Assembly (NCBI GenBank): GCA_039029535.1
Contig: JBCCFW010000003.1
Location: 10,073 to 74,072 of the forward strand
Direction: 5' to 3'
DNA from: Acidobacteriota bacterium
GTDB lineage: Bacteria > Acidobacteriota > JBCCFW01
Length of the DNA: 64,000 bases
The position numbers and the translations under genes were made by a program. Positions 1-64,000 of this stretch are shown piece by piece (position 1 is the first letter of the stretch; every line of letters starts with the position of its first letter). The notes beneath the pieces were generated by a model that saw only the letters and a list, made by a program, of their open reading frames with translations, did not search any database and was not told the origin of the DNA.

Positions 1-450
1 TGCGCCGAGCGAGTCGGCGAGGCCGCCGGCATGCTCGGCGATCGACGACGGCACGACGAGCGGATGCACGAGCTGTTGTCGCCGCTGCTTCCCGAGGCCA
101 AGCGTCGAGAGCTCACGCCCCGGGCCCCGGCCCCGTCGACGCCGATGCGGCTGGTCGAGCTCTCGGAGCCGCTGGCCCGCTTCAACGCGGTGCTCCGAGG
201 AGTGGTCGAGGGTCGCACGCCGTCGAGTCAGGAAGTGACGCGCGTGAGCGACGATCTCACCGACCCGAGCCTACGCTCGCAGGCGAAAGAGCTCTTCCGG
301 GCTTGGTGGCTCGACCGCGACGCACCGCTGCTCGATCGACTCGGCTCGACCGTGCAATCGACCTGGCGCGGTCAGGGTTTCGACGACCTGCTGACGACGC
401 TCGGCATCGAGCAGAAGCCGGTTGTTGCCCTCGCACAGGCTTCGAGCTGA
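1..450 (+). CDS. hypothetical protein, probably 5'-truncated by the window edge
   Basis: The frame is open from nt 1 (CAERVGEAAG precedes the first Met at 31). The stop at 448-450 abuts the convergent moaB stop. No recognisable motifs. Confidence 0.4.
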   Translation, partial: CAERVGEAAGMLGDRRRHDERMHELLSPLLPEAKRRELTPRAPAPSTPMRLVELSEPLARFNAVLRGVVEGRTPSSQEVTRVSDDLTDPSLRSQAKELFRAWWLDRDAPLLDRLGSTVQSTWRGQGFDDLLTTLGIEQKPVVALAQASS

Positions 451-972
451 TCAGCGCTCATCCAGGCGGGGCATGAGCTCCGCCAGGTTGCAGGGCCGCG
501 TCCGGATGTCGAGCTGGGCCGAGATGATCTTCTCCCAGCCCGTGCGACAGGCACCGGTGGAACCGGGCAAGCAGAACACGTAGGTGCGGTTGGCGACTCC
601 CGCCAGGCACCGGCTCTGCAAGGTCGAGGTGCCGATCTCCTCGTAAGACAAGGTGCGGAAGACCTCGCCAAAGCCCTCGATGATCTTGTCGAGCAAGGGC
701 GTGACCGCCTCCGGCGTGCCGTCGCGACCGGTCACCCCAGTGCCACCGGTGGTGAGCACTGCTTGCACGGAGGAGTCTGCGATCCAGGCCGAGAGAACCG
801 CCCGGATGTCGTAGACGTCGTCGCGCACGATGCGCTTCTCCGCCAGCACGTGACCTGCTTCGGTCAGCTTCTCGACGAGCAGGCTGCCCGATCGGTCATC
901 GTCCTCAGTGCGGGTGTCCGACACCGTCAGCACGGCGATCCGCAGGGGCAAGAGCTCGCGTTCTTCACTCAT
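451..972 (-). CDS. moaB: molybdenum cofactor biosynthesis protein B (MoaB/MogA family)
   Basis: 173 aa. Family-typical motifs: IAVLTVSDTR, TTGGTGVTGRDGTPEA, and a C-terminal LPGSTGA-type segment. Confidence 0.85.
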   Translation of the reverse strand: MSEERELLPLRIAVLTVSDTRTEDDDRSGSLLVEKLTEAGHVLAEKRIVRDDVYDIRAVLSAWIADSSVQAVLTTGGTGVTGRDGTPEAVTPLLDKIIEGFGEVFRTLSYEEIGTSTLQSRCLAGVANRTYVFCLPGSTGACRTGWEKIISAQLDIRTRPCNLAELMPRLDER

Positions 973-1834
973 CGTCGACTCCGTCTCGTTCCGGGGCCCC
1001 CTGCGGCTCTGCCCCTTCCTCTCGTGAGCTCAGGTCGGTGCTCGGCTCGACCCGCGGCCGTCTCCTGTCCACCCAGTGCCGCAGGTCGATGACCAGCGTT
1101 CCGCTGATGCGATCGTGTGCGGCCTGCCGGTTCGGATCCCAGCAGAGCTCCAGGAAGCCGAGCCCCAGGGTCGACGCGCTGGCGGAGTAGCCACCCGCTC
1201 GACCGAAGCAGTCCCACAGGGAGAGTCGCTGGCCGTCCGCACGCCGGACCGCGATGCGGCAGGTCAGCTTGCCCGGCGTGCGCCCACGGAGCAACCACGG
1301 CCAGAGAGTGAACCAGCCGAGGAAGAACGGTCCCACGCCCAGGAGGACCTGCCACCTGCCGAGCACGAGGTCCTGGCGGATGACGACCCTTCCCGTCTCG
1401 GCATCCCAGCTCGTCTCCCCGCCCCCCAGCTCGAAGCCGATCTCCAGCGACCAGTCGAGCTCGTCAATCCGACGGAGAAGCTCCTCTCGAGAGCCTTCCT
1501 CGACGATCCGCTTCACTTCGGCCGGAACGATCGCCGGCCTGCGCTCGATGAGCAGCAGGATCATCGACTCGCCGAACTGCCGGAAGAGCCTCCGTCTCTC
1601 CGCCTCGTCGACGGCCTCGTCCGCGTCGCGCAGGTAGCCGATGGCCCCCGGAGCCGACAGCTCCAGGGAGATGGCCGTTGCTGCAACGAGCAGCGGCGTT
1701 CCGACCAGGACGAAGAGGAGCAAGTCGATGACGAAGGCCGTGAGCCGACGAGGTGGCGAGGCGAGAACCTGATCGAGCAACTCGTCCGCGACGAGACGAG
1801 GCTCGTTGGTCACGAGCCGGAAGCGATCGCTCAC
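965..1834 (-). CDS. RDD family membrane protein
   Basis: RLTAFVIDLLLF, GRTPGKLTCRIAVRRADG and HDRISGTLVID match the R/D/D signature regions. Has TM segments. Overlaps the moaB start by 8 nt. Confidence 0.7.
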   Translation of the reverse strand: MSDRFRLVTNEPRLVADELLDQVLASPPRRLTAFVIDLLLFVLVGTPLLVAATAISLELSAPGAIGYLRDADEAVDEAERRRLFRQFGESMILLLIERRPAIVPAEVKRIVEEGSREELLRRIDELDWSLEIGFELGGGETSWDAETGRVVIRQDLVLGRWQVLLGVGPFFLGWFTLWPWLLRGRTPGKLTCRIAVRRADGQRLSLWDCFGRAGGYSASASTLGLGFLELCWDPNRQAAHDRISGTLVIDLRHWVDRRRPRVEPSTDLSSREEGAEPQGAPERDGVDDE

Positions 1835-2679
1835 GATGTCTCGCCCTCACCCGGCACGTCGTCCTCGTGCTTGCCGCCTCGGATCCCGAAGCGGTCGATG
1901 ACCAGCCGAGTGAGCCAGGGGAAGTGACGCACCAGGAACACGACGAGCTTGCCGTGGAGGGTGACGACCTCCTCGGCCTTGGCCGAGGCGATCGCGCGCA
2001 ACATCTTCCGCGCCGCGACGTCGCTGTCCATGACCAGCCAGTCGGGCACGGGGTCGCGTTGCTCCTCCCGGAGCTGGCCCTGGTTGTCGACCTGCCGGAT
2101 CTCGCTGGCGACGAAGCCCGGCGAGATCAGGGTCACCCGCACGCCGCGAGGTGCCAGCTCGACACGGAGCGACTCGGCCAGGCTCTTCATCGCATGCTTG
2201 CTCATGGAGTAGGGCGACGTCCCCGGCAGGCTCACGTGCCCCTTGACGCTCCCCATGATCGCGACCTGCCCACGGCTCTCTTCCAGAGCCGGCAAGCTCT
2301 CCTGGATCGTCCGAATGACGCCGAAGAGGTTGGTCTCCATCTGCCGTCGGTAGTCGTCGAGGCTCAGCTCCCTGAGCTCACCCGCCACCCCGAAGCCCGC
2401 GTTGGCCACCACCACTCCGAGGGAGCCCAGCTCGTCCACGGTGCGTGCGACCGCCGCTGCCACGTCGCCGTCGCGGGTCACGTCGGCGGCCAACGCGAGG
2501 GCCCGGACGCCGTGCTCCTCCTCGATGGAGGCCGCGAGCCCCTCGAGACGATCGAGCCGACGCGCGGTGAGGACGACGGGCGCACCGGCCGCCGCGAAGG
2601 CACGCGCGAGCGCGGCCCCGATGCCGGAGGAGGCGCCGGTGATGAGACAGGGTCGTCCGAGGAAGGCCGTCGTGGTCAC
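1831..2679 (-). CDS. short-chain dehydrogenase/reductase (SDR)
   Basis: TGASSGIGAALARAF Rossmann motif and a YSMSK catalytic motif. The GTG at 2677-2679 overlaps the upstream stop (GTGA) and places the start about 12 aa before the TGxxxGIG motif. The longer ORF to 2769 would run antisense-free but overlaps the DUF1624 gene. Confidence 0.8.
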   Translation of the reverse strand: MTTTAFLGRPCLITGASSGIGAALARAFAAAGAPVVLTARRLDRLEGLAASIEEEHGVRALALAADVTRDGDVAAAVARTVDELGSLGVVVANAGFGVAGELRELSLDDYRRQMETNLFGVIRTIQESLPALEESRGQVAIMGSVKGHVSLPGTSPYSMSKHAMKSLAESLRVELAPRGVRVTLISPGFVASEIRQVDNQGQLREEQRDPVPDWLVMDSDVAARKMLRAIASAKAEEVVTLHGKLVVFLVRHFPWLTRLVIDRFGIRGGKHEDDVPGEGETS

Positions 2680-3863
2680 AGGTAGCGGATCCACCACTCG
2701 CGTCGGCGCTGCTTCACGCCCTCGAACCAGCGGCACGCCGGCCACAGGAGGAGGACGATGACCACCCACGCGACGTACACGATCACGAGGCTCGGCTCGA
2801 AGCTCTCCGGCAGCGGCTGGAACATCCCGCGGATCCAGCGGAACGTGTCGTGACGCAGGAAGAACCAGGTCGCCGCGAGGAGATTGATGACCGGCAGGTG
2901 GAGCAAGTAATAGAAGAGCGGGACGCGACCGAAGGTGAGCAGCACGCGCAGCGGACCCACCCCCCAGCGCTCCAGGGCGCTCAGCGCGAGCAACGCAGGC
3001 CCCAGGGTCATGAGCGTGTAGAGCAGCGAGGGCGGGTACTTCTCGGTGTTGAGGAACGAGATGATCCCGGCGACCATGCCATCGGCCGCGCTCCAGGGTC
3101 GGGGGTCACCGTAGACGTCGAGCGCCCGGAGCAGGATGAACGCCGCCGTCGCTCCGAGCCCGAGCCGGAAGCAGGTGCGGGCTCGTGCCGCCGGCTCGCC
3201 GAGCATGACCCGGCCGAAGCACCAGCCCAGGAGCAGCACGCCGATCCAGGGCAGGGCCGGATAGGCGACGTAGAGATAGCTCGGTCCCACCCGGAAGGCG
3301 CCGTCGGCGTGGACGAACATCCATGCGACCTGACCCAGGGTCGGCTGCGCGTTGCCGAGCTCCGCGATGGCCGTCTCGATGGGCAGGCGGTCGAGGAGGT
3401 TGTGCCCGAGCACGATGATCGCACCGAGCCCGAGCACGGCCTTCCAGGGCAAGCGGTGGATCATCGCCAGCACGACCAGCGCCACGCCGATGGCCCAGAA
3501 CACCTGGAAGATGACCAAGGTGATGAGCGGGAACCAGGTCAGCCAGCCCATGTCGACCAGGGTGATCTCGAGCAGGACGATCCACAGCCCGCGCGTCCAC
3601 AGGAAGCGCGTGAGGGCCGCCGGTTCCATCTTCTGGCCGAGCAGGTAGGCGCCGGTGCCCGCGAGGAAGACGAAGACCGGCGCGCAGAAGTGCGTGACGA
3701 AGCGGGTGGCGAAGAGCGCCGGCCCGACTCCCGGGACGTTCTCCGGGAGCTGGTTCATCGGCATGAAGAAATCGCGCACGTGGTCGAGGGCCATCAAGAC
3801 CATGACCACGCCCCGCAGGACGTCGATCGACTCCAGCCGCTGAGAGGTCTCGGGAGCCGACAC
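2676..3863 (-). CDS. DUF1624 / heparan-alpha-glucosaminide N-acetyltransferase-like polytopic membrane acyltransferase
   Basis: N-terminal RLESIDVLRGVVMVLMALDHVRDFF motif followed by many TM helices. Confidence 0.6.
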   Translation of the reverse strand: MSAPETSQRLESIDVLRGVVMVLMALDHVRDFFMPMNQLPENVPGVGPALFATRFVTHFCAPVFVFLAGTGAYLLGQKMEPAALTRFLWTRGLWIVLLEITLVDMGWLTWFPLITLVIFQVFWAIGVALVVLAMIHRLPWKAVLGLGAIIVLGHNLLDRLPIETAIAELGNAQPTLGQVAWMFVHADGAFRVGPSYLYVAYPALPWIGVLLLGWCFGRVMLGEPAARARTCFRLGLGATAAFILLRALDVYGDPRPWSAADGMVAGIISFLNTEKYPPSLLYTLMTLGPALLALSALERWGVGPLRVLLTFGRVPLFYYLLHLPVINLLAATWFFLRHDTFRWIRGMFQPLPESFEPSLVIVYVAWVVIVLLLWPACRWFEGVKQRRREWWIRYL

Positions 3864-3868
3864 CTTCG

Positions 3869-4531
3869 TCAGTTCCCCTTCACCCCGACGAAGATCTCCA
3901 GGCTCGCCCAGGGCTTGGCGCTGCCGGCGCGGACCTTGTCGAAGCTGTAGAGCCCGCTCTTCAGCGGCAAGGCATCGGAGTGACGCTCGACGTCGGAGGC
4001 GATGAGGGAGGTGGCGAACTTGAGGACCTGGTCGTTGCCGTTGAGCTTGCTGATGTTGCCGACGATGTTGGGCACGGCCTCGAGGATGTCGGCGGCTCCA
4101 CCGGCCACGCTGGCGGCCGAGCCGAGGGCGCCGATGCTCGTCTTGAGCAGGTCGGAGAGGTCCTTGCCCTGAATCTGCGGCATCTCGACCTCGGAGACCT
4201 CCGTGTCGAAGCTCAGGTGCTGGTGCACGGGGCCGTCGTAGAGCACGACGCCGTGGAGGTTCAGCGCCGAGTTGTCGACGACGTAGTAGAAGTTCCCGTC
4301 GTCGCGCTCTCTTCGGATGCGCTTGCCCTTGGCGTCGCTGGTGCTCACCCCGAGCTTGACCTTGAGCTCACTGCGACGACCGGGCTCGGGGAGCTTGCCG
4401 AAGGCGATCTTCACCAGCGTGACCACCACGTGGGTCCCGCTCCCGAGCTCCTCGCTCCCGGAGGGCTGGCGGACGCGAATCGAACCGGCGAACTTGGCGG
4501 TCTGGCTGGGCACGTCATCCTCCTTCGGCAA
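3869..4531 (-). CDS. hypothetical beta-rich protein with a central Gly/Ala-rich hydrophobic segment
   Basis: 220 aa with plausible coding composition, lying 5 nt upstream of the DUF1624 gene. No family recognised. Confidence 0.5.
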   Translation of the reverse strand: MPKEDDVPSQTAKFAGSIRVRQPSGSEELGSGTHVVVTLVKIAFGKLPEPGRRSELKVKLGVSTSDAKGKRIRRERDDGNFYYVVDNSALNLHGVVLYDGPVHQHLSFDTEVSEVEMPQIQGKDLSDLLKTSIGALGSAASVAGGAADILEAVPNIVGNISKLNGNDQVLKFATSLIASDVERHSDALPLKSGLYSFDKVRAGSAKPWASLEIFVGVKGN

Positions 4532-5279
4532 CGTCGCGACGGCGACGATCTCCCCCCGTCGCCGACCGCAAGCGTGACAGCATGCGGGTCAGGTCGTGCA
4601 GGTAGGGTGCACCGATGCTGACCAAGACCCCCGTCAGGAGGCAAGCCAGGAGCTCCCGAAAGCCCGGACCGTCGCCTTCCTTTCCGATCCAGAAGCCCAC
4701 TCCGAGCCCGGCACCGGCGATGTCCTTCGCGAGGGCGCGGACGTCGGTGTTCTCATCCAGCTCGTCCTTCAGCGCGGCCTGGAAGCGAGGGTCCTCCAGC
4801 AGGCTCGCGACGAGCTCGGGCTGCACCGACAGGCGCTCCCAGATCTCGAAGGCGTTGATGTTGAAGAGGAAGCAGACGAGCAGGCCCCAGACCAGCGCCA
4901 CCCGCTTGTTCCGCTGGGCGAAGCCGTCCTCCACCTCGCGCTGCACCCGCTGAATGCCGGCCTGGAGCCGCTCCCGGTTGCGAGGCAGGGCCGAGCCCGC
5001 CAGCTCGTGGTCGAGCCCCTGGAGCAGCTCCTCGAGAAAGCTCTCGGTCAGGTCCTCGGGTCGCAGCGTTCGGAGGTCGTGCCCGGCGTCGGTGAGCTTG
5101 CGCACCACCTCGTCGGCCGAGTCGTCGGAGCGGAGAGCCAGGGACTTGCTCAGGCTCTCCTCGAGAAGCTCGCCTCGGTGATTCCAGAAGCGCTTGACCG
5201 CCGAGGTCAGGCTCTTGATGAGAAAGCTGATCCCGAGCAGGACGGCGAGGGTCGCCAGGACGCTGTCGATGAGGGGCAT
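4515..5279 (-). CDS. hypothetical membrane protein (N-terminal TM, helical middle, C-terminal TMs)
   Basis: Start chosen at MPLIDSVLATLAVLL (ATG 5277-5279), preceded by a GGGAGGTG Shine-Dalgarno. The longer ORF to 5366 would overlap sfsA. Confidence 0.5.
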   Translation of the reverse strand: MPLIDSVLATLAVLLGISFLIKSLTSAVKRFWNHRGELLEESLSKSLALRSDDSADEVVRKLTDAGHDLRTLRPEDLTESFLEELLQGLDHELAGSALPRNRERLQAGIQRVQREVEDGFAQRNKRVALVWGLLVCFLFNINAFEIWERLSVQPELVASLLEDPRFQAALKDELDENTDVRALAKDIAGAGLGVGFWIGKEGDGPGFRELLACLLTGVLVSIGAPYLHDLTRMLSRLRSATGGDRRRRDVAEGG

Positions 5280-5319
5280 GCAGTCACCTCCCGGGACGGT
5301 CGGCAACCCGACGTCCGAC

Positions 5320-6039
5320 TCAACCCAGGTCCCACGGGAGGGGCTCACCCAGGGTGATGCCGTCACGTCGCGGCCGCGTGGCCTGCACGAGGAGCTCCAC
5401 GCCCGCGTCGACCGCCCGTCTCAAGCCCGCAGCGTAGTCTGGATCGACGTCGGCCGCAGGGGCGAAGCGCGAGCAGTCGCTGCGGTTGACGATCAACAAC
5501 AGCACCGCCCGTCGTCCCGACGCGACGAGCGCGATGAGCTCCTCGAGGTGCCGCAGGCCCCGCGCGGTGACCGCGTCGGGGAAGAGCGCGAGCTCGCCGC
5601 GAGCCAGGGTCACGTTCTTCACCTCGACGAAGCAGGGCTCGGGTCCATCGAGGAAGAAGTCGAGGCGGCTGTCTCCCACCGGCACCTCGCGACGCAGCTC
5701 GGTCCAGCCGGTGAGACCGACCACCTTCCCGGCCCGCAGGCCTTCCTCGACGAGCTCGTTCGCACGGGCGGTGTTCACGCCGACCCAGCTCGTGCCGACG
5801 TGGATGAGCTCGAGGGTCCAGCGCAGCTTGCGCTTCGGGTTGCCGCTGTCGCTCAGCAGGACCCGGTGACCGGGCACCGCCAGCCCGGTCATCCGTCCGG
5901 GGTCGGGACAGTGCGCGGTCAGCTCCGTGCCGTCATCGAGACGCACGTCGGCCAGGAAGCGCTTGTGGCGCTGGACGAGCTCGGCTTCCTGGACGGGTTG
6001 GGGAAAGCGCATGGGAGATCCGAGCAGAGGATCCCCCAT
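5320..6039 (-). CDS. sfsA: sugar fermentation stimulation protein SfsA
   Basis: QRHKRFLADV, HCPDPGRMTG, VEVKNVTL and FPDAVTARG are collinear with E. coli SfsA. Confidence 0.85.
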   Translation of the reverse strand: MGDPLLGSPMRFPQPVQEAELVQRHKRFLADVRLDDGTELTAHCPDPGRMTGLAVPGHRVLLSDSGNPKRKLRWTLELIHVGTSWVGVNTARANELVEEGLRAGKVVGLTGWTELRREVPVGDSRLDFFLDGPEPCFVEVKNVTLARGELALFPDAVTARGLRHLEELIALVASGRRAVLLLIVNRSDCSRFAPAADVDPDYAAGLRRAVDAGVELLVQATRPRRDGITLGEPLPWDLG

Positions 6040-6068
6040 GCGGGACGTTCAGCCCAAGCCCGGGTCGA

Positions 6069-8180
6069 CTACTCGACGACCACGACCAGGGCGTGGGTCA
6101 CCGAGGAGAACTGTCCGACGACCTGCCACGAGATCTCGGCGCTCTCGACCGTGCATCCCGAGGGCAGTGCGAGGTCGGTGATCGAACGCAGGTCTCCCGC
6201 GGAGAGAGGACCGTTGATCAGCGACCCCAGGGCGATCTGGTGCTGGATCTCGTTGTCACAAGTGAGGTCGAGCACCGGTCCGTCGATGGTTTCGGGATAC
6301 CCCGGATCGATCTCGATGACGAGATCGGCCGTGCCTCCTGGCGACGTCGTCTCGGGAACGATGATCGGACAGTCGATGCACGGGATCACTCCGGGCAGGG
6401 GATGCAAGACGGGTTGCGCGACCGCGTTCGGCAGCGTGAGCGCCGGATGGGGACAGGTCGTCGTAGCCTCCGAAGTCCACGGCACGTGGACCTGAGCTCC
6501 GCAGTTCCCCATCACCGGCGGACGGAAGACGCCCTCAGCCGACGCTTCGCGACAGTTGGCACGGGGACCGGCCACGCGTTCCCGGAGCTCGGCCACTTCA
6601 CTCCGATTGGGCGCGATCAGCGGTCCGACCCCGGCCGCCCGCGACGAGCACCGTCGCCGAGCCTCGACTGCCTGAAGCGTCGAGCAGATCGACACCCGGC
6701 GCACGTCGCCCTCACCCACCGCGGCCTGCCGTCCCAGCGCGATGCTCTGCTCGTGGAGGAGGTCCATGATCTCGTCGTTCGACAGGCTCGGCAGCAACCC
6801 CTTGAGCAAGGTGGCCGCCGCACCGGCGACGTAGGTCGAGACCGAGCTGCCGGTCAGGACCCGCGTCGGCGAGGGACGCCCGTCCACCTCGACCTCGGCT
6901 CGACCACTGGCGTCCATCGACCGATCGATGGCCAGGAGGCCCGGCGCGACCAGGCGCGGCTCGCCCCGGACACGTGCGTTGAAGAGCGGTCGATCGGCTT
7001 GATCGACACCGCCGACCGCGTGCAGCAGCGAGGCCACCCGTCCGTCGGGGAGGGCGACCTCGTCGCGATCCCAGCCTCCGGGAAACATCGGTCCGGAGGT
7101 GGCGTGCGGTCCGGCCTCGGCATTGCCGGCACCGGCAATCACCAGGGCCCCATGCCGCACCGCGTGCTCGAGGGCGCGTCGGACTGCCAGCGACGGACCA
7201 TCCAGACCCTGTCCGGGCTCACCACCGTGAATCGGACTCCAACCGACGGCCAGCAGCAGGACGAGATGAGGCTGCGCCTCCGCCCCACCTCGGTCCAGCT
7301 CGTCTCGCCAGGTCCTGACCGCGTCGTAGATCGCGAGGGCGAGGTCCCCTCGACGACCGAAGTGCCCGCCGGTGACGGTGTCCTCTCGGAGCTTGCCTTC
7401 CGAGTCTCGGTACAGGCTCAGCGCGAGATGATGCGAGAGATGGCCGACACAGGGCTGACCGGGCTGCAGCTCACCGGGACAGGTGAGCGTGCGGAGCAGG
7501 CGCCCGAGCGACTCCTCGTGACGTCCACGGCCACGTGAGGCGAGACCGCCGATCTCGGCTCGTGCTCCCGGAAGGTAACCGGTCGGAGAGTCACCGATGG
7601 CCGCCACGCGGACGTCGTCGAAACGGAGACCCGCCAGGTCGGACGTGGCTCCCACGAGGTCCTGGAACCAAGCCGACTGGGACCTGAGCAAGACGACGGA
7701 GGCTTCTGCCGCACCGTCGTCAGGGTTCAAGACCGGCGAGCCGACCGAACGCCAACCCAATCGCGAGCGATCGAGGCGACCGGCCAGTGGCACGACCACC
7801 GGCTCGTCGGGAGCGAGCCAGGCGAGATTCGGCCGGCCCGACTCGTCTGGGAGCGCGCTCGTGTCGGGACGCGCCTCCCCTCGTGGAACCCAGCGGTAGT
7901 GGCAGGTCTCTCGAAGCTCTTCATCGGCAGCGACCTGCTCGGTCGGGAAGAGCTCACGAGCGACCCAACGACCGAACGGCGAGTCCTCGGCTTCGGGACA
8001 GGTCGCTCCCAGGCGCTCACCGATGAAGTGAGTGGCGGAGCCGAGCTCGGAGGCTCGCGACTCCGCGACGGTGAGACCGACCGAGCTCAGCACGAGCGAG
8101 AGCGAGGCTAGACAACGCGCAGTGAAAGAACGTGGTAACTGGAACAAGAGAACCTCCGATGGTGGCGATGCGATCGCCAC
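6069..8180 (-). CDS. secreted subtilisin-like (S8-like) serine peptidase, divergent
   Basis: Candidate catalytic motifs appear in subtilase order: AAIGDSPTG (Asp), GRGRHEESLG (His), AGAGNAEAG (Asn), TGSSVSTYVAGAAA (Ser). Has a hydrophobic N-terminus. GTG start at 8178-8180. Confidence 0.55.
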   Translation of the reverse strand: MAIASPPSEVLLFQLPRSFTARCLASLSLVLSSVGLTVAESRASELGSATHFIGERLGATCPEAEDSPFGRWVARELFPTEQVAADEELRETCHYRWVPRGEARPDTSALPDESGRPNLAWLAPDEPVVVPLAGRLDRSRLGWRSVGSPVLNPDDGAAEASVVLLRSQSAWFQDLVGATSDLAGLRFDDVRVAAIGDSPTGYLPGARAEIGGLASRGRGRHEESLGRLLRTLTCPGELQPGQPCVGHLSHHLALSLYRDSEGKLREDTVTGGHFGRRGDLALAIYDAVRTWRDELDRGGAEAQPHLVLLLAVGWSPIHGGEPGQGLDGPSLAVRRALEHAVRHGALVIAGAGNAEAGPHATSGPMFPGGWDRDEVALPDGRVASLLHAVGGVDQADRPLFNARVRGEPRLVAPGLLAIDRSMDASGRAEVEVDGRPSPTRVLTGSSVSTYVAGAAATLLKGLLPSLSNDEIMDLLHEQSIALGRQAAVGEGDVRRVSICSTLQAVEARRRCSSRAAGVGPLIAPNRSEVAELRERVAGPRANCREASAEGVFRPPVMGNCGAQVHVPWTSEATTTCPHPALTLPNAVAQPVLHPLPGVIPCIDCPIIVPETTSPGGTADLVIEIDPGYPETIDGPVLDLTCDNEIQHQIALGSLINGPLSAGDLRSITDLALPSGCTVESAEISWQVVGQFSSVTHALVVVVE

Positions 8181-8441
8181 GGATGAAGGGAGAACATGGG
8201 CGTTCTCCCGGACGGAGGGCCTTGATCAGAACGAACACGGAGGGCTGGGCACGACGGGAGCCTTCCCGACGTACGAGACTTGGCCGACACGGCGGTGCGC
8301 GCTGTTCGACCGCTGCACCGAGAGCCTGCGCTCCAAGCGGACCTCCCCCCCACGCTGACTCCGACCGGTTCCCTCCAATGCGTTCAGCTACATGGTGCTT
8401 CATGAAGCATGGCGAGGGCGATCACGCCGGTCAAGTCGACG

Positions 8442-8640
8442 TCCTTCCTCGACGAGCTCGTTGGCCCGGACGGTGTTCACGCCGACCCAGCTCGTGCCGA
8501 CGTGGATGAGCTCGAGAGTCCAGCACAGCTTGCGCCTCGGGTTGCCGCTGTCGCTCAGCAAGACGCGGTGGCCGGGCACTGCCAGCGCGGTCAGCTCGGT
8601 GCCGTCTTGGAGGCGAACGTCGGCGAGGAAGCGCCGGATG
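8442..8640 (-). pseudogene. sfsA relic (internal fragment with an in-frame 30-nt deletion)
   Basis: About 90% nucleotide identity by eye to sfsA 5741-5940. Covers only RFLADV...NELVEEG and lacks the HCPDPGRMTG motif and both protein ends. Confidence 0.75.
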
Positions 8641-8747
8641 AGCCGACTTCCCGCGTGGGTGACGACAAACGCAGGAGAGACCCCGGCGATGAGGCTCTCT
8701 CTCAAGTGACCGGTCGACTCAGGGCAAGCCGACCGGCCATCGCTCAC

Positions 8748-11018
8748 TCAGGGAGACTGCGTGACCACCGCCAGGGCGTTGGTCACCGACGACGGCGCGA
8801 AGAAGCCGGGCACCTGCCAGGCGATCTCCGCTGCCACCACCTGACAGCCCGATGGCAACGGGAGGTCCTTGACCAGGCGCCGGTCACCCGGCTTGAGCGG
8901 AGCCCCCACCAGGGAGCCGAGGGGGTACTGCTGCTGCAGGCCGCTCGCACAGGTCAGGGTCAGCACGGGCTGGTCGACTTGCGTGGCGAAGAGCGAGTCG
9001 ATCTCGATGACGAGATCGGCCGTGTCGTTCACGCCGATGGAGGTCGGCACGACCACCGGACAGTCGACACAAGGCACCGCTCCGGGGAATGGGAAGGTGT
9101 AGGGCTCGCCCAGCGCATTGGCGAGGGTCAGCGAGGGATCGGGACAGTCCCCCACCGGCCCGCTGCCGAGCTCGGGGGCCACCAACGCCCCGCAGGCTCC
9201 GAGCTGAGGCGGATCGAAGGCCTCCTCGGCAGACACCTCGGCACAGGGGTCACAGGCCACCCCGTGCTCGCGGAGCTCTTCGATCACTTCCGAGTCCAGC
9301 TCGAGGACCGGGCCGACTCCCGCCGCCCGCCGGATGCACGACACGCTCCCGCCCAGGAACTGCAGCAGGGAGCAGATGTCGATGCGCCGGACCGAGCCCG
9401 CGATGCCCCCGGCGGTCGCCGGCCGACCGAGATCCTCGGAGGCGAGGTAGAGAGCCTCCATGATCTCGTCGTTGGTCGCGGACGGCCGCCGTCCCCGAAG
9501 CAGGGCCGCCGCCGCCGCCGTCACGTAGGTCGACACCGAGCAACCCGTGAGCACGCGGGTGGGGAGTCGCCGACCGGCTTGGTCCACCTCGGGGTTCCCG
9601 TTGACGTCGAGGGTGCCGTCGATGGCGAGCAGGCCGGGCGCCACGAGACGAGGCTCGACGCCGACCAGGGAGTTGAACAGCGGTGCGTCGACTTGATCGA
9701 CCCCACCGACCGCGTGAAGGAGCTGGGTCGTCGTGCCGTCGGGCAGGGTGACCAACTCGCCCTCCCAGCCGCCGGGATACATCGGCCCCGTGGTCGGTGA
9801 CGGACCGTCCTCGGCGTTGCCGATGCCGGCGATCACCAGCGCTCCGCGCCGGACCGCGTGCTCGAGAGACCGCACGACGGCCAGGGCCGGCCCCGGCACG
9901 TCTGCAGCGTGAAGGTCGCCACCGTGGGCTCTGCTGAAGCCCACCGCCAGGCTCACGATGAGGTGCTGCTGGGCATCCGGTCCACCGGCGGCCAGGTCGT
10001 CACGCCAGGTCTCCACCGCGGAGTGGATCGCCCGCGCCAGGTCACGGCGATAGCCGAACTCGCCACCGTCGACGGTGTCCTCGATCAAGTCACCGGTGTC
10101 GTCCCAGTAGAGACTGAGCGCCAGGTGATGGGAGAGATGGCCGACGCAGGGCAAGGTCGGGTCGAGGTCAGCCGGGCAAGTGATCGAGCGGAGCATCCGC
10201 CCGAGGCTTTCTTCGTGACGTCCCCGGCCCCGGATGGGCAGGCCGCCCAGGCCGGGCGTGCTACTCGTCGCATAGCCGGTGGGTGAATCCCCGATGGCGG
10301 CAATGCGCACGTCCTCGTAGCTCAGGCCACCCAAGTCGCTGACGGCACCGACGAGGTCGCGAAACCAGGCTCGCTGCTCCTGCAGCATGATGACAGATGG
10401 GTCGGGGTCAGGCGCCAAGGCCACGACGACCGGCTCGTCGGGATGGAGCCAGGCCGTCGGCGACCGACCGGACTCCGATGGCAGGGTCATCGGGTCGGGC
10501 GTGCCTGCGGCAGGGATCCATCGGTAGAGACAGAAACGGTCGAGCTCATCGTCGTCGGGCGAGAGCGGATCGGTATCGAAGAGCTTGTCGAGCTCCCAGT
10601 CACTACCGACCGCCGGTGAGGGACACGTGCTCCCCCGACGCTCACCGATGTAGACGTCCTTCAGGCGTGACCGCGGGACCACGCGCGGGGCATCCCCAGG
10701 GCGCAGGGGCGTCGGTGCATGCGGGAGGCTGACACCCCCCGACGGAGGCCCGAGCACCGGCTGTCGACCGCCGCCTCCGAGAGAGAGGGACTGCCGTCGT
10801 TCTGACGACCGCAGCCCGTCGCCGAGCTCGGCAGCCGGCCTGGCCACGACCTCGAACGTGTCGAAGAACCCGAAAAGAAACATGAAGAAGCAGCCTGTCG
10901 CCACGCGACGGGCACGAACGGGAAACGAAGGCGTCCCGAGCACCATGCGAACCTCCAGACGGTGAAACAGGACATCACCGTTCAAGTAGTAGTGGGTCCT
11001 CCTCCCCAACCTGACCAT
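8748..11018 (-). CDS. secreted subtilisin-like (S8-like) serine peptidase, paralog of 6069-8180
   Basis: Same motif order as its paralog (AAIGDSPTG, GRGRHEESLG, AGIGNAEDG, TGCSVSTYVTAAAA) and the same Cys-containing C-terminal domain. The true start may be the internal MVLGTPSF (10946). Confidence 0.55.
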   Translation of the reverse strand: MVRLGRRTHYYLNGDVLFHRLEVRMVLGTPSFPVRARRVATGCFFMFLFGFFDTFEVVARPAAELGDGLRSSERRQSLSLGGGGRQPVLGPPSGGVSLPHAPTPLRPGDAPRVVPRSRLKDVYIGERRGSTCPSPAVGSDWELDKLFDTDPLSPDDDELDRFCLYRWIPAAGTPDPMTLPSESGRSPTAWLHPDEPVVVALAPDPDPSVIMLQEQRAWFRDLVGAVSDLGGLSYEDVRIAAIGDSPTGYATSSTPGLGGLPIRGRGRHEESLGRMLRSITCPADLDPTLPCVGHLSHHLALSLYWDDTGDLIEDTVDGGEFGYRRDLARAIHSAVETWRDDLAAGGPDAQQHLIVSLAVGFSRAHGGDLHAADVPGPALAVVRSLEHAVRRGALVIAGIGNAEDGPSPTTGPMYPGGWEGELVTLPDGTTTQLLHAVGGVDQVDAPLFNSLVGVEPRLVAPGLLAIDGTLDVNGNPEVDQAGRRLPTRVLTGCSVSTYVTAAAAALLRGRRPSATNDEIMEALYLASEDLGRPATAGGIAGSVRRIDICSLLQFLGGSVSCIRRAAGVGPVLELDSEVIEELREHGVACDPCAEVSAEEAFDPPQLGACGALVAPELGSGPVGDCPDPSLTLANALGEPYTFPFPGAVPCVDCPVVVPTSIGVNDTADLVIEIDSLFATQVDQPVLTLTCASGLQQQYPLGSLVGAPLKPGDRRLVKDLPLPSGCQVVAAEIAWQVPGFFAPSSVTNALAVVTQSP

Positions 11019-11048
11019 CTAACGCTGAAATCCTGAATTTCCCTGCCC

Positions 11049-13823
11049 TCAGCGGACAAGACACCGAAATGCCGCGGCGTCCCCGCCGGCCTGGTCGGCC
11101 AGGGCGGCCCGTTGGGCGCGCCGCAGGGACTCGGCCAGGGGCAGCGTCGAGTCGCGATGCAGCTCCTCGGCGAGCAGGCGGGTCGCCCGATCGTCGACGG
11201 GTCGGGTCGAGGCGATGACCTCCTCCGCCCCCGCCAGCAGGAAGGCGTGGGCGAGGCTCACCGCTCGACCGCTGGCGGTGTCACAGCCCATCAGGAACAC
11301 CCGTCGGGGCACCTGCGGGAGGAGCAGCACGTCACCGACCTCCAGACGACCATCGGCGAGCTCGAGGGCGCCCTCGAAGCCGTCGGCCCCCGCCAACTCA
11401 CCGTGCCCGGCGACGTGGACCAGGTCGGTGCGAGCCAGCTCGGCGAGAACGCCGCCGCGGGTCGCGGCCCGACCATCGAGTCGCCGAAAGCGTCGCCCCT
11501 GCTCTCGCCATCGGGCCTCGACCTGATCCCCCTCGGCCCGGGCCTGACCCAGTCGACCACTGGGGTCGACGATGAGCAGGGCCGGCGACGTCGAATCGAC
11601 CTCCCGACGCTCCGTCTTCGGCAACCCCAGGCCAAAACGCACGATGACGTGCTCGAGGAGGGGCACCCCGTCGAGGGGAAGCCGATGCCAATCGACGCCG
11701 GCCAGGGCCGGGCTCGATCGGATCTCCACCGTGCGTGCCGCGACGATCGCCTCACGACACGGCTCCAGCAACACGGCCGCCTGACGCTCGGGTGGATCGT
11801 CGGCCTCCAGCCGAGCCACGGGGTGAGCGACGACCCCGTCCGTGGTGGCCGCGAACAGCAGCCCTCCATCGGGGAGCCGATGGTGAAGGAGGATCAGCTC
11901 TCCAGGCCTCGGCGGCCGCGGTGCCACCGGCGGGGGCTCCGTCGTCGCGAGCCGTTGCACGGCCTGGTCGAGGAGCTCCCGGAGCTGCGCTCCCTGCTCG
12001 ACCCACCGCTGCCGCTCGAGCTCGAGTCGGTTCCGCGGCCACTGCCACGACTCGGCTCGCTCGCGTTCGGCCAGCGCCCGCGCTTCTTGGTAGGCCTTCA
12101 CCGCCGCCTGCGCTGCTTCATCCTCGGTCCGCGCCTCGACCAGTGGCAGCTGGCGCAGCCACCGCGAGTGGGAGAGCTGGGCTTGCCGGAAGGCCTCGTC
12201 GACCCGTCCCTCACGCACGAGCAGGTCCACCTCCCGACCGGCCCGCAGCTCACGCACGCGGTGGAAGGTGTCGCGTCCCTCGCCGACCGGCACGGCGAGG
12301 CTCGCCTCGTCGAGCCGCGAGCGCGCGGCTCGGTAGTGCTCCAGGGCCTCGGTGACCCGACCGGCCTCCGCCGCCACCTCGGCCTGGCCCATCCACGCAC
12401 GCCAAGCATGGTCGGGTAGGGCGAGGGCCTCGGCCAGCTCCTGAAGATCGGCGAAGAGCAAGGCCGCCTCGTCGAGACGCCCCTGCGCCAGTCGCAGCCG
12501 GCCCCACAGGTCGCGGGCTGCGAGCTCGTTGCCGAAGCGGAGCGAGCCCGCCGTCACGAGTCGCTCGAGCACCGACTCACACTCCGCGGGACGTCCTTCG
12601 AGGAGAGCTGCGAAGGCCTGGTCGATCTCGAGGCTCACCTGCAGGTCCTCGCGCTCGCCGTGTGCGCGATAGACCCGTCGTGCTTCTTCCAGGAGTCGGG
12701 TCGGCTCGGGAGTGCCGTCAGGGGGCGACTGTCCCGTCTCACGCCGGAGCATCAAGGTCAGGGCCAGCTCGTGCGCGGCCCAGGCCCCCGTCAGCTCCTG
12801 CCTCTTGGTCGCGACTTCGGGTGGTGAGGGCACCGAGGCACGGAGGCTGGTCAGGAGCTCGATCGCCTCGTCGAGACGGCCGACACGTTGCAACGCCCGC
12901 GCCTGAAGCTGCGTGACGGCCAGGTGGACCACTTTCTCGTCGATGCGCTCGGTTCGGCGCAAGAGCTCGCGCGCCCGGCGCAAGAGCTCGCGCTCCCGGC
13001 CTCGTTCCTCGACCTCGGTCAGGGCCCCGTACTCCAGTCGAAGGAGCCCTTCCGCGTCGACGGCGGGAAGCGCCCGACCCCGTTCCCGCCAGGTCGCAAC
13101 GACTGTCGCGTCATGGAGGGAGTATTGGTGAAGGCTGACCTGCGAACGCACGACCTCCAGCGCTCCCGACCAACGCTTCGCCCGAACCAGCTCGTCGTGC
13201 GCCCGCGTGAACGCGCGCTCGGCTGCAGCGAAGTCCCCGGTTCCCCAGCGCTTCCGACCCAGCAGGTGCCGGACACGGCCGCGCTCCCCGGCGAAGGCTT
13301 CCGGCTCGTCACTCTCCAGGAGAGCCGCGACCTGATCGAGCTCGGCCACCACCATCTCCATGGGTTGGTCGGACGCCGCGCGAAAGTGCTCCTTCGCCCG
13401 GTCTTCCAGGGGAGAGGCCGGCCGCGCAGCAATCTTCATGACAAAGCGACTGTTCCCCTCACTCCCCACGACCTCCAGCCGGCTCGCCTTCGGGGAGACG
13501 ACCGTGCGCCACTGCCAGCCTCCGGCGATCGGCCGCGGCTGAAACGGCACGTCCACGCCATCGACGCGCAGGAGCGACGGTGGGCCGTCGCCGGGAGCCC
13601 AGAAGATGATCTCTTGGTCCGAGGTCATGCTGGACAGCTCGCAGGTCGGTCCCTCGAGCACCGCGTGACAGCCACGATGCTCGACGCTCAGGGGTTCTGC
13701 GACCGGTGGCGCAGGGGGAGCCGGGGCCGGCGGGCCACAGGCCACCAACGTCCAGGCGACGCCGACGACGATGAGCCGTCGCCGCACGTCTCCACTCACC
13801 CGTGAGTCGTCCCGAGAGTCCAA
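11049..13823 (-). CDS. TPR-repeat CHAT-domain (caspase-like) protease, probable lipoprotein
   Basis: The N-terminal VAWTLVAC resembles a lipobox. The long helical TPR-like middle is followed by a C-terminal CHAT His/Cys dyad context (LVHVAGHGEL ... VFLMGCDTASG). Confidence 0.8.
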   Translation of the reverse strand: MDSRDDSRVSGDVRRRLIVVGVAWTLVACGPPAPAPPAPPVAEPLSVEHRGCHAVLEGPTCELSSMTSDQEIIFWAPGDGPPSLLRVDGVDVPFQPRPIAGGWQWRTVVSPKASRLEVVGSEGNSRFVMKIAARPASPLEDRAKEHFRAASDQPMEMVVAELDQVAALLESDEPEAFAGERGRVRHLLGRKRWGTGDFAAAERAFTRAHDELVRAKRWSGALEVVRSQVSLHQYSLHDATVVATWRERGRALPAVDAEGLLRLEYGALTEVEERGRERELLRRARELLRRTERIDEKVVHLAVTQLQARALQRVGRLDEAIELLTSLRASVPSPPEVATKRQELTGAWAAHELALTLMLRRETGQSPPDGTPEPTRLLEEARRVYRAHGEREDLQVSLEIDQAFAALLEGRPAECESVLERLVTAGSLRFGNELAARDLWGRLRLAQGRLDEAALLFADLQELAEALALPDHAWRAWMGQAEVAAEAGRVTEALEHYRAARSRLDEASLAVPVGEGRDTFHRVRELRAGREVDLLVREGRVDEAFRQAQLSHSRWLRQLPLVEARTEDEAAQAAVKAYQEARALAERERAESWQWPRNRLELERQRWVEQGAQLRELLDQAVQRLATTEPPPVAPRPPRPGELILLHHRLPDGGLLFAATTDGVVAHPVARLEADDPPERQAAVLLEPCREAIVAARTVEIRSSPALAGVDWHRLPLDGVPLLEHVIVRFGLGLPKTERREVDSTSPALLIVDPSGRLGQARAEGDQVEARWREQGRRFRRLDGRAATRGGVLAELARTDLVHVAGHGELAGADGFEGALELADGRLEVGDVLLLPQVPRRVFLMGCDTASGRAVSLAHAFLLAGAEEVIASTRPVDDRATRLLAEELHRDSTLPLAESLRRAQRAALADQAGGDAAAFRCLVR

Positions 13824-13835
13824 GGTGGTGCGCCG

Positions 13836-14759
13836 CTAGCGGATCGGGGGCTCCACTCGGGCCGGCGGACCGCGCAGGAGAAGCCAGCCGTCTCCCTCGT
13901 GCACGCTGCCCGGCCTCGTTCTTGCGGTCACCTCGTCGAGCTCGGGCGAGGACGGCTCGGCACCCGGAAGCGCCACCACCGCCACGATGTCGAGAGGTCC
14001 TTCGGTCAGACCGAGCTCGCTGACTCCTCCCTTCAGCTTCACGGCGCCCGACGCTGCGCGCTGGGGTGTCACGTCCCACTGTCGCAAGCCGGCGTCGGTT
14101 CGCAGGTAGAAGGTCACCGTGCTGCCGGGGGCCTCGTCAGGCGGCATGATCACGAGCTCGAGCTGACCATCGGTGCGGTGCACCAGGAGATCGGCGGGCT
14201 GTTCCGAGCCTCGGCGTGCGAGCTCTCCCGTGTTGAGGAGCAGTTGATGGCCCCGGAGGCTCGGCATCGAACCGGGCGTGCGCGAGTCCTGCCAAGCCTG
14301 GTATCCCACCACCGCCACCAGGAGCGCGGCGGCCAGTCCACTGCCGATCCACGGCAGCCGACGCGCGCGCGATGACGGCGGGACGAGGGGGACCACCGAG
14401 TCCGGAGCGGAGACATCCTCGACGTGGTCGGAGAGATCGTCGGCGTCGTCGGACCGGTCGTCCGAGTCGCCCGAGAGGTCGTCCTCGAGAGGGAGAGACT
14501 CCTCCCCCTCGGCCGACTCGCGCAGGGCCGCCCGCGCTCGGCCGAGAAGCTCCCGTCGCCGCGACTCCCCGCGCGGCTGCAGGGCCTCGAGCGCCGCGGC
14601 GAGTCGTGCATCGCCCTCCGCCTCACGACGAAGCGCCGCGAGCTCGGGCTCGTCGAGCTCTCCGGCCGCCAGCTTCTCGAAGCGGGAGTCGATCGGACCG
14701 GAGGCCGACTGGTCGGAAGCCAGACGGGCCAGCTCTCGCATCAGGTCGTTCTCCTTCAT
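13836..14759 (-). CDS. putative anti-sigma factor (single-pass membrane protein)
   Basis: Overlaps the sigma gene stop by 4 nt. Short cytoplasmic N-terminus, acidic linker, one TM (LPWIGSGLAAALLVAVVGY) and an extracytoplasmic domain. Confidence 0.5.
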   Translation of the reverse strand: MKENDLMRELARLASDQSASGPIDSRFEKLAAGELDEPELAALRREAEGDARLAAALEALQPRGESRRRELLGRARAALRESAEGEESLPLEDDLSGDSDDRSDDADDLSDHVEDVSAPDSVVPLVPPSSRARRLPWIGSGLAAALLVAVVGYQAWQDSRTPGSMPSLRGHQLLLNTGELARRGSEQPADLLVHRTDGQLELVIMPPDEAPGSTVTFYLRTDAGLRQWDVTPQRAASGAVKLKGGVSELGLTEGPLDIVAVVALPGAEPSSPELDEVTARTRPGSVHEGDGWLLLRGPPARVEPPIR

Positions 14760-15421
14760 GGGTTGCTCTCGGTCTCTGGTCGGGAAGGACTACTCCCGGT
14801 GTCGTCGGAGACTGACATGAAATCTCCGGCCAGCTCGCGAACGGTGCGTCGCAGGCGGCTCCGCCAGGCGTGCACGGCGTTGGGCTTCATCGAAAGATCG
14901 GAGCAGACCTGGCTGACCTCCTGCTCCTCGACGAAGAGCCTCCGAAACAGCTCGAGACCGGTGGGGCTCAGCCGCTGGCGGAGCTGGTCGAGGAGGTCGG
15001 CGAGAAGCTCGCTCGCCTCGACTTCCTGCTCGGCCGAGGGCGCTCGGCTGACCTCCGCATCCAGTCGCTCGGGGGCGAGGCTCTCGTCCGACCAGGGGCT
15101 GCGTCGGCCGCTCTGGAGACAGGCCGAGGTCTCCCGTTCGGCGATGAGCCCGACGAAGTTGAGCAGCGACAGCCCTCGGTCGGGATCCCAGGCCCGCAGC
15201 ACCCGCGCCTCGTTTCGAAACAGGCGGAGGAGGATCTCCTGGGACAGGTCGTCGACCTCCTGGGAGACGTCACGACCGGCGTGCGGTCGTCGATAGAGAA
15301 GCACCCGGGTCACGCGCACCCGGATCACCGGATCGATGCGCGTCACCAGGTCGTCGAGCGCTCCTGCCTCGCCGGCCAACGCCTGCTCGAGGAGATCTCG
15401 GTCGGATCGTCCCTCACTCAT
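14756..15421 (-). CDS. ECF-type RNA polymerase sigma-70 factor
   Basis: Start set at MSEGRSDRDLLEQALAG (ATG 15419-15421). Region 2 (DDLSQEILLRLF) and region 4 HTH (EEQEVSQVCSDLSMKPNAVHAWRSRLRR) are recognisable. Confidence 0.8.
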   Translation of the reverse strand: MSEGRSDRDLLEQALAGEAGALDDLVTRIDPVIRVRVTRVLLYRRPHAGRDVSQEVDDLSQEILLRLFRNEARVLRAWDPDRGLSLLNFVGLIAERETSACLQSGRRSPWSDESLAPERLDAEVSRAPSAEQEVEASELLADLLDQLRQRLSPTGLELFRRLFVEEQEVSQVCSDLSMKPNAVHAWRSRLRRTVRELAGDFMSVSDDTGSSPSRPETESNP

Positions 15422-15560
15422 TCCCTGCAAGCCCCCAGTCCCCTCCAGAGGACACGACCCGTGCAGGAGAAGGTCGCCGCTCCATCCTAGCCTTTCAACG
15501 TCAGCCGGGCACCCGTGGTCGGTCTTCCGGCCGGCCAGCGTCGGATGCGAGGATCCATGC

Positions 15561-16124
15561 ATGGCAACGCTGGGTCCTCGGTTCTTCGCACGCAACACCC
15601 TCGAGGTTGCACGCGACCTGCTCGGGTGCCGGCTCGAGCTCGGCGGCTGCGCGGGTGTCATCGTCGAGACCGAGGCTTACCGCGACGACGCGGCCTCCCA
15701 CTGGGTCACCCGACCCAACACCGCCCGCATCATGGGCGAGAGCCACGGCCTCGTTTACATCTACTCGATCTACGGGATGCACCGCTGCCTGAACTTCACC
15801 AGCGACGCCGAACGACCTGGCGCCGTGCTCCTCCGCGCACTCGAGCCAGTGAGCGGGCTCGATCTCATGCGCGAGCGCCGCGGGGTGAAGGACGACCGCG
15901 CGCTGCTCAGCGGTCCCGGCAAGCTCGTGCAGGCGCTGGCGGTGCCCGACGACGCCCAGGCCCAGCCGGTCACGGAGGTCTTCCGGCTCGAGCGCCCCCG
16001 ACGACGACCCTCGATCGTGACCGGCCCTCGCATCGGCATCTCGAAGGCAACGGAGCTCCCTTGGCGCTTCGGGATCGCAGGGAGCCGCTGGCTGTCACGG
16101 CCGTTCCCGAAGACGACCGGCTGA
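15561..16124 (+). CDS. mpg: DNA-3-methyladenine glycosylase (MPG/AAG family)
   Basis: FFARNTLEVARDLLGCRL, IVETEAYRDDAASH and YIYSIYGMHRCLN motifs. ATG at 15561. Confidence 0.85.
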   Translation: MATLGPRFFARNTLEVARDLLGCRLELGGCAGVIVETEAYRDDAASHWVTRPNTARIMGESHGLVYIYSIYGMHRCLNFTSDAERPGAVLLRALEPVSGLDLMRERRGVKDDRALLSGPGKLVQALAVPDDAQAQPVTEVFRLERPRRRPSIVTGPRIGISKATELPWRFGIAGSRWLSRPFPKTTG

Positions 16125-16127
16125 GGC

Positions 16128-16664
16128 TCAATCGCCGAGCGCGAAGGACTCCTCGACTCGGTGGTGGGCTCCCTCCGGTCGAAGGACGCTGGAGTAGAGC
16201 CGAAACTCGTCGACGGTGAACGGCTCGATGCCGAACAGCGAGTGCTCCTGAAGCCAAGGCACGAGGGTCTTCGCGCGGGTCCCGTTGAAGCGGGCGACGG
16301 TGAGGTGCGGGTGGAACTTGCGTCGCTCGCGGGGCACGCCGGCCCGCTCGATCGCACGGTCCACCGAGCGCTGCAGGGCGTCGAGCTCCTCGCTGCGCTC
16401 GACCCCCGCCCAGGCCACGCGCGGCTGGCCACGGCCGGGGAAGAGTCCGACCCCCTTGACGGTCAGCTCGAGGGGCGCGAGATCGATCTCGGAGAGGGCG
16501 CCGATGAGGTCGCCCAGCTCGTGCTCGGGTCGCTCGCCGAGGAAGCGGAGGGTCAGGTGGACCTGCTCCTCGGGCACGCAGCTGCCCTCGCGGAGGTCGT
16601 TGCCGAGCCAGGAGACTTCGGACTGGACGTCCTCGGGCATGGGGAGGGCGACGAAGAGGCGCAT
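16128..16664 (-). CDS. thpR: RNA 2',3'-cyclic phosphodiesterase (2H phosphoesterase, ThpR/LigT)
   Basis: Two HxT/S motifs (VHLTLRFLG and HPHLTVARF). Start at MRLFVALP (16662-16664). The upstream part of the 317-aa ORF is antisense noise. Confidence 0.8.
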   Translation of the reverse strand: MRLFVALPMPEDVQSEVSWLGNDLREGSCVPEEQVHLTLRFLGERPEHELGDLIGALSEIDLAPLELTVKGVGLFPGRGQPRVAWAGVERSEELDALQRSVDRAIERAGVPRERRKFHPHLTVARFNGTRAKTLVPWLQEHSLFGIEPFTVDEFRLYSSVLRPEGAHHRVEESFALGD

Positions 16665-16763
16665 GGTCGTGTTCGTGGACGGGGGCCGGAAGGTCACGCC
16701 GAGACGAATCGGGCGAGGCCGGCGTGTACCATTCTTCGGCGATCCGAAGTCAGGAGCCCTGCC

Positions 16764-17096
16764 GTGGACGGATACTACAAGCCCGAGCACCTCACCGAGT
16801 TCTCCTCCATCTCCGAGGGGGCTCCCGAGCTCGCCGCCAAGTTCTTCGAGTGGTACGGATCGGTCTTTGCCGAGGGAGCCCTCTCGGTCAAGGAGAAGAC
16901 CCTCATCGCCCTCGCGGTCGCCCATGCCACGCAGTGCCCGTACTGCATCGAGGCCTACTCGAAGAAGGCGCTCGAGACCGGGAGTGACCTCGAGCAGATG
17001 ACCGAGGCCGTTCACGTCGCGGCGGCCATCAAGGGTGGTGCGGCCTTGGTGCACGGCATGCAGATGAAGGACCACGCCCACGGAGTCATGATGTGA
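16764..17096 (+). CDS. arsenosugar biosynthesis-associated peroxidase-like protein (carboxymuconolactone decarboxylase/AhpD-like)
   Basis: YYKPEHLTEFSSISEGAPELAAKFFEWYG and the AVAHATQCPYCIEAY CxxC motif. GTG at 16764 follows an AGGAG. Overlaps the arsS start by 4 nt. Confidence 0.7.
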   Translation: MDGYYKPEHLTEFSSISEGAPELAAKFFEWYGSVFAEGALSVKEKTLIALAVAHATQCPYCIEAYSKKALETGSDLEQMTEAVHVAAAIKGGAALVHGMQMKDHAHGVMM

Positions 17097-18247
17097 GTAG
17101 CTCCACTTCGGGCGAGCACGCGGCCGAGCGCGTGCAGGCCGAGCTCGATCTCCAGTCGCGCGAGTCGGGTCCCAAGCGGGTGACGAGCCTCCAGTACCGA
17201 CGCTCTCCCCTGGCCGCTCCGGCCACCCAGCTCCGCTGCCTGGCCGGCCTGGACCTGTCCGGCGCCGACGGCGAGCCGCTGCAGTTCGAGACGAGCGTGG
17301 CCGAGGCGGGGGGGGCGGAGCTGCGTCCGGAGGAGATCGAGATCTTCCAGGTCAACCTGGGCAAGCTCTGCAACATGACCTGCGCCCACTGCCACGTGGA
17401 CTCGGGTCCGGATCGCATGCGCGAGAACATGGACCGCGCCATGGTCGACGCCTGCCTGGCTGCGCTCGATCGGACCCCGGCTCACACGGTCGACCTCACC
17501 GGTGGCGCGCCGGAGCTCAACCCGCACTTCCACTACCTGGTGGATGCCTGCGTCGAGCGTGGCAAGCACGTCATCGATCGCTGCAACCTCACCGTGTTGT
17601 TGTTGCCCCGCTTCAAGGATCTCTGCGAGTGGATGGCCGAGCGCGGGGTCGAGGTGGTCTGCTCGCTCCCCCATTACCGCAAGCTCAACACCGATGCACA
17701 GCGCGGTGACGGCACCTACGAGAAGTCGATCGAGGCGCTCCGCCGTCTCAACGCAGCCGGCTACGGTCAGGGCGACCCGAAACGTCAGCTCACGCTCATG
17801 TCGAACCCGGCCGGTGCGTTTCTCGCGCCGAGTCAGGCAGCGATGGAGGCGGAGTGGAAGGCGGCGTTGCAGCGCAACCACGGCGTCACCTTCGACCGGC
17901 TCATCGCCCTCAACAACATGCCGATCTCCCGCTTCCTCGAGTGGCTGGAGAGCACGGGCAACCTCCAGGCGTACATGGAGCGACTCACGGCGGCCTTCAA
18001 CCCGGCGACCGTGTCGGGTCTCATGTGCCGCAACACCTTGTCGGTGTCCTGGGACGGCCGTCTCTTCGACTGCGACTTCAACCAGCAGCTCGACATGGAG
18101 ATCCGCCGCGAGGATGGCACCGCGGTGACGCTGGCCGACTTCGACGTCACGGCCCTGAACGAGCGCCGCATCCGCACCGATCGGCACTGCTACGGCTGCA
18201 CGGCGGGCGCCGGCAGCTCGTGCGGTGGCACGATCGCCGAGGACTGA
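17093..18247 (+). CDS. arsS: arsenosugar biosynthesis radical SAM protein ArsS-like (radical SAM plus Cys-rich C-terminal domain)
   Basis: CNMTCAHCH radical SAM cluster motif, DLTGGAPELNP, and C-terminal SWDGRLFDCDFNQQL ... CYGCTAGAGSSCGG. Confidence 0.8.
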   Translation: MSSSTSGEHAAERVQAELDLQSRESGPKRVTSLQYRRSPLAAPATQLRCLAGLDLSGADGEPLQFETSVAEAGGAELRPEEIEIFQVNLGKLCNMTCAHCHVDSGPDRMRENMDRAMVDACLAALDRTPAHTVDLTGGAPELNPHFHYLVDACVERGKHVIDRCNLTVLLLPRFKDLCEWMAERGVEVVCSLPHYRKLNTDAQRGDGTYEKSIEALRRLNAAGYGQGDPKRQLTLMSNPAGAFLAPSQAAMEAEWKAALQRNHGVTFDRLIALNNMPISRFLEWLESTGNLQAYMERLTAAFNPATVSGLMCRNTLSVSWDGRLFDCDFNQQLDMEIRREDGTAVTLADFDVTALNERRIRTDRHCYGCTAGAGSSCGGTIAED

Positions 18248-18259
18248 GCACGCGCCTGC

Positions 18260-20014
18260 TCAGGGGCACTCGCCGGTTCCCGTGACCCAGGGAGGACGCG
18301 GTGTCCCCAGCGAGCTCGTGCCAGCAGTGCCCAACAGGCCGCAGGCACGTCCTGGCGCGAGGTAGTAGGTGCTCTGCTCCGGGAGGTCGAGTCGGACCTC
18401 GTCGCCGACACGGGAGCAAGCGACGACCTCGTGCGAGTACGTGCGGAGCTCGTGGAGCGAATCGAGATCACCCTGAGCCAGCAGGAACTCGCCGCTGGCA
18501 GGAGAGCCGGCGAGCCGGACCCCCAGCCGCCCGTCGACCCGGCGGACTCGGAGGTTCTGGGAGGAGACGGGAGCCTCCGGGTCGGCGACGACGACCTTCA
18601 TGATCAGGCCGTCCGTCAGGCCCCCGTTCTCGGCCTGCACCGGGTTCACCGTGGTGAGGTCGGTGGACCAGGTCAAGCCAGTGATCCAGACCGCGCCGCA
18701 GGAGTCCGCGACGAGGTTGTCGAACGCCATGTCGTCCCAGTCGTCACCTCCCAGGTAGGTCGCCAGCTCGATGCCGTCGAGCGCCGGGCTCGGCATCATC
18801 AGCACGAGGTCACAGCATCCGCCGAAGCTGTCGTCGATGGGGTCCTCCAGCCAGGAGATGGGCCACTGAATCCGCCCCGCGACGGCCGTCTTGCCCCCCG
18901 GCGTGAGGGACAGGCTGCTGGCTCGAAACTGGAGGCGGACGGAGCTGGTCAACTCCAGGTCGTCGAGATCGAGGTCGACGAGAGAAGCGAGCTGGAGATC
19001 AGTCGGTGGGGACGGCAGGCTCGTGCGCGTGGGGAAGTGCGGCTCGGTCAGGCCCACCGCTCGCAATCGACCATTCGGAAGCAGGGCGACCGAGTCGAGC
19101 TCATCCCGACCGAGGCCGCCGATGAGCCGCGAGCCCAGGACCCGATCACCCTGCGGGCTGAAGACCGTGACGAAGGCCTCCCACGAGCAATCGCCAGCCG
19201 AGCAGGACTCGCCGGGCCAGCTCGGTCCGACGAGCGGATGATCGGCGGACGTGGTTGCACCAACGGCGATGAGCTCACCCTGCGGCCCGAAGACCAGGTC
19301 GCGAGCCGCCTCCTCTCCGCTACCCCCGAAGTAGGTGGCGTGAAGAAGCTCCGAGCCGTTGGCCGAGAACGCGGCGAGGTAGAGGTCCGCAGGCGCCCCG
19401 GGCCCTCCGGTGAGGGAGCCCTGCACGGGACGGTGCACGGGCAGGTCATGGGCGGTGGTGCTGCCGAGCAAGTGAATCGTTCCGCCGGGGCCCACAGCGA
19501 CGGTGGTCCAGAACGTGTCGTCGGGCGTCACGACGGACCGCATCATGCGGGTGAATCGGAGCTCGGTACCGTCAGGTTTCAGGACCGTCACGAAGGGATC
19601 CTTGCGAGCCAACAGCGCTCCCGGTCCTGCCCCCGGGTAGTCCGGTGAGTTGGTCGACCCGACCACGACGATGCTGCCGTCGGGCTGCAGAGCGATCGCG
19701 GTGGCGCGATCGTCCATCGAGCCGCCGAGATAGGTCAGGAGCAGCAGCTCTCCCCCGTCGGCGCTGACCCGTGCCACGAAGCTGTCCCAGCCCCCGCCCG
19801 GTGCGGACTGCAAGGCACCGGGCGTCGTGGCGAGATCGGACGAGGTCGTCCGGCCGGTCACGTAGAGGGAGCCATCAGGGCCGAGCACCGAGCCGGTGAT
19901 CAGCTCCTCGCCGTTCCCCCCCAAGTAGGTGGAGAGCTCGAGAGAGGCAGCTCCCGCGACCGATGCGGTGAAGAGCCAACAGCAGGTCATCAGCAGTCGA
20001 GCACAGGTCGACAT
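18260..20014 (-). CDS. secreted SBBP (beta-propeller) repeat protein
   Basis: Repeated TYLGG(N/S)G.E...DG.(L/I)YV.G.T.S.D(L/F)(A/P)TTPGA modules. Start at the signal-peptide Met MSTCARLLMTCCWLF (20012-20014), 20 nt after the upstream paralog's stop. Confidence 0.65.
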   Translation of the reverse strand: MSTCARLLMTCCWLFTASVAGAASLELSTYLGGNGEELITGSVLGPDGSLYVTGRTTSSDLATTPGALQSAPGGGWDSFVARVSADGGELLLLTYLGGSMDDRATAIALQPDGSIVVVGSTNSPDYPGAGPGALLARKDPFVTVLKPDGTELRFTRMMRSVVTPDDTFWTTVAVGPGGTIHLLGSTTAHDLPVHRPVQGSLTGGPGAPADLYLAAFSANGSELLHATYFGGSGEEAARDLVFGPQGELIAVGATTSADHPLVGPSWPGESCSAGDCSWEAFVTVFSPQGDRVLGSRLIGGLGRDELDSVALLPNGRLRAVGLTEPHFPTRTSLPSPPTDLQLASLVDLDLDDLELTSSVRLQFRASSLSLTPGGKTAVAGRIQWPISWLEDPIDDSFGGCCDLVLMMPSPALDGIELATYLGGDDWDDMAFDNLVADSCGAVWITGLTWSTDLTTVNPVQAENGGLTDGLIMKVVVADPEAPVSSQNLRVRRVDGRLGVRLAGSPASGEFLLAQGDLDSLHELRTYSHEVVACSRVGDEVRLDLPEQSTYYLAPGRACGLLGTAGTSSLGTPRPPWVTGTGECP

Positions 20015-20034
20015 GTCGACTCCGATCGCCCAGC

Positions 20035-21789
20035 TCATGGACAGGCACCGGTGCCGGCCACCCAGGCCGGACGTGGGCTTCCCGAGGAGTCGACACCCGC
20101 CAGGCTCGTTCCACACGATCGCTCGAACGCCAGGAAGTAGACGTCGTCATCCGGCGAGTCGACACCGAGCTCATCGCCCGGTGCCGCGCAAGCGACGACG
20201 CCATGTGAGTACGCACGATCCACTCGCAACGAGTCGAGGTCACCCTGGGCCAGGAGCAGCTCGGCGGCGATCGGCGGAGCGTCCACCTCGACACCGACCC
20301 GACCCGCCGCGTGTCGCAGACGGAGGTTGCCGAGCGGCGTGGGAGTCGGCGTGGTCGAGTCGAGATCGCCGAGCCTCGCGAGGACGCCATCCCGGTCGCC
20401 GGCCTGCCAGGGCTGCACCGGCGTGAGCGTCGGGAAGTCACGGGACCTCGTCGAGCCGCCCACCCAGGCTTCGCCATTCGAGTCGATGAGCAAGCTCTCG
20501 AGGACACCCGACTCCTCGTCGCTCCCGCCCAGGTAAGTCGCCTGCTCGATGACCTCGAGGCAGGGATCCACCACCATCATCATCAGCTCGCTCGGTCCCG
20601 CGAAGACGTCGTCGACCGGCTCACGCAACCAGGAGACCGGTCGATCGATCTCACCGAGCAAGACCAGGCTCCCCGACAGCGTGCTCGCCAGGCTGTCCGC
20701 CCAGAACTCGAGCCCCACGGCGGCGGTCATTCTCAGGTCGTCGACCTGGAGCTCGAGGAGCAGGCCGGACGGGGGGCTGGCAGGCACGGCGGGCAGGCTG
20801 GTGCGAGTGGGGAATCCGCCCTGGGTGTTGCCCACGATCTGGATCCGTCCATCAGGGAGAGCGCGGACGTGGTTCAGGCCGTCATGCCCCATGCCTCCCA
20901 CGCGCCGAGACGCCAGGATCTCTCCGCCGTCGGGGCTGAGCACCGTGATGAAGCCGTCAAAGCCGCAGTCGCTCCCCGTGCAGGACTCGCCAGGCCATGG
21001 CGGGCCCACCTGTGGGTAGTCCGCGTTGTCCGTCTCTCCAATCACGATCAGTCGACCGTCCGGTGCGACGGCGAGGTCGTAAGGGATCTCCCGCCCGAGG
21101 CCGCCCAGGTAGCTCGCTTGCAGCAGGTCTCCGTCGGGTGAGTAGGTTGCGAGGAAGCCGTCGCTGACACCGCCGCCGTACTCGGCCTGCACCGGCTCGA
21201 GCACCGGCAGAGGTCGGTTTCTCGTCCTCCCGTAGACATGGATCTCACCAGCGGCACCGATGGCGACGGCCCTCCACTCCGTCACGTGAGCACCGAGGGA
21301 GGAGGGCGACCGAAGGACCCGGGTGTAGCGCAGGCTCGTGCCGTCGGGCTCGAGGACCACCACGAAGGGATCTTCGTGCCCCGACCGCCCCGGCGTCTCG
21401 ACACCAGGGAAGTCGTTCGATTGCGTCGAGCCGACCACGACGATGCCTCCGTCGGGCAGGTGCGTGAGGTCCAGGGCTCGCTCGAGGTCCGTACCCCCGA
21501 GGTAGGTCAGCATGAGGAGCTCACTTCCATCGGCGCTCAGACGCGCCACGAAGCAATCCCACAGGCCCCCGGCACGAGCCGGCTGCAACGCACCGGGGGT
21601 GGTCGCAAGGTTCGTGGAGGACGTGTAGCCGGCGATGGTGAGGGTCCCGTCCGGTGCCAGCTCCATCCCTCCGATCCAGTCCGTCCCGTTCCCACCGAGG
21701 TAGGTCGAGCTCCGCAAGACGGCGGCGTGGCCCGAATGGACCATCGCCAGGCACCAACACGCCGAAATGAACCGGATCCAGGCCGCCAT
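20035..21789 (-). CDS. secreted SBBP (beta-propeller) repeat protein, tandem paralog
   Basis: Collinear with 18260-20014 over its full length. Start at MAAWIRFISACWCLAMV (21787-21789). Confidence 0.65.
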   Translation of the reverse strand: MAAWIRFISACWCLAMVHSGHAAVLRSSTYLGGNGTDWIGGMELAPDGTLTIAGYTSSTNLATTPGALQPARAGGLWDCFVARLSADGSELLMLTYLGGTDLERALDLTHLPDGGIVVVGSTQSNDFPGVETPGRSGHEDPFVVVLEPDGTSLRYTRVLRSPSSLGAHVTEWRAVAIGAAGEIHVYGRTRNRPLPVLEPVQAEYGGGVSDGFLATYSPDGDLLQASYLGGLGREIPYDLAVAPDGRLIVIGETDNADYPQVGPPWPGESCTGSDCGFDGFITVLSPDGGEILASRRVGGMGHDGLNHVRALPDGRIQIVGNTQGGFPTRTSLPAVPASPPSGLLLELQVDDLRMTAAVGLEFWADSLASTLSGSLVLLGEIDRPVSWLREPVDDVFAGPSELMMMVVDPCLEVIEQATYLGGSDEESGVLESLLIDSNGEAWVGGSTRSRDFPTLTPVQPWQAGDRDGVLARLGDLDSTTPTPTPLGNLRLRHAAGRVGVEVDAPPIAAELLLAQGDLDSLRVDRAYSHGVVACAAPGDELGVDSPDDDVYFLAFERSCGTSLAGVDSSGSPRPAWVAGTGACP

Positions 21790-21927
21790 GTCACCTCCCA
21801 GGCCCTGGTGGGCAGAGCGCTGCGTTTCCAACGTCAACCCTCGACGGCCCGAAACCTGACACTCCCTTCCTCGGTTCACGCAGGCGCCTGAGGGCCTCCC
21901 GCTTCCTCAGGGCTTACACTCATTGAA

Positions 21928-22395
21928 ATGCCTGAGACTCTCGAACACGCCTTCTTCGGCTCGATCGACGTGACGGCCGAGCACGTCGAGCTGCGTTCGC
22001 TCCCCACGGCGACGGGTGACCGCATCCGCGTCGGGATCGAGATGACCGAGCAGCAGCCCTCGCCGGAGGAGCTCGACGCCCTGGCCACCGCCTGTCGCAA
22101 GCACGAGAGCTGGGTGCGACGAGCCCTCGGACGCATCGAGGAACGGCACGCCGACCGTCTTCTCGCCGACATCGAGAGATGGCACCCCGGGCTCCTCGCG
22201 GACGAGGGCGAGCGTGAGCCGACGGCATCGGAGCTCGTCACCCTGTTGAGGCCCCGGGACCTCATGCTCTGGCCGGGCACCGACGCACCGCTCGTTCTCG
22301 ACTTCGGGCTGCCCCTCACGCAGCCCTCCGATCACGTGGTCAGCGCGCGCTTCGGAGTCGATGGTGAGCTGGCGTCGGTCACCCTCGAGAGCTGA
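21928..22395 (+). CDS. hypothetical protein
   Basis: 155-aa ORF with coding-like composition. No family recognised with confidence. Confidence 0.4.
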   Translation: MPETLEHAFFGSIDVTAEHVELRSLPTATGDRIRVGIEMTEQQPSPEELDALATACRKHESWVRRALGRIEERHADRLLADIERWHPGLLADEGEREPTASELVTLLRPRDLMLWPGTDAPLVLDFGLPLTQPSDHVVSARFGVDGELASVTLES

Positions 22396-22422
22396 GTCTT
22401 CGTCGCGACTGGGAGTCGTCCC

Positions 22423-23541
22423 GTGCAGCCACCACCCTTCGAGCTCGAGCGCTACTTCGCCCGCTACGAGTTCGCGCTCCCCCACCTGCTCAGCTCCAGC
22501 GACTGCGAGACGCTGAGCGTCGCCGAGCTGCTCGCCCTCGAGCCCGACGCTGAAGACGAGCTCCTCGGCCTGCGGCTCGGCTACACGGAGACCCTCGGTG
22601 ACCCGCGACTGCGGGCCTCAGTCGCTCGGATGTACGAGTCGATCGAGCCGGACCAGCTCCTGGTCCACTCGGGGGCCGAGGAGGTCATCTTCAGCTTCAT
22701 GAACGTGGCGCTCGAGCCGGGCGACCACCTCGTCGTGCACCACCCGGGCTATCAGTCGACGCACTCGGTGGCAGCCGCCGCCGGAGTGGACGTCACCTTC
22801 TGGCGAGCGCGGGAAGACGACGGCTGGAGCCTCGACCCCGACGAGCTCGCCGCGGCCATCGGACCGAAGACCCGGGCAGTCGTGCTCAACTGCCCGAACA
22901 ACCCGACCGGTTGGCTCATGGATCGCGAGCGCTTCGACGCGACGATCGCGCTGGCGCGGGAGCACGGCCTGTTCATGTTCTCAGACGAGGTCTACCGCGA
23001 GCTCGAGCACGATCCGGCCGACCGACTGCCGGCGGCCTGCGACGTCTACGAGAAGGCCGTGTCCCTGGGCGTGACCTCGAAGACCTACGGCCTGCCGGGC
23101 CTGCGCATCGGCTGGGCGGCGACACGCGACGCCGAGCTGCTGTCGAAGATGGCCGCCTTCAAGGACTACGTGACCATCTGCGCCAGCGCACCGAGCGAGC
23201 TCCTGGCGAGGGTGGCGATGGACCATCGCGAGGAGCTGGCCGAGCGCAACCGCCGACTCGTGGTCGAGAACCTGGACCTGGCCGATGGCTTCTTCGAGCG
23301 CCAGGCCGAGCACTTCGCCTGGCGGCGCCCCAACGCGGGTCCCATCGCCTTCCCCCGGCTGCGTCGTGGCGGGACGGCAGCGCTGTGCGATCGACTCGCG
23401 CAGGAGGCCGGCGTGCTGCTCCTGCCGAGCACCGTGTACGGCGTCGGGGACGACCACGTGCGGATGGGCTTCGGGCGGAAGAGCTTTCCGCAGGACATCG
23501 AGGTCCTGGAGCGTGCGCTGACCTCGATGGGCGGTGACTGA
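22423..23541 (+). CDS. class I/II PLP-dependent aminotransferase
   Basis: LNCPNNPTG, FSDEVYREL and the Lys-containing SKTYGLPGLRIGW motif. GTG start. Confidence 0.8.
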   Translation: MQPPPFELERYFARYEFALPHLLSSSDCETLSVAELLALEPDAEDELLGLRLGYTETLGDPRLRASVARMYESIEPDQLLVHSGAEEVIFSFMNVALEPGDHLVVHHPGYQSTHSVAAAAGVDVTFWRAREDDGWSLDPDELAAAIGPKTRAVVLNCPNNPTGWLMDRERFDATIALAREHGLFMFSDEVYRELEHDPADRLPAACDVYEKAVSLGVTSKTYGLPGLRIGWAATRDAELLSKMAAFKDYVTICASAPSELLARVAMDHREELAERNRRLVVENLDLADGFFERQAEHFAWRRPNAGPIAFPRLRRGGTAALCDRLAQEAGVLLLPSTVYGVGDDHVRMGFGRKSFPQDIEVLERALTSMGGD

Positions 23542-23601
23542 GTCCCTGAAGAGCCGAGGCGTCATCGCCCCGACTCTCCGGACTCTCTTGACCTGCTCGA
23601 C

Positions 23602-24360
23602 TCAGAAACTGGCCGCAAGCTCGACCATGTCCTCGACGGTCACCACGCCGAACTCCTTCTGGAACAGGTTGATGAACGTCAACGAGGTCTCCAGGAGGTC
23701 CGACTCGGACTCGGCGCTCGCCATGCCAGACTCATCCAAGAGCTCACTCACCCTGGCATCGAACTCGTCGGCGCCATGGCCCTCGCGGATCCGCCCCATC
23801 GTCTCGTAGGCGAGAGCGAAGTGCTTCATGTCGAAGTTCTTGACGAGCTCGTCGTAGTCGATCAGGTAGTGGCTCATGTCTGGAAGAGCGACCTGAATGT
23901 CGACGGAGGGCCGCTGAAACTGCTCAATCGGCTCGCGCCCCAAGCCGAGCATGCAACCGTAGTGGTTGTCGATGCAGTCGTCCATTGCTTGAGCGTGGCG
24001 TTCGAAGCAGAACGCCGCCCCTTCGCTCAGGACGGCACCGGCTGCAGTCGTGCCAAAGCCAGCGAGGATGATGGTGCTGGACGCGATCGGATTGGCCCCA
24101 TTGCCGACCGCGGTAACTCCTGCATAGAGAGTACCGAGTCCCGTCGCGGCGATGATCGTGCCCGCAATGCTGGACGACCTGAGACAGTCGTCTCTTCCGC
24201 GATTCGCTGCAGAGACGCAGTTCATCTTCTCGATGTAGCAGTCGGCAGCGGTCGTTGGACTCGCTGCCGAGGGAACCACCGAAGCCAGGGTCGCAATCAC
24301 GAGAAGGGCACTGCTTGCCGCAGTGCCACGACGAAGGCCTTGGGAGCTGTTGATGGTCAT
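23602..24360 (-). CDS. hypothetical secreted Cys-containing protein
   Basis: Start at MTINSSQ (24358-24360), preceded by GGAGAT. Has a signal-peptide-like ALLVIATLASVVPSAAS. The region looks lower in GC than its flanks. Confidence 0.45.
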   Translation of the reverse strand: MTINSSQGLRRGTAASSALLVIATLASVVPSAASPTTAADCYIEKMNCVSAANRGRDDCLRSSSIAGTIIAATGLGTLYAGVTAVGNGANPIASSTIILAGFGTTAAGAVLSEGAAFCFERHAQAMDDCIDNHYGCMLGLGREPIEQFQRPSVDIQVALPDMSHYLIDYDELVKNFDMKHFALAYETMGRIREGHGADEFDARVSELLDESGMASAESESDLLETSLTFINLFQKEFGVVTVEDMVELAASF

Positions 24361-24562
24361 TTCGGATCTCCTCGAGGGGGAGCTGCGATGAGCACCCTGC
24401 TCATCGGAAACCCTCGCTGACCTTGCATGCGCACCAACGAGAAAAAGTGCGTCATCCAACTGAGCCGAACCCGATCCTCATCCAGGAACCCACCAAGTCG
24501 CTCCAAGACCCACGCCAGACAGCGGACTGGACACGTTCCCCAGTCAGCGCGAGAGATCCCGC

Positions 24563-24991
24563 GTGACTCCGCCTGACGAGAAGACGAGAACCTCGCCGCT
24601 CACCCGCCGCTGGCTCACCGTGGCCGGAGTGATGCTGCTGCTCAGCTACCTGCTGACGGCGACCTTCGGCACGATGGCGGTCATCAACGCCTCCACCGAG
24701 GCATTCCTCCAGAGCTACGAGGGCTTCGTCATCCACCGTCTGGACATGGCGAACGAGCTGCGCGCCCAACACCCCGAGCTGGTGGACGACGAATACCGAG
24801 TCGTCTTCCGAGACGACGATGAGCAGCCGTTCCTGCGTTTCCGCTACTGCGTCGCCGTGGCGCCCGGCCTGATTCTCGCCGAGATCGACCAGAGCGTCGC
24901 CAAGACGGGCGGCCAGGGAGATGTCGTGCTGTTCGGCTGGGGCGTCGGCGGCGTGCGCGTGCTCTGGTATCGACGGACTTGGATCAGCTGA
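24563..24991 (+). CDS. hypothetical membrane protein
   Basis: GTG start and one N-terminal TM (WLTVAGVMLLLSYLL). No family recognised. Confidence 0.35.
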   Translation: MTPPDEKTRTSPLTRRWLTVAGVMLLLSYLLTATFGTMAVINASTEAFLQSYEGFVIHRLDMANELRAQHPELVDDEYRVVFRDDDEQPFLRFRYCVAVAPGLILAEIDQSVAKTGGQGDVVLFGWGVGGVRVLWYRRTWIS

Positions 24992-25004
24992 CTGACCGCC
25001 GAGC

Positions 25005-25421
25005 TCACATCTTCGTCTTCCCCAGCTTCAGCACCCTCTTGAACTGAGCCGCGGTCACCGGCACGACCGACAGCCGCGACTGCTTCACCAGCGCCATCTC
25101 TGCAAGCAGCTCGTCGGCCTTGACCTGCTCCAAGGTCACCGGCTCGGCCATGGCCTTCACCGGCGCGACGTCGACGACCACCCAGCGCTCGTCGTCGGTG
25201 GTCGGGTCCTGGTAGGACTCCTTCACCACCTTCGCCACCCCTACCACCGCCTTCTCCTTGACCGAGTGGTAGTAGAGCAGCAAGTCGCCCTTCTTCATGG
25301 CCTGCAAGTTGTTGCGCGCCTGGTAGTTCCGCACCCCGTCCCAGTACGTCTTCTTGTCCGCCTGGAGCTGGGAGAAGGGGTAGGTCGTGGGCTCCTGCTT
25401 GACCAGCCAATACTGAGGCAT
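25005..25421 (-). CDS. EVE (PUA-like) domain protein
   Basis: MPQYWLVKQEP ... WDGVRNYQARNNL ... GDLLLYYHS ... VGVAKVV matches the EVE domain pattern. Start at the second Met (25419-25421). Confidence 0.8.
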   Translation of the reverse strand: MPQYWLVKQEPTTYPFSQLQADKKTYWDGVRNYQARNNLQAMKKGDLLLYYHSVKEKAVVGVAKVVKESYQDPTTDDERWVVVDVAPVKAMAEPVTLEQVKADELLAEMALVKQSRLSVVPVTAAQFKRVLKLGKTKM

Positions 25422-25501
25422 GCTGTCTCCCATTCCGGGCGGCGTGGGGCCGTCTCGGGCCCGGCTTCTCTCGCCTGCTCGGCCGACTCTACCGCACGCC
25501 C

Positions 25502-26527
25502 GTGACGACGACCTCCCCGCTCATTCACTGCCGCCGCCTCGGCAAGACCTACCGGACGCTCCGACGTCGGGAGGGCGTTCTCCGCCTGCTCGGCGGCCTC
25601 GTCAAGCGGGAGCACGTCGAGCACGCCGCCCTCGTCGACGCCGACCTCGACATCCTCCAGGGAGAGATGGTCGGGCTCATCGGCGCCAACGGGGCTGGCA
25701 AGACCACTCTGGTCAAGATCCTCGCCGGCATCATCCCCAAGACCCACGGCACCGCCGAGGTCTTCGGACGCGATTGCTTCGACCTGCGGGACGCCGAGAA
25801 GACCCGTCTCTCCCTCGTCATGGGTCAGCGCTCCCAGCTCTGGTGGGACATCCCTCCCCTCGACAGCTTCCGCCTGCTGCGTGCCATCTACGACGTCGAC
25901 CACGATGTCTTCGAGCGACGCGTCGCCGAACACGCGGAGCGTCTCGGCGTCGCCGACCGACTCGAGGTCCAGCTCCGTCAGCTCTCCCTCGGTCAGCGGA
26001 TGAAGATGGAGATCATCGGGGCCTTCCTCCACGACCCCGAGCTCGTCTTCCTCGACGAGCCGACCATCGGTCTCGACCTCGTCTCCCAGGAGACCATCCG
26101 TCGCTTCCTGCGCGACCTCAACCGCGAGCGCGGCGTGACCATCCTGCTCACCAGCCACGACATGGCCGACATCGAGCAGACCTGCGAGCGACTCCTCATC
26201 CTCGACGGCGGCAAGCTGCTCTTCGACGGCGACCTCCCCGACCTCCAGCGGCGGCTCGTCGGCAAGCGTCGCGTGGAGCTGCACCTCGAGGACGAGCTGG
26301 TCGGCGAGCCCACCGACGCCGCCGAGGTCGCACGCAAGCACGACGGCGAGCTCGTCGAGGTCTCCCCCCGCCGTCTCGTCTTCCTCGTGCCCACCGCTCG
26401 CTCGCAGGCACTGGTCCGCGAGCTCTTCGACCTGCTCGCCGTGAAGGACCTCTCGGTGGAGCGCCAGCCCCTCGAAGATCTCGTCCGCGAGGTGTTCAGG
26501 AGGGGCCAGCTCGAGGATGCTCCGTGA
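25502..26527 (+). CDS. ABC transporter ATP-binding protein
   Basis: Walker A GANGAGKTT, signature LSLGQRMK, Walker B LVFLDEPT. Confidence 0.85.
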   Translation: MTTTSPLIHCRRLGKTYRTLRRREGVLRLLGGLVKREHVEHAALVDADLDILQGEMVGLIGANGAGKTTLVKILAGIIPKTHGTAEVFGRDCFDLRDAEKTRLSLVMGQRSQLWWDIPPLDSFRLLRAIYDVDHDVFERRVAEHAERLGVADRLEVQLRQLSLGQRMKMEIIGAFLHDPELVFLDEPTIGLDLVSQETIRRFLRDLNRERGVTILLTSHDMADIEQTCERLLILDGGKLLFDGDLPDLQRRLVGKRRVELHLEDELVGEPTDAAEVARKHDGELVEVSPRRLVFLVPTARSQALVRELFDLLAVKDLSVERQPLEDLVREVFRRGQLEDAP

Positions 26528-27372
26528 GCGGTGCGGTCGCTGCCGCGCCGGGTGGCCTGCGTCATCACTGGCGGATCCTCCGGTCAGCGGTGGCCTACGA
26601 GTACAAGAAGGCCGCCGCCTTCAAGGCCGGCTTCATCGTGCGCGAGCTCATCCACGGGATCGAGCGACCGATCATCATGATCTTCGTCTACAAGGCGATC
26701 TTCGTGAGCTCGGGCGCCGCCGCCATCGGCACCTACGGCGAGGCCGACCTCATCGCCTACATGCTCCTCGGCGCCACGCTCTGGAAGCTCGTGTTCCCCG
26801 AACGCGGGCTCGACCTGGCCGAGCAGATCTTCGAGGGCTTCATCACGAAGTTCCTCATCATGCCCCTGCGCTTCTTTCTCATGATGCTCGGGCGCTTCGT
26901 TCAGTACAGCTCCCTGCAGCTCCTCATCGCCAGCACCTTTTGGCTCCTCGGTCTCCTCATCGCACCCGCCATCTGGCCGCGTCCGGTCAGCGCCGTGGCG
27001 GTGGCGCAGGCGCTGACCCTCGTGCTGCTCGGGAGCTACTGCTACTTCTTGCTCATCGTGGTCCTCAACACCATGGCCTTCTGGCTCGACGTGGTGTGGA
27101 CCCTGCTGGTCATGGTCCGCTTCATCGTCGGCTTCTGCGCGGGCCAACTTCTCCCGCTCGCCCTCATGCCCGGCTTCCTGAAGACGACCCTGCCCTGGTT
27201 CTTTCCCTACTGGATGCTCTGCGCCCCCGTGGAGATCCTCCTGGGCCGTCTGGGCGGGGCCGACTTCCAGCGGGGCCTGCTCACGCTCATCGCGTGGACC
27301 CTCGCCCTCCAGCTCCTGGCAGCGGCGACCTGGCGTCGCGGCCTGCGCCGCTACACGGGGGTCGGGCAGTGA
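26524..27372 (+). CDS. ABC-2 type permease (DUF990-like)
   Basis: GTG 26524 overlaps the ATPase stop (GTGA). Polytopic membrane protein. Only the C-terminal part of the 650-aa track ORF is credible. Confidence 0.7.
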   Translation: MSGAVAAAPGGLRHHWRILRSAVAYEYKKAAAFKAGFIVRELIHGIERPIIMIFVYKAIFVSSGAAAIGTYGEADLIAYMLLGATLWKLVFPERGLDLAEQIFEGFITKFLIMPLRFFLMMLGRFVQYSSLQLLIASTFWLLGLLIAPAIWPRPVSAVAVAQALTLVLLGSYCYFLLIVVLNTMAFWLDVVWTLLVMVRFIVGFCAGQLLPLALMPGFLKTTLPWFFPYWMLCAPVEILLGRLGGADFQRGLLTLIAWTLALQLLAAATWRRGLRRYTGVGQ

Positions 27373-28175
27373 GGGGCCTGCTGTCGACCGTCCGCCGCTA
27401 CCTGACCGTGGCGGGTCAGCTCGCCCGCATCGGCGTGCGACGCAAGTCGCAGTTTCGAGTGGAGTTCTTCAGTCAGGTCGTCATGGACTGCTTCTGGTAC
27501 ACGATCCACGTGACCGTGTTCGAGATCCTCCTGCTCCACGCCGACGACATCGCCGGCTGGCGTCACGAGGACATCCGCGTCTTCATCGGTTTCCTGTTCG
27601 TGTCCGACGCCTTCATGATGATGTGGCTCGGTCAGCAGTGGCGCTTCGGGCGCGACCTGAAGGACGGCAAGCTCGACCCCTTCCGCGTGCGACCGGTGGC
27701 GCCCTCCTTCCTCTACTTCTTCCAGCAGTTCAGCCTCGAGGCCGTCTTCAACATCATCGCCGCCGTCGGCTACCTCACCTACGGGCTCATTCGCGCCGAC
27801 CTGGAGTGGGGACCGGGGCGCTTCCTGCTCATCGCCTGGGCCATCGTGATCGCGTTCTGGGCGCGGACGGTGTTGACCATCCTGTTCTCCATCCTCGAGT
27901 TCCACTTGCTCAACTCGGACCTGGCCCGCAGCCTCGAGCACGCCTTCGGCGCCACCGCCGACCGACCGCTGGACATCTTCGCCAGACGGGTCAAGCTGTT
28001 CCTGCTCCATGCCGTGCCCATGGGCTTCCTCAGCCACTGGCCGGCAGCCCTCGTCCTCGGACGACGCGAGCCCTGGCTCGCACTCCTCGACACGACCTGG
28101 ATGCTGCTCTTCGGCGTCCTGACCTTCCAGGCCTGGAAGCTGAGCTTCCGGCGTTATGAATCGGCGATGGGATGA
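27369..28175 (+). CDS. ABC-2 type permease (DUF990-like), second subunit
   Basis: GTG 27369 overlaps the upstream stop (GTGA). Polytopic. Carries a RRKSQFRVEFFSQVVMD-type N-terminus typical of this permease pair. Confidence 0.7.
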   Translation: MRGLLSTVRRYLTVAGQLARIGVRRKSQFRVEFFSQVVMDCFWYTIHVTVFEILLLHADDIAGWRHEDIRVFIGFLFVSDAFMMMWLGQQWRFGRDLKDGKLDPFRVRPVAPSFLYFFQQFSLEAVFNIIAAVGYLTYGLIRADLEWGPGRFLLIAWAIVIAFWARTVLTILFSILEFHLLNSDLARSLEHAFGATADRPLDIFARRVKLFLLHAVPMGFLSHWPAALVLGRREPWLALLDTTWMLLFGVLTFQAWKLSFRRYESAMG

Positions 28176-30466
28176 CGGCAACTCGCAAGCTCCTCGGAAC
28201 CCATTGGCCTCACCTGGTCGTGGTCGTCTTCGTTCTCCTCAGCCAGGCGAAGGTGCTCTTCACCGACCACACCTACTTCTACCGCGACGTCGGTCGGGCC
28301 GCGCTGCCGGTCATCGAGGAGGCCCGCCAAGGGGCCGACGGCAGCACCGACCTCTTCCCCGGCTGGACGCATCACCTCTCCCACGGACGACCGCTCCTCG
28401 CCAACCCGGGCTACGCCTGGTTCCACCCAGCCAACCTGGTCTACCTGGTGCTGCCGACCGAGCACGCCTTCGACCTGTTCATGGTCTTGCTGATGATCCT
28501 CGCGGGCGTGTCGATGACCGCGCTCGCCCGCAGTCTCGGTTGCTCGCCTCCCTCAGCGCTCGTCGCGGGCCTCGCCTTCTTGCTCGGGGGCTACGTCGTC
28601 TCGGCGACCAACCTCCTCCCCACCCTGGCCGGCGTCGCCTCCGCCCCCCTCACCCTCCTGGCCGCGCTGCGGCTCGGCGATCGCGGTCCGAGCTGGCGAC
28701 GCTGCGCGGCCCTGGCCCTGGCCCTCGCTCTCCAGGCGGTCGGCGGTCAGCCCGAGCCCTTGCTGCTCACTGCCGCCCTCGGCTTCGCGTGGTCGCTCTG
28801 GCGCGCTGACGGCGCACGTCGTCTCCACGTCCTGCTCTGCTGGATCGGATCGGGTGCCTGGGCCCTGGCGCTGGCCGCACCACAGGTCCTGCCGGCGACG
28901 GTGCTGGCCGGACGCTCGCTCCGGTCACTGGGCTTCACCACCGAGGGCTTGCTCTACAACAGCCTGCACCCGGGTCGGCTCGCCTGGATGGCCTGGCCCG
29001 GGCTCGGCGGTCATCCCATGCACGTGCTCGGCAACGGCTTCCCCGGCGCCGAGCTCACCGACACGGGCACGCCGTACTTCATCTCCCTCTACCTCGGCTT
29101 CAGTTGCCTCGTGCTCGGGCTGTTCGCCCTCGTGCGGGGCGACCGCCTGGGCGAGGCCGTGCGCGGACGCTGGCTGCTCGTCGGCGCCTCGGTGCTCGCC
29201 GTGCTGCTCATGCTTGGCTCGCACTTGCCCGGCCTGCCGGCGCTGGTCGAGGCCGTGCCCCTCCTCATGCCCTTCCGCTACCCGGTGAAGTTCTTCCTGG
29301 TGCCGGCCCTCGTCGTTCCCATCCTGGCGGGCTGGGGACTGGAGACGATCCGCCGGCTGCAGCCGAAGATCGCCTGGCTACCCGTTCTCGCCGTGGTCGC
29401 GGTGCTCGTCGACTTCATCTCGTCTCACGTCTTCCACGTGCCGTCGACCTCACGCCGCGACGACTGGTCCACGCCGCGCATCAAGACCGTCATGGAAGAG
29501 GACGCCGCCGAGACCGGCCTGAAGAACTGGGACTGGCGTGTTCATCACCACCGCGACGGCAGCAACTGGGCCCCCCGCGTCCCGTTCTACATGCTCGAAG
29601 AGAGCGACCGCCACCTGCTCGAACGCCGAATGCTCATGCCCGCCACCGCGGCTCAGGCCGATCTCCGTCACGCCTTCGAGCGGACGGGTGACCTCCTCGA
29701 CTTCGTCGACTACTTCACGCTCGCCCGCGCCCTGCTCACCGAGGAGGCGCCGGTCGTCGCACGGGCGCTCGGCGACAGCGGCGTCCGCTACGTCATCAGC
29801 CCCCGCGACGACCTCGAAGAGCCGAGCCAGGGCGGCCTGCGTCGCATCCACATCCTCGGTGGCACCGTGGGACTGGCCAATCGAACCGGCTACCTGCACC
29901 GGGTCGAGACCTTCCGCCCGCGCGTCCGTCTCGTCGGCGGCTGGGAGCGCGGCGACGTGAAGGCCGTCGTGGATCGCTATCGCGGACTGCTCCCCGCCCG
30001 TCAGTCGATCGTGCTGTCCGACGAGGAGGAGGATCGAGACGACCTCCCGGGCTTCACCAGCCACGACCTCCCCTGCGGCAACGCCACCATCGTCTCGGAG
30101 GAGCATGACTCGCTGGTCGTCGAGCTGGTCGCCGAGCGCCCCTGCCTGCTCTTCGTCACCGACACCCACGCCCCCGGTTGGAGCGCGACCCTCGACGACG
30201 AGCCGGTGCCCTTGCTCCGCGCGAACCACGCCTTCCGTGCGGTGGTGGTACCGACGCCGGGTCCCCATGTCGTGAAGATGAGCTACCGCACGCCGGGCCT
30301 GTGGCAAGGAGCGACCGCCTCGTTGATCGGCTTGCTCTTGGTCGGCTTCGCAGCCTGGCGCGGACGGGACGAGGCGGCCGCGGAGGACTCGCCGTCAGCT
30401 CTCGCGGATGCCGACCCAGCAGCCGTCGCCGATGGGCATGATGATGCCGTGGAGACGGGGCTCTGA
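28172..30466 (+). CDS. large polytopic membrane protein, YfhO/GT-C-like
   Basis: The ATG overlaps the permease stop (ATGA). About 450 aa of TM helices precede a soluble C-terminal domain of about 300 aa. The family assignment is tentative. Confidence 0.5.
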   Translation: MTATRKLLGTHWPHLVVVVFVLLSQAKVLFTDHTYFYRDVGRAALPVIEEARQGADGSTDLFPGWTHHLSHGRPLLANPGYAWFHPANLVYLVLPTEHAFDLFMVLLMILAGVSMTALARSLGCSPPSALVAGLAFLLGGYVVSATNLLPTLAGVASAPLTLLAALRLGDRGPSWRRCAALALALALQAVGGQPEPLLLTAALGFAWSLWRADGARRLHVLLCWIGSGAWALALAAPQVLPATVLAGRSLRSLGFTTEGLLYNSLHPGRLAWMAWPGLGGHPMHVLGNGFPGAELTDTGTPYFISLYLGFSCLVLGLFALVRGDRLGEAVRGRWLLVGASVLAVLLMLGSHLPGLPALVEAVPLLMPFRYPVKFFLVPALVVPILAGWGLETIRRLQPKIAWLPVLAVVAVLVDFISSHVFHVPSTSRRDDWSTPRIKTVMEEDAAETGLKNWDWRVHHHRDGSNWAPRVPFYMLEESDRHLLERRMLMPATAAQADLRHAFERTGDLLDFVDYFTLARALLTEEAPVVARALGDSGVRYVISPRDDLEEPSQGGLRRIHILGGTVGLANRTGYLHRVETFRPRVRLVGGWERGDVKAVVDRYRGLLPARQSIVLSDEEEDRDDLPGFTSHDLPCGNATIVSEEHDSLVVELVAERPCLLFVTDTHAPGWSATLDDEPVPLLRANHAFRAVVVPTPGPHVVKMSYRTPGLWQGATASLIGLLLVGFAAWRGRDEAAAEDSPSALADADPAAVADGHDDAVETGL

Positions 30467-31048
30467 AGCGACGCGATCGTTGAAGTCGCGGATGGCCTGC
30501 ACGCTCTCGTCGGTCGAACTCTCGTCGAGCAGCCGGCCGAAGGCGAAGGCGTTGTCGCAGAGGATGAGCCCACCGACCCGCACGATGCGGAGGGCCTCGC
30601 CGAGGTAGTCGCCGTAGCCGGCCTTGTCGGCGTCGATGAAGGCAGCGTCGGCCGAGTCGGGTTCGAGGGTCCTCATCACGTCACTCCCCGAGCCGCGGTG
30701 GACGACGACCTTGCCGGCCACGTCGGACTTCGCCACCCACTTCTCGGCGAAGTCGGCGTGCTTGGGCTCGAGCTCGATCGTGTCGACCCGCCCGTCGTCG
30801 GGCAGGGCCCGCGCCATGGTGATCGCGGAGTAGCCGGCCAAGGTGCCGACCTCGACGACCCGCCGAACCTTGGCCAGCTTCAGGATGACCTGGAGGAAGC
30901 TACCCTGCTCGGGCGAGATCCAGATCGGCGGGATGCCCTCGGCCTCGGCGTTCGTCTTGAGGTCGCGGAGGAAGTCGTCCTCGTCCCGGGTGCGGGCGGC
31001 GAGGTAGTCGAAGAGCTCGGGGCCGACAGTCGTGGAGGAGGCGGACAT
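30395..31048 (-). CDS. class I SAM-dependent O-methyltransferase (caffeoyl-CoA OMT-like)
   Basis: VVEVGTLAGYSAI SAM motif, FIDADKAGY and LILCDN. Start at MSASSTTVGPELFDY (31046-31048). Confidence 0.85.
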   Translation of the reverse strand: MSASSTTVGPELFDYLAARTRDEDDFLRDLKTNAEAEGIPPIWISPEQGSFLQVILKLAKVRRVVEVGTLAGYSAITMARALPDDGRVDTIELEPKHADFAEKWVAKSDVAGKVVVHRGSGSDVMRTLEPDSADAAFIDADKAGYGDYLGEALRIVRVGGLILCDNAFAFGRLLDESSTDESVQAIRDFNDRVASEPRLHGIIMPIGDGCWVGIRES

Positions 31049-31119
31049 GGCGCAGGTCTCGGCAGGGACGAGGAGTCGTCGGCAGAGAGGGTAACGGCCT
31101 CGCGAGCTTTCGGGTGTCG

Positions 31120-31347
31120 CTAACGACCGAAGCGGAGCAAGCGCGCCAGGCAAGACCACAGCGCGTCGCCGTACACGCGGGCGAGAACGGCCAGGAGGAG
31201 TGACAGCCCGACCGTCACGCCCACGCCCAGGCCGGGCTGAGTCGTCAGGCTCTCCATCATCACGCTCAGGCCGAGGAGGGCCCCGAGCCCAGCCCCACAC
31301 CCTGCGTGCATCAGCCCTGCCGCGCGATCCGGTGGTTGGTCGTTCAT
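31120..31347 (-). CDS. small hypothetical membrane protein
   Basis: 75 aa from MNDQPPD with two Gly-rich hydrophobic segments. Lies 7 nt after the upstream gene's stop. Confidence 0.35.
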   Translation of the reverse strand: MNDQPPDRAAGLMHAGCGAGLGALLGLSVMMESLTTQPGLGVGVTVGLSLLLAVLARVYGDALWSCLARLLRFGR

Positions 31348-31354
31348 CGGCGAG

Positions 31355-31852
31355 TCAGTGCTCCCCGACCGGGAGGACGTCAGCCAGGTAAGCCGCCGGG
31401 TCGGGCTTCTCGGTGAGCATGGTCTCCACCCAGGCCCGATGCTCGTGTGCGACGACGACGTGTTCCCAGACACAGGCTTGGAATGGTCGCGTGCTGGTCT
31501 CGAAGACCGGAGCCGGCCCCACCGGCGCGTGGACCAGCACCTGGCAGCAGATCTCCGCGTGAGCCCACCAGTCCATGAGCAACCAGAGCGCGTCCTGGCC
31601 CTCGTGGAGAACCGCAAAGCCGAGCCCGTGATGGTCACCCTCTTCCTCGACGTGACGCGGGAGCTGCTCCTGCAGGCAGGCCGTCGCGACATCGAGGACG
31701 CTCGGGCTCACCGGCTCGGGAGCCGTGCGGATGGTCGTGAGCTTGACGCGCAGCGGGCCGCAGTCGATCACGCCAGCGAAGCGGAAGTGCCGCGCACGGT
31801 AAGGCGTCAGGGACGAGGAGGCACCGGGTGGGAAGAGCGTCGAGTCGGTCAT
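31355..31852 (-). CDS. hypothetical protein
   Basis: 165 aa with protein-like composition (W/H/C-containing). No family recognised. Confidence 0.5.
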   Translation of the reverse strand: MTDSTLFPPGASSSLTPYRARHFRFAGVIDCGPLRVKLTTIRTAPEPVSPSVLDVATACLQEQLPRHVEEEGDHHGLGFAVLHEGQDALWLLMDWWAHAEICCQVLVHAPVGPAPVFETSTRPFQACVWEHVVVAHEHRAWVETMLTEKPDPAAYLADVLPVGEH

Positions 31853-31865
31853 CGTCGGATCTCGC

Positions 31866-32369
31866 GTGCAGTCTGGGGTCGAGCACTCGTTGGCATCGTT
31901 CGACCACGGATGCGATCATGGCATCGTGAACGACACCGAGCACGAGACCCACTTGGTCGACCGCCCGCCGACGGTCGACGAGTACCGACGGCTGATCGCC
32001 GCGGTGGGCTGGAAGCCACGAGAAACCGCCGCGATCGAGCGAGGTCTGGCGGGCTCGTGCTTCGCGACCTGCGCCGAGCAGGGAGGCGTGGTCATCGGGA
32101 TGGGCCGGGTCATCGGTGACGGCGGGCTGCACTACTACCTGTCGGACGTCGTCGTGGAGCCGGCCTGCCAGGGCCGCGGCATCGGCACTCTCATCGTCGA
32201 GCGCTTGAATCGCTGGCTGGAGTCACTCCCCCACGACAACACTCACGTGGGGGTGATCGCGGTGGCCGGGAGTCGCGCCTTCTACGAGCGGCTGGGATTC
32301 GTGGCGCAGTCGTCGGAGGGACCGGCGATGGGACGATGGGTGAACGAAGAGGCGCCGAAGGTCCGATAG
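31866..32369 (+). CDS. GNAT family N-acetyltransferase
   Basis: VVVEPACQGRGIGTLIVERL acetyl-CoA binding motif and AFYERLGF. Confidence 0.75.
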   Translation: MQSGVEHSLASFDHGCDHGIVNDTEHETHLVDRPPTVDEYRRLIAAVGWKPRETAAIERGLAGSCFATCAEQGGVVIGMGRVIGDGGLHYYLSDVVVEPACQGRGIGTLIVERLNRWLESLPHDNTHVGVIAVAGSRAFYERLGFVAQSSEGPAMGRWVNEEAPKVR

Positions 32370-32902
32370 GGCTGCCGCTGCACTCGCTCACGCGGAAGGC
32401 TCGCGACGAACCTGCCGTAGAGGCAATCTGAGTCGAAGCGACTGGCCTCGAGCTTCACGGACGTCCCGGCGTGAGCGAGCAGGACGCCCCTGTACACCAC
32501 CGTGACGCTGGTTCTGGCGATCGGGAAGACCTGCTCGATCGTGGAGTAGCTCGAGACCGGCACGACGACGGCCGACTCCGTGACACGAACCCGACGCGAT
32601 GAGCTCCGCCCGAGGAAGTAGGCATGGAGCTCCACCAAGAACGGGCTCGCCACGACGAGTCCCATGAAGCTGAACGCGACTCGAAAGGACGACGCCGGAG
32701 CGACGTGCGCCCATCCATCGGAGAACCCAGGCAGGTTCTCCAACCACACGAACACGGCCCGGACCGACTCTGCGCCGAAGGCCCCCACCAACACGAGCGC
32801 CACTCCGACGAGGAGCAAGAGTGAGCACTGCACGAGCAGCTCGAGCCTGAGACTGCCGTAGGGGCACTCGAAGACGACCTTGTCCGGACGAGGCTGACTC
32901 AC
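32282..32902 (-). CDS. hypothetical membrane protein
   Basis: Two TM segments followed by a beta-rich domain. The 3' end overlaps the convergent GNAT gene by about 88 nt, so the C-terminal tail is doubtful. Confidence 0.35.
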   Translation of the reverse strand: MSQPRPDKVVFECPYGSLRLELLVQCSLLLLVGVALVLVGAFGAESVRAVFVWLENLPGFSDGWAHVAPASSFRVAFSFMGLVVASPFLVELHAYFLGRSSSRRVRVTESAVVVPVSSYSTIEQVFPIARTSVTVVYRGVLLAHAGTSVKLEASRFDSDCLYGRFVASLPRERVQRQPYRTFGASSFTHRPIAGPSDDCATNPSRS

Positions 32903-33024
32903 GACACCTCCTTGCCGGCGTCTCTCACGTCAGCCCGGAGAGTCCCGGCTCCGAGGCTACGCCGACAGGGCACTCGAGTTTCCCACGTCGACTCGAACTT
33001 CGGGAGCCAGGCCCCTGACACCCT

Positions 33025-33056
33025 CCGCCCACCCAGCCACGTGGCGAGGTGGGCGG
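33025..33056 (-). terminator. GC-rich hairpin downstream of the collagen-like gene
   Basis: ccgcccacc (33025-33033) pairs with ggtgggcgg (33048-33056), and there is an inner palindrome gccacgtggc. It sits 20-50 nt past the stop at 33076. There is no U-tract. Confidence 0.35.
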
Positions 33057-33075
33057 ATGTCGGCACGAGCCGGCA

Positions 33076-35187
33076 TCAACGTGAGATGCAGCTCGCACTG
33101 CAAGACGACAAGGCCTCGTTGGCGTTGGTTCGGAGCTGAAGCTGCCAGGTCCCAGCCGAATTCACGATCTCGCACTGAGTCGTGTCGTCCTCGTCGTTGT
33201 CGTCGCCGATCCGGACTCGGGTCAAGAAGCAGAACGACTGCTCGATGTCGGGCGGGTCGGAGACCGGGACCAGGTTGATGAAGGCGAGATCACCGAAGTT
33301 CTCGGTCTGTGCCGATACCGAGAACGGACCAAAGAAGGTCCAGGCCCCGAAGGTCTGCGCGGACCGGGCCTCGACGTTGCCGTCCGCATCGACGGTCAGG
33401 ACCTGCTCGTTCGTGTCGTCCTGCGGCACGGAGTCGATGCGAACCTCGCCACCGACGTGCAGCGTCGCCTGAGGGATCTGCTCACCGATGCCGAGTCGAC
33501 CATTCGTGTCGAAGCGAGCGACCTCCACGTCGTTGGTCCGCACCCGAAGGGGCTGAGCATCCGTCGTTCCCAGGAAGGCACCCGCCTCACCGGCCGTCGC
33601 GTTGCCGGCGCGGCCCCAGGCGTCCTCGCTCCCGTCGGCACCGGCCGGGCCCGTGGGACCGGGGATCCCCATGGGCCCCAGGGGTCCGATGGGACCGGTC
33701 GGACCTTCGGGCCCCGTGGGACCGGCAGGCCCTTGTGGACCAGCGGGACCCGTCGCGCCGTCAGCACCGTCGGCACCGGCAGGGCCCTGCGGACCGGCAG
33801 GACCGGTCGCGCCATCGGCACCGGCCGCACCAGCAGGGCCTTGCGGACCGGCGGGACCCGTCGCTCCGTCAGCACCGGCAGGGCCGGCGGGGCCCATCGG
33901 ACCGGCCGGACCCATTGCGCCATTAGTGCCGGCGGCACCAGCCGGGCCTTGTGGACCGGCCGGACCCATCGCACCGTCAGCACCGGCGGGACCCTGTGGG
34001 CCAGCCGGACCCACGGCACCTTCAGCACCGGCAGGGCCAGTAGGACCCTGCGGACCGGCAGGCCCCATCGCGCCATCAGCACCGACCGCACCAGCAGGGC
34101 CAGCGGGACCCTCCGGACCCGTCGCACCAGCAGGACCCTGCGGACCAGCCGGGCCCGTCGCGCCGTCAGCACCGGCCGCACCAGTAGGACCCTGCGGACC
34201 GGCAGGACCCGTCGCGCCATCGGCACCGGCCACACCAGCAGGACCCTGCGGACCGGCAGGACCCGTCGCACCATCGGCACCGGCCGCACCAGCAGGGCCT
34301 TGCGGACCGGCGGGACCCGGCGCGCCGTCGGCACCGGCCGCGCCGGCAGGACCTTGCGGACCGGCAGGACCCGGCGCGCCGTCGGCACCGGCCGCGCCGG
34401 CAGGACCTTGCGGACCGGCAGGACCCGTCGCGCCGTCAGCACCAGCCGCACCAGCAGGCCCCTGAGGACCGGCAGGACCCGTCGCGCCATCAGCACCAGC
34501 CGCACCAGCAGGACCCTGCGGACCGGCAGGACCCGTCGCGCCGTCAGCACCAGCCGCACCAGCAGGCCCCTGAGGACCCGCCGGGCCTTCCGGTCCGGCA
34601 GGGCCAACCGGGCCCGCGGGACAGTCACACGAGACACAGCTCAGGTCGGTGACGGCTGCGCTGTCACCGAGCTCGATCTCGAGCGTCGTCACGCCGCTCA
34701 CCCCCAGCGGCAGCACCTGCCAGCTGTTCTCGCCCTTGGCGGGGATCGGAGCGAGGAGGATGAGCTCGTCCAGGTCGTCGTAACCCCGCACCTCACCCTC
34801 GACCTCCACGTCGAGGAGACCGATCGAGTCGATGTCCGAAGGCCCGTCGAAGACGAAGGTCATGACACCACCGGACTCGCTGTCGTCGGGAGTGCAGGGG
34901 CTCGCTGCATCCTGCAGCACGAGGACGAGCCCCTGAGCGAGCACGTTGCCGTCACCGGCACCCGGCGTGGCGAGGTCCGCATCGCCACAGGTGGGAATGC
35001 CAGTGTCGAAGGCACGCACCTGAAGAGCGCCACCAGAGATGGTCACGCCAGCGAGCTGACCAGCGACGACTTCATCGGCAAGGAGTTCTTCGAAGCCCAG
35101 CGTCACGCAGTCCTGCGCGTGAAGACGTGAGGCACCGACGAAGAGACAGAGCGAGATCAACGAGATCAAGACGGCGAGGCGGGACAT
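33076..35187 (-). CDS. secreted collagen-like triple-helix repeat protein with a tail-fibre-like C-terminal domain
   Basis: Signal peptide [24 protein letters not shown] and an N-terminal domain of about 185 aa. About 340 aa of uninterrupted G-X-Y follow, then [41 protein letters not shown]. Confidence 0.85.
33633..34625 (-). repeat. 54-bp-periodic tandem repeat encoding ([18 protein letters not shown])n
   Basis: Near-identical 54-nt units are visible in the DNA. They generate long ORFs in all six frames (track ORFs 33396-34637, 33457-35130, 33602-34465 and others). Confidence 0.9.
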
Positions 35188-35607
35188 GAAGACACCTCCG
35201 AGGCAAGGCCTCAGGGAGCAGACGGATGCGTCGGATCACCAACGTGTCCGACGAGGGTCCGTCCGAAGTCGTGACTGGATGAGCTCGACTCATCGATGAC
35301 GACGAGCCGCTGCGACACGAGCACGCGAGCTTTCGTGCATGGAGAAGACGACCGCCTCGTCCATCACGAAAAACGCGTGTCACCTATTGAAGTGACGAGA
35401 CCCTACTCCGGCGTCGGGTCGCCTCCTAGAGGGAGGCGTTCACCATGCGGTACGGACCCTGAAGCCGCCTCTCCTACGCGAATGCAGACAACCGAGGGTT
35501 GAAAGCACTCCCTCACTCAGCTCGGAAGACGCGCCACCACCTCACCGTTCTCATCGAGAAACTCGAGTCGAGCGTCGGCTTCCTCGCCTCGTGCCGAGCG
35601 GTGAGTC

Positions 35608-36123
35608 TCAATCCCAAGACGTCTCGACCAGCTCAGCCGCGTTCCCGCTCACCGACCGGTGATAGCGCGAGAGATGAGGCGAGAGCGTGCTCAACACGAG
35701 CCCGGCCGCCTCGGCAGCGCGCCCCTGGGCAACCCACGTCAATGCAAGGAACGCACGTGCCTCGTCGTGAAGCTGTCTCGGTCCCTCACTGCTGACGTGT
35801 CGGTCGAGCAGGGCGACGAGAAGGCGCTCGCTCTCCTCCAGCTTGCCGAGGATGCGAAGAGTGCTGGCGAGCTGGATCGTCGCGCGAGCGCGACGGTAGC
35901 CGTCCAGCTCCTCGGAGGCGAGAGCCTGCCGGTAGAGCACCTCGGCCTCGCTCTCGAGACCGACGAAATCCCGGGCTGACGCCCGTTCGAAGGCGGCCGC
36001 GGGGTCGTCGTCGGAGCGCTCGGCCGCCAGCGCGTCGATGCGCTCGAGGACCTCGGCCTCGGGGAGTGAAGCAGCTTCGTCCCAGGTCGCGGTCACGCGG
36101 GCGTTCCAGTCCTCTGCCGTCAT
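35608..36123 (-). CDS. tetratricopeptide-repeat (TPR-like) protein
   Basis: 171 aa of helical repeats (EAEVLYRQALA..., ATIQLASTLRILGKLEESERLL, FLALTWVAQGRAAEA). Confidence 0.55.
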   Translation of the reverse strand: MTAEDWNARVTATWDEAASLPEAEVLERIDALAAERSDDDPAAAFERASARDFVGLESEAEVLYRQALASEELDGYRRARATIQLASTLRILGKLEESERLLVALLDRHVSSEGPRQLHDEARAFLALTWVAQGRAAEAAGLVLSTLSPHLSRYHRSVSGNAAELVETSWD

Positions 36124-36144
36124 CGTCTCAACCCCCTCATCGAA

Positions 36145-36501
36145 TCAACTGTCGGCGAAGAGCCTGGCCAACACACCGAGCGGATCGGGCTCTTCCCCAT
36201 CGTCGGCGAGGAACAGGTCCTCGAGCTCCTCTCCCTCCCAGTCGAAGTGATGCTCCCAGCGGCCACCTCCCTGTCGGGTCATGAGCTGGAAGTCCTCGAC
36301 GCCATCCTCACTCTGGACGGCGACGACTCGCTCGAACGCCGACTCGAGCAGGGACTCCAGCCGCTCCTCGGCCTGGCCGCCGATGAAGCGGACGTGCAGG
36401 TGCTCACCCTCGAGCGAAGCGAATTCGTCGAGGGGCCTTGCCTGCTCGAGGAGCGCCTGCGCGTCGGCGGCGGTGATGATCGCGTGGAGGTGAGTGGCCA
36501 T
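36145..36501 (-). CDS. hypothetical acidic protein
   Basis: 118 aa, ending 21 nt upstream of the TPR gene. No family recognised. Confidence 0.45.
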   Translation of the reverse strand: MATHLHAIITAADAQALLEQARPLDEFASLEGEHLHVRFIGGQAEERLESLLESAFERVVAVQSEDGVEDFQLMTRQGGGRWEHHFDWEGEELEDLFLADDGEEPDPLGVLARLFADS

Positions 36502-36569
36502 GGCGTCGGAGTGTACGACCTGACCCGTTCCCGAGCGACGCCGACAGCTCTCTAGGCGACGAGCCGGGC

Positions 36570-38345
36570 TCAGGGACAGTCGCTTCCCGGATCCACCATC
36601 CTCCGCTCACCTCGACTGTTCGCGCCGTAGATCCCGGACCCGCAGTCATTCCGGGCGCGGACCAGGTAGAAGACCGAGTCCGGCTCCATGAAGAGGAGGA
36701 TCGCAGGAAAGCGAGAAGGCGCACCGACACAGGCCGCGTCTCCGACCGGTGTCTGGATGAGGCCGCGGACGAGGTCGTACTCGACCCCACCCCCTGCCTG
36801 AGAGCTGAGATCCGACCAGCCGAGACGGAGGCCGGTGCCCTGCCGGCGAAGACGGAGCCCCGTCACCTCGACGGGCCAGTGATGCGTCTCGTCGTCGCAA
36901 CGCGCGCAGTCGTCGGCGTTGGACACGGTGTCTCCGTCGGAGTCGACGCTGGGTGATCCACAGGCGAGGTCGTCGCAACAGTCGAGATCTTCACAGTCGA
37001 CGTCGCCATCACGGTCGTTGTCGAGAGAGTCTCCGCAGCGCTCGGGCCCGAAACACGGCGGTCGGCTCTCACACTCCGTGTCGGCGCAGTCGACCGCGAG
37101 ATCGCCGTCGTCGTCGATCCCGTTCGTGCAGCACGACGCGAGACCGTCGGGCTCGCCGTCACCGTCCTCATCGCAACACGCCTCGAGACCGGCACAGTCG
37201 AGGTCCCGGCAGTCGATCGCGGTGTCACAGTCGCCGTCCCGCCCGTCGAGGCAATCGAGCTCGGCCATGCAGTGCGCCTCGAGAGCACAGATCGGATCGC
37301 AGCAATCGGACAGGCCATTGCCGTCGTCGTCACGGCCGTTGGAGCAGTCCTCCATGACACAGCCACCAGCCGTCTCGCAGTGGACGTCTTCGCAGTCGGT
37401 GCTGCCATTGCCGTCATCGTCGATCCGGTTCGTACAGCACGACTCGCCGCCATCTGGCACGCCATCCATGTCGGCATCGCAGCAGATCTCGCTGTCGGCG
37501 CAGTCGGGATCGTCGCAGTCGATGCCGTCGCCATCGCAGTCGTTGTCGATCCCGTCCTCGCAGAACATCTCCGAGGCGCAGGCCAGACCACCACACTCCA
37601 TGTCGTCGCAACAGTCGGTGAGGCCGTCGCAGTCGTTGTCGATGCCGTCCCCGCATGAGAACTCGAAGAGACCGCACGGAGGAACCTCGAAGCAGTCCGA
37701 GTCGCAGCAGTCGACGGCGGTGTCGCCATCCTCGTCGATCCCGTCCTCGCAGTTGCGCTCCACGCAAGAGATGAAGACGCGACAGTCCTCCTCATCGGCA
37801 CAGTCGGTGAGAGTGTCGCCGTCGTCATCGAGACCGTTCAGGCAGCAGCTCTCGGCATCGTCTGGCATGCCGTCTCCGTCGGCGTCGCAGCAGATCTCCC
37901 TCGATGCGCACTCGGGATCATCACAGTCGGCAGCGCCATCGAGATCGTTGTCGATGCCGTCGCGACAGCTTGTCTCGCCCGTGCAGACCTCCCGGACCGA
38001 ACACTGCCCGTCGGCGCAGTCGCTCAGGCCGTCGGCATCGTCGTCGAGCCCGTTGGTGCAGCAGGCGTCGCGACCGTCCGGCGCGCCGTCCCCGTCGGCA
38101 TCGCAGCAAGGCTCGCGGTCCTGACAGTCTTCGTCTTCGCAATCGACGGCGAAGTCGCAGTCGTCATCGACGCCGTCCCCGCACCTGCGCTCGACATTGC
38201 AGTCGGGGGAGCCACCGCAGAACGGGTCGCAACACCAGGGAAGGCCGTCGTCCCGCACGCCTCCGCAATCAGGGAAGCCGGCCTGAGCAGTGGCAGCCAG
38301 GACAGCGAATGAGACTGACAGGACCAGGCAGAGCCGTGGGTTCAT
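36570..38345 (-). CDS. secreted Cys/Asp-rich repeat protein (MopE-like putative metal-binding motif repeats)
   Basis: Signal peptide MNPRLCLVLSVSFAVLAATAQA (start 38343-38345). At least 10 repeats of C.DG(I/R)D(N/D)D(C/L)DG..DC.D.(D/E)C and CCDADGDG.PDG..(S/A)CC.NG.DDD. Confidence 0.7.
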   Translation of the reverse strand: MNPRLCLVLSVSFAVLAATAQAGFPDCGGVRDDGLPWCCDPFCGGSPDCNVERRCGDGVDDDCDFAVDCEDEDCQDREPCCDADGDGAPDGRDACCTNGLDDDADGLSDCADGQCSVREVCTGETSCRDGIDNDLDGAADCDDPECASREICCDADGDGMPDDAESCCLNGLDDDGDTLTDCADEEDCRVFISCVERNCEDGIDEDGDTAVDCCDSDCFEVPPCGLFEFSCGDGIDNDCDGLTDCCDDMECGGLACASEMFCEDGIDNDCDGDGIDCDDPDCADSEICCDADMDGVPDGGESCCTNRIDDDGNGSTDCEDVHCETAGGCVMEDCSNGRDDDGNGLSDCCDPICALEAHCMAELDCLDGRDGDCDTAIDCRDLDCAGLEACCDEDGDGEPDGLASCCTNGIDDDGDLAVDCADTECESRPPCFGPERCGDSLDNDRDGDVDCEDLDCCDDLACGSPSVDSDGDTVSNADDCARCDDETHHWPVEVTGLRLRRQGTGLRLGWSDLSSQAGGGVEYDLVRGLIQTPVGDAACVGAPSRFPAILLFMEPDSVFYLVRARNDCGSGIYGANSRGERRMVDPGSDCP

Positions 38346-38490
38346 CGTGGACCGGTCTCCCTTCCGTCGAGTCGGATGCGAGAGAGCCTGAAGGCTGACG
38401 CTGCCGCACTCGATTTCCAACGAAATCAGGGACCGTTCACCAAACCAGTCCGGTGCTCGCCGCCACGCCTCCCCTCAGGGACGAGGGTGC

Positions 38491-38519
38491 TTGACACCTT
38501 TCAGATATTTTTGAATGAT
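38491..38519 (+). promoter_or_regulatory. sigma-70-like promoter candidate in an AT-rich islet
   Basis: TTGACA (38491-38496), a 17-nt spacer, then AATGAT (38514-38519). It lies in a locally AT-rich stretch (tttcagatatttttgaatgatcgaaaaaaatatg). Confidence 0.35.
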
Positions 38520-38529
38520 CGAAAAAAAT

Positions 38530-39111
38530 ATGAAAGGTCGTCCCATGCTTCACCAATTCCCCTCCCTCACGCCCCTCCTCGTGCTCCTCCTGGCCCTGAC
38601 CGGCCCGGCAGCGTCAGCAGCTCCTGAAGCGACGACGACCACCGAGGCATCGGCCGAGGACGTGTTCTCCGATGGGCTGCAGCGCTTCGCCCGTGCCCAC
38701 GGCTACCAGGCCATCGAGCTCGAGCGGATGGCGACCGGCCACCTCCTTCTCGAGGTCTCCATCAACGACGACACGCCTCGGCGCTTCGTCTGCGACACGG
38801 GCTCGAACGCGACCGTCGTCTTCCCGGCGCTGGCCAAGGAGCTCGGTCTGGCTTCGCAGGCCCTGGAGACCACGGCTGGTGGGCTCGGCGGCGCCGAGAT
38901 GGAGCTCCGCCTCACGGTGGCCGACTCCATGACGATCTCGGGTGTCCGATTCGAAGAGCCCGAGCTGCTGGTCCTGGACCTCTCGAGCATCAACATGCAG
39001 TTCGAGTCGGTGGGCGAGCGCCCCATCGAGGGCATCCTCGGAGCCGATTGGCTCGACCTCCACGAGGCCGTCATCCACTTGCCGTCGAACCGGCTCTTCG
39101 TTCGGCCGTGA
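38530..39111 (+). CDS. secreted retropepsin-like aspartic protease
   Basis: FVCDTGSNATVV (D-T-G active-site motif) and the signal peptide LTPLLVLLLALTGPAASA. The start is uncertain (ATG at 38515, 38530 or 38545). The first would overlap the putative -10 element. Confidence 0.65.
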   Translation: MKGRPMLHQFPSLTPLLVLLLALTGPAASAAPEATTTTEASAEDVFSDGLQRFARAHGYQAIELERMATGHLLLEVSINDDTPRRFVCDTGSNATVVFPALAKELGLASQALETTAGGLGGAEMELRLTVADSMTISGVRFEEPELLVLDLSSINMQFESVGERPIEGILGADWLDLHEAVIHLPSNRLFVRP

Positions 39112-39671
39112 GCAAGGGCGGTACCAAGCAGCGAGCTGGACTGGTCGACCTCCACACGGTCGCCCAGTCCAAGGCCCTGGGGCATCCGCTTCGCCGTCGC
39201 ATGCTGCGCGTGCTCGCGGAGAACGAGCGTTCGACGCAGGAGTTGGCCGAAGGGCTCGACGAGCCCCAGACCAAGCTCTACCACCACGTGAAGCTCCTCC
39301 TCGAAGCCGGCCTCATCGAAGTGACCCGCGAAGTCCCACGGCGGGGCGCGGTGGAGCGACGCTACCGAGCCCGCACCATCGCCTTCCGCTCCCCACCTTC
39401 GAGCTCCAGCAGCGAGGCGGTCGAGCTCTTCTCGAGCGCGCTCACGACGGGTCAGCAGGAGCTCGCGACCCGGTTCGACGACACGCGGCTCGTCGACGCG
39501 GGCGACCACACCTACCTGTCGGTCAGTACCGAGGTCCGTGCCAGCGAAGAGGCGCTCGAGGAGCTGTCGACGTTCTTGGTGGACTGGATCGAGCGTCATC
39601 GAGCCGGAGGCCGAGATGCGGAAGCCACCTACCTGTCCCTGGCCTCGTTCCCGGTTCGAACGACTGAGTGA
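39108..39671 (+). CDS. ArsR-family winged-helix transcriptional regulator
   Basis: ALGHPLRRRMLRVLAENERSTQELAEGLDEPQTKLYHHVKLLLEAGLI. GTG 39108 overlaps the upstream stop (GTGA). Confidence 0.7.
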   Translation: MSKGGTKQRAGLVDLHTVAQSKALGHPLRRRMLRVLAENERSTQELAEGLDEPQTKLYHHVKLLLEAGLIEVTREVPRRGAVERRYRARTIAFRSPPSSSSSEAVELFSSALTTGQQELATRFDDTRLVDAGDHTYLSVSTEVRASEEALEELSTFLVDWIERHRAGGRDAEATYLSLASFPVRTTE

Positions 39672-39679
39672 ACCGCTCG

Positions 39680-40414
39680 CTACGACGCGATCTCCCTGAG
39701 ATAGGACTCTCGCTCGAAGACGAACGTACCGAGGTAGGAGTGCCCCTCGCCCTGCCCCTCGGCGAGAGTGTCGTCTCGACAGAGACCGTCAACCGCGATG
39801 TCACTCCACCTGACCACGTCATCCTCGAGCTCGATCCTCACCGCAACGCAGCCACAGCCGAGATCTCCACAAGCAGCACAGACGTACAGAGGCACCCTCC
39901 CACTCTCGAGCGGAGAGGGTGAGCGAAGGGACAACTGCTTCCGAGTCTCCTCGTCCATCTCGGGCCCCAGCCACCCCAGGGCGCAGACGCTCCCGGTGCC
40001 CTTCCAGTCGGGCTCAGCCCCGTTGATCTCACGATGCAGCGAGTCGCCGTTGAGGAGCACGTCGCGCGACACGACCGGGCTGCCCGATTGCCCGTGTGTC
40101 CAAGAGAATGAGGCAAGAGTGAGCTCATCACGACGCCGGGTTGCAGCCTCCCCCACGGAGAGCTGGTAGAGCACCTCGCCTCCCTCCGCCTCCTCGAGGA
40201 CGGCGACATCCGAGATCGCGACGATCGGACCCGAGGACGGGCCGCGCACGCTGGCGCCATTGAGCAACAACCAGGGGCCACGACCAGCGAACGCTTCATG
40301 GAGGTCGGCTCGGGAGGCCGTGAGCCGACGCCCATCCGCCAACACGAAGACCGTGTCGACGGGTGCTCTCTTGTTCACCATCGCGAGGACGGTCCCCAGG
40401 TCCCGCGTGCTCAT
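39680..40414 (-). CDS. hypothetical protein with a CAACGDLGCGC motif
   Basis: Start at MSTRDLGTVLAMV (40412-40414), 10 nt after the upstream stop. No family recognised. Confidence 0.45.
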   Translation of the reverse strand: MSTRDLGTVLAMVNKRAPVDTVFVLADGRRLTASRADLHEAFAGRGPWLLLNGASVRGPSSGPIVAISDVAVLEEAEGGEVLYQLSVGEAATRRRDELTLASFSWTHGQSGSPVVSRDVLLNGDSLHREINGAEPDWKGTGSVCALGWLGPEMDEETRKQLSLRSPSPLESGRVPLYVCAACGDLGCGCVAVRIELEDDVVRWSDIAVDGLCRDDTLAEGQGEGHSYLGTFVFERESYLREIAS

Positions 40415-40424
40415 GCCGATCGCC

Positions 40425-41609
40425 TCACCGAGGTGCGCGCTCGAGCCGAACCATCCGTCCATCGATGCCGAGCTCGATGGTGTCTCCATCCATGGCGAGT
40501 AGCGCCTTCCGGATGCCGTCGCAGGAGAGCTCCGTCGGCTCACCGTTGATCGAGTCGATGGTCTGGCCAGCCGCGAGTCCCGACTTGGCTGCCTCCGAGT
40601 CCTCCCAGACGAGCGACACGGTGATGGGGCCCTCGAACCCGAGGCCGAACCCGAATGACGAGCGCGCGCGGGGACCATCGTGGATTGGATCGAAGTACGC
40701 CTTCCCGGAGCGCGAGTCGAAGGTCACGACGAACTGTTCGAGAAGGGCCGCGCCGACCAGGCTCGGCGGTGACTCGCGGACGCTCGCGACGATCCGACCC
40801 AGCTCGAGGTTGCCAATGGAGAGCGACCTCAGCTCGGCCCGTTGCTGGTCACGGACGGGGGCCTGGCCACCCAGCGAGGAGCCCAGCGAGCCGTGACCGG
40901 AGAGGATGCCGGCCACGCCGCCGGCTCGCTTGGCTCCTTCGAAGTCGGGAGGCGAGATGGAGAAGATTCCGGGCATGCCGGTGTCGAACATCACCGTGCT
41001 CGTCGCGTTCTTCGCGAAACGGACGTCCAGAAAGGGCGCGTGCGGGTAGCCGAAGTCATGGAGACGCTGCTTCTTCGCACCCTTGACGTGATCGAGCTTG
41101 CGAACGTTCGTGTTGCAGCGCAGCTTCGAGTCGGGCAGGTCGACCTGCCAGGCACGGAGCGGAAGCAACTCCGAGCCGAGAACACCGTCACAGACGAGGC
41201 ACCGCACGGCCTCGGACGACGAGAGATCGGCTGCGAACATGGGGACCTTCCTGAAGGTCACTCCGCCGATGTTCAGGTCGGCCTGGACGATGCCGCTCTC
41301 GATGACGGCCCCGTGGGAGTCTCGTCCGCTCGCCTTGTCGATCACCTTCAGCCCGAGCTCGGCAACGAGCGCCTTGCTGATCATGGAGGGCGATCCCGTG
41401 TCGAACACGAAGCGGCGCGGCTTGCCTCCCAGCTCGATCTCGACGTGAAGCTTGGTGGCCAGGGTCTCCAGGGGGAGCGAGAGGGAGAACTCCTTCGCGC
41501 CCACGGAGGGGCCTTCGGTGGTCCACTTGGGGGGACCCTGCTGGGCTGCGATCGTTCCCGGAAAGAGCGCGAGCAGCAGCAACGGCGCGGATGGGTAGCG
41601 ATTCAGCAC
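40425..41609 (-). CDS. secreted retropepsin-like aspartic protease (two DTG-type lobes) with a C-terminal PDZ domain
   Basis: RFVFDTGSPSMIS and VMFDTGMPGIFSIS motifs, plus a C-terminal PDZ-like GLAAGQTIDSINGEP. Has a signal peptide. Confidence 0.7.
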   Translation of the reverse strand: MLNRYPSAPLLLLALFPGTIAAQQGPPKWTTEGPSVGAKEFSLSLPLETLATKLHVEIELGGKPRRFVFDTGSPSMISKALVAELGLKVIDKASGRDSHGAVIESGIVQADLNIGGVTFRKVPMFAADLSSSEAVRCLVCDGVLGSELLPLRAWQVDLPDSKLRCNTNVRKLDHVKGAKKQRLHDFGYPHAPFLDVRFAKNATSTVMFDTGMPGIFSISPPDFEGAKRAGGVAGILSGHGSLGSSLGGQAPVRDQQRAELRSLSIGNLELGRIVASVRESPPSLVGAALLEQFVVTFDSRSGKAYFDPIHDGPRARSSFGFGLGFEGPITVSLVWEDSEAAKSGLAAGQTIDSINGEPTELSCDGIRKALLAMDGDTIELGIDGRMVRLERAPR

Positions 41610-41689
41610 CAGACATTCCTCATCGCTATCGCAGGACGGGTGTGGTCGTGCGGTCGCCCGATCAGAACTCGAGCTGGACCATCGCCAAG

Positions 41690-41980
41690 CTACAGCTCTT
41701 CTGGCAGGAGTCTCGTCGCCCGAAAGACCGTGACGATCTCAATCGAAGAGTCACGAATGCGGTAGACGAGCCGGAATGGGCGAATGATGAGCTCGCGGAG
41801 CCTCGGGTCACCGCGCTCGGGAACGATGCGACCCGACTCGGGGAACTCTCGCAGCCTCTCCGGCGCACGGATCAAGCGCTGGACGACAAGGCTTGCGTAG
41901 ACGGGCGAGTCACGGGTAACGAAGTCCTGAATCGCCTCGAGGTCCCGCAAGGACCTCTCGGACCAGACCAGCCAGTTCAC
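41690..41980 (-). CDS. type II toxin, ParE/RelE family
   Basis: 96 aa. W.ERSLRDLEAI.DFV ... GRIVPE ... RELI.RPFRLVYRI ... I.IVTVF pattern. Confidence 0.8.
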   Translation of the reverse strand: MNWLVWSERSLRDLEAIQDFVTRDSPVYASLVVQRLIRAPERLREFPESGRIVPERGDPRLRELIIRPFRLVYRIRDSSIEIVTVFRATRLLPEEL

Positions 41981-42159
41981 GCGCCGAAGCGCCGCCTGAC
42001 TTCCTCGTGCGCAACTGCCCTTCCGGCGTCGAGATCAGCGAGACCTTCATCGACACGGGCAAGGAAGACGAGACGTTCGATGGCGTCATCGATCGTCGCG
42101 TCTGACGGGAGGTCACGGAGCGCGTCGAGGATCCGGTCCTTGCGAGAAGCTTCACCCAT
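41977..42159 (-). CDS. type II antitoxin (cognate of the ParE/RelE toxin)
   Basis: 60 aa, immediately upstream with a 4-nt overlap. C-terminal EGLADLDAGRAVAHEEVRRRF motif. Confidence 0.65.
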   Translation of the reverse strand: MGEASRKDRILDALRDLPSDATIDDAIERLVFLARVDEGLADLDAGRAVAHEEVRRRFGA

Positions 42160-42218
42160 GAGGAGAGCCTAGCATCCGAGGCTGGAGCTTGCCCTTGCCG
42201 GCAGGTTGCTTGACCTCA

Positions 42219-42410
42219 TGGTGCGCCCGATGAGATTCGAACCCATGACCTCTGGTTCCGAAGACCAGGCTGGTCTCCTGGGCCGAGGTGGGATGAAAGG
42301 CCGTAGGGAGAATTGGCGCGCCCGATAGGATTCGAACCCATGACCTCTGGTCCCTACGACCAGCAGCTGGTCTCCTGGGCCGAGGTGGGATGAAAGGCCG
42401 TAGGGAGAAT
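42219..42410 (-). repeat. two tandem units (95 and 97 bp), each a tRNA-Arg 3' half plus an identical 44-nt spacer
   Basis: Each unit has a 50-nt segment running from anticodon arm to CCA, collinear with the intact tRNA but with different anticodon loops (cuUCGga; cgUAGgg). The identical spacer ctggtctcctgggccgaggtgggatgaaaggccgtagggagaat follows. No 5' acceptor or D-arm is present. Confidence 0.75.
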
Positions 42411-42487
42411 TGGCGCGCCCGATAGGATTCGAACCTATGACCTCTGGTTCCGGAGACCAGCGCTCTATCCAACTGAGCTACGGGCGC
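42411..42487 (-). tRNA. tRNA-Arg (anticodon CCG), CCA encoded
   Basis: The reverse complement folds as GCGCCCG-TA-GCTC-AGTTGGATA-GAGC-G-CTGGT-CTCCGGA-ACCAG-AGGTC-ATAGG-TTCGAAT-CCTAT-CGGGCGC-G-CCA. Confidence 0.9.
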
Positions 42488-42505
42488 AGCTCGGGAAGGG
42501 GCGGG

Positions 42506-42534
42506 ATTCTCGCATGCCGCCTCAGCAGCGGCAA
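42506..42534 (-). promoter_or_regulatory. candidate promoter of tRNA-Arg
   Basis: On the minus strand: TTGCCG (42529-42534), a 17-nt spacer, GAGAAT (42506-42511). It lies about 18 nt upstream of the tRNA 5' end. Confidence 0.35.
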
Positions 42535-42542
42535 CCTGAGCG

Positions 42543-42797
42543 TCAGGACTCCTCGGTGCGGCCCACCGGCGACTCCGGACGCTTCCGCCAGACCCCGGAG
42601 CCTGTCTCCTGCTCGATGAAGAGCTCCCGGCCATCCTCCAGCCGGAGCTTGAAGATCCGACGCGTCCCCTCCTCGCAGCCCGGCGCGCCGTGGTACCAGC
42701 GGTCGATGACCTCAGCCGCCAACCGCTTCCCGTCCAGCACGACCAGACGAGGCTCCTCGTCGCCTCGATGTCCCGAGTGACACTCGACTTCCAACAT
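42543..42797 (-). CDS. small hypothetical protein
   Basis: 84 aa with protein-like composition. No family recognised. Confidence 0.35.
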   Translation of the reverse strand: MLEVECHSGHRGDEEPRLVVLDGKRLAAEVIDRWYHGAPGCEEGTRRIFKLRLEDGRELFIEQETGSGVWRKRPESPVGRTEES

Positions 42798-42871
42798 TCG
42801 CCACCCTCACTCACCCCCTCCGTCCTGAGGCATGATGACACCCCCTCAATTCTAACGAGAGGAGCACGGCG

Positions 42872-43978
42872 ATGCCGGCGGCCCGCACAGCGAGAGGCAA
42901 CCCGACCACCACCTGGACCCTCCTGGCCGCCCTCCTTCTCTCGACCGGCACCCTCGCCGGCCCCCTCGACGAAGACCCCGAGGTCGTCTTCGACCTCACC
43001 GTCCTCGAAGCCGACTGGCTCTCCCGCAAGGACGCCCGCGGCGAGGTCGAGCGCGTCCTCGACACCTGGACCGACGTCCGCGACCTCCAGCACGCCATCC
43101 GCTCCGGCGCCTTCCTCGCCCGCGCCAGCTCCCTCCGCGTCGGCCGCACCCGAACCCTCGCCGAAGCCGAGCTGGCCTTCCCCCTCGGCGAGCCCGTCGT
43201 CGTCGAGACCGAAGAGCAGAAGCGCGGCAAGCCCGTCGCCATCGTCGAGCTCACCCCCGACCACGACCCCCACCACCCCGGCAGCTACCGCGTCGCCCTC
43301 GCCCTGAAGTCCATCGAGGGTGCCCACGCCCACCGCGAGCTCAGCTTCCGGCCCCACCGACCGCGCCTGTGGCTGCTCCCCACCGAGCACGTCCTCCAGG
43401 CCGTCCTCCTCGTGGCCCGCCCCCTCCGCGGCCCAGCCGCCGCCGCCACGCCGGGACACGCGCTCTTCGAAGATCTCGACGTCGACATCGCCGTCTACCG
43501 CGCCCCCTGGCTCCACGGAGTCCGCCCCGAGAGGATGGACGAGCGCGACTTCCGCACCTGGGTCGACCCCTTCGACGACCCGAACCCGCATGACGACCGT
43601 CTCCTCAAGCCCCTGCTCGTCGCCGAGGCCGGCACCGCCGAGCTCCTCTACCGCGAGCGCGGACGCGCGAAGCTCGGGGAGCTCATCCGCTTCGGGCAAG
43701 GCCGACGACCCGCCCAGACCCAACCGCGTGCAGTACGCGGAAAGGCCGCCGGCCCCCTCGTCGGCGTGAGCTTCACCGCCCGCGAGCACGAGGACGGCGC
43801 CCATCGCTTCGCCGTGACCCTCGGGCTGGAGAGCTCCCACCTCCAGGACCGCGGCCTCGTGCTGCTGCGCAACTTCGAGCTCGACTCGGGCGACATCCAG
43901 GCCTGGCTGACCCCCACCGAGGACCACCTCCACGTCGTCCTCTGTCGTCTCTCGCGACGCCTGCCCGGGTTCGAGTAG
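42872..43978 (+). CDS. hypothetical secreted protein
   Basis: Signal peptide TWTLLAALLLSTGTLAG. 368 aa. No family recognised. Confidence 0.5.
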   Translation: MPAARTARGNPTTTWTLLAALLLSTGTLAGPLDEDPEVVFDLTVLEADWLSRKDARGEVERVLDTWTDVRDLQHAIRSGAFLARASSLRVGRTRTLAEAELAFPLGEPVVVETEEQKRGKPVAIVELTPDHDPHHPGSYRVALALKSIEGAHAHRELSFRPHRPRLWLLPTEHVLQAVLLVARPLRGPAAAATPGHALFEDLDVDIAVYRAPWLHGVRPERMDERDFRTWVDPFDDPNPHDDRLLKPLLVAEAGTAELLYRERGRAKLGELIRFGQGRRPAQTQPRAVRGKAAGPLVGVSFTAREHEDGAHRFAVTLGLESSHLQDRGLVLLRNFELDSGDIQAWLTPTEDHLHVVLCRLSRRLPGFE

Positions 43979-44099
43979 CCCAGCTCGGGCCCACCTCCTT
44001 GACGCCCCTTCCGGGCCCGTGTTGAATGCGCCGCCTCGGACGCGTTCCGTCCTCTCGTTCTCATTCAATAGATCCGACCGCACCCCTCAGGAGGGACCC

Positions 44100-45683
44100 G
44101 TGAAGGTCCTCGTCACCGACCGTCTCGGAGAGCCGGGACTCGAGCAGCTCCGCAACGCCTCCGACCTCCAGCTCGAGATCGCCACCGGCCTCCCGGAAGA
44201 CGAGCTCTGCAAGACCATCGCCGACGCTGACGCCCTGATCATCCGCAGCGGCACGACGGTCACCCGCCGCCTGCTCGAGGCCGCCGGTCAGCTCAAGGTC
44301 ATCGGTCGGGCCGGCATCGGCGTGGACAACGTCGACGTCCCCGCCGCCACCGAGCGGGGCGTGGTCGTCATGAACACCCCCGACGCCAACGCGACGACCA
44401 CCGCCGAGCTCGCGATCGCCCACCTCTTCTCCCTCTGCCGCCGTCTCCCCCAGGCCGATGCCTCGGTGCGCGCCGGCAAGTGGGAGCGCTCCGCCTTCGT
44501 CGGCGCCGAGCTCACCGGCAAGACCCTCGGCATCGTCGGCTTCGGCACGATCGGCCGCATCGTCGCCCGCCGCGCCCGCGGCCTGCGGATGATCGTCCTC
44601 GCCAGCGATCCCGTGGTGACCGAGGACGTCGTCCGTCAGGAAGGCGCCGAGCCGCTCCCCCTCGACGAGCTGCTGAAGCGCTGCGACATCCTCACCCTCC
44701 ACTGCCCGCTCATCGAGTCGACCCGCGGTCTCATCGGCGCCGACCAGATCGCCTCGATGAAGAAGGGCGCCCGCATCGTGAACTGCGCCCGCGGCGGCCT
44801 CATCGACGAAGCGGCGCTGCTCGCCGCGCTCGACAGCGGTCAGCTCGCCGGCGCTGCCCTCGACGTCTACGAGAACGAGCCTCCCGAGGGCAGCCCCCTC
44901 CTGTCGCGCGACGACATCGTCTTCACGCCCCACGTCGGCGCCTCCACGAAGGAAGCGCAGGCCGCCGTGGCCGAGGCCATCGCCTCGCAGGTCATCGACT
45001 TCCTCCAGCAGGGCGAGATCCGCCACGCGGTGAACCTCCCCTCGATGCCCGCCGAGCTCGCCGCCAAGCTCGAGCCCTGGCTCGGCCTCGCCGGCTCCCT
45101 CGGACGCCTCCTCTCTCAGATCGCGCCCGGTCCGCTCGAGGCCATCGAGCTGGCCACCCATGGCACCGCCGCCGAGCTCGACCTCCGCACGCTCACCTCC
45201 GAGACCCTCGCCGGCCTGCTGCAGTCGCACTTCGACACGCCGGTGAACCGCGTGAACTCGACCCACCTCGCCAAGGAGCGCGGCCTCTCGGTCACCCAGG
45301 TCCGCAGCGACGACGCCAGCGACCACGTCGGGCTCATGCGGGTCACCGGACGCACGGCCGACGGCGCGACGACGACGCTCTCCGGTGCGCTCCTCGGCGG
45401 ACGTCACCCCCGCCTGGTCGAGGTCGACGGCTACCGACTGGAAGCCACGCCGGAAGGACATCTCCTCATGACCCGGCACCAGGACAAGCCCGGCGTGATC
45501 GGCGCGCTGGGCAGCCTGCTCGGCGAGTCGGGCATCAACATCTCCCGGATGTCGCTGGGCGTGCGCGACGAAGGTGGCGACGCCCTCGCGTTGCTCTCGA
45601 TCTCCGACGCGATGTCGGCGGAGACCCTCGATCGGGTCCGCGGCATCGAGGCCATCGAGCAGGCCTGGTCGCTGAAGCCGTGA
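44100..45683 (+). CDS. serA: D-3-phosphoglycerate dehydrogenase (long form with ACT domain)
   Basis: GTG 44100 follows CAGGAGGGA. GIVGFGTIGRIVA NAD motif, NCARGGLIDE and HVGAST, with C-terminal ASB/ACT regions. Confidence 0.9.
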   Translation: MKVLVTDRLGEPGLEQLRNASDLQLEIATGLPEDELCKTIADADALIIRSGTTVTRRLLEAAGQLKVIGRAGIGVDNVDVPAATERGVVVMNTPDANATTTAELAIAHLFSLCRRLPQADASVRAGKWERSAFVGAELTGKTLGIVGFGTIGRIVARRARGLRMIVLASDPVVTEDVVRQEGAEPLPLDELLKRCDILTLHCPLIESTRGLIGADQIASMKKGARIVNCARGGLIDEAALLAALDSGQLAGAALDVYENEPPEGSPLLSRDDIVFTPHVGASTKEAQAAVAEAIASQVIDFLQQGEIRHAVNLPSMPAELAAKLEPWLGLAGSLGRLLSQIAPGPLEAIELATHGTAAELDLRTLTSETLAGLLQSHFDTPVNRVNSTHLAKERGLSVTQVRSDDASDHVGLMRVTGRTADGATTTLSGALLGGRHPRLVEVDGYRLEATPEGHLLMTRHQDKPGVIGALGSLLGESGINISRMSLGVRDEGGDALALLSISDAMSAETLDRVRGIEAIEQAWSLKP

Positions 45684-46384
45684 AGGGCTTGCTCGACGGC
45701 GAGCCACTCGACGTCGTCGTCTTCGACTGGGACAGCACGCTGGCCAGCATCGAGGGCATCGACGAGCTCGGTCGCCACCGTGGCTGCGAGGAGGAGATCG
45801 CCGCCCTCACCCGCGAGGCCATGAGTGGCGGCACGCCACTGGAAGACGTGTACCTGAAGCGCCTGGAGCGCCTCGCCGTCACGCCCGACGATCCCGAGTG
45901 GCTCCAGGACCGCTACGCCGAGTCGTTGGTCGAGGGCGTCGGCGAGACCCTCGACACCCTGCGGAAGCTCGGCAAGGAGCTCCACGTCGTGAGCGGTGGG
46001 CTGCTCGATGCCCTCGCCCCCGTCGCGCTGGAGCTCGGCTTCGCGGCGAGCAACGTCCACGCGGTCGAGCTCGCCTGGAACGACGACGACAGCCTCGCCG
46101 GCCTGGTCGATCCCACCCTGGCCAGCACCGGCGGCAAGACCACGACCTGTGAACGCCTGCTCGCCGGTCGACGCGGCGCCATGGTCGGCGACGGTCTCAC
46201 CGACCTCGAGGCCGCGCCCCCCTGCGTGCTGGCGGTCGGCTTCGGTGGCGTCGTCACCCGCGAGGCCGTGAAGGACCGCGCCGGCGCCTGGGCCGACGGA
46301 CCCTCGCTCACCACCGTTCTCCCCCACCTGCTCACCGCGGCCGAAGCGGACCGCTACCAGAAGACTCACGGAGCCTCCTCATGA
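45680..46384 (+). CDS. serB: HAD-family phosphatase, phosphoserine phosphatase-like
   Basis: GTG 45680 overlaps the serA stop (GTGA). Has DxDxT (VVFDWDSTL) and GDGLTDLEA motifs. The role is inferred from its position between serA and an aminotransferase. Confidence 0.6.
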   Translation: MKGLLDGEPLDVVVFDWDSTLASIEGIDELGRHRGCEEEIAALTREAMSGGTPLEDVYLKRLERLAVTPDDPEWLQDRYAESLVEGVGETLDTLRKLGKELHVVSGGLLDALAPVALELGFAASNVHAVELAWNDDDSLAGLVDPTLASTGGKTTTCERLLAGRRGAMVGDGLTDLEAAPPCVLAVGFGGVVTREAVKDRAGAWADGPSLTTVLPHLLTAAEADRYQKTHGASS

Positions 46385-47442
46385 GCCGTTCGAAGCTGTG
46401 GATCCCCGGTCCGACCGAGTGCGCCCCCGAAATCCTGGAAGAGATGGCGCGCCCGCCCATCGGGCACCGCGGTGCCGAGATCCAGGAGCTGGTCGGCGCG
46501 ATCCTCCCCGGCCTGCGCACGCTCCTCGACGCCGAGGAGGTCGGCTTCATGACCGCGTCGGCGACGACCGTCATGGAGGCGGGCCTGCGCAACCTCGTCG
46601 GTCGCAAGGCGCTGGTCCTCGCCTGCGGCTCCTTCGGCAAGCGCTGGAAGAGCATCGCCGACGCTTGCGGCATCGAGGCCGACCTCGTGAGCGTCGACCT
46701 GGGCGAGGCCATCAAGCCGGCTCACGTCGAGGAGCACCTCACCGACGAGCACGACGCCGTCTGCCTGACCTGGAGCGAGACCTCCACCGGCGTCCTGAAC
46801 CCCGTCGCCGACATCTCGGCGGCGGTGCGCGCGAAGTCGTCGGACGCCTGCGTGCTGGTCGACGGCGTGTCCGCCCTCGCCGCCGCTCCGGGCGGTCTCC
46901 GGAGCCTCGACGCCGACCTCCTCCTCGCCGGCGTGCAGAAGGCCCTCGCGCTGCCCCCGGGCCTGGCCGTCCACGCCCTCTCGGAGCGGGCCCTCGCCCG
47001 GGCCGAGACCATCCCGCACCGCGGTTTCGTGACCGACTTCCTCAAGCTTCGCGACTCGCTCGCGAAGAACCAGACCCCCGCGACGCCCTCCGTCTCCCAC
47101 CTGTTCGCCCTCCGCGTGCAGCTCGAGCGGATGGCGGCCGAGGGCCCCGAGGGTCGGGTCGCGCGGCACGCGGAAATGGCGGCCCGGGTCCACGGCTGGG
47201 CGGCCGACCGGGGCTTGAGCATCCTCGCCGAGGAGGGCCATCGCTCCCCCGCCGTGACCAGCCTCTCGCGGGACGGGCTCGACCCCAAGGCGGTCATCTC
47301 CGGTGTCGAGGAAAGGCTCGGAGTCCGGCTCGGATCGGGCTACGGCGACCGCAAGCCGACCGACTTCCGCATCGGTCACATGGGCGAGCACGACCTCGCC
47401 GAGCTCGAATCCCTCCTGGAGACCATCGATTCGGTGAGTTGA
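46381..47442 (+). CDS. class V aminotransferase (serine-pyruvate/phosphoserine aminotransferase-like)
   Basis: The ATG overlaps the upstream stop. WIPGPTECAPEILEEM and the PLP-Lys context AGVQKALALPPGLA. Confidence 0.8.
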   Translation: MSRSKLWIPGPTECAPEILEEMARPPIGHRGAEIQELVGAILPGLRTLLDAEEVGFMTASATTVMEAGLRNLVGRKALVLACGSFGKRWKSIADACGIEADLVSVDLGEAIKPAHVEEHLTDEHDAVCLTWSETSTGVLNPVADISAAVRAKSSDACVLVDGVSALAAAPGGLRSLDADLLLAGVQKALALPPGLAVHALSERALARAETIPHRGFVTDFLKLRDSLAKNQTPATPSVSHLFALRVQLERMAAEGPEGRVARHAEMAARVHGWAADRGLSILAEEGHRSPAVTSLSRDGLDPKAVISGVEERLGVRLGSGYGDRKPTDFRIGHMGEHDLAELESLLETIDSVS

Positions 47443-47505
47443 CCGGAAGGGGGCTGCAACCCGAAGCACCTCCGCTCGTAGGAGAATCCAACTCCGAGGT
47501 GGGGG

Positions 47506-48288
47506 ATGAGCGAGTACCTACAAGTCCTGTTGGCCTTTCCGACGGTGGTCTTCACCGTCCTCCTGGGCATCGCCCTTTGCTACTGGCTGATGGTCATCCT
47601 GGGGGCGATGGACATCGACTCGTTCGATCCGTTCCATCACCTGGATGGCGCGGTCGACGGGGCGCTCAACGCGGCCGACGGCGCAGCGGAAGCTGCTGGC
47701 AAGGCGGCCGGCGAGGTCGTCGGGCACGCCGTGGAGGGTGCCGCCGAGGCCGCCGGCAAGGCAGCGGGAGAAGCCGCTGGTGAGGCGGCGGGCAAGGCCG
47801 CCGGCGAAGCCTCGAGCGGAGGCGCACTCGGGCTGATGACGACGCTGGGTCTCAAGGGCATCCCCTGCTCGGTGACCGGCACGGTCGTGGTGATGCTGGC
47901 CTGGGCCGCCTGTGCGATGGCCATGCAGGCCCTGACCGGCCGCCTGCCCGGCGGGTGGGTCTTCACCGCTCTCGCAACGGCCATCTCGCTGGCAGCCCTG
48001 ATGCTCGGCGTCCTGGGTGCCGCCGTGTTGCTGCAGCCTCTCCGTCCGGTGTTCCAGACGAAGGGCGCGCGCTCGGTGTCGGCCTTCGTCGGCAAGACCT
48101 GCACGGTGACGACGGGCGAGGTGACCGAGACCTTCGGTCAGGCGGAGCTCTTCGACGATGAGGAAGCCCTCCTCGTCCAGGTGCGGTCCGACCCGAGCAA
48201 CGAGCTCAAGAAGGGGTCCACGGCACTCATCTACGACCACGACCCCAAGCGTGAGGTCTTCCTGGTGGTGCCCCATGAGGAGGACTGA
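47506..48288 (+). CDS. YqiJ/NfeD-like membrane protein (DUF1449-like) with an Ala/Gly/Glu-rich repeat
   Basis: N-terminal TM, then an (AAEAAGKAAGE)n low-complexity repeat at about 47680-47810, further TMs, and a C-terminal OB-like GKTCTVTTGEVTETFGQAEL. Sits upstream of the SPFH genes, as in yqiJK. Confidence 0.6.
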   Translation: MSEYLQVLLAFPTVVFTVLLGIALCYWLMVILGAMDIDSFDPFHHLDGAVDGALNAADGAAEAAGKAAGEVVGHAVEGAAEAAGKAAGEAAGEAAGKAAGEASSGGALGLMTTLGLKGIPCSVTGTVVVMLAWAACAMAMQALTGRLPGGWVFTALATAISLAALMLGVLGAAVLLQPLRPVFQTKGARSVSAFVGKTCTVTTGEVTETFGQAELFDDEEALLVQVRSDPSNELKKGSTALIYDHDPKREVFLVVPHEED

Positions 48289-48524
48289 TGGTGGGGCTCC
48301 AGGTCTTGGAGCTCGGCCCGGCGCTCGGCGAGCTGCTGGGCTGGATCGTCGGCGGCATCGTGGGCGGCTGGCTCGACTTCAAGCGACACGTTCTCGGGCG
48401 CGAGACTCGCCGGGAGAAACACGAGCGCATCGCCCTGCGACGTCGACAGATCCAGCAAGAACGACGGCACGGTGACGTCGAGCTGGTCCCGACCCACGTC
48501 ACCCGACGGCGGTCACGACCGTGA
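48288..48524 (+). CDS. small hypothetical TM protein
   Basis: The ATG overlaps the upstream stop (ATGA). One Gly-rich TM (LLGWIVGGIVGGWL) and a basic tail. May not be real. Confidence 0.3.
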   Translation: MVGLQVLELGPALGELLGWIVGGIVGGWLDFKRHVLGRETRREKHERIALRRRQIQQERRHGDVELVPTHVTRRRSRP

Positions 48525-48647
48525 GACGGCGTAGGGCTCTAGAACGAGAAGGCGAGACATCCGCTTGATGCCAGGAGGGAGGCTCCGAGTGACTCATGAC
48601 CAGCAAGCATCGGCTTTGGCCGAACCAACCACGACTAGGAGGCCAGC

Positions 48648-49226
48648 ATGAACGACCTGCTCTTCCTAGCCATCGCCATCGTCACCCTCCTCATCACGTG
48701 GGCGGGCTTGGCGCTCATCATCGCCAAGTGTCATCGCAGGGTCAGCCAAGGCCAGGCACTGATCATCAACCGCATGAGAACGACCGCCATCCACTTTCGT
48801 GGCGCCGTGGTGTTACCAGTCCTGCACCAAGCCGAGACCATGAACATCTCGGCCCACTCCATCGTGGTCGAGCGTCGCGGTGACGACGGAGTCCCTTGCC
48901 GGGACGAAGTCAAGGCCGACCTGCGGGCGACCTTCGCGCTTCGCGTGAACACGACACGCGATGACATCCTGACCGTCGCCCGTGTACTCGGAACTGAACG
49001 CGCCTCCAGCACCGAGGCGCTCGAGCAGCTATTCTCCCCGCGTTTCTCGGAAGCCCTGGAGACGGCAGCTCGTCACGTCGACTTCGACTCGCTCGCTCGA
49101 AATCGCGACGAGCTCCGCAACCACGTGCAGAGCGAGCTCTCCGACGAGCTCGAAGGATGGGTGATCGACAGCCTGACCATCGACCGTGTCGAGAGGTCCG
49201 GAGTCGGCCCGCGCAGTCCGCCATGA
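48648..49226 (+). CDS. SPFH/Band 7 domain protein, short (flotillin N-terminal paralog lacking the coiled coil)
   Basis: AGGAGG lies 6 nt upstream. Collinear with residues 1-185 of the following flotillin (VSQGQALIINRM / VDQGQALINNKM; ERRGDDGVPCRD / DRRGNDGLICQD). Confidence 0.75.
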   Translation: MNDLLFLAIAIVTLLITWAGLALIIAKCHRRVSQGQALIINRMRTTAIHFRGAVVLPVLHQAETMNISAHSIVVERRGDDGVPCRDEVKADLRATFALRVNTTRDDILTVARVLGTERASSTEALEQLFSPRFSEALETAARHVDFDSLARNRDELRNHVQSELSDELEGWVIDSLTIDRVERSGVGPRSPP

Positions 49227-49354
49227 CCGACGGGTGAGAGCGACGAGAGCAAGAAGAGAAACCCAAGAGAACAACGGCCAGGAGGGAGGCTTCCTGGTGA
49301 CTCACCACGAGGAAGCACCGGCGCGAGCCGGACAGTTCGAATCAGGAGGCAAGC

Positions 49355-51385
49355 GTGGAAAACCTACTCCCCGTCATCGGCGTCATCGTCACCGGCTTCA
49401 TCTTGCTGATGGGCGTGGCGGTCATCATCACCAAGTTCTACCGCAAGGTCGATCAGGGCCAGGCCCTCATCAATAACAAGATGAACACGGTCAGCGTCGA
49501 CTTCCGCGGCGGCGTGGTCATCCCGATCATCCACCGGGCCGAGATCATGGAGATCTCGGTCAAGACGATCGAAATCGACCGACGCGGCAACGACGGCCTG
49601 ATCTGTCAGGACAACATCCGCGCCGACATCAAGGTCACCTTCTTCGTCCGCGTGAACAAGACCCGCGAGGACGTCCTCAAGGTCGCCCAGCTCATCGGCT
49701 GCCACCGCGCCTCCGACCAGCAGACCCTGGAAGAGCTGTTCTCCGCGAAGTTCTCGGAAGCCCTCAAGACCGTCGGCAAGAAGCTCGACTTCGTCGACCT
49801 CTACACCCGCCGCGACGACTTCCGTGATCAGATCATCCAGGTCATCGGCACGGACCTGAACGGCTACGTCCTCGATGACTGCGCGATCGACTATCTCGAG
49901 CAGACGCCGGTGGCCTCTCTCGACGAGAAGAACATCCTCGACGCCCAGGGCATCAAGAAGATCACCGAGCTGACCGTCCGCGAGAAGATCGAGACGAACA
50001 GCTTCGAGAACGACGAGCGCAAGCGCATCCAGCAGCAGAACGTCGAGGCCGACGAAGCCATCTTCGAGCTCGAGCGTCAGCGCGCCGAGGCCGAGGCCAA
50101 GAAGTTCCGTGAGATCGAGACGGTCCAGGCCCGGGAGACCGCCGAGACCCTCAAGGTCCAGGCCGAGGAGAAGCTCCGGCACGAGACCGCCAACATCAAG
50201 ACCCAGCAGGAGCTCGCGGTCCAGGAGGAAAACAAGCAACGTGAGATCCAGGTCGCCGGCAAGAACCGCGAGCGCGTGGTGCTGGTGGAGACCGAGCGTG
50301 TCGAGAAGGACCGGGCGTTGGAAGCGGTGAGCCGCGAGCGCGAGGTCGAGCTCTCCCGAATCGAGAAGGAGAAGGCCCTCGAGATCGAGCGCAAGGAGAT
50401 CCAGGACGTCATCCGCGAGCGTGTCTCGGTCGAGCGCACGGTCGCCGAGGAAGAGGAGCGCATCAAGGAGGTGCGCGTGGTCGAGGAAGCCAAGCGCACG
50501 AAGACCTCCCTCGTCATCGCCGCCGAAGCCGAGGCGGAAGAGAAGCTCGTCCGCGACATCAAGGCGGCCGAGGCTGCCGAGAAGGCCGCCGCGCACCGCG
50601 CCAAGGAGCAGGTCGTCCTCGCCGACGCCAACCTCGAGGCGTCCGAGAAGGACGCGAGCGCAAAGATCCGTCTCGCCGAAGGCGTCCAGGCCGAGACCGC
50701 GGCCGAGGGCCTCGCCCACATCCGCGTGAAGGAGGCCGACGCCTCCGCCACGCAGGCCCTGGGCACGGCCGAGGCCAACGTGGTCCGCGAGAAGGGCAAC
50801 GCCGAAGCCGACGCGCTGGCGCGTCAGCTCGACGCCGAGGCGACGGGCCTGGGTCAGAAGATGCAGGCCGAGGCCGCGGGTCTCACCGAGAAGGCCAAGG
50901 CCATGGCCGCTCTCGACGAGGCCAGCCGCGACCACGAGGAGTACCGCATCCGGCTCGAGAAGGACAAGGCAGTCGAGATCGCCGGCATCGAGGCCAACCG
51001 CGAGATCGCCGAGGCTCAAGCCCGTGTCCTGGCCGAGGCCCTCAAGGAGGCCAACATCGACATCGTCGGCGGCGAAAGCATGTTCGTCGACAGGCTGGTC
51101 GGTGCCATGGGTCAGGGCAAGGCCATCGACGGCTTCGTCAACAAGAGCGCCACGGCTCAGGCGGCGGTCGGTCCCTACCTCGAAGGTGAGCGCAGCTTCG
51201 CCGGCGACGTGAAGGACGTGCTGAGCAACCCACGCCTGGGCTCGGCCGACCTTTCCAACCTGTCGGTGGCGGCCGTCCTCGGTCAGCTCATCATGGGCGC
51301 CAAGGGGGAGAGAAAGGGCAAGCTCGAGCAGCTCCGCGCCGCCGCGGACGAGCTCGGCATCTCCGACCTCAAGCTCGGCGACTGA
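49355..51385 (+). CDS. flotillin-like protein (YqiK/FloT type: SPFH domain plus long E/A/K/R coiled coil)
   Basis: GTG start after AGGAGG. N-terminal TM, an SPFH domain, and about 350 aa of EA-rich heptad-like sequence. Confidence 0.85.
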   Translation: MENLLPVIGVIVTGFILLMGVAVIITKFYRKVDQGQALINNKMNTVSVDFRGGVVIPIIHRAEIMEISVKTIEIDRRGNDGLICQDNIRADIKVTFFVRVNKTREDVLKVAQLIGCHRASDQQTLEELFSAKFSEALKTVGKKLDFVDLYTRRDDFRDQIIQVIGTDLNGYVLDDCAIDYLEQTPVASLDEKNILDAQGIKKITELTVREKIETNSFENDERKRIQQQNVEADEAIFELERQRAEAEAKKFREIETVQARETAETLKVQAEEKLRHETANIKTQQELAVQEENKQREIQVAGKNRERVVLVETERVEKDRALEAVSREREVELSRIEKEKALEIERKEIQDVIRERVSVERTVAEEEERIKEVRVVEEAKRTKTSLVIAAEAEAEEKLVRDIKAAEAAEKAAAHRAKEQVVLADANLEASEKDASAKIRLAEGVQAETAAEGLAHIRVKEADASATQALGTAEANVVREKGNAEADALARQLDAEATGLGQKMQAEAAGLTEKAKAMAALDEASRDHEEYRIRLEKDKAVEIAGIEANREIAEAQARVLAEALKEANIDIVGGESMFVDRLVGAMGQGKAIDGFVNKSATAQAAVGPYLEGERSFAGDVKDVLSNPRLGSADLSNLSVAAVLGQLIMGAKGERKGKLEQLRAAADELGISDLKLGD

Positions 51386-51393
51386 GTCCGTAG

Positions 51394-54300
51394 ATGAGTA
51401 CTGATGTGAGCACCGGAGTCGAGGCCCCCAGCGTCGACTCCGGGAGCTACGAGCTCATCCGGCAACGGCTGGAGAAGCAGGGACAGGACCTCCGCGGTCG
51501 CACGACGAAGCTGAACGAGCGTCGGCTCCAGGTCTTCGGCGGGACCGAGCTGGCGATTCTCGGCAACGAGCGCATCCGCACCGAGAACACCTGCGTCCCT
51601 CGTGACATCGTCGGCATCGGCGACCTCATGGTCTTCGGCTTCGACGTGTTCGTGGGCCTGCGCTCCACCACCAAGCTCGACGACGTCTTCACCGCTCACC
51701 GCTTCGTGAGCAGCGGTGAGGACGACGGCGGCCTCCAGCTCGAGAAGGTCGATGCGGACTTCCTCCGCGACCCCCGGCTCGAGAAGGACTTCGAAGAGCT
51801 CTACCGCTACTACCGGAATGCCCGGCTCGAGCAGCTCCGGCTGGTCGAGGGCAAGCTCCTCGCGATCTTCCGCACGGGCAACCAGGCGACCGACCTCAAG
51901 GTCTTCCGCTGGCGCATCGAGCGGGACGGCCGTCTCCGCTACGAGGACGCTCGGGGCGAGCGCGACAACGTCCGTCCGCCCTCGCACGACTTCGAGTGGA
52001 CGGAGACCACCCGCGAGCAGCACGTCCGCGGACGTCACCCGCACGTGTCGATCGAGGACGCGGTCTTCGTCGAGTGCGTGGGCGGCGACCTCACCATCAA
52101 GGTCGAGGACAACACCGAGGACGGCCAGGGCATCTACCGCGAGCCAGTCGATGACGACGACCAGGCCCTGCAGGATGCCGACATCCTGTACGCCCGTCGC
52201 GGCACGCTCATCCTCCTGAAGATCCTCCCCTACAACGAGGAGGTCTGGCGCTACTTCGTCTTCGACACGCGCAGCGAGACCGTCCGTCGGATCGACGCCA
52301 TCGGCCTGGCCTGCGTGACACTTCCGGAGGACCACGGGATCATCTTCCCCGGCGGCTACTTCCTCCGGGGCGGTGAGAGCAAGAGCTTCGAAGTCGACAC
52401 CGCGGGCCTGCGGCTCTCGCGTGTCCTGCGCTCGCCCAACGGCGAGGACGTCCTCCACGTCTTCTTCGAGCCCGACCGCGGCCGCTACGTGCTGCTGTCG
52501 TACAACCTCATCCGCAAGGAAGTCGCCAACCCCATCCTCTGCCACGGGTACAGCAACTTCCCCGATGGCCGGATGGCGGTGTTCCGCGCCACCTCTCAGG
52601 AACCGACGCGGGTCCATCCACTCCAGGTCTGGCAGACCGCCTACTGCAGCGACGAGCATCAAGCCCGTCGTCCGAGCACCGGCTCGGCCCTCGAGCGCAT
52701 CGGCAACGCCGACCTCGTGCGGGGCATCTCCGACGTCTACGGCACCTGCCGGCTCATCGAGAACCAGGAGCCGACCCAGGCCACCTACGAGGACCTCATC
52801 GGCTCGGTGGGTCGCACCCTCGACGCCTACCACTGGCTCGGTGACGAGGAGTCCGGCGACCTCCAGTCGGTGCTGGAGTCCATCCGCGACACGGCCGAGC
52901 TGGTCATCGACGAGTTCGAGAAGGTCCAGGAGCTCCGCACCCGCGCTCGACGCGAGGTCGCCAAGGCGCGCGACGATCTCTCCACCCTCGTCTCCTCCCT
53001 GCGTCCCGACTTCTGGGAGAGCGTCGATCCCTTCGTGGAGGCGCTCGACGCCCTCCGCCTCCAGCGCGGCCACCTGATCTCGCTCAAGGAGCTCCGGCAG
53101 GTCGACCACGCCGCCCTCGACGAGCTCGAAGCCGAGGTCGTCTCGCAGTCCGAGGCGCTCACCGAGAAGACGGTCGAGTTCCTCCTCCAAGACGACGCGC
53201 TCGCTCCCTACCACCGACGCATCGACACCCTGTCGGAGCAGATCGGTCAGTTGAAGGCGGCCACCGAGGCCACGCCGCTCAAGGAGGAGACCGAGGCCAT
53301 CGGTCGTGGGCTCGACCTGCTGGCGGAGATCGTCGCCGGGCTGGAGGTCGACGACCCCACCCTGCGCACCCGCATCCTCCAGGCCATCTCCGAGGTCGTG
53401 TCCCGGCTCAACGCCACGCGGGCCGAGCTCGAGGCTGCTCGCCTGGGCCTCGCCAAGAAGGAAGGCTCGGCGGAGTTCGGCGCGCAGTTCGCGCTGTTCT
53501 CGCAGTCGGTGGTGTCGTCGCTCTCCCGCTGCGACACGCCTGAAGCCTGCGACGAGCAGCTCACCCGCCTGCTCCTCCAGCTCGAAGAGCTCGAAGGACG
53601 CTTCGCCGAGTTCGACGAGTTCCTCGACGAGCTGAGCCTCAAGCGCGAGGAGGTTCAGGATGCCCTGGCTTCGCGCAAGGACACCCTGCTCCAGGACCGT
53701 CAGCGACGGGCCAGTCGCTTGCTCAAGGCCGCCGACCGCGTGCTGGCCGGCATCGCCCGCCGCGCCCAGTCGCTGACCGAGCTCGACGAGCTCAACGCCT
53801 ACTTCGCCTCCGACCCCATGATCGCCAAGCTGCGCGATCAGGCCACCAAGCTCCGCGAGCTCGGTGACTCGGTCAAGGCCGACGAGATCGAGGGCCGGCT
53901 CAGCGCGGCCCGCGACGAAGCCCAGCGCAGCCTGCGCGATCGCACCGACCTCCATGAGGACGGCGGCGCGGTGATCCGATTCGGCCAGCACCGCTTCAGC
54001 GTGAACCGTCAGACCCTCGACCTGGCCCTGGTCCCCCGCGGCGACGGGATGGCCTACCACCTCACCGGCACCGACTTCCACGAGACGCTCGTTGACGAGG
54101 CCTTCGAGGCCACGCGCCCCTACTGGGACCAGACCCTGGTCTCGGAGACCGACGAGGTCGCCCGCGCCGAGCACCTCGCCGCCGACTTGCTCGCCGCAGC
54201 AGAAGAGGGTCGAGGCACGAGCCTGCACGCCCTGCAAGAGGCGCGCGCCAGCGAGGGAGGTCTCCAGGGCCTCGTCCGCGAGGCGGCCTCCGAGCGACAC

Positions 54301-57084
54301 GAGGAAGGCTACGAGCGGGGCGTGCACGATCACGACGCCGCGCTGGTGCTCGAGAAGCTTCTCCATCTCATCGCCACTGCCGGCTTGCTCCAGTACTCGC
54401 CCCGCGTGCGGGCTCGGGCGCTGCTGGTGGAGACCCACGGGCTCACCGACGATCGGCGTCGACGCTTCGAGTTGGCCGCGCAGAGCCTCACCCGGCTGCG
54501 TGCGAGTCACGGGACCAGCCAGGCTCTCGAAGAGCTGCGTGGCGGTCTCGTCGCGACCATCGAGGAGACCCTCAGGGAGTGGGACTTCGAGCTGTCGTCC
54601 GAAGAGCTCGAGGTCGCTGGACGCTACCTGCTCGAAGAGCTCTCACGTCACCCGCGGCGGATCACGGCCAGCGCCGATGCGGTCGCCTTGCTCGAAGCCT
54701 TCGCGCACGGTGACGGCGGCGAGCGGCAGCGCAAGCTCGCTGAAGAGCTCCGCGCCTTCGCCGACGACCCGAGTCAGGCCTTCCGCCTGGCGCGGGCCTG
54801 GCTCGATCGCTTCGCCGCCACCGACGAGCAGCACGCCGCCCGACGCGCCTTCGCCGAGGAAGCCGCCTTCCTCCTTCTCGTCGGCTCCGAGCGTCCCCGC
54901 GACGTCTCGAGCGCGCCGGTGCACGCGGTCACCGAGGGCATGCTCAGTCAGCACGGTCGCATCCAGGACCGTCGACTGGAGATCCAGCTCGACGAGTTCC
55001 TCTTGCGCACCCGCGCACATCGCACCGAGCGCGTGCCGGGCTACCGTGCCTATCAGGCCGCCCGTCACGAGCTGCTCGAGAAGCGGCGGGCTCAGCTCCG
55101 TCTCGACGAGCTCATCCCGAAGACCATGAGCGGCTTCGTCCGCAACCGACTCATCGACGAGGTCTACCTCCCGATGGTCGGCGCGAACTTCGCCAAGCAG
55201 CTCGGCGCGGCCGGCGAAGGACGACGCACCGACCAGATGGGCCTGCTGCTGCTCATCTCCCCGCCCGGTTACGGCAAGACCATGCTCATGGAGTACGTGG
55301 CCGCGACGCTCGGCCTCATCTTCGTGAAGGTCAACGGTCCGGCCCTGGGCCATCACGTGGTCTCGCTCGACCCGGGCTCCGCCCCCGACGCGACCTCACG
55401 CCAGGAGCTGGAGAAGCTCAACCTCGCCCTCGAGATGGGCAACAACGTCCTGCTCTACCTCGACGACATCCAGCACGTGTCGGCGGAGTTCCTCCAGAAG
55501 TTCATCTCCCTCTGCGATGCCCAGCGCAAGATCGAAGGCGTGTGGAACGGTCGCACCCGCACTCACGACCTCCGCGGCAAGAAGTTCTCGGTGGTCATGG
55601 CGGGCAACCCGTACACGGAGTCCGGCGAGAAGTTCCAGGTGCCGGACATGCTCGCCAACCGCGCCGACGTCTACAACCTCGGCGACGTGCTGTCGGGTCG
55701 GGACGACATTTTCGCGTTGAGCTTCCTCGAGAACGCGATGACCTCCAACGCCGCGCTGCGTCCGCTCGCGCGCAACGGCGGTCGCGACCTCGGTGCCCTG
55801 GTGCGACGTGCGCAAGGAGAGGAAGTCCCCGAGAGCGATCTCACCCAGGACTACTCGGCCGTGGAGCTGGCCGACATCGAGGCGGTGCTGCAGCGTCTGC
55901 TGAAGGTGCGAGAGGTCGTGCTGGCGGTCAACGCCGAGTACATCCGCTCGGCCTCGCAGGACGACGCCTTCCGCACCGAGCCCCGCTTCCAGCTCCAGGG
56001 CAGCTACCGCAACATGAACAAGATGGCCGAGCGCGTGCTGCCGATCATGAACGACGGCGAGCTCCAGGCCCTCATCGACGACCACTACCGTCAGGAGTCG
56101 CAGACCCTCACCTCCGGTGCCGAGCAGAACTTGCTCAAGCTTTCCGAGATCCGCGGGACCATGACCGAGGACGAGGAGGCGCGCTGGCGCGAGGTCAAGC
56201 GAAGCTTCCAGCGGCTCCAGGTCGGCCAGGCCGACGACGACGATCCGGTGAGCAAGGTCACCGCCCAGCTCGGCCTGCTCTCCGAACGCGTGAGCGAGAT
56301 CGCCGAGAGCTTGCAGGCCCCGCGCACGCCGACCACCAACCCCGACCTGCTCGCGACCCTCGAGCGACTCGACACCGCTCTCACCGGGCTCGGCGAGAGC
56401 GCTGCGGGGGACGAGCGACCGGCCACGCCGGCGAGCCTCGACGTGTCGGGCATCACCGAGGCTCTCGGTCCGATCCAGTCGGCCATCGAGCGCTTGGCGA
56501 ACGCCGGTTCGAGCACCGAGCGTCCGCCCCTGGCCGAGGAGCTCGCACCGCTGACCGACCGACTGGCCGCCGCGCTCGAAGCCGGCTCGGCCGCGCCACC
56601 ACCCGCGCCGACCCTCGATCTCGATCCGCTCGTCACGGAACTCCGTCAACTCGCCGAGGGTCTCCCCGCGCTCGTGTCGAGCGCGGCACCGTCGACCAGC
56701 AGCGCTCCTCCGACGCCGGTCGCCGGCGCCGCCGGCAGCGGCCCGGGAGACCTTCAGCCGCTCCTCCATCGTCTCGACAAGTCCCTGCAGTCGCTGTCTC
56801 GGATGCAGCAGGGGGCGGAGCGAGGCCGGAGGCTGTCCTCGGCAGTCCACGAGCTGCTCGGTCAGCACGTGACGGAAGTCGAAGGGGATCTCCAACCGCT
56901 CCTCCACGACCTGGCTCAGCGGCTCAAGAAGGGCACCGCGGCGAAGAACCGTCAACTGCTGGAAGCCGTCGACCGCGCCTTGCTCGGCTTCGACCGCGTG
57001 AAGGATCTCACCGACGCCCTCCGCAAGGGCGACGGAAAGACCTTCCAACGGGCCCGTAAGCCCCCGGAGGAGAAGAAGGCCTGA
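51394..57084 (+). CDS. giant AAA+ ATPase (1,896 aa), DUF3686 'DNA repair ATPase'-type architecture
   Basis: Starts 8 nt after the flotillin stop. Walker A ISPPGYGKT (K1295, nt 55276-55278), Walker B LLYLDDIQH (D1357-D1358), and a sensor-like VVMAGNPYTESG...LANRADVY. About 450 aa of N-terminal beta-rich domain and about 750 aa of helical/coiled-coil sequence precede the ATPase. The tail is Ala/Pro/Leu-rich. Confidence 0.8.
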   Translation: MSTDVSTGVEAPSVDSGSYELIRQRLEKQGQDLRGRTTKLNERRLQVFGGTELAILGNERIRTENTCVPRDIVGIGDLMVFGFDVFVGLRSTTKLDDVFTAHRFVSSGEDDGGLQLEKVDADFLRDPRLEKDFEELYRYYRNARLEQLRLVEGKLLAIFRTGNQATDLKVFRWRIERDGRLRYEDARGERDNVRPPSHDFEWTETTREQHVRGRHPHVSIEDAVFVECVGGDLTIKVEDNTEDGQGIYREPVDDDDQALQDADILYARRGTLILLKILPYNEEVWRYFVFDTRSETVRRIDAIGLACVTLPEDHGIIFPGGYFLRGGESKSFEVDTAGLRLSRVLRSPNGEDVLHVFFEPDRGRYVLLSYNLIRKEVANPILCHGYSNFPDGRMAVFRATSQEPTRVHPLQVWQTAYCSDEHQARRPSTGSALERIGNADLVRGISDVYGTCRLIENQEPTQATYEDLIGSVGRTLDAYHWLGDEESGDLQSVLESIRDTAELVIDEFEKVQELRTRARREVAKARDDLSTLVSSLRPDFWESVDPFVEALDALRLQRGHLISLKELRQVDHAALDELEAEVVSQSEALTEKTVEFLLQDDALAPYHRRIDTLSEQIGQLKAATEATPLKEETEAIGRGLDLLAEIVAGLEVDDPTLRTRILQAISEVVSRLNATRAELEAARLGLAKKEGSAEFGAQFALFSQSVVSSLSRCDTPEACDEQLTRLLLQLEELEGRFAEFDEFLDELSLKREEVQDALASRKDTLLQDRQRRASRLLKAADRVLAGIARRAQSLTELDELNAYFASDPMIAKLRDQATKLRELGDSVKADEIEGRLSAARDEAQRSLRDRTDLHEDGGAVIRFGQHRFSVNRQTLDLALVPRGDGMAYHLTGTDFHETLVDEAFEATRPYWDQTLVSETDEVARAEHLAADLLAAAEEGRGTSLHALQEARASEGGLQGLVREAASERHEEGYERGVHDHDAALVLEKLLHLIATAGLLQYSPRVRARALLVETHGLTDDRRRRFELAAQSLTRLRASHGTSQALEELRGGLVATIEETLREWDFELSSEELEVAGRYLLEELSRHPRRITASADAVALLEAFAHGDGGERQRKLAEELRAFADDPSQAFRLARAWLDRFAATDEQHAARRAFAEEAAFLLLVGSERPRDVSSAPVHAVTEGMLSQHGRIQDRRLEIQLDEFLLRTRAHRTERVPGYRAYQAARHELLEKRRAQLRLDELIPKTMSGFVRNRLIDEVYLPMVGANFAKQLGAAGEGRRTDQMGLLLLISPPGYGKTMLMEYVAATLGLIFVKVNGPALGHHVVSLDPGSAPDATSRQELEKLNLALEMGNNVLLYLDDIQHVSAEFLQKFISLCDAQRKIEGVWNGRTRTHDLRGKKFSVVMAGNPYTESGEKFQVPDMLANRADVYNLGDVLSGRDDIFALSFLENAMTSNAALRPLARNGGRDLGALVRRAQGEEVPESDLTQDYSAVELADIEAVLQRLLKVREVVLAVNAEYIRSASQDDAFRTEPRFQLQGSYRNMNKMAERVLPIMNDGELQALIDDHYRQESQTLTSGAEQNLLKLSEIRGTMTEDEEARWREVKRSFQRLQVGQADDDDPVSKVTAQLGLLSERVSEIAESLQAPRTPTTNPDLLATLERLDTALTGLGESAAGDERPATPASLDVSGITEALGPIQSAIERLANAGSSTERPPLAEELAPLTDRLAAALEAGSAAPPPAPTLDLDPLVTELRQLAEGLPALVSSAAPSTSSAPPTPVAGAAGSGPGDLQPLLHRLDKSLQSLSRMQQGAERGRRLSSAVHELLGQHVTEVEGDLQPLLHDLAQRLKKGTAAKNRQLLEAVDRALLGFDRVKDLTDALRKGDGKTFQRARKPPEEKKA

Positions 57085-57167
57085 CCGGCCTCCAGGGCGC
57101 CGACATGCTAGCCTGACGCCTCGCTTTTCAGGTCGATGAGCCGCCTCCGGGCGGCACCGCGGACGAG

Positions 57168-58523
57168 ATGGTCATGGCGCGCAAGCTCGGCGAGATCCTC
57201 ACCTCCTCACACGGCGTGTCGGAGGAGATGGTCAACAAGGCTCTCGAGACTCAGGCGATGTTCGGTGGTCGCCTGGGCACCAACCTGATCGACCACGGCG
57301 TCGTCGATGCCGAGCTCCTCGGCGCGGCTCTCGCCGAGCAACACGCCGTGGACGAAGTCATCGCGGAGATGCTCGACGGCGCTTCGGTGCGTGCCCTGCG
57401 GCTGGTGCCGAACACGATCGCTGCCAAGCACGGCATCGTGCCGCTCAACGTGAAGGACAAGATCCTCGTCGCGGCCATGCTCGACCCGACCGACCTCGTC
57501 GGCATCGACGAGCTCGCCTTCGCGACGAATCTCCACATCAAGGCGCTGGCCTGCCCGGAGATTCGACTCCGCACCTACCTCGAGCGCTACTACAAGATCC
57601 CGCGGCCCAACCGTCTCGTGCAGGTGGCCCACGATGCCGCTCAGGGCGTCGGCGGTGGTGGCGGTCTCGGGCTCGACGACCTCGAGGCGCCGCCCGAGGG
57701 TGCGCTCGGAAACGAAGACGGCTTCACGCCGGGCGCCGATCCCCTGGCGACTCAGACCATCGCTCAGCTCCAGTCGCCGATGGCCTCGCTGAACAGCGGC
57801 CTCACCGGGCTCGGCATGATGCCCGACCTGGAGATCACCGAGCTCCTCGGAGTCGACCCCGGTCAGGCGGTGACGCCGGGCGTCATCCGCAAGGCAGAGG
57901 AAGAAGCACCGGCTGAGAAGCAGGAGAAGATCGAAGCGGCAGTCTCCGAGCTCAAGCGACGACGCAGCGCACGGGACGAAGCGGTCGAAGCAGCGCGCGT
58001 CGCGGCCGTCGAGAGCGTGGAAGACGTCGTGCGCGTGCTGGCCGACTCGCTCACGCGCGAGGACATCGGCGAGTCGCTCATTCGCTTCTTCTCGAAGAGC
58101 TTCCCCCGCGTGGCTGCCTTCGTGGTCCAGAAGGAGCAGGCCCTCGGCTGGCACGCCATCATGCCGGACACGCCCTTCGAGCAATCGAGGAAGGACATCC
58201 GCAGCGCGTCGGTCTCGCTCGAGGAACCGTCGATCATCCAGGGCGTCATCCAGACCGGTCAGTACTACCTCGGCGAGCTCCCCGGGCGAGCGAGTGACGA
58301 GGCTTACGCCGCTGCGCTCGGCGGACCGCGTCCCACCGACCTGCTCATCCTTCCGGTGCAGCTCAACACGCAGGTGGTGTTCGCCCTCCACGCCGATTCG
58401 ATGGACGAGTCTCTCGGCGAGTTCGACATGCGCAGCCTGCGCGCCGCCTGTCATGCGGCCGAGCTCGCCATGGAGGTCTTGCTGCTCCGCTCGCGGATCC
58501 GGCAGCTCGCCGACCTCGACTGA
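57168..58523 (+). CDS. T2SSE_N (GspE/MshE N-terminal-like) domain protein with an unknown C-terminal domain
   Basis: MARKLGEILTSSHGVSEEMVNKALETQ...GRLGTNLIDHGVVD...IVPLNVKDKILVAAMLDPTDL pattern. Confidence 0.55.
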   Translation: MVMARKLGEILTSSHGVSEEMVNKALETQAMFGGRLGTNLIDHGVVDAELLGAALAEQHAVDEVIAEMLDGASVRALRLVPNTIAAKHGIVPLNVKDKILVAAMLDPTDLVGIDELAFATNLHIKALACPEIRLRTYLERYYKIPRPNRLVQVAHDAAQGVGGGGGLGLDDLEAPPEGALGNEDGFTPGADPLATQTIAQLQSPMASLNSGLTGLGMMPDLEITELLGVDPGQAVTPGVIRKAEEEAPAEKQEKIEAAVSELKRRRSARDEAVEAARVAAVESVEDVVRVLADSLTREDIGESLIRFFSKSFPRVAAFVVQKEQALGWHAIMPDTPFEQSRKDIRSASVSLEEPSIIQGVIQTGQYYLGELPGRASDEAYAAALGGPRPTDLLILPVQLNTQVVFALHADSMDESLGEFDMRSLRAACHAAELAMEVLLLRSRIRQLADLD

Positions 58524-58531
58524 GCGTCGCC

Positions 58532-59368
58532 ATGTCTGAAGAGAGGGAGCCGGCGAAAGCGCTCCAGATGGTGGAGCTCCACTTCGCGGGAGCGGCCCCC
58601 GATCTCGACGCGGTCCCGGAGCGCCTTCGTGAGCTTCTTCGGGTCGAGCCGGAAGCGATCGAGGTCGACGAGACCGACCGCTCGCTGCTGCTCTACCACC
58701 GCAGCCATCCCGTGGACTCGCAGGGCCGGATGCCGGCGCAGACCGCCATCCTCTCGGCGGAAGGTGCGTCGAACCCCGAGCGCTACGCCGCCGAGCTCCA
58801 GCAGTCCTGGGCCTGCCCGGACGCCGAGACTCGCTTGAAGGCGTCGACGCACACCTGCCTGCTCACGGAGATGCTGAGCGCGGTCCTCCCCACGGCCGTG
58901 CGGCTCGAGCTCTTCCACGCCGCACTGCAGTCGCTGGTCGAGATCACCTCGCCGATCGCGCTGGTGTTCAAGCACTCGCAGCAGGTCCTCGATCCTGCCG
59001 TGTACCTGGCCGCCTGCGCCGAGCCGCCGGCACGTCGTCCCGGGGTGGTGAACGTCCGCTTCTTCCGGGTGGAGAACGCCGACGGCACGCTCATCATGGA
59101 CACTCGTGGCCTCGAGGAGATCGGACTGCACGACTTGCAGTGTCGCTTCCGCGGTCTAGAGCCCGACGCGGTCAGCCGCGTGCTGTTCAGCACGGCCATC
59201 TACATCGTCGAGAACGGCCCCGTGATCGAGTCGGGTCATTCGATCCAGGGGCTCACCGAAGACTCACGCTGGCGCTGCCAGTTCGAAGAGGCCTTGCTCG
59301 ACCCGCCACGCACGCTGCTCGACCTCCACCCAGGGGACGAGCACGCCGCCGCATCCCAGAGCACGTGA
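58532..59368 (+). CDS. hypothetical protein, DUF4261-like
   Basis: LIMDTRGLEEIGLHDLQCRF resembles the DUF4261 core. The assignment comes from memory of that motif only. Confidence 0.4.
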   Translation: MSEEREPAKALQMVELHFAGAAPDLDAVPERLRELLRVEPEAIEVDETDRSLLLYHRSHPVDSQGRMPAQTAILSAEGASNPERYAAELQQSWACPDAETRLKASTHTCLLTEMLSAVLPTAVRLELFHAALQSLVEITSPIALVFKHSQQVLDPAVYLAACAEPPARRPGVVNVRFFRVENADGTLIMDTRGLEEIGLHDLQCRFRGLEPDAVSRVLFSTAIYIVENGPVIESGHSIQGLTEDSRWRCQFEEALLDPPRTLLDLHPGDEHAAASQST

Positions 59369-60396
59369 GGCCTGCGGCGATCCTCGTTCTTCTCGGTCCC
59401 AAGGGAGCAGGCAAGAGCTTCCTGGGTCGGCTGATGGAGAGCGAGCTCAGCGTGAGCTTCATCGACGTCGAGTCGATCTTCCTGAGCCTCGACGATCCGC
59501 GGGACGTGACGAACGGATACGAGCGCGTCGCCGACGAGGTGGCCGCCCACTCGGCCGGCGGCTCCGCCGTCTCGCTCGAGCTGACCGGTGCTTCGGAGCA
59601 CGCTGACGAGCTCATCGAACGCCTCCGTGGTCTCGGCTCCGTGCGTCTCGTCCGCGTCGACGCGACGCTCTCGACCTGCCTCCGTCGCGTGCGCGACCGT
59701 GATGCCAGCGTTCACCTGCCGGCTGATGAGGCACTGGTCGAGACGGTGCACGCGGCCTGCGCGGACTCGACGCGGGACCACGACCTGACCATCGACAACG
59801 ACACGGACGATGCCGGCCGGCCACTGACCCGCCTGCGTCGGCTGGTCGAACACCTGGCGATCGGCGAGGGGCGCACGCTCTCGTCGTATCGCCACGAGGA
59901 CGCACCGGCCCTGGTCGAAGCGCTCGAGGACGGGACGGTCGCTGCGACCATCCCGGTCATCCCTCATCCCTACGGTCTCGAGCAGGCGCGGAGCTTCCTT
60001 CGCTACCGGATCGCGACGTCGGGCCGACACGACGTGGAGGTCGCCTTCGCCCTCCGTGACGCCGACGACCGCCTGATCGGCTCGGTCGGCCTGGAGGGCT
60101 TCGAGACGAGCGGTCCGAACGCCGCCGAGCTGGGCTACTGGATCGGGCCGCGCCACTGGGGCCAGGGGCTCACGGGAGCCGCCGTGCCGGTGGTCCTGCG
60201 TCATGCCTTCGAGACCTTGGCCCTCGAGCGAGTGAATGCCCGTACGCTGGTCGGCAACCAGGCCTCGCGACGGATCCTCGACCGCAACGGCTTCCAGCAC
60301 GTCGAGACGAGACTGAAGGACACGCCGACGCGAGACGGCCCTCGCGACACGAGTTACCACGTCCTCGAGCAATCGGGCTGGCTGGCTCTGCGCTAG
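59365..60396 (+). CDS. fusion protein: N-terminal P-loop kinase-like domain plus C-terminal GNAT (RimJ/RimL-like) acetyltransferase
   Basis: GTG 59365 overlaps the upstream stop (GTGA). Walker A LLGPKGAGKSF. C-terminal GYWIGPRHWGQGLTGAAV ... NQASRRILDRNGFQH. Confidence 0.7.
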   Translation: MRPAAILVLLGPKGAGKSFLGRLMESELSVSFIDVESIFLSLDDPRDVTNGYERVADEVAAHSAGGSAVSLELTGASEHADELIERLRGLGSVRLVRVDATLSTCLRRVRDRDASVHLPADEALVETVHAACADSTRDHDLTIDNDTDDAGRPLTRLRRLVEHLAIGEGRTLSSYRHEDAPALVEALEDGTVAATIPVIPHPYGLEQARSFLRYRIATSGRHDVEVAFALRDADDRLIGSVGLEGFETSGPNAAELGYWIGPRHWGQGLTGAAVPVVLRHAFETLALERVNARTLVGNQASRRILDRNGFQHVETRLKDTPTRDGPRDTSYHVLEQSGWLALR

Positions 60397-60542
60397 CGTC
60401 ATGGACAGGGGACATTGGGTTCCGCGGCGCAGACGCCTCGCTCGAGCTCACCAGTGCTTCGGAGCACCGCTCCGGGTCAGCTCCTCACGGCGCATGAGGC
60501 GAGGGGCGGACTCGTCGACGGTGACCACGATCCTGCACTGGC

Positions 60543-61850
60543 TCAAAGAAAGAGCTCACCGGGCCTCAGGTGGATCAGGTGCAAGGCGACGCCGAACATC
60601 AACTGATAGACGAGGAGAGCCAGCTCCACCGCCGGATGCCGTTTCTCACGAAACAGGTGCCAGAGCGCGAGCGACGGGATGGCATACCTCGGCTCGACGA
60701 GCAAGATCGGCACCAGGGTCCCCACCGCCACGATCCCGATCGTTGGAGAGGCCTTCATGCGAAGCTTCGTGACGGAGAGCAAGAGACCACCACAGAGAAC
60801 CAAGAAGACGAACACGAGGCGGCCCTCTCCAGTGAGCCAGTTGAGGACGTGGTTGCGGATCATGGTGTCGTAGTCGTTCAGTGGGTGGACAGCGCGAAAG
60901 TCGTAGGCCGATGCCGCGAGCAGCATCAGTCCGACCGACCACGCCAGCAGCTTGGCCCGGCCCATCCGAGACCAGGTCTTCGCGAGCTCTCCTTTCAACA
61001 GGCTCTCCAGCAACAAGGGCGCCATCCCGACCGTCAGCAAGATCAGCGCGAGCAAGGGATTTCCCATTGAGAACGTCACGGATTGCATCTCGGGATCATC
61101 GAGAGCGATTCGTCCGTTCACCAAGACGAAGACGACGAAGGCTGCCCACGCCAGGAGGTGCGTCCAGCAGCGGACAAGGTGGTCCCTGACGTCCTGCAGG
61201 CTCACCCGCCAACCACTCGCCTCGACCAGGCCGAAGAGGAACAGGAAGGCACCGAAGACGATGTTGGACTGACGCACCAGCAGGCTCAGTCCGACGAGGA
61301 GCCCAGCCACGCCATGGCGTCGCAGCAGGGTCGCCTGGAGCGCTGCGAGGCACAGCAACAGGGAAAAGCTATCGGTGTAGAGCAGCGGATGGAGCACGAG
61401 CAGCACGGGAATCGTGAAGACCTGGAGACCAGTCAGCAGGGCGACTCCATCCCGCGAGATCGGCGCCGTGCCATCGTCCGGTCCGGCCTCCCGAGTGGCG
61501 ATGGAGCGGGCGATCGCGAACGCCAGGATCAACACCCCCCAGCCGATGGGCACGCCGACGCTCCGGGCCAGGTCGAGGCTCAACTCGGGGCTGAGCTTGC
61601 ACGCCACCGCGACGAGGGCGTGATGACCAGGGATCATCGCGTTGTAGGCGTGACTCCTGCCTTCCAACTTGAAGAGCTCCCACTGTCCCGCATGGAACAT
61701 CCGAACTTGGATGTAGTGGCTCCTCTCATCCATCTGGTAGGTCTGACCGCGGAGGGAGACGTACATCCATGCCGAGACCAGCACTGACACGACCAGGGCG
61801 CAGGTCGCCAACCGATCCCAGGCCCTCTTGCTCTCGACGGTCCGTTCCAT
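60543..61850 (-). CDS. polytopic membrane protein, ALG10/DIE2-like (GT-C type) glycosyltransferase candidate
   Basis: The N-terminal loop MDERSHYIQVRMFHAGQWEL...AMIPGHHAL resembles the eukaryotic Alg10 motif (DE.FHI.Q...G.W..WDP.ITT.PG). About 11 TM helices. GC looks lower than in the neighbouring genes. Confidence 0.45.
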   Translation of the reverse strand: MERTVESKRAWDRLATCALVVSVLVSAWMYVSLRGQTYQMDERSHYIQVRMFHAGQWELFKLEGRSHAYNAMIPGHHALVAVACKLSPELSLDLARSVGVPIGWGVLILAFAIARSIATREAGPDDGTAPISRDGVALLTGLQVFTIPVLLVLHPLLYTDSFSLLLCLAALQATLLRRHGVAGLLVGLSLLVRQSNIVFGAFLFLFGLVEASGWRVSLQDVRDHLVRCWTHLLAWAAFVVFVLVNGRIALDDPEMQSVTFSMGNPLLALILLTVGMAPLLLESLLKGELAKTWSRMGRAKLLAWSVGLMLLAASAYDFRAVHPLNDYDTMIRNHVLNWLTGEGRLVFVFLVLCGGLLLSVTKLRMKASPTIGIVAVGTLVPILLVEPRYAIPSLALWHLFREKRHPAVELALLVYQLMFGVALHLIHLRPGELFL

Positions 61851-61896
61851 CAGTGCTCCTCTCGCCCGAGCCTGTCCTGGGCGAAGCCGGCCATCT

Positions 61897-62394
61897 TCAC
61901 AGTCTCCTCCACATCACCAGAGCGTCCACCAGACCTTCGCTCGGGTGCTCGAAGGCAGCGGGCACCCGACCGACCTCCTCGAAGCCCAGGCTCTCCCAGA
62001 GCCGGACCGCGCCTCGATTGGTCGACACGACGCAGTTGTACTGCATCGCCCGAAAGCCCAGTGCTCGAGCGCGGTCGAAGGAGTGCTCGCCCAGCAGCCT
62101 GCCGACGCCGCGACCCCGCGCGGCCGGACCGACGACGTAGCCGCAGTGCGCCACGTGAGCTCCGGGTCCACGCTGGTTCGGCTCGAGGTAGTAGCTCCCG
62201 AGCAGCGCTCCGTCAGCGTCCGTCGCTACCCAGGTCTCGGTCGGCACCTCGACCCAGTAGCGACGCGCCGCGTCCTCGGTGATGTCCCGCTCGATGGCGT
62301 AGGTCTCGCCGGCCGCGAAGACATCGCGCAGGATCGGCCAGAGCGCCGACCAGTCGTCGTCTTGCAGCTCTCTCACGAGAACGTCCACGCTCAC
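61897..62394 (-). CDS. GNAT family N-acetyltransferase
   Basis: VVGPAARGRGVGRLLGEH and RLWESLGFEEVG motifs. Confidence 0.8.
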   Translation of the reverse strand: MSVDVLVRELQDDDWSALWPILRDVFAAGETYAIERDITEDAARRYWVEVPTETWVATDADGALLGSYYLEPNQRGPGAHVAHCGYVVGPAARGRGVGRLLGEHSFDRARALGFRAMQYNCVVSTNRGAVRLWESLGFEEVGRVPAAFEHPSEGLVDALVMWRRL

Positions 62395-62852
62395 CCGCCG
62401 GACTCCAGCTTCAGCTTCATGCCCTCATGGCTCGCGACGAAGCCGAGCGACTCGTAGAACGCCAGCGCCTCCGGTCGCTGCTTGTCGGTGGTGAGCTGCA
62501 CGAGATGACAGCCGCGCTCGCGCGCTCGCTCGATCGCCGCCTCGACGAGCTGGCGACCGATGCCGGCGCCCCGCTGCGAGCTCGCGACTCGAACACCCTC
62601 GACCTGTGCTCGCCACGAACCCTGATAGGTCAGGTTTGGTAGGAAGCTGAGCTGGAGCTGCCCGATGACTTCCCCTTCGGTCTCGGCGACGAGCAAGACG
62701 TGGTTCGGATCCGAGTCGATGCTCTCGAACGCCCGGTGATAGCCGTCGGGCAGCGGCGACTCGAACCGCTCTCTCTCCCTCCCCAGCGGATCGTCGGCCA
62801 GCATCTCGACGAGTCGCAGCAGGTCCTCGGCTCGCGCTTCCCGGATCTCCAT
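62391..62852 (-). CDS. GNAT family N-acetyltransferase
   Basis: Start at MEIREARAEDL (62850-62852). VASSQRGAGIGRQLVEAAI and AFYESLGF motifs. The stop overlaps the next GNAT's start by 4 nt. Confidence 0.8.
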   Translation of the reverse strand: MEIREARAEDLLRLVEMLADDPLGRERERFESPLPDGYHRAFESIDSDPNHVLLVAETEGEVIGQLQLSFLPNLTYQGSWRAQVEGVRVASSQRGAGIGRQLVEAAIERARERGCHLVQLTTDKQRPEALAFYESLGFVASHEGMKLKLESGG

Positions 62853-63325
62853 CAGGCGCCTCCGCTCAGGTCGAGACGCAGCTCGGGCAAGCGACGCGGC
62901 GCCGGCTTCGAGGGCACCGAGCCCACGCGCACGGCACCTCTTCGAAGATAGAACTCCTCGGCATCCGGATCGGACACGATGCGCAGCGAGCTCACGCCAT
63001 GTCGACGGGCTTGCGCGACCGCTTCCTCGAAGAGACGACTCCCCACTCCACTGCCGTGATGCTCCGGAAGGACCCAGAGGTCGTCGAGGTCCGCATCGTC
63101 TTCTTTCAGCATCAGGGCCACGACGCCCACCTGGCGACCGTCGATCTCCGCGACGGTGACCTCCTGCTCCTTCAGCGTGTCGGTCGTGAAGGACAGCTCG
63201 TCCCACCACAGGGCGAGCCACTCCTCGGGGTAACCCCGGCTCCGCTTGGCCTCACGGGCGATCTCGGTGAGGACGCCGACCTCGTCGGGGACGGCGGGAC
63301 GCAGGGTCGGCTCCTGAACGCTCAT
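62852..63325 (-). CDS. GNAT family N-acetyltransferase
   Basis: VLPEHHGSGVGSRLFEEAV and EFYLRRG motifs. The stop overlaps the next start by 1 nt (TGATG). Confidence 0.8.
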   Translation of the reverse strand: MSVQEPTLRPAVPDEVGVLTEIAREAKRSRGYPEEWLALWWDELSFTTDTLKEQEVTVAEIDGRQVGVVALMLKEDDADLDDLWVLPEHHGSGVGSRLFEEAVAQARRHGVSSLRIVSDPDAEEFYLRRGAVRVGSVPSKPAPRRLPELRLDLSGGA

Positions 63326-63352
63326 GACAGGAGGATGCCATGTGGAGAGACG

Positions 63353-64000
63353 TCAGGCGGCCGCTTGCAAGGTCACGCTGACTTCGAAGCCGCTCGGCTC
63401 GAGGTTGCGTCCCTCGACCCGACCTCCCATGAGATCGACCAGGCCCTTGACCAGCGCCAGGCCCAGGCCGGTCCCCTTCGCCCGCCGCGTGAGCTCGGGG
63501 TCGAGCCGACGGAAGGGCTCGAACACGTGTCGGAGCTGCTTGGTCGGCACGCCCGGACCCCGGTCGCCCACCCGCACCGCCACCCGCTCTCCCTCTCGAG
63601 CCGCCGACAGGGTGATGACCTTCTCATCGGCGTCCTTCGAGTACTTGAGCGCGTTCTCCACGAGGTTCATCAGCACTTGCAGCAGCGCGTCCCGATCCAT
63701 CTTGACCGAGGGCAGGTCAGGCTCGATCTCGACGACGAGCTCGAAGCCCTGCTCCTGAACGTGCGGCCCCAGCAGCTCGGTGAGCTCGCGCAAGACGGGA
63801 TCGACCGGACCGACCTGCTCCTGCAAGGAGCGCGTGCCCTTCTCCAGCCGCGCCAGCTCCAGCACGTTCTCGACCAGACGAGTGAGGCGCTCACTCTCGG
63901 CATGAATCGTCTGGTGGTACTGCCGTTGCTTGGGCTCGCTGGTCGCCACGCCCTGCAAGAGCATCTCCGAGTACAGGCGGATCGCCGTCAGCGGTGTCTT
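63353..64000 (-). CDS. sensor histidine kinase, C-terminal part (5' end lies beyond the window)
   Basis: The frame is open to nt 64000 (KTPLTAIRLYSEM is the tail of the H-box). HATPase_c N, G1 and G2 boxes: LMNLVENALKYS, DRGPGV, GTGLGLALV. Confidence 0.85.
   Translation of the reverse strand, partial: KTPLTAIRLYSEMLLQGVATSEPKQRQYHQTIHAESERLTRLVENVLELARLEKGTRSLQEQVGPVDPVLRELTELLGPHVQEQGFELVVEIEPDLPSVKMDRDALLQVLMNLVENALKYSKDADEKVITLSAAREGERVAVRVGDRGPGVPTKQLRHVFEPFRRLDPELTRRAKGTGLGLALVKGLVDLMGGRVEGRNLEPSGFEVSVTLQAAA

Follow-up and report, generated by a model that had tools for sequence, protein, structure and literature searches.

What does a 1,896-residue ATPase do that is encoded directly downstream of a flotillin-like gene and that the databases name a 'DNA repair ATPase'? 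This question is raised by a 64-kb stretch of an Acidobacteriota genome (contig JBCCFW010000003.1; the whole stretch is referred to as the window), in which a sequence-only reading had described a giant protein with one AAA+ module late in the chain, had doubted the database label and had pointed to flotillin. The open reading frame and every motif listed in that reading were found in the sequence; the gene caller picked a GTG four codons downstream of the ATG, giving a product of 1,892 aa. The protein is soluble, with no predicted TM segment, and its layout from the N- to the C-terminus is a DUF3686 domain modelled as a propeller, long helices (~750 aa), a single AAA+ module and a helical-repeat tail:

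51394..57084, + strand: giant DUF3686-AAA+ protein gene, 1,896 aa, ATG start
51487..52833, + strand: DUF3686, aa 32-480; N-terminal helix at 16-48, then predicted beta-propeller strands at 54-414
52834..55140, + strand: helical middle region, aa 481-1249, with helices of up to 58 residues
53194-53442, + strand: DUF7902, aa 601-683 (Pfam PF25472, E=5e-25, 88 bits vs a cut-off of 26)
53974-54087, + strand: small conserved beta domain, aa 861-898, interrupting the helical middle in the AF2 model
55141..56103, + strand: AAA+ module, aa ~1250-1570, alpha/beta core and helical lid
55258..55281, + strand: Walker A SPPGYGKT with K1295, invariant in 100 aligned sequences
55450..55467, + strand: Walker B LLYLDD with D1357 and D1358, Asp-Asp and not the usual Asp-Glu, both invariant
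55528..55569, + strand: pre-sensor-1 beta-hairpin, aa 1379-1392, between the Walker B and sensor-1 strands in the AF2 model
55600..55668, + strand: sensor 1 (N1405) and candidate arginine finger (R1423), AGNPYTESGEKFQVPDMLANRAD
55999..56013, + strand: candidate sensor 2 GSYRN with R1539, on the lid helix of the AF2 model
56092..57081, + strand: C-terminal tail, aa 1567-1896, seven predicted amphipathic helices
56746..56775, + strand: repeat copy 1, GDLQPLLHRL, aa 1785-1794
56884..56913, + strand: repeat copy 2, GDLQPLLHDL, aa 1831-1840

DUF3686 had been suspected at residues 1-450, and the Pfam model (PF12458) places it at aa 32-480 over its whole length (positions 1-448 of 448; E=1e-197, 657 bits vs a cut-off of 25). 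The AF2 pLDDT of this region is mostly >90, and Foldseek retrieves six- and seven-bladed propellers (CyRPA, PON1, Ski8, trilobed protease and the clathrin terminal domain; E 6e-5 to 1e-3), which refines the earlier description of a beta-rich N-terminus. We conclude from the models that DUF3686 is an N-terminal beta-propeller of about 6-7 blades; the blade count, and likewise the helix-2 insert discussed below, were read off the DSSP strings of AF2 models only. In the family the domain is always N-terminal and its host proteins are about 1,600-2,000 aa long. The ~750 aa that follow are helical as proposed, apart from the small beta domain at 861-898 that had been missed; specifically, the AF2 model of aa 1-1150 (mean pLDDT 86) has strands at 54-414 and helices at 420-852 and 902-1148. 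Many residues of the middle region, e.g. HRFSVN and HLTGTDF, are invariant in the family alignments, which were built from 100 sequences and have a few residues misaligned at fragment ends.

The chain carries one P-loop and one Walker B and no other hhhhD[DE] or GK[ST] motif, in keeping with the single Walker pair reported earlier, and the module expected at about 1260-1440 is matched by Pfam AAA, AAA_22 and AAA_5 over aa 1281-1410, narrowly above the cut-offs (AAA 28.8 bits vs 21.2). K1295 and D1357/D1358 were invariant in the 100 aligned family members, as were N1405, R1423 and R1539. The segment AGNPYTESG...LANRADVY lies at aa 1403-1427, and in this sensor-1/arginine-finger stretch N, P, Y, T, G, F, P, D, M, L, N, R and D are invariant; R1539 sits within the invariant block RTEPxFxLQGSYRNM. 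The AAA+ core is modelled with a pLDDT of 85-98, and Foldseek matches the module to RuvB, NorQ, CbbQ, MCM and Lon with a probability of 1.0. With five motifs on an alpha/beta core and a helical lid, the protein is a member of the AAA+ superfamily, and the invariance of Walker A/B, sensor 1, the candidate arginine finger and sensor 2 together with the confidently predicted fold suggests that it is a competent ATPase. Since its Walker B has Asp-Asp and not Asp-Glu, hydrolysis could be slow or switch-like, and the absence of an aromatic from the loop NGPALGH, which occupies the position of the aromatic pore residue of polypeptide translocases, counts against a classical threading unfoldase. The hairpin strands (279-284 and 287-292 in AF2 fragment numbering; add 1100 for protein numbering) place the modelled fold in the pre-sensor-1-hairpin group, with RuvB and NorQ/CbbQ as the nearest structures.

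Searches with Pfam, NCBIfam and PADLOC HMMs did not place the protein in a characterised family, as the sequence-only reading had anticipated. An SMC/RecN-type repair ATPase was rejected, there being no Pfam or NCBIfam match and the P-loop lying late in the chain inside an AAA+ fold, and so was a classical-clade AAA protein (Vps4, p97, NSF), the top structural neighbours belonging to other clades. Sequence and profile searches of the PDB gave P-loop-level matches only (~35 residues around the P-loop). The family profile also matches a de novo designed antiparallel coiled-coil bundle in the PDB (E=1.7e-6), and this match reflects periodicity, not homology.

The genes preceding the giant AAA+ gene in the window are:

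47506..48288, + strand: NfeD/YqiJ/YuaF-like membrane protein, 260 aa, first gene of the conserved module
48648..49226, + strand: truncated SPFH-only paralogue, 192 aa, TM and Band_7, no coiled coil
49355..51385, + strand: flotillin-like protein, 676 aa, N-terminal membrane anchor, SPFH and Glu/Ala-rich coiled coil

The NfeD-like protein has three TM segments by hydropathy and a C-terminal soluble beta-rich domain; it gave no Pfam match and no PDB sequence match, and an orthologue matches Pfam YqiJ_N weakly (E=0.016). Ravi et al. term this partner the 3TM protein of the YqiJ/YuaF prototype (PMC11237479). The flotillin-like protein matches NCBIfam FloT weakly (E=3.6e-4) and had no match in a PDB sequence search; it is 45% identical to an 'SPFH domain-containing protein' of pQBR103 (Band_7 E=9e-11), and its Streptomyces orthologue carries the RefSeq name 'flotillin family protein'. 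Its stop codon and the AAA+ start codon are 8 nt apart. Module and flanking genes recur in the nearest relative, and in both cases the flanks are housekeeping genes (serA/HAD/aminotransferase) in syntenic order.

We compared 80 loci spanning Myxococcota, Acidobacteriota, Actinomycetota, Gammaproteobacteria, Vulcanimicrobiota and a record titled Flavobacterium. In 76 of the 80, the gene immediately upstream, on the same strand, is flotillin-like (~650 aa; 47-62% identity), which bears out the earlier pointer to flotillin; the remaining four have no listed flotillin match, at least some because the contig ends first. An NfeD/YqiJ-like gene precedes the flotillin gene on the same strand in 72/80. 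Gammaproteobacteria have extra genes for DUF2170, PspA, rhomboid and PLD-like proteins; about 30 of their loci encode DUF2170 (CesT/Tir-like) and PspA/IM30. Accessory genes were also found for a rhomboid protease, for a TFIIB-type zinc ribbon and for a PLD-like protein, with about 18 loci carrying a PLDc_2 gene downstream. These accessory genes are all membrane-related. The flanks of the giant AAA+ gene are housekeeping and syntenic, e.g. recJ and yaeQ in Pseudomonas.

Independent comparative genomics has arrived at the same gene grouping: Ravi et al. (2024, mSystems; PMC11237479) catalogued the AAA+ family with its operons, including abbreviated ones without PspA, the class to which the window belongs. 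Their AAA+ has the same operon partners and the same domain description, i.e. beta-propeller, coiled coil and AAA+ in one chain; theirs is a comparative-genomic catalogue without a structural model, motif analysis or tail description, and the domain order is given here. The family is therefore neither uncatalogued (PMC11237479) nor nameless, its probable Pseudomonas aeruginosa orthologue being BacE (PMC10948618). The window protein is a member of the already known and widespread DUF3686-AAA+ family, of BacE type. Of 8,000 candidates scored, at least 5,976 reached E <= 1e-5; at 50% identity DUF3686 falls into 748 clusters, and a one-genome-per-species collection yielded 496 confirmed matches.

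The name 'DNA repair ATPase' is used by RefSeq for the Streptomyces, Pseudomonas, Hymenobacter and P. aeruginosa copies and appears likewise in the Pfam title of DUF3686. Apart from these names, a role in DNA repair could draw on RuvB, which ranks first by Foldseek E-value for the AAA+ core (1.4e-5) and whose IDEIH resembles the Walker B context LDDIQH of the window protein. The window protein differs from RuvB in having neither a RuvA/RuvC context nor a winged-helix DNA-binding domain, and a RuvB equivalog was rejected, with NCBIfam scores of 15-16 bits against cut-offs of 282-299 (NF000868, 16.2 vs 282; TIGR00635, 15.4 vs 299). No DNA-binding domain of any kind was detected. The doubt over the label was well placed: in the 80 loci the conserved neighbours are all membrane proteins, with no conserved repair, recombination or nuclease gene among them. 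A literature search by DUF3686, PF12458 and flotillin plus 'DNA repair ATPase' returned no papers, and none in the literature searched ties DUF3686/PF12458 to DNA repair. We give this reading almost no credence, and because the family is linked to flotillin the label is almost certainly wrong.

The earlier assignment of the module to a MoxR/dynein type stands in part. AAA_5 is above its Pfam cut-off, and NorQ and CbbQ have the best target-normalised TM-scores of all matches (0.55-0.62); the best E-values belong to RuvB, however, and no VWA partner was found. Features in common with the MoxR family (NorQ, CbbQ, RavA) are the single AAA+ module, the pre-sensor-1 hairpin, the N-P...N-R signature of sensor 1 and the arginine region, and a sensor 2 of GSxR type. 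This leads to an alternative in which the protein is a MoxR/NorQ-type chaperone or maturation factor, the flotillin cage gathering membrane-protein clients into which the AAA+ inserts cofactors, or which it extracts or remodels; flotillin itself would then be a platform, with the clients as substrate. The N-P-x-x-x-x-G...P-x-x-L-x-N-R motif of the protein resembles the MoxR sensor-1/arginine-finger regions, which would favour this view, and according to a report cited in PMC13086221 unfolded proteins are stabilised by S. aureus FloA-NfeD. But the AAA_5 margin is only about 2 bits (23.9 vs 22), AAA_3 gave no Pfam match in the protein, and the helix-2 position is occupied by a conserved loop with no clear beta-hairpin in the DSSP string of the AF2 model, so that the helix-2 insert is not evident. 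In addition, the window protein is about 1,600 aa larger than MoxR-family members and has the Asp-Asp Walker B, and the conserved neighbour clusters of the 80 loci include neither a VWA/MIDAS partner nor an obvious client gene. We therefore regard a MoxR-type function as unlikely.

Our main reading, with a probability of roughly 0.5, is that the BacE-type AAA+ remodels a flotillin/NfeD membrane scaffold in a Psp-like membrane stress response. The giant AAA+ is the product of the third, translationally coupled gene of a conserved operon for an NfeD/YqiJ-like 3-TM protein, a flotillin-like SPFH protein and the AAA+ itself. We infer that the single AAA+ module lets the soluble protein assemble into a ring on the cytoplasmic side of the inner membrane and that the protein interacts physically with flotillin, its beta-propeller and long helical arms docking on the flotillin/NfeD assembly. 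ATP hydrolysis would then assemble, open or dismantle the scaffold as the presumed substrate, or load or release scaffold contents, and this remodelling would belong to a membrane stress response resembling that of the phage-shock proteins; in loci that also encode PspA, the machine may link flotillin with PspA dynamics. AAA+ proteins have SPFH scaffolds as partners elsewhere too, HflK/C in the case of FtsH and prohibitin in that of the m-AAA protease. The logic is the same there, with an SPFH-family scaffold coupled genetically or physically to a membrane AAA+; the window AAA+ differs in belonging to another clade and in lacking TM and protease domains, and its linkage is genetic. Flotillin-like and NfeD/YqiJ-like genes, sometimes with PspA and zinc-ribbon genes, also occur together in B. 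subtilis pspA-ydjGHI and E. coli yqiJK, and the flotillin-like B. subtilis YdjI connects PspA to the membrane. Unlike the window, these operons have no AAA+ ATPase, and therefore the ATPase is not needed for flotillin function as such.

More tentatively, and with the odds against it, the giant protein might represent an ATP-driven machine dedicated to an SPFH/flotillin cage, the first of its kind. Its 1,900-residue subunits would form a hexamer that grips the flotillin/NfeD dome with six propellers and coiled-coil arms and opens or dismantles it on demand, a bacterial counterpart of Vps4/ESCRT-III or NSF/SNARE logic. If so, the propeller-then-helices layout would parallel, in bacteria, that of eukaryotic membrane-coat and transport proteins, an analogy at which the weak whole-chain Foldseek matches to IFT-A, clathrin heavy chain and dynein hint. 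The remodelling reading touches on the mechanism of bacterial flotillins and the active remodelling of their assemblies, for which a conserved, translationally coupled AAA+ partner provides a direct experimental handle.

The tail is relevant both to scaffold remodelling and to an alternative involving PspA. It is Ala/Pro/Leu-rich as described earlier (L 15%, A 13%, P 7.6%), its helices are joined by Ala/Pro/Ser-rich linkers, and the AF2 model has all seven helices (pLDDT 55-85), i.e. the tail is not disordered. Both GDLQPLLH copies are present, spaced by 46 aa and not by about 40, and they are the strongest members of a set of five L-x-P-[LIY]-x-x-x-[LI] motifs (aa 1691, 1717, 1743, 1787 and 1833). 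The two 16-mers align with a BLOSUM62 score of 49, compared to 28.5 +/- 3.3 (maximum 39) in 200 tail shuffles, and L-x-P-[YLV]-[LV]-x-x-L is enriched roughly 19-fold in the tails of homologues. Hence the tail is a helical-repeat region carrying a family-wide motif; its final ~110 aa are conserved throughout the family. In the remodelling reading the L-x-P-Y/L-L motifs may serve as a multivalent or autoregulatory binding element. The amphipathic D-L-x-P-L-L-x-R-L helices may also loosely resemble the short helices of ESCRT-III/Vps4 recognition, such as the MIM1 motifs of ESCRT-III, with a spacing that is not exact. In the PspA alternative, the AAA+ might act like Vps4 and recycle a polymer of PspA/IM30 (ESCRT-III superfamily) after membrane repair, flotillin serving only to bring both PspA and the ATPase to the membrane. 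PspA and DUF2170 share the operon in the gammaproteobacterial loci noted above and on pQBR103, and Ravi et al. drew the Snf7/VPS4 analogy for PspA-associated AAA+ proteins (PMC11237479). However, about 50 of the 80 loci have no PspA nearby, among them the window, where tblastn of the 64 kb detected no PspA or DUF2170 homologue; flotillin linkage is near-universal and PspA linkage lineage-specific. Neither an MIT domain nor the second region of homology of the classical clade was found in the protein, with RuvB and NorQ as its nearest structures. A Vps4-like role thus appears improbable, about as much so as the MoxR-type one.

The remodelling reading can also be compared with what is known for P. 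aeruginosa, where biofilm formation, virulence and the reaction to phage infection have all been connected with the operon. BacE (PA14_16190/PA3728) of the 'biofilm-associated cluster' bacABCDEF has the same architecture and is of the same length class (1,746 aa), and the operon shares with the window the order NfeD-like (BacC), flotillin (BacD/PaFlo3) and AAA+; it differs in having DUF2170 (BacA) and PspA (BacB) upstream and the PLD-like BacF downstream. The window AAA+ is 49% identical over aa 15-1692 to the protein of P. paraeruginosa, a locus whose gene order and sizes match the published BacA-F; at 90% identity, that AAA+ clusters with other sequences to a total of 3,222, and 15/15 of the members listed are P. 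aeruginosa or P. aeruginosa group. On the basis of synteny, gene sizes and this sister-species locus, and not the PAO1 sequence, the window protein is probably orthologous to BacE. The cluster bacABCDEF is one sigma-54-type operon, and a bacA mutant has 8.9-fold more BacE, with BacB-D and BacF rising as well (PMC10948618). By analogy we searched for a sigma-54 promoter upstream of the window module; matches were no commoner than in shuffles and none was rightly placed. PA3731 accumulates upon osmotic shock and in biofilms (PMC2587700). When PaFlo3/BacD was deleted in P. aeruginosa, biofilm fell by only about 20% and no further phenotype was seen (PMC13086221); the system is therefore dispensable under laboratory conditions. 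PA3728 is listed as recurrently mutated and under positive selection in cystic-fibrosis isolates, with counts inflated by its length of 5.2 kb (PMC8190622).

PA3728-PA3732 are up-regulated in all phage-infected samples (PMC12041424), and this induction would also fit a defence against phage or antagonists in which envelope damage is sensed and a protective or abortive response follows, with a PLD-like effector in some lineages. The PLDc_2 genes, a patchy distribution that suggests horizontal transfer (PMC13086221) and a weak PADLOC IetA match (E=5e-5) point in the same direction. Yet in PADLOC-DB 2.0 the IetA match is confined to the pre-P-loop/P-loop region and four neighbouring proteins have no match, the gene flanks are housekeeping and syntenic, and the family was found in 0/50,697 phage records and only 13/72,556 plasmid records, these 13 being mostly megaplasmids, chromids and chromosome-sized records. 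Induction by phage is equally expected from a general membrane-stress (Psp-type) response. We consider defence to be a distant prospect, well behind the MoxR- and Vps4-type alternatives.

Finally, the window differs from the bac operon in two further respects. One is a longer tail than in the P. paraeruginosa protein, a feature confined to Myxococcota and Acidobacteriota. The other is the extra truncated SPFH gene (Pfam Band_7 E=1.4e-9), missing in the nearest relative and in all 80 loci, whose product shares 45% identity with aa 1-188 of the flotillin next to it. The ~110-nt leaders of the two genes align with long identical runs, and the SPFH-only gene is an insertion, together with its duplicated leader, between the NfeD-like and flotillin genes.

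We propose, with a probability of roughly one half, that the giant AAA+ protein is a remodeller of a flotillin/NfeD scaffold. The decisive evidence on this protein is its gene neighbourhood, and in the window the module comprises the following genes:

47506-48288, NfeD-like gene
49355-51385, flotillin-like gene, 8 nt from the AAA+ gene
51394-57084, + strand, giant AAA+ open reading frame, 1,896 aa

For the giant AAA+ gene, the gene caller of a public collection places the start at a GTG four codons downstream (1,892 aa). Among 80 related loci, drawn from a one-genome-per-species collection, a flotillin-like gene of ≈650 aa is present directly upstream of the AAA+ gene on the same strand in 76; no flotillin was among the matches listed for the other four, at least some of which stop at a contig end. 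A three-TM NfeD/YqiJ-like gene (200-340 aa) precedes the flotillin gene in 72/80. The loci represent Myxococcota, Acidobacteriota, Actinomycetota, many Gammaproteobacteria, Vulcanimicrobiota and one record titled Flavobacterium. The window flotillin-like protein gave no significant match in Pfam and is 45% identical to the 'SPFH domain-containing protein' of plasmid pQBR103, which itself matches Band_7 (E=9e-11). The accessory genes are membrane-related only: DUF2170 and PspA/IM30 are added in about 30 gammaproteobacterial loci, many of which have genes for a rhomboid protease, a PLD-like protein and a TFIIB-type zinc ribbon as well. Beside the module, the 80 loci share no conserved DNA-repair gene, and no feature supports the annotation as a DNA repair ATPase, a label doubted already from sequence alone and which we consider scarcely credible.

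Searches against Pfam recovered both DUF3686 and AAA, as the sequence-only reading had anticipated:

aa 32-480, DUF3686, E=1e-197, model covered full-length
aa 601-683, DUF7902, E=5e-25
aa 1281-1410, AAA, AAA_22 and AAA_5, barely over cut-off

In NCBIfam nothing exceeded any cut-off (RuvB models, ≈16 bits vs. 282-299). DUF3686 forms 748 clusters at 50% identity and it is N-terminal in almost all of the 150 clusters listed, with apparently complete proteins of about 1,600-2,000 aa; hence, this is effectively a single-architecture family. The protein was modelled with AlphaFold2 in two overlapping parts, aa 1-1150 and aa 1101-1896, using a 100-sequence alignment for each. The first model (mean pLDDT 86) predicts an N-terminal helix (aa 16-48), a beta-propeller with about 6-7 four-stranded blades (aa 54-414), very long helices (aa 420-852), a small, highly conserved beta domain (aa 861-898) and a second helical domain (aa 902-1148), and no TM segment was predicted in the protein. 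Searched against PDB with Foldseek, the N-terminal part resembles propellers of six and seven blades (CyRPA, paraoxonase-1, Ski8 and the clathrin terminal domain), and as modelled DUF3686 is a propeller. Whole-chain matches with low TM-scores to 'propeller plus helices' proteins, among them IFT-A, clathrin heavy chain and dynein, are taken here as no more than a likeness in architecture.

The single Walker A/B pair noticed at the outset was borne out, since a P-loop (SPPGYGKT, K1295) and an hhhhD[DE] motif (LLYLDD, D1357-D1358) each occur just once in the whole chain. The AGNPYTESG...LANRAD segment (N1405, R1423) together with GSYRN (R1539) complete the AAA+ motif set. Conservation of the Walker motifs in orthologues extends to all five key ATPase residues, which show no variation across 100 aligned family members, and throughout these the Walker B is Asp-Asp. 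Threading unfoldases carry an aromatic pore residue on a loop where NGPALGH is invariant in this family. With the Asp-Asp Walker B and the non-aromatic loop, the ATPase may be switch-like or gripping and not a classical translocase. In the second model (mean pLDDT 80; AAA+ core 85-98) the predicted core is canonical, with a beta-hairpin (aa 1379-1392) preceding the sensor-1 strand, and R1539 is placed in the helical lid. Foldseek gave the best E-values for RuvB (1.4e-5) and the best target-normalised TM-scores (0.55-0.62) for the MoxR-type NorQ and CbbQ, followed by MCM, Lon and Skd3. We place the module in the pre-sensor-1-hairpin group and outside every characterised family. That the protein matures clients in a MoxR-like manner, as the nearness to NorQ and CbbQ might bring to mind, is unlikely given that there is no VWA partner.

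The tail (aa 1567-1896) is rich in Leu (15%), Ala (13%) and Pro (7.6%), and the two GDLQPLLH copies reported earlier start at aa 1785 and 1831. The initial observation holds, as does most of the interpretation given with it. Over 16 residues the copies score 49 (BLOSUM62) compared to 28.5 +/- 3.3 (max 39) in 200 shuffles of the tail. They are the best preserved of five L-x-P-hydrophobic motifs (aa 1691, 1717, 1743, 1787 and 1833), each beginning a predicted helix, and AlphaFold2 models the tail as seven amphipathic helices. In 116 homologues the pattern [LIVMF]-x-P-[LIVMFY]-[LIVMFT]-x-x-[LIVMA] averages 2.3 occurrences per 330-aa tail; shuffled tails and the remainder of the protein (per 330 aa) both give 0.12. 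The commonest residues in the collected instances are L-x-P-Y/L/V-L/V-x-x-L-x-x-x-L-x-x-L; the tail motif is thus a family feature. The final ≈110 aa are conserved among close homologues, and actinomycete and gammaproteobacterial orthologues can be aligned only as far as about aa 1640-1700. The best PDB match of the family profile, at its positions 1627-1827 (window aa ≈1620-1880), was 8qae (E=1.7e-6), a single-chain antiparallel coiled-coil barrel designed de novo; we read this as common periodicity, not homology, and it suggests that the tail helices could pack as an antiparallel bundle.

The protein is a fresh member of a catalogued family, which together with its operons was described by Ravi et al. 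2024 (PMC11237479), who also report an occasional PLD-superfamily hydrolase and widespread abbreviated operons without PspA. The window module is one of the latter. PspA is missing from the window and from most loci, which makes a Vps4-like recycler of PspA a doubtful alternative. The P. aeruginosa version is bacABCDEF (PA3732-PA3727), where BacE (PA14_16190/PA3728) is co-transcribed and co-regulated with BacB-D and BacF (PMC10948618). Gene order and sizes at a P. paraeruginosa locus fit the published bac operon descriptions, and its AAA+ protein belongs to a cluster of 3,222 sequences at 90% identity (15/15 members listed are P. aeruginosa or P. aeruginosa group). From this synteny we infer that BacE belongs to the DUF3686-AAA+ family; no paper found assigns a function to BacE or DUF3686. 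PA3728 is among the recurrently mutated genes in cystic-fibrosis isolates (PMC8190622), deletion of the flotillin partner PaFlo3 gives almost no laboratory phenotype (PMC13086221), and phage infection raises PA3728-PA3732 (PMC12041424). The family had no match among 50,697 phage records; of 72,556 plasmid records it matched 13, the majority of them megaplasmids or chromids. A defence module acting against phage or antagonism is improbable considering this rarity on mobile elements, the housekeeping synteny and the absence of a PADLOC match beyond a weak IetA hit at the P-loop.

The remodelling of a flotillin/NfeD scaffold might proceed as follows. The protein would assemble as an AAA+ ring at the cytoplasmic membrane face, its propeller and helical arms would dock onto the flotillin/NfeD assembly, and ATP would be spent on remodelling this scaffold within a Psp-like membrane stress response. 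HflK/C-FtsH and prohibitin-m-AAA combine an SPFH scaffold with an AAA+ machine, and in B. subtilis the flotillin-like YdjI ties PspA to the membrane; both pairings, and the YdjI-PspA link, parallel the proposed scheme. The architecture, the invariant ATPase motifs, the near-universal flotillin and NfeD-like linkage and the membrane-only accessory genes are directly seen. Our data add the quantified flotillin linkage, confident structural models (DUF3686 propeller; AAA+ with PS1 hairpin, RuvB/NorQ nearest), the Asp-Asp Walker B, the family-wide tail motif and the BacE link. The protein should be no surprise to specialists and is well suited as a target for experiments on the biology of bacterial flotillins.

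On pQBR103, an environmental megaplasmid of P. fluorescens SBW25, the module and a yjfJKLMC-type cluster form one unit at 85-98 kb, with PspA, rhomboid, DUF2491, DUF350, DUF1190, glutathionylspermidine-synthase-like, NfeD-like, SPFH and AAA+ genes contiguous on the same strand; this unites two PspA operon classes kept separate by Ravi et al. Members of one ORF cluster adjoin the module in several unrelated lineages (L003, L010, L033, L039, L044, L048 and L070). The single representative inspected, in L003 (509 aa), looks by eye like a sigma-54 enhancer-binding protein (GAF-like N-terminus, sigma-54-interaction AAA+ and HTH); this would be in keeping with the promoter of sigma-54 type that has been proposed for bac in P. 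aeruginosa. Near the window module, neither such a gene nor a sigma-54 promoter turned up.

Between the window NfeD-like and flotillin genes (gap 48289-49354) there is a truncated SPFH paralogue (48648-49226, + strand, 192 aa) having a TM and Band_7 without the coiled coil; it shares 45% identity with aa 1-188 of the flotillin next to it. Neither the nearest relative (L083) nor any of the 80 related loci has this gene, whose product could cap flotillin assembly or regulate it in a dominant-negative way, unless the gene is a decaying duplicate. It is accompanied by a duplicated ≈110-nt leader, which contains the ribosome-binding site (AGGAGG) as well as a CCAGGAGGGAGGC(T)TCC element. The conserved leader of both SPFH genes has a candidate hairpin, CCAGGA-GGGAGGCT-TCCTGG (48570-48610 and 49278-49300), perfect in the flotillin-gene copy, which may be a regulatory RNA element. 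Upstream of the module, a serine-biosynthesis-like cluster (44019-47442, + strand) encodes an ACT-domain phosphoglycerate dehydrogenase of the serA type, a HAD hydrolase and a class-V aminotransferase, and the same genes flank the L083 module in identical order. The longest HAD ORF (634 aa) overlaps serA, so the true start is probably internal and would leave ≈225 aa, the length called for the L083 HAD. Immediately downstream of the AAA+ gene, 57168-58523 (+ strand, 451 aa) encodes a protein that begins with a c-di-GMP-binding domain of MshEN type (E=2e-13 in Pfam; E=3e-11 for the NCBIfam c-di-GMP motif), with no ATPase or glycosyltransferase domain, and is kept beside the module in no other locus. 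It is followed by a DUF4261 protein gene (58532-59368, + strand) and an ORF (59140-60396, + strand) combining a P-loop kinase-like region (weak AAA_33 match) with a GNAT acetyltransferase domain; this last gene probably starts later, since the longest ORFs overlap by about 230 nt.
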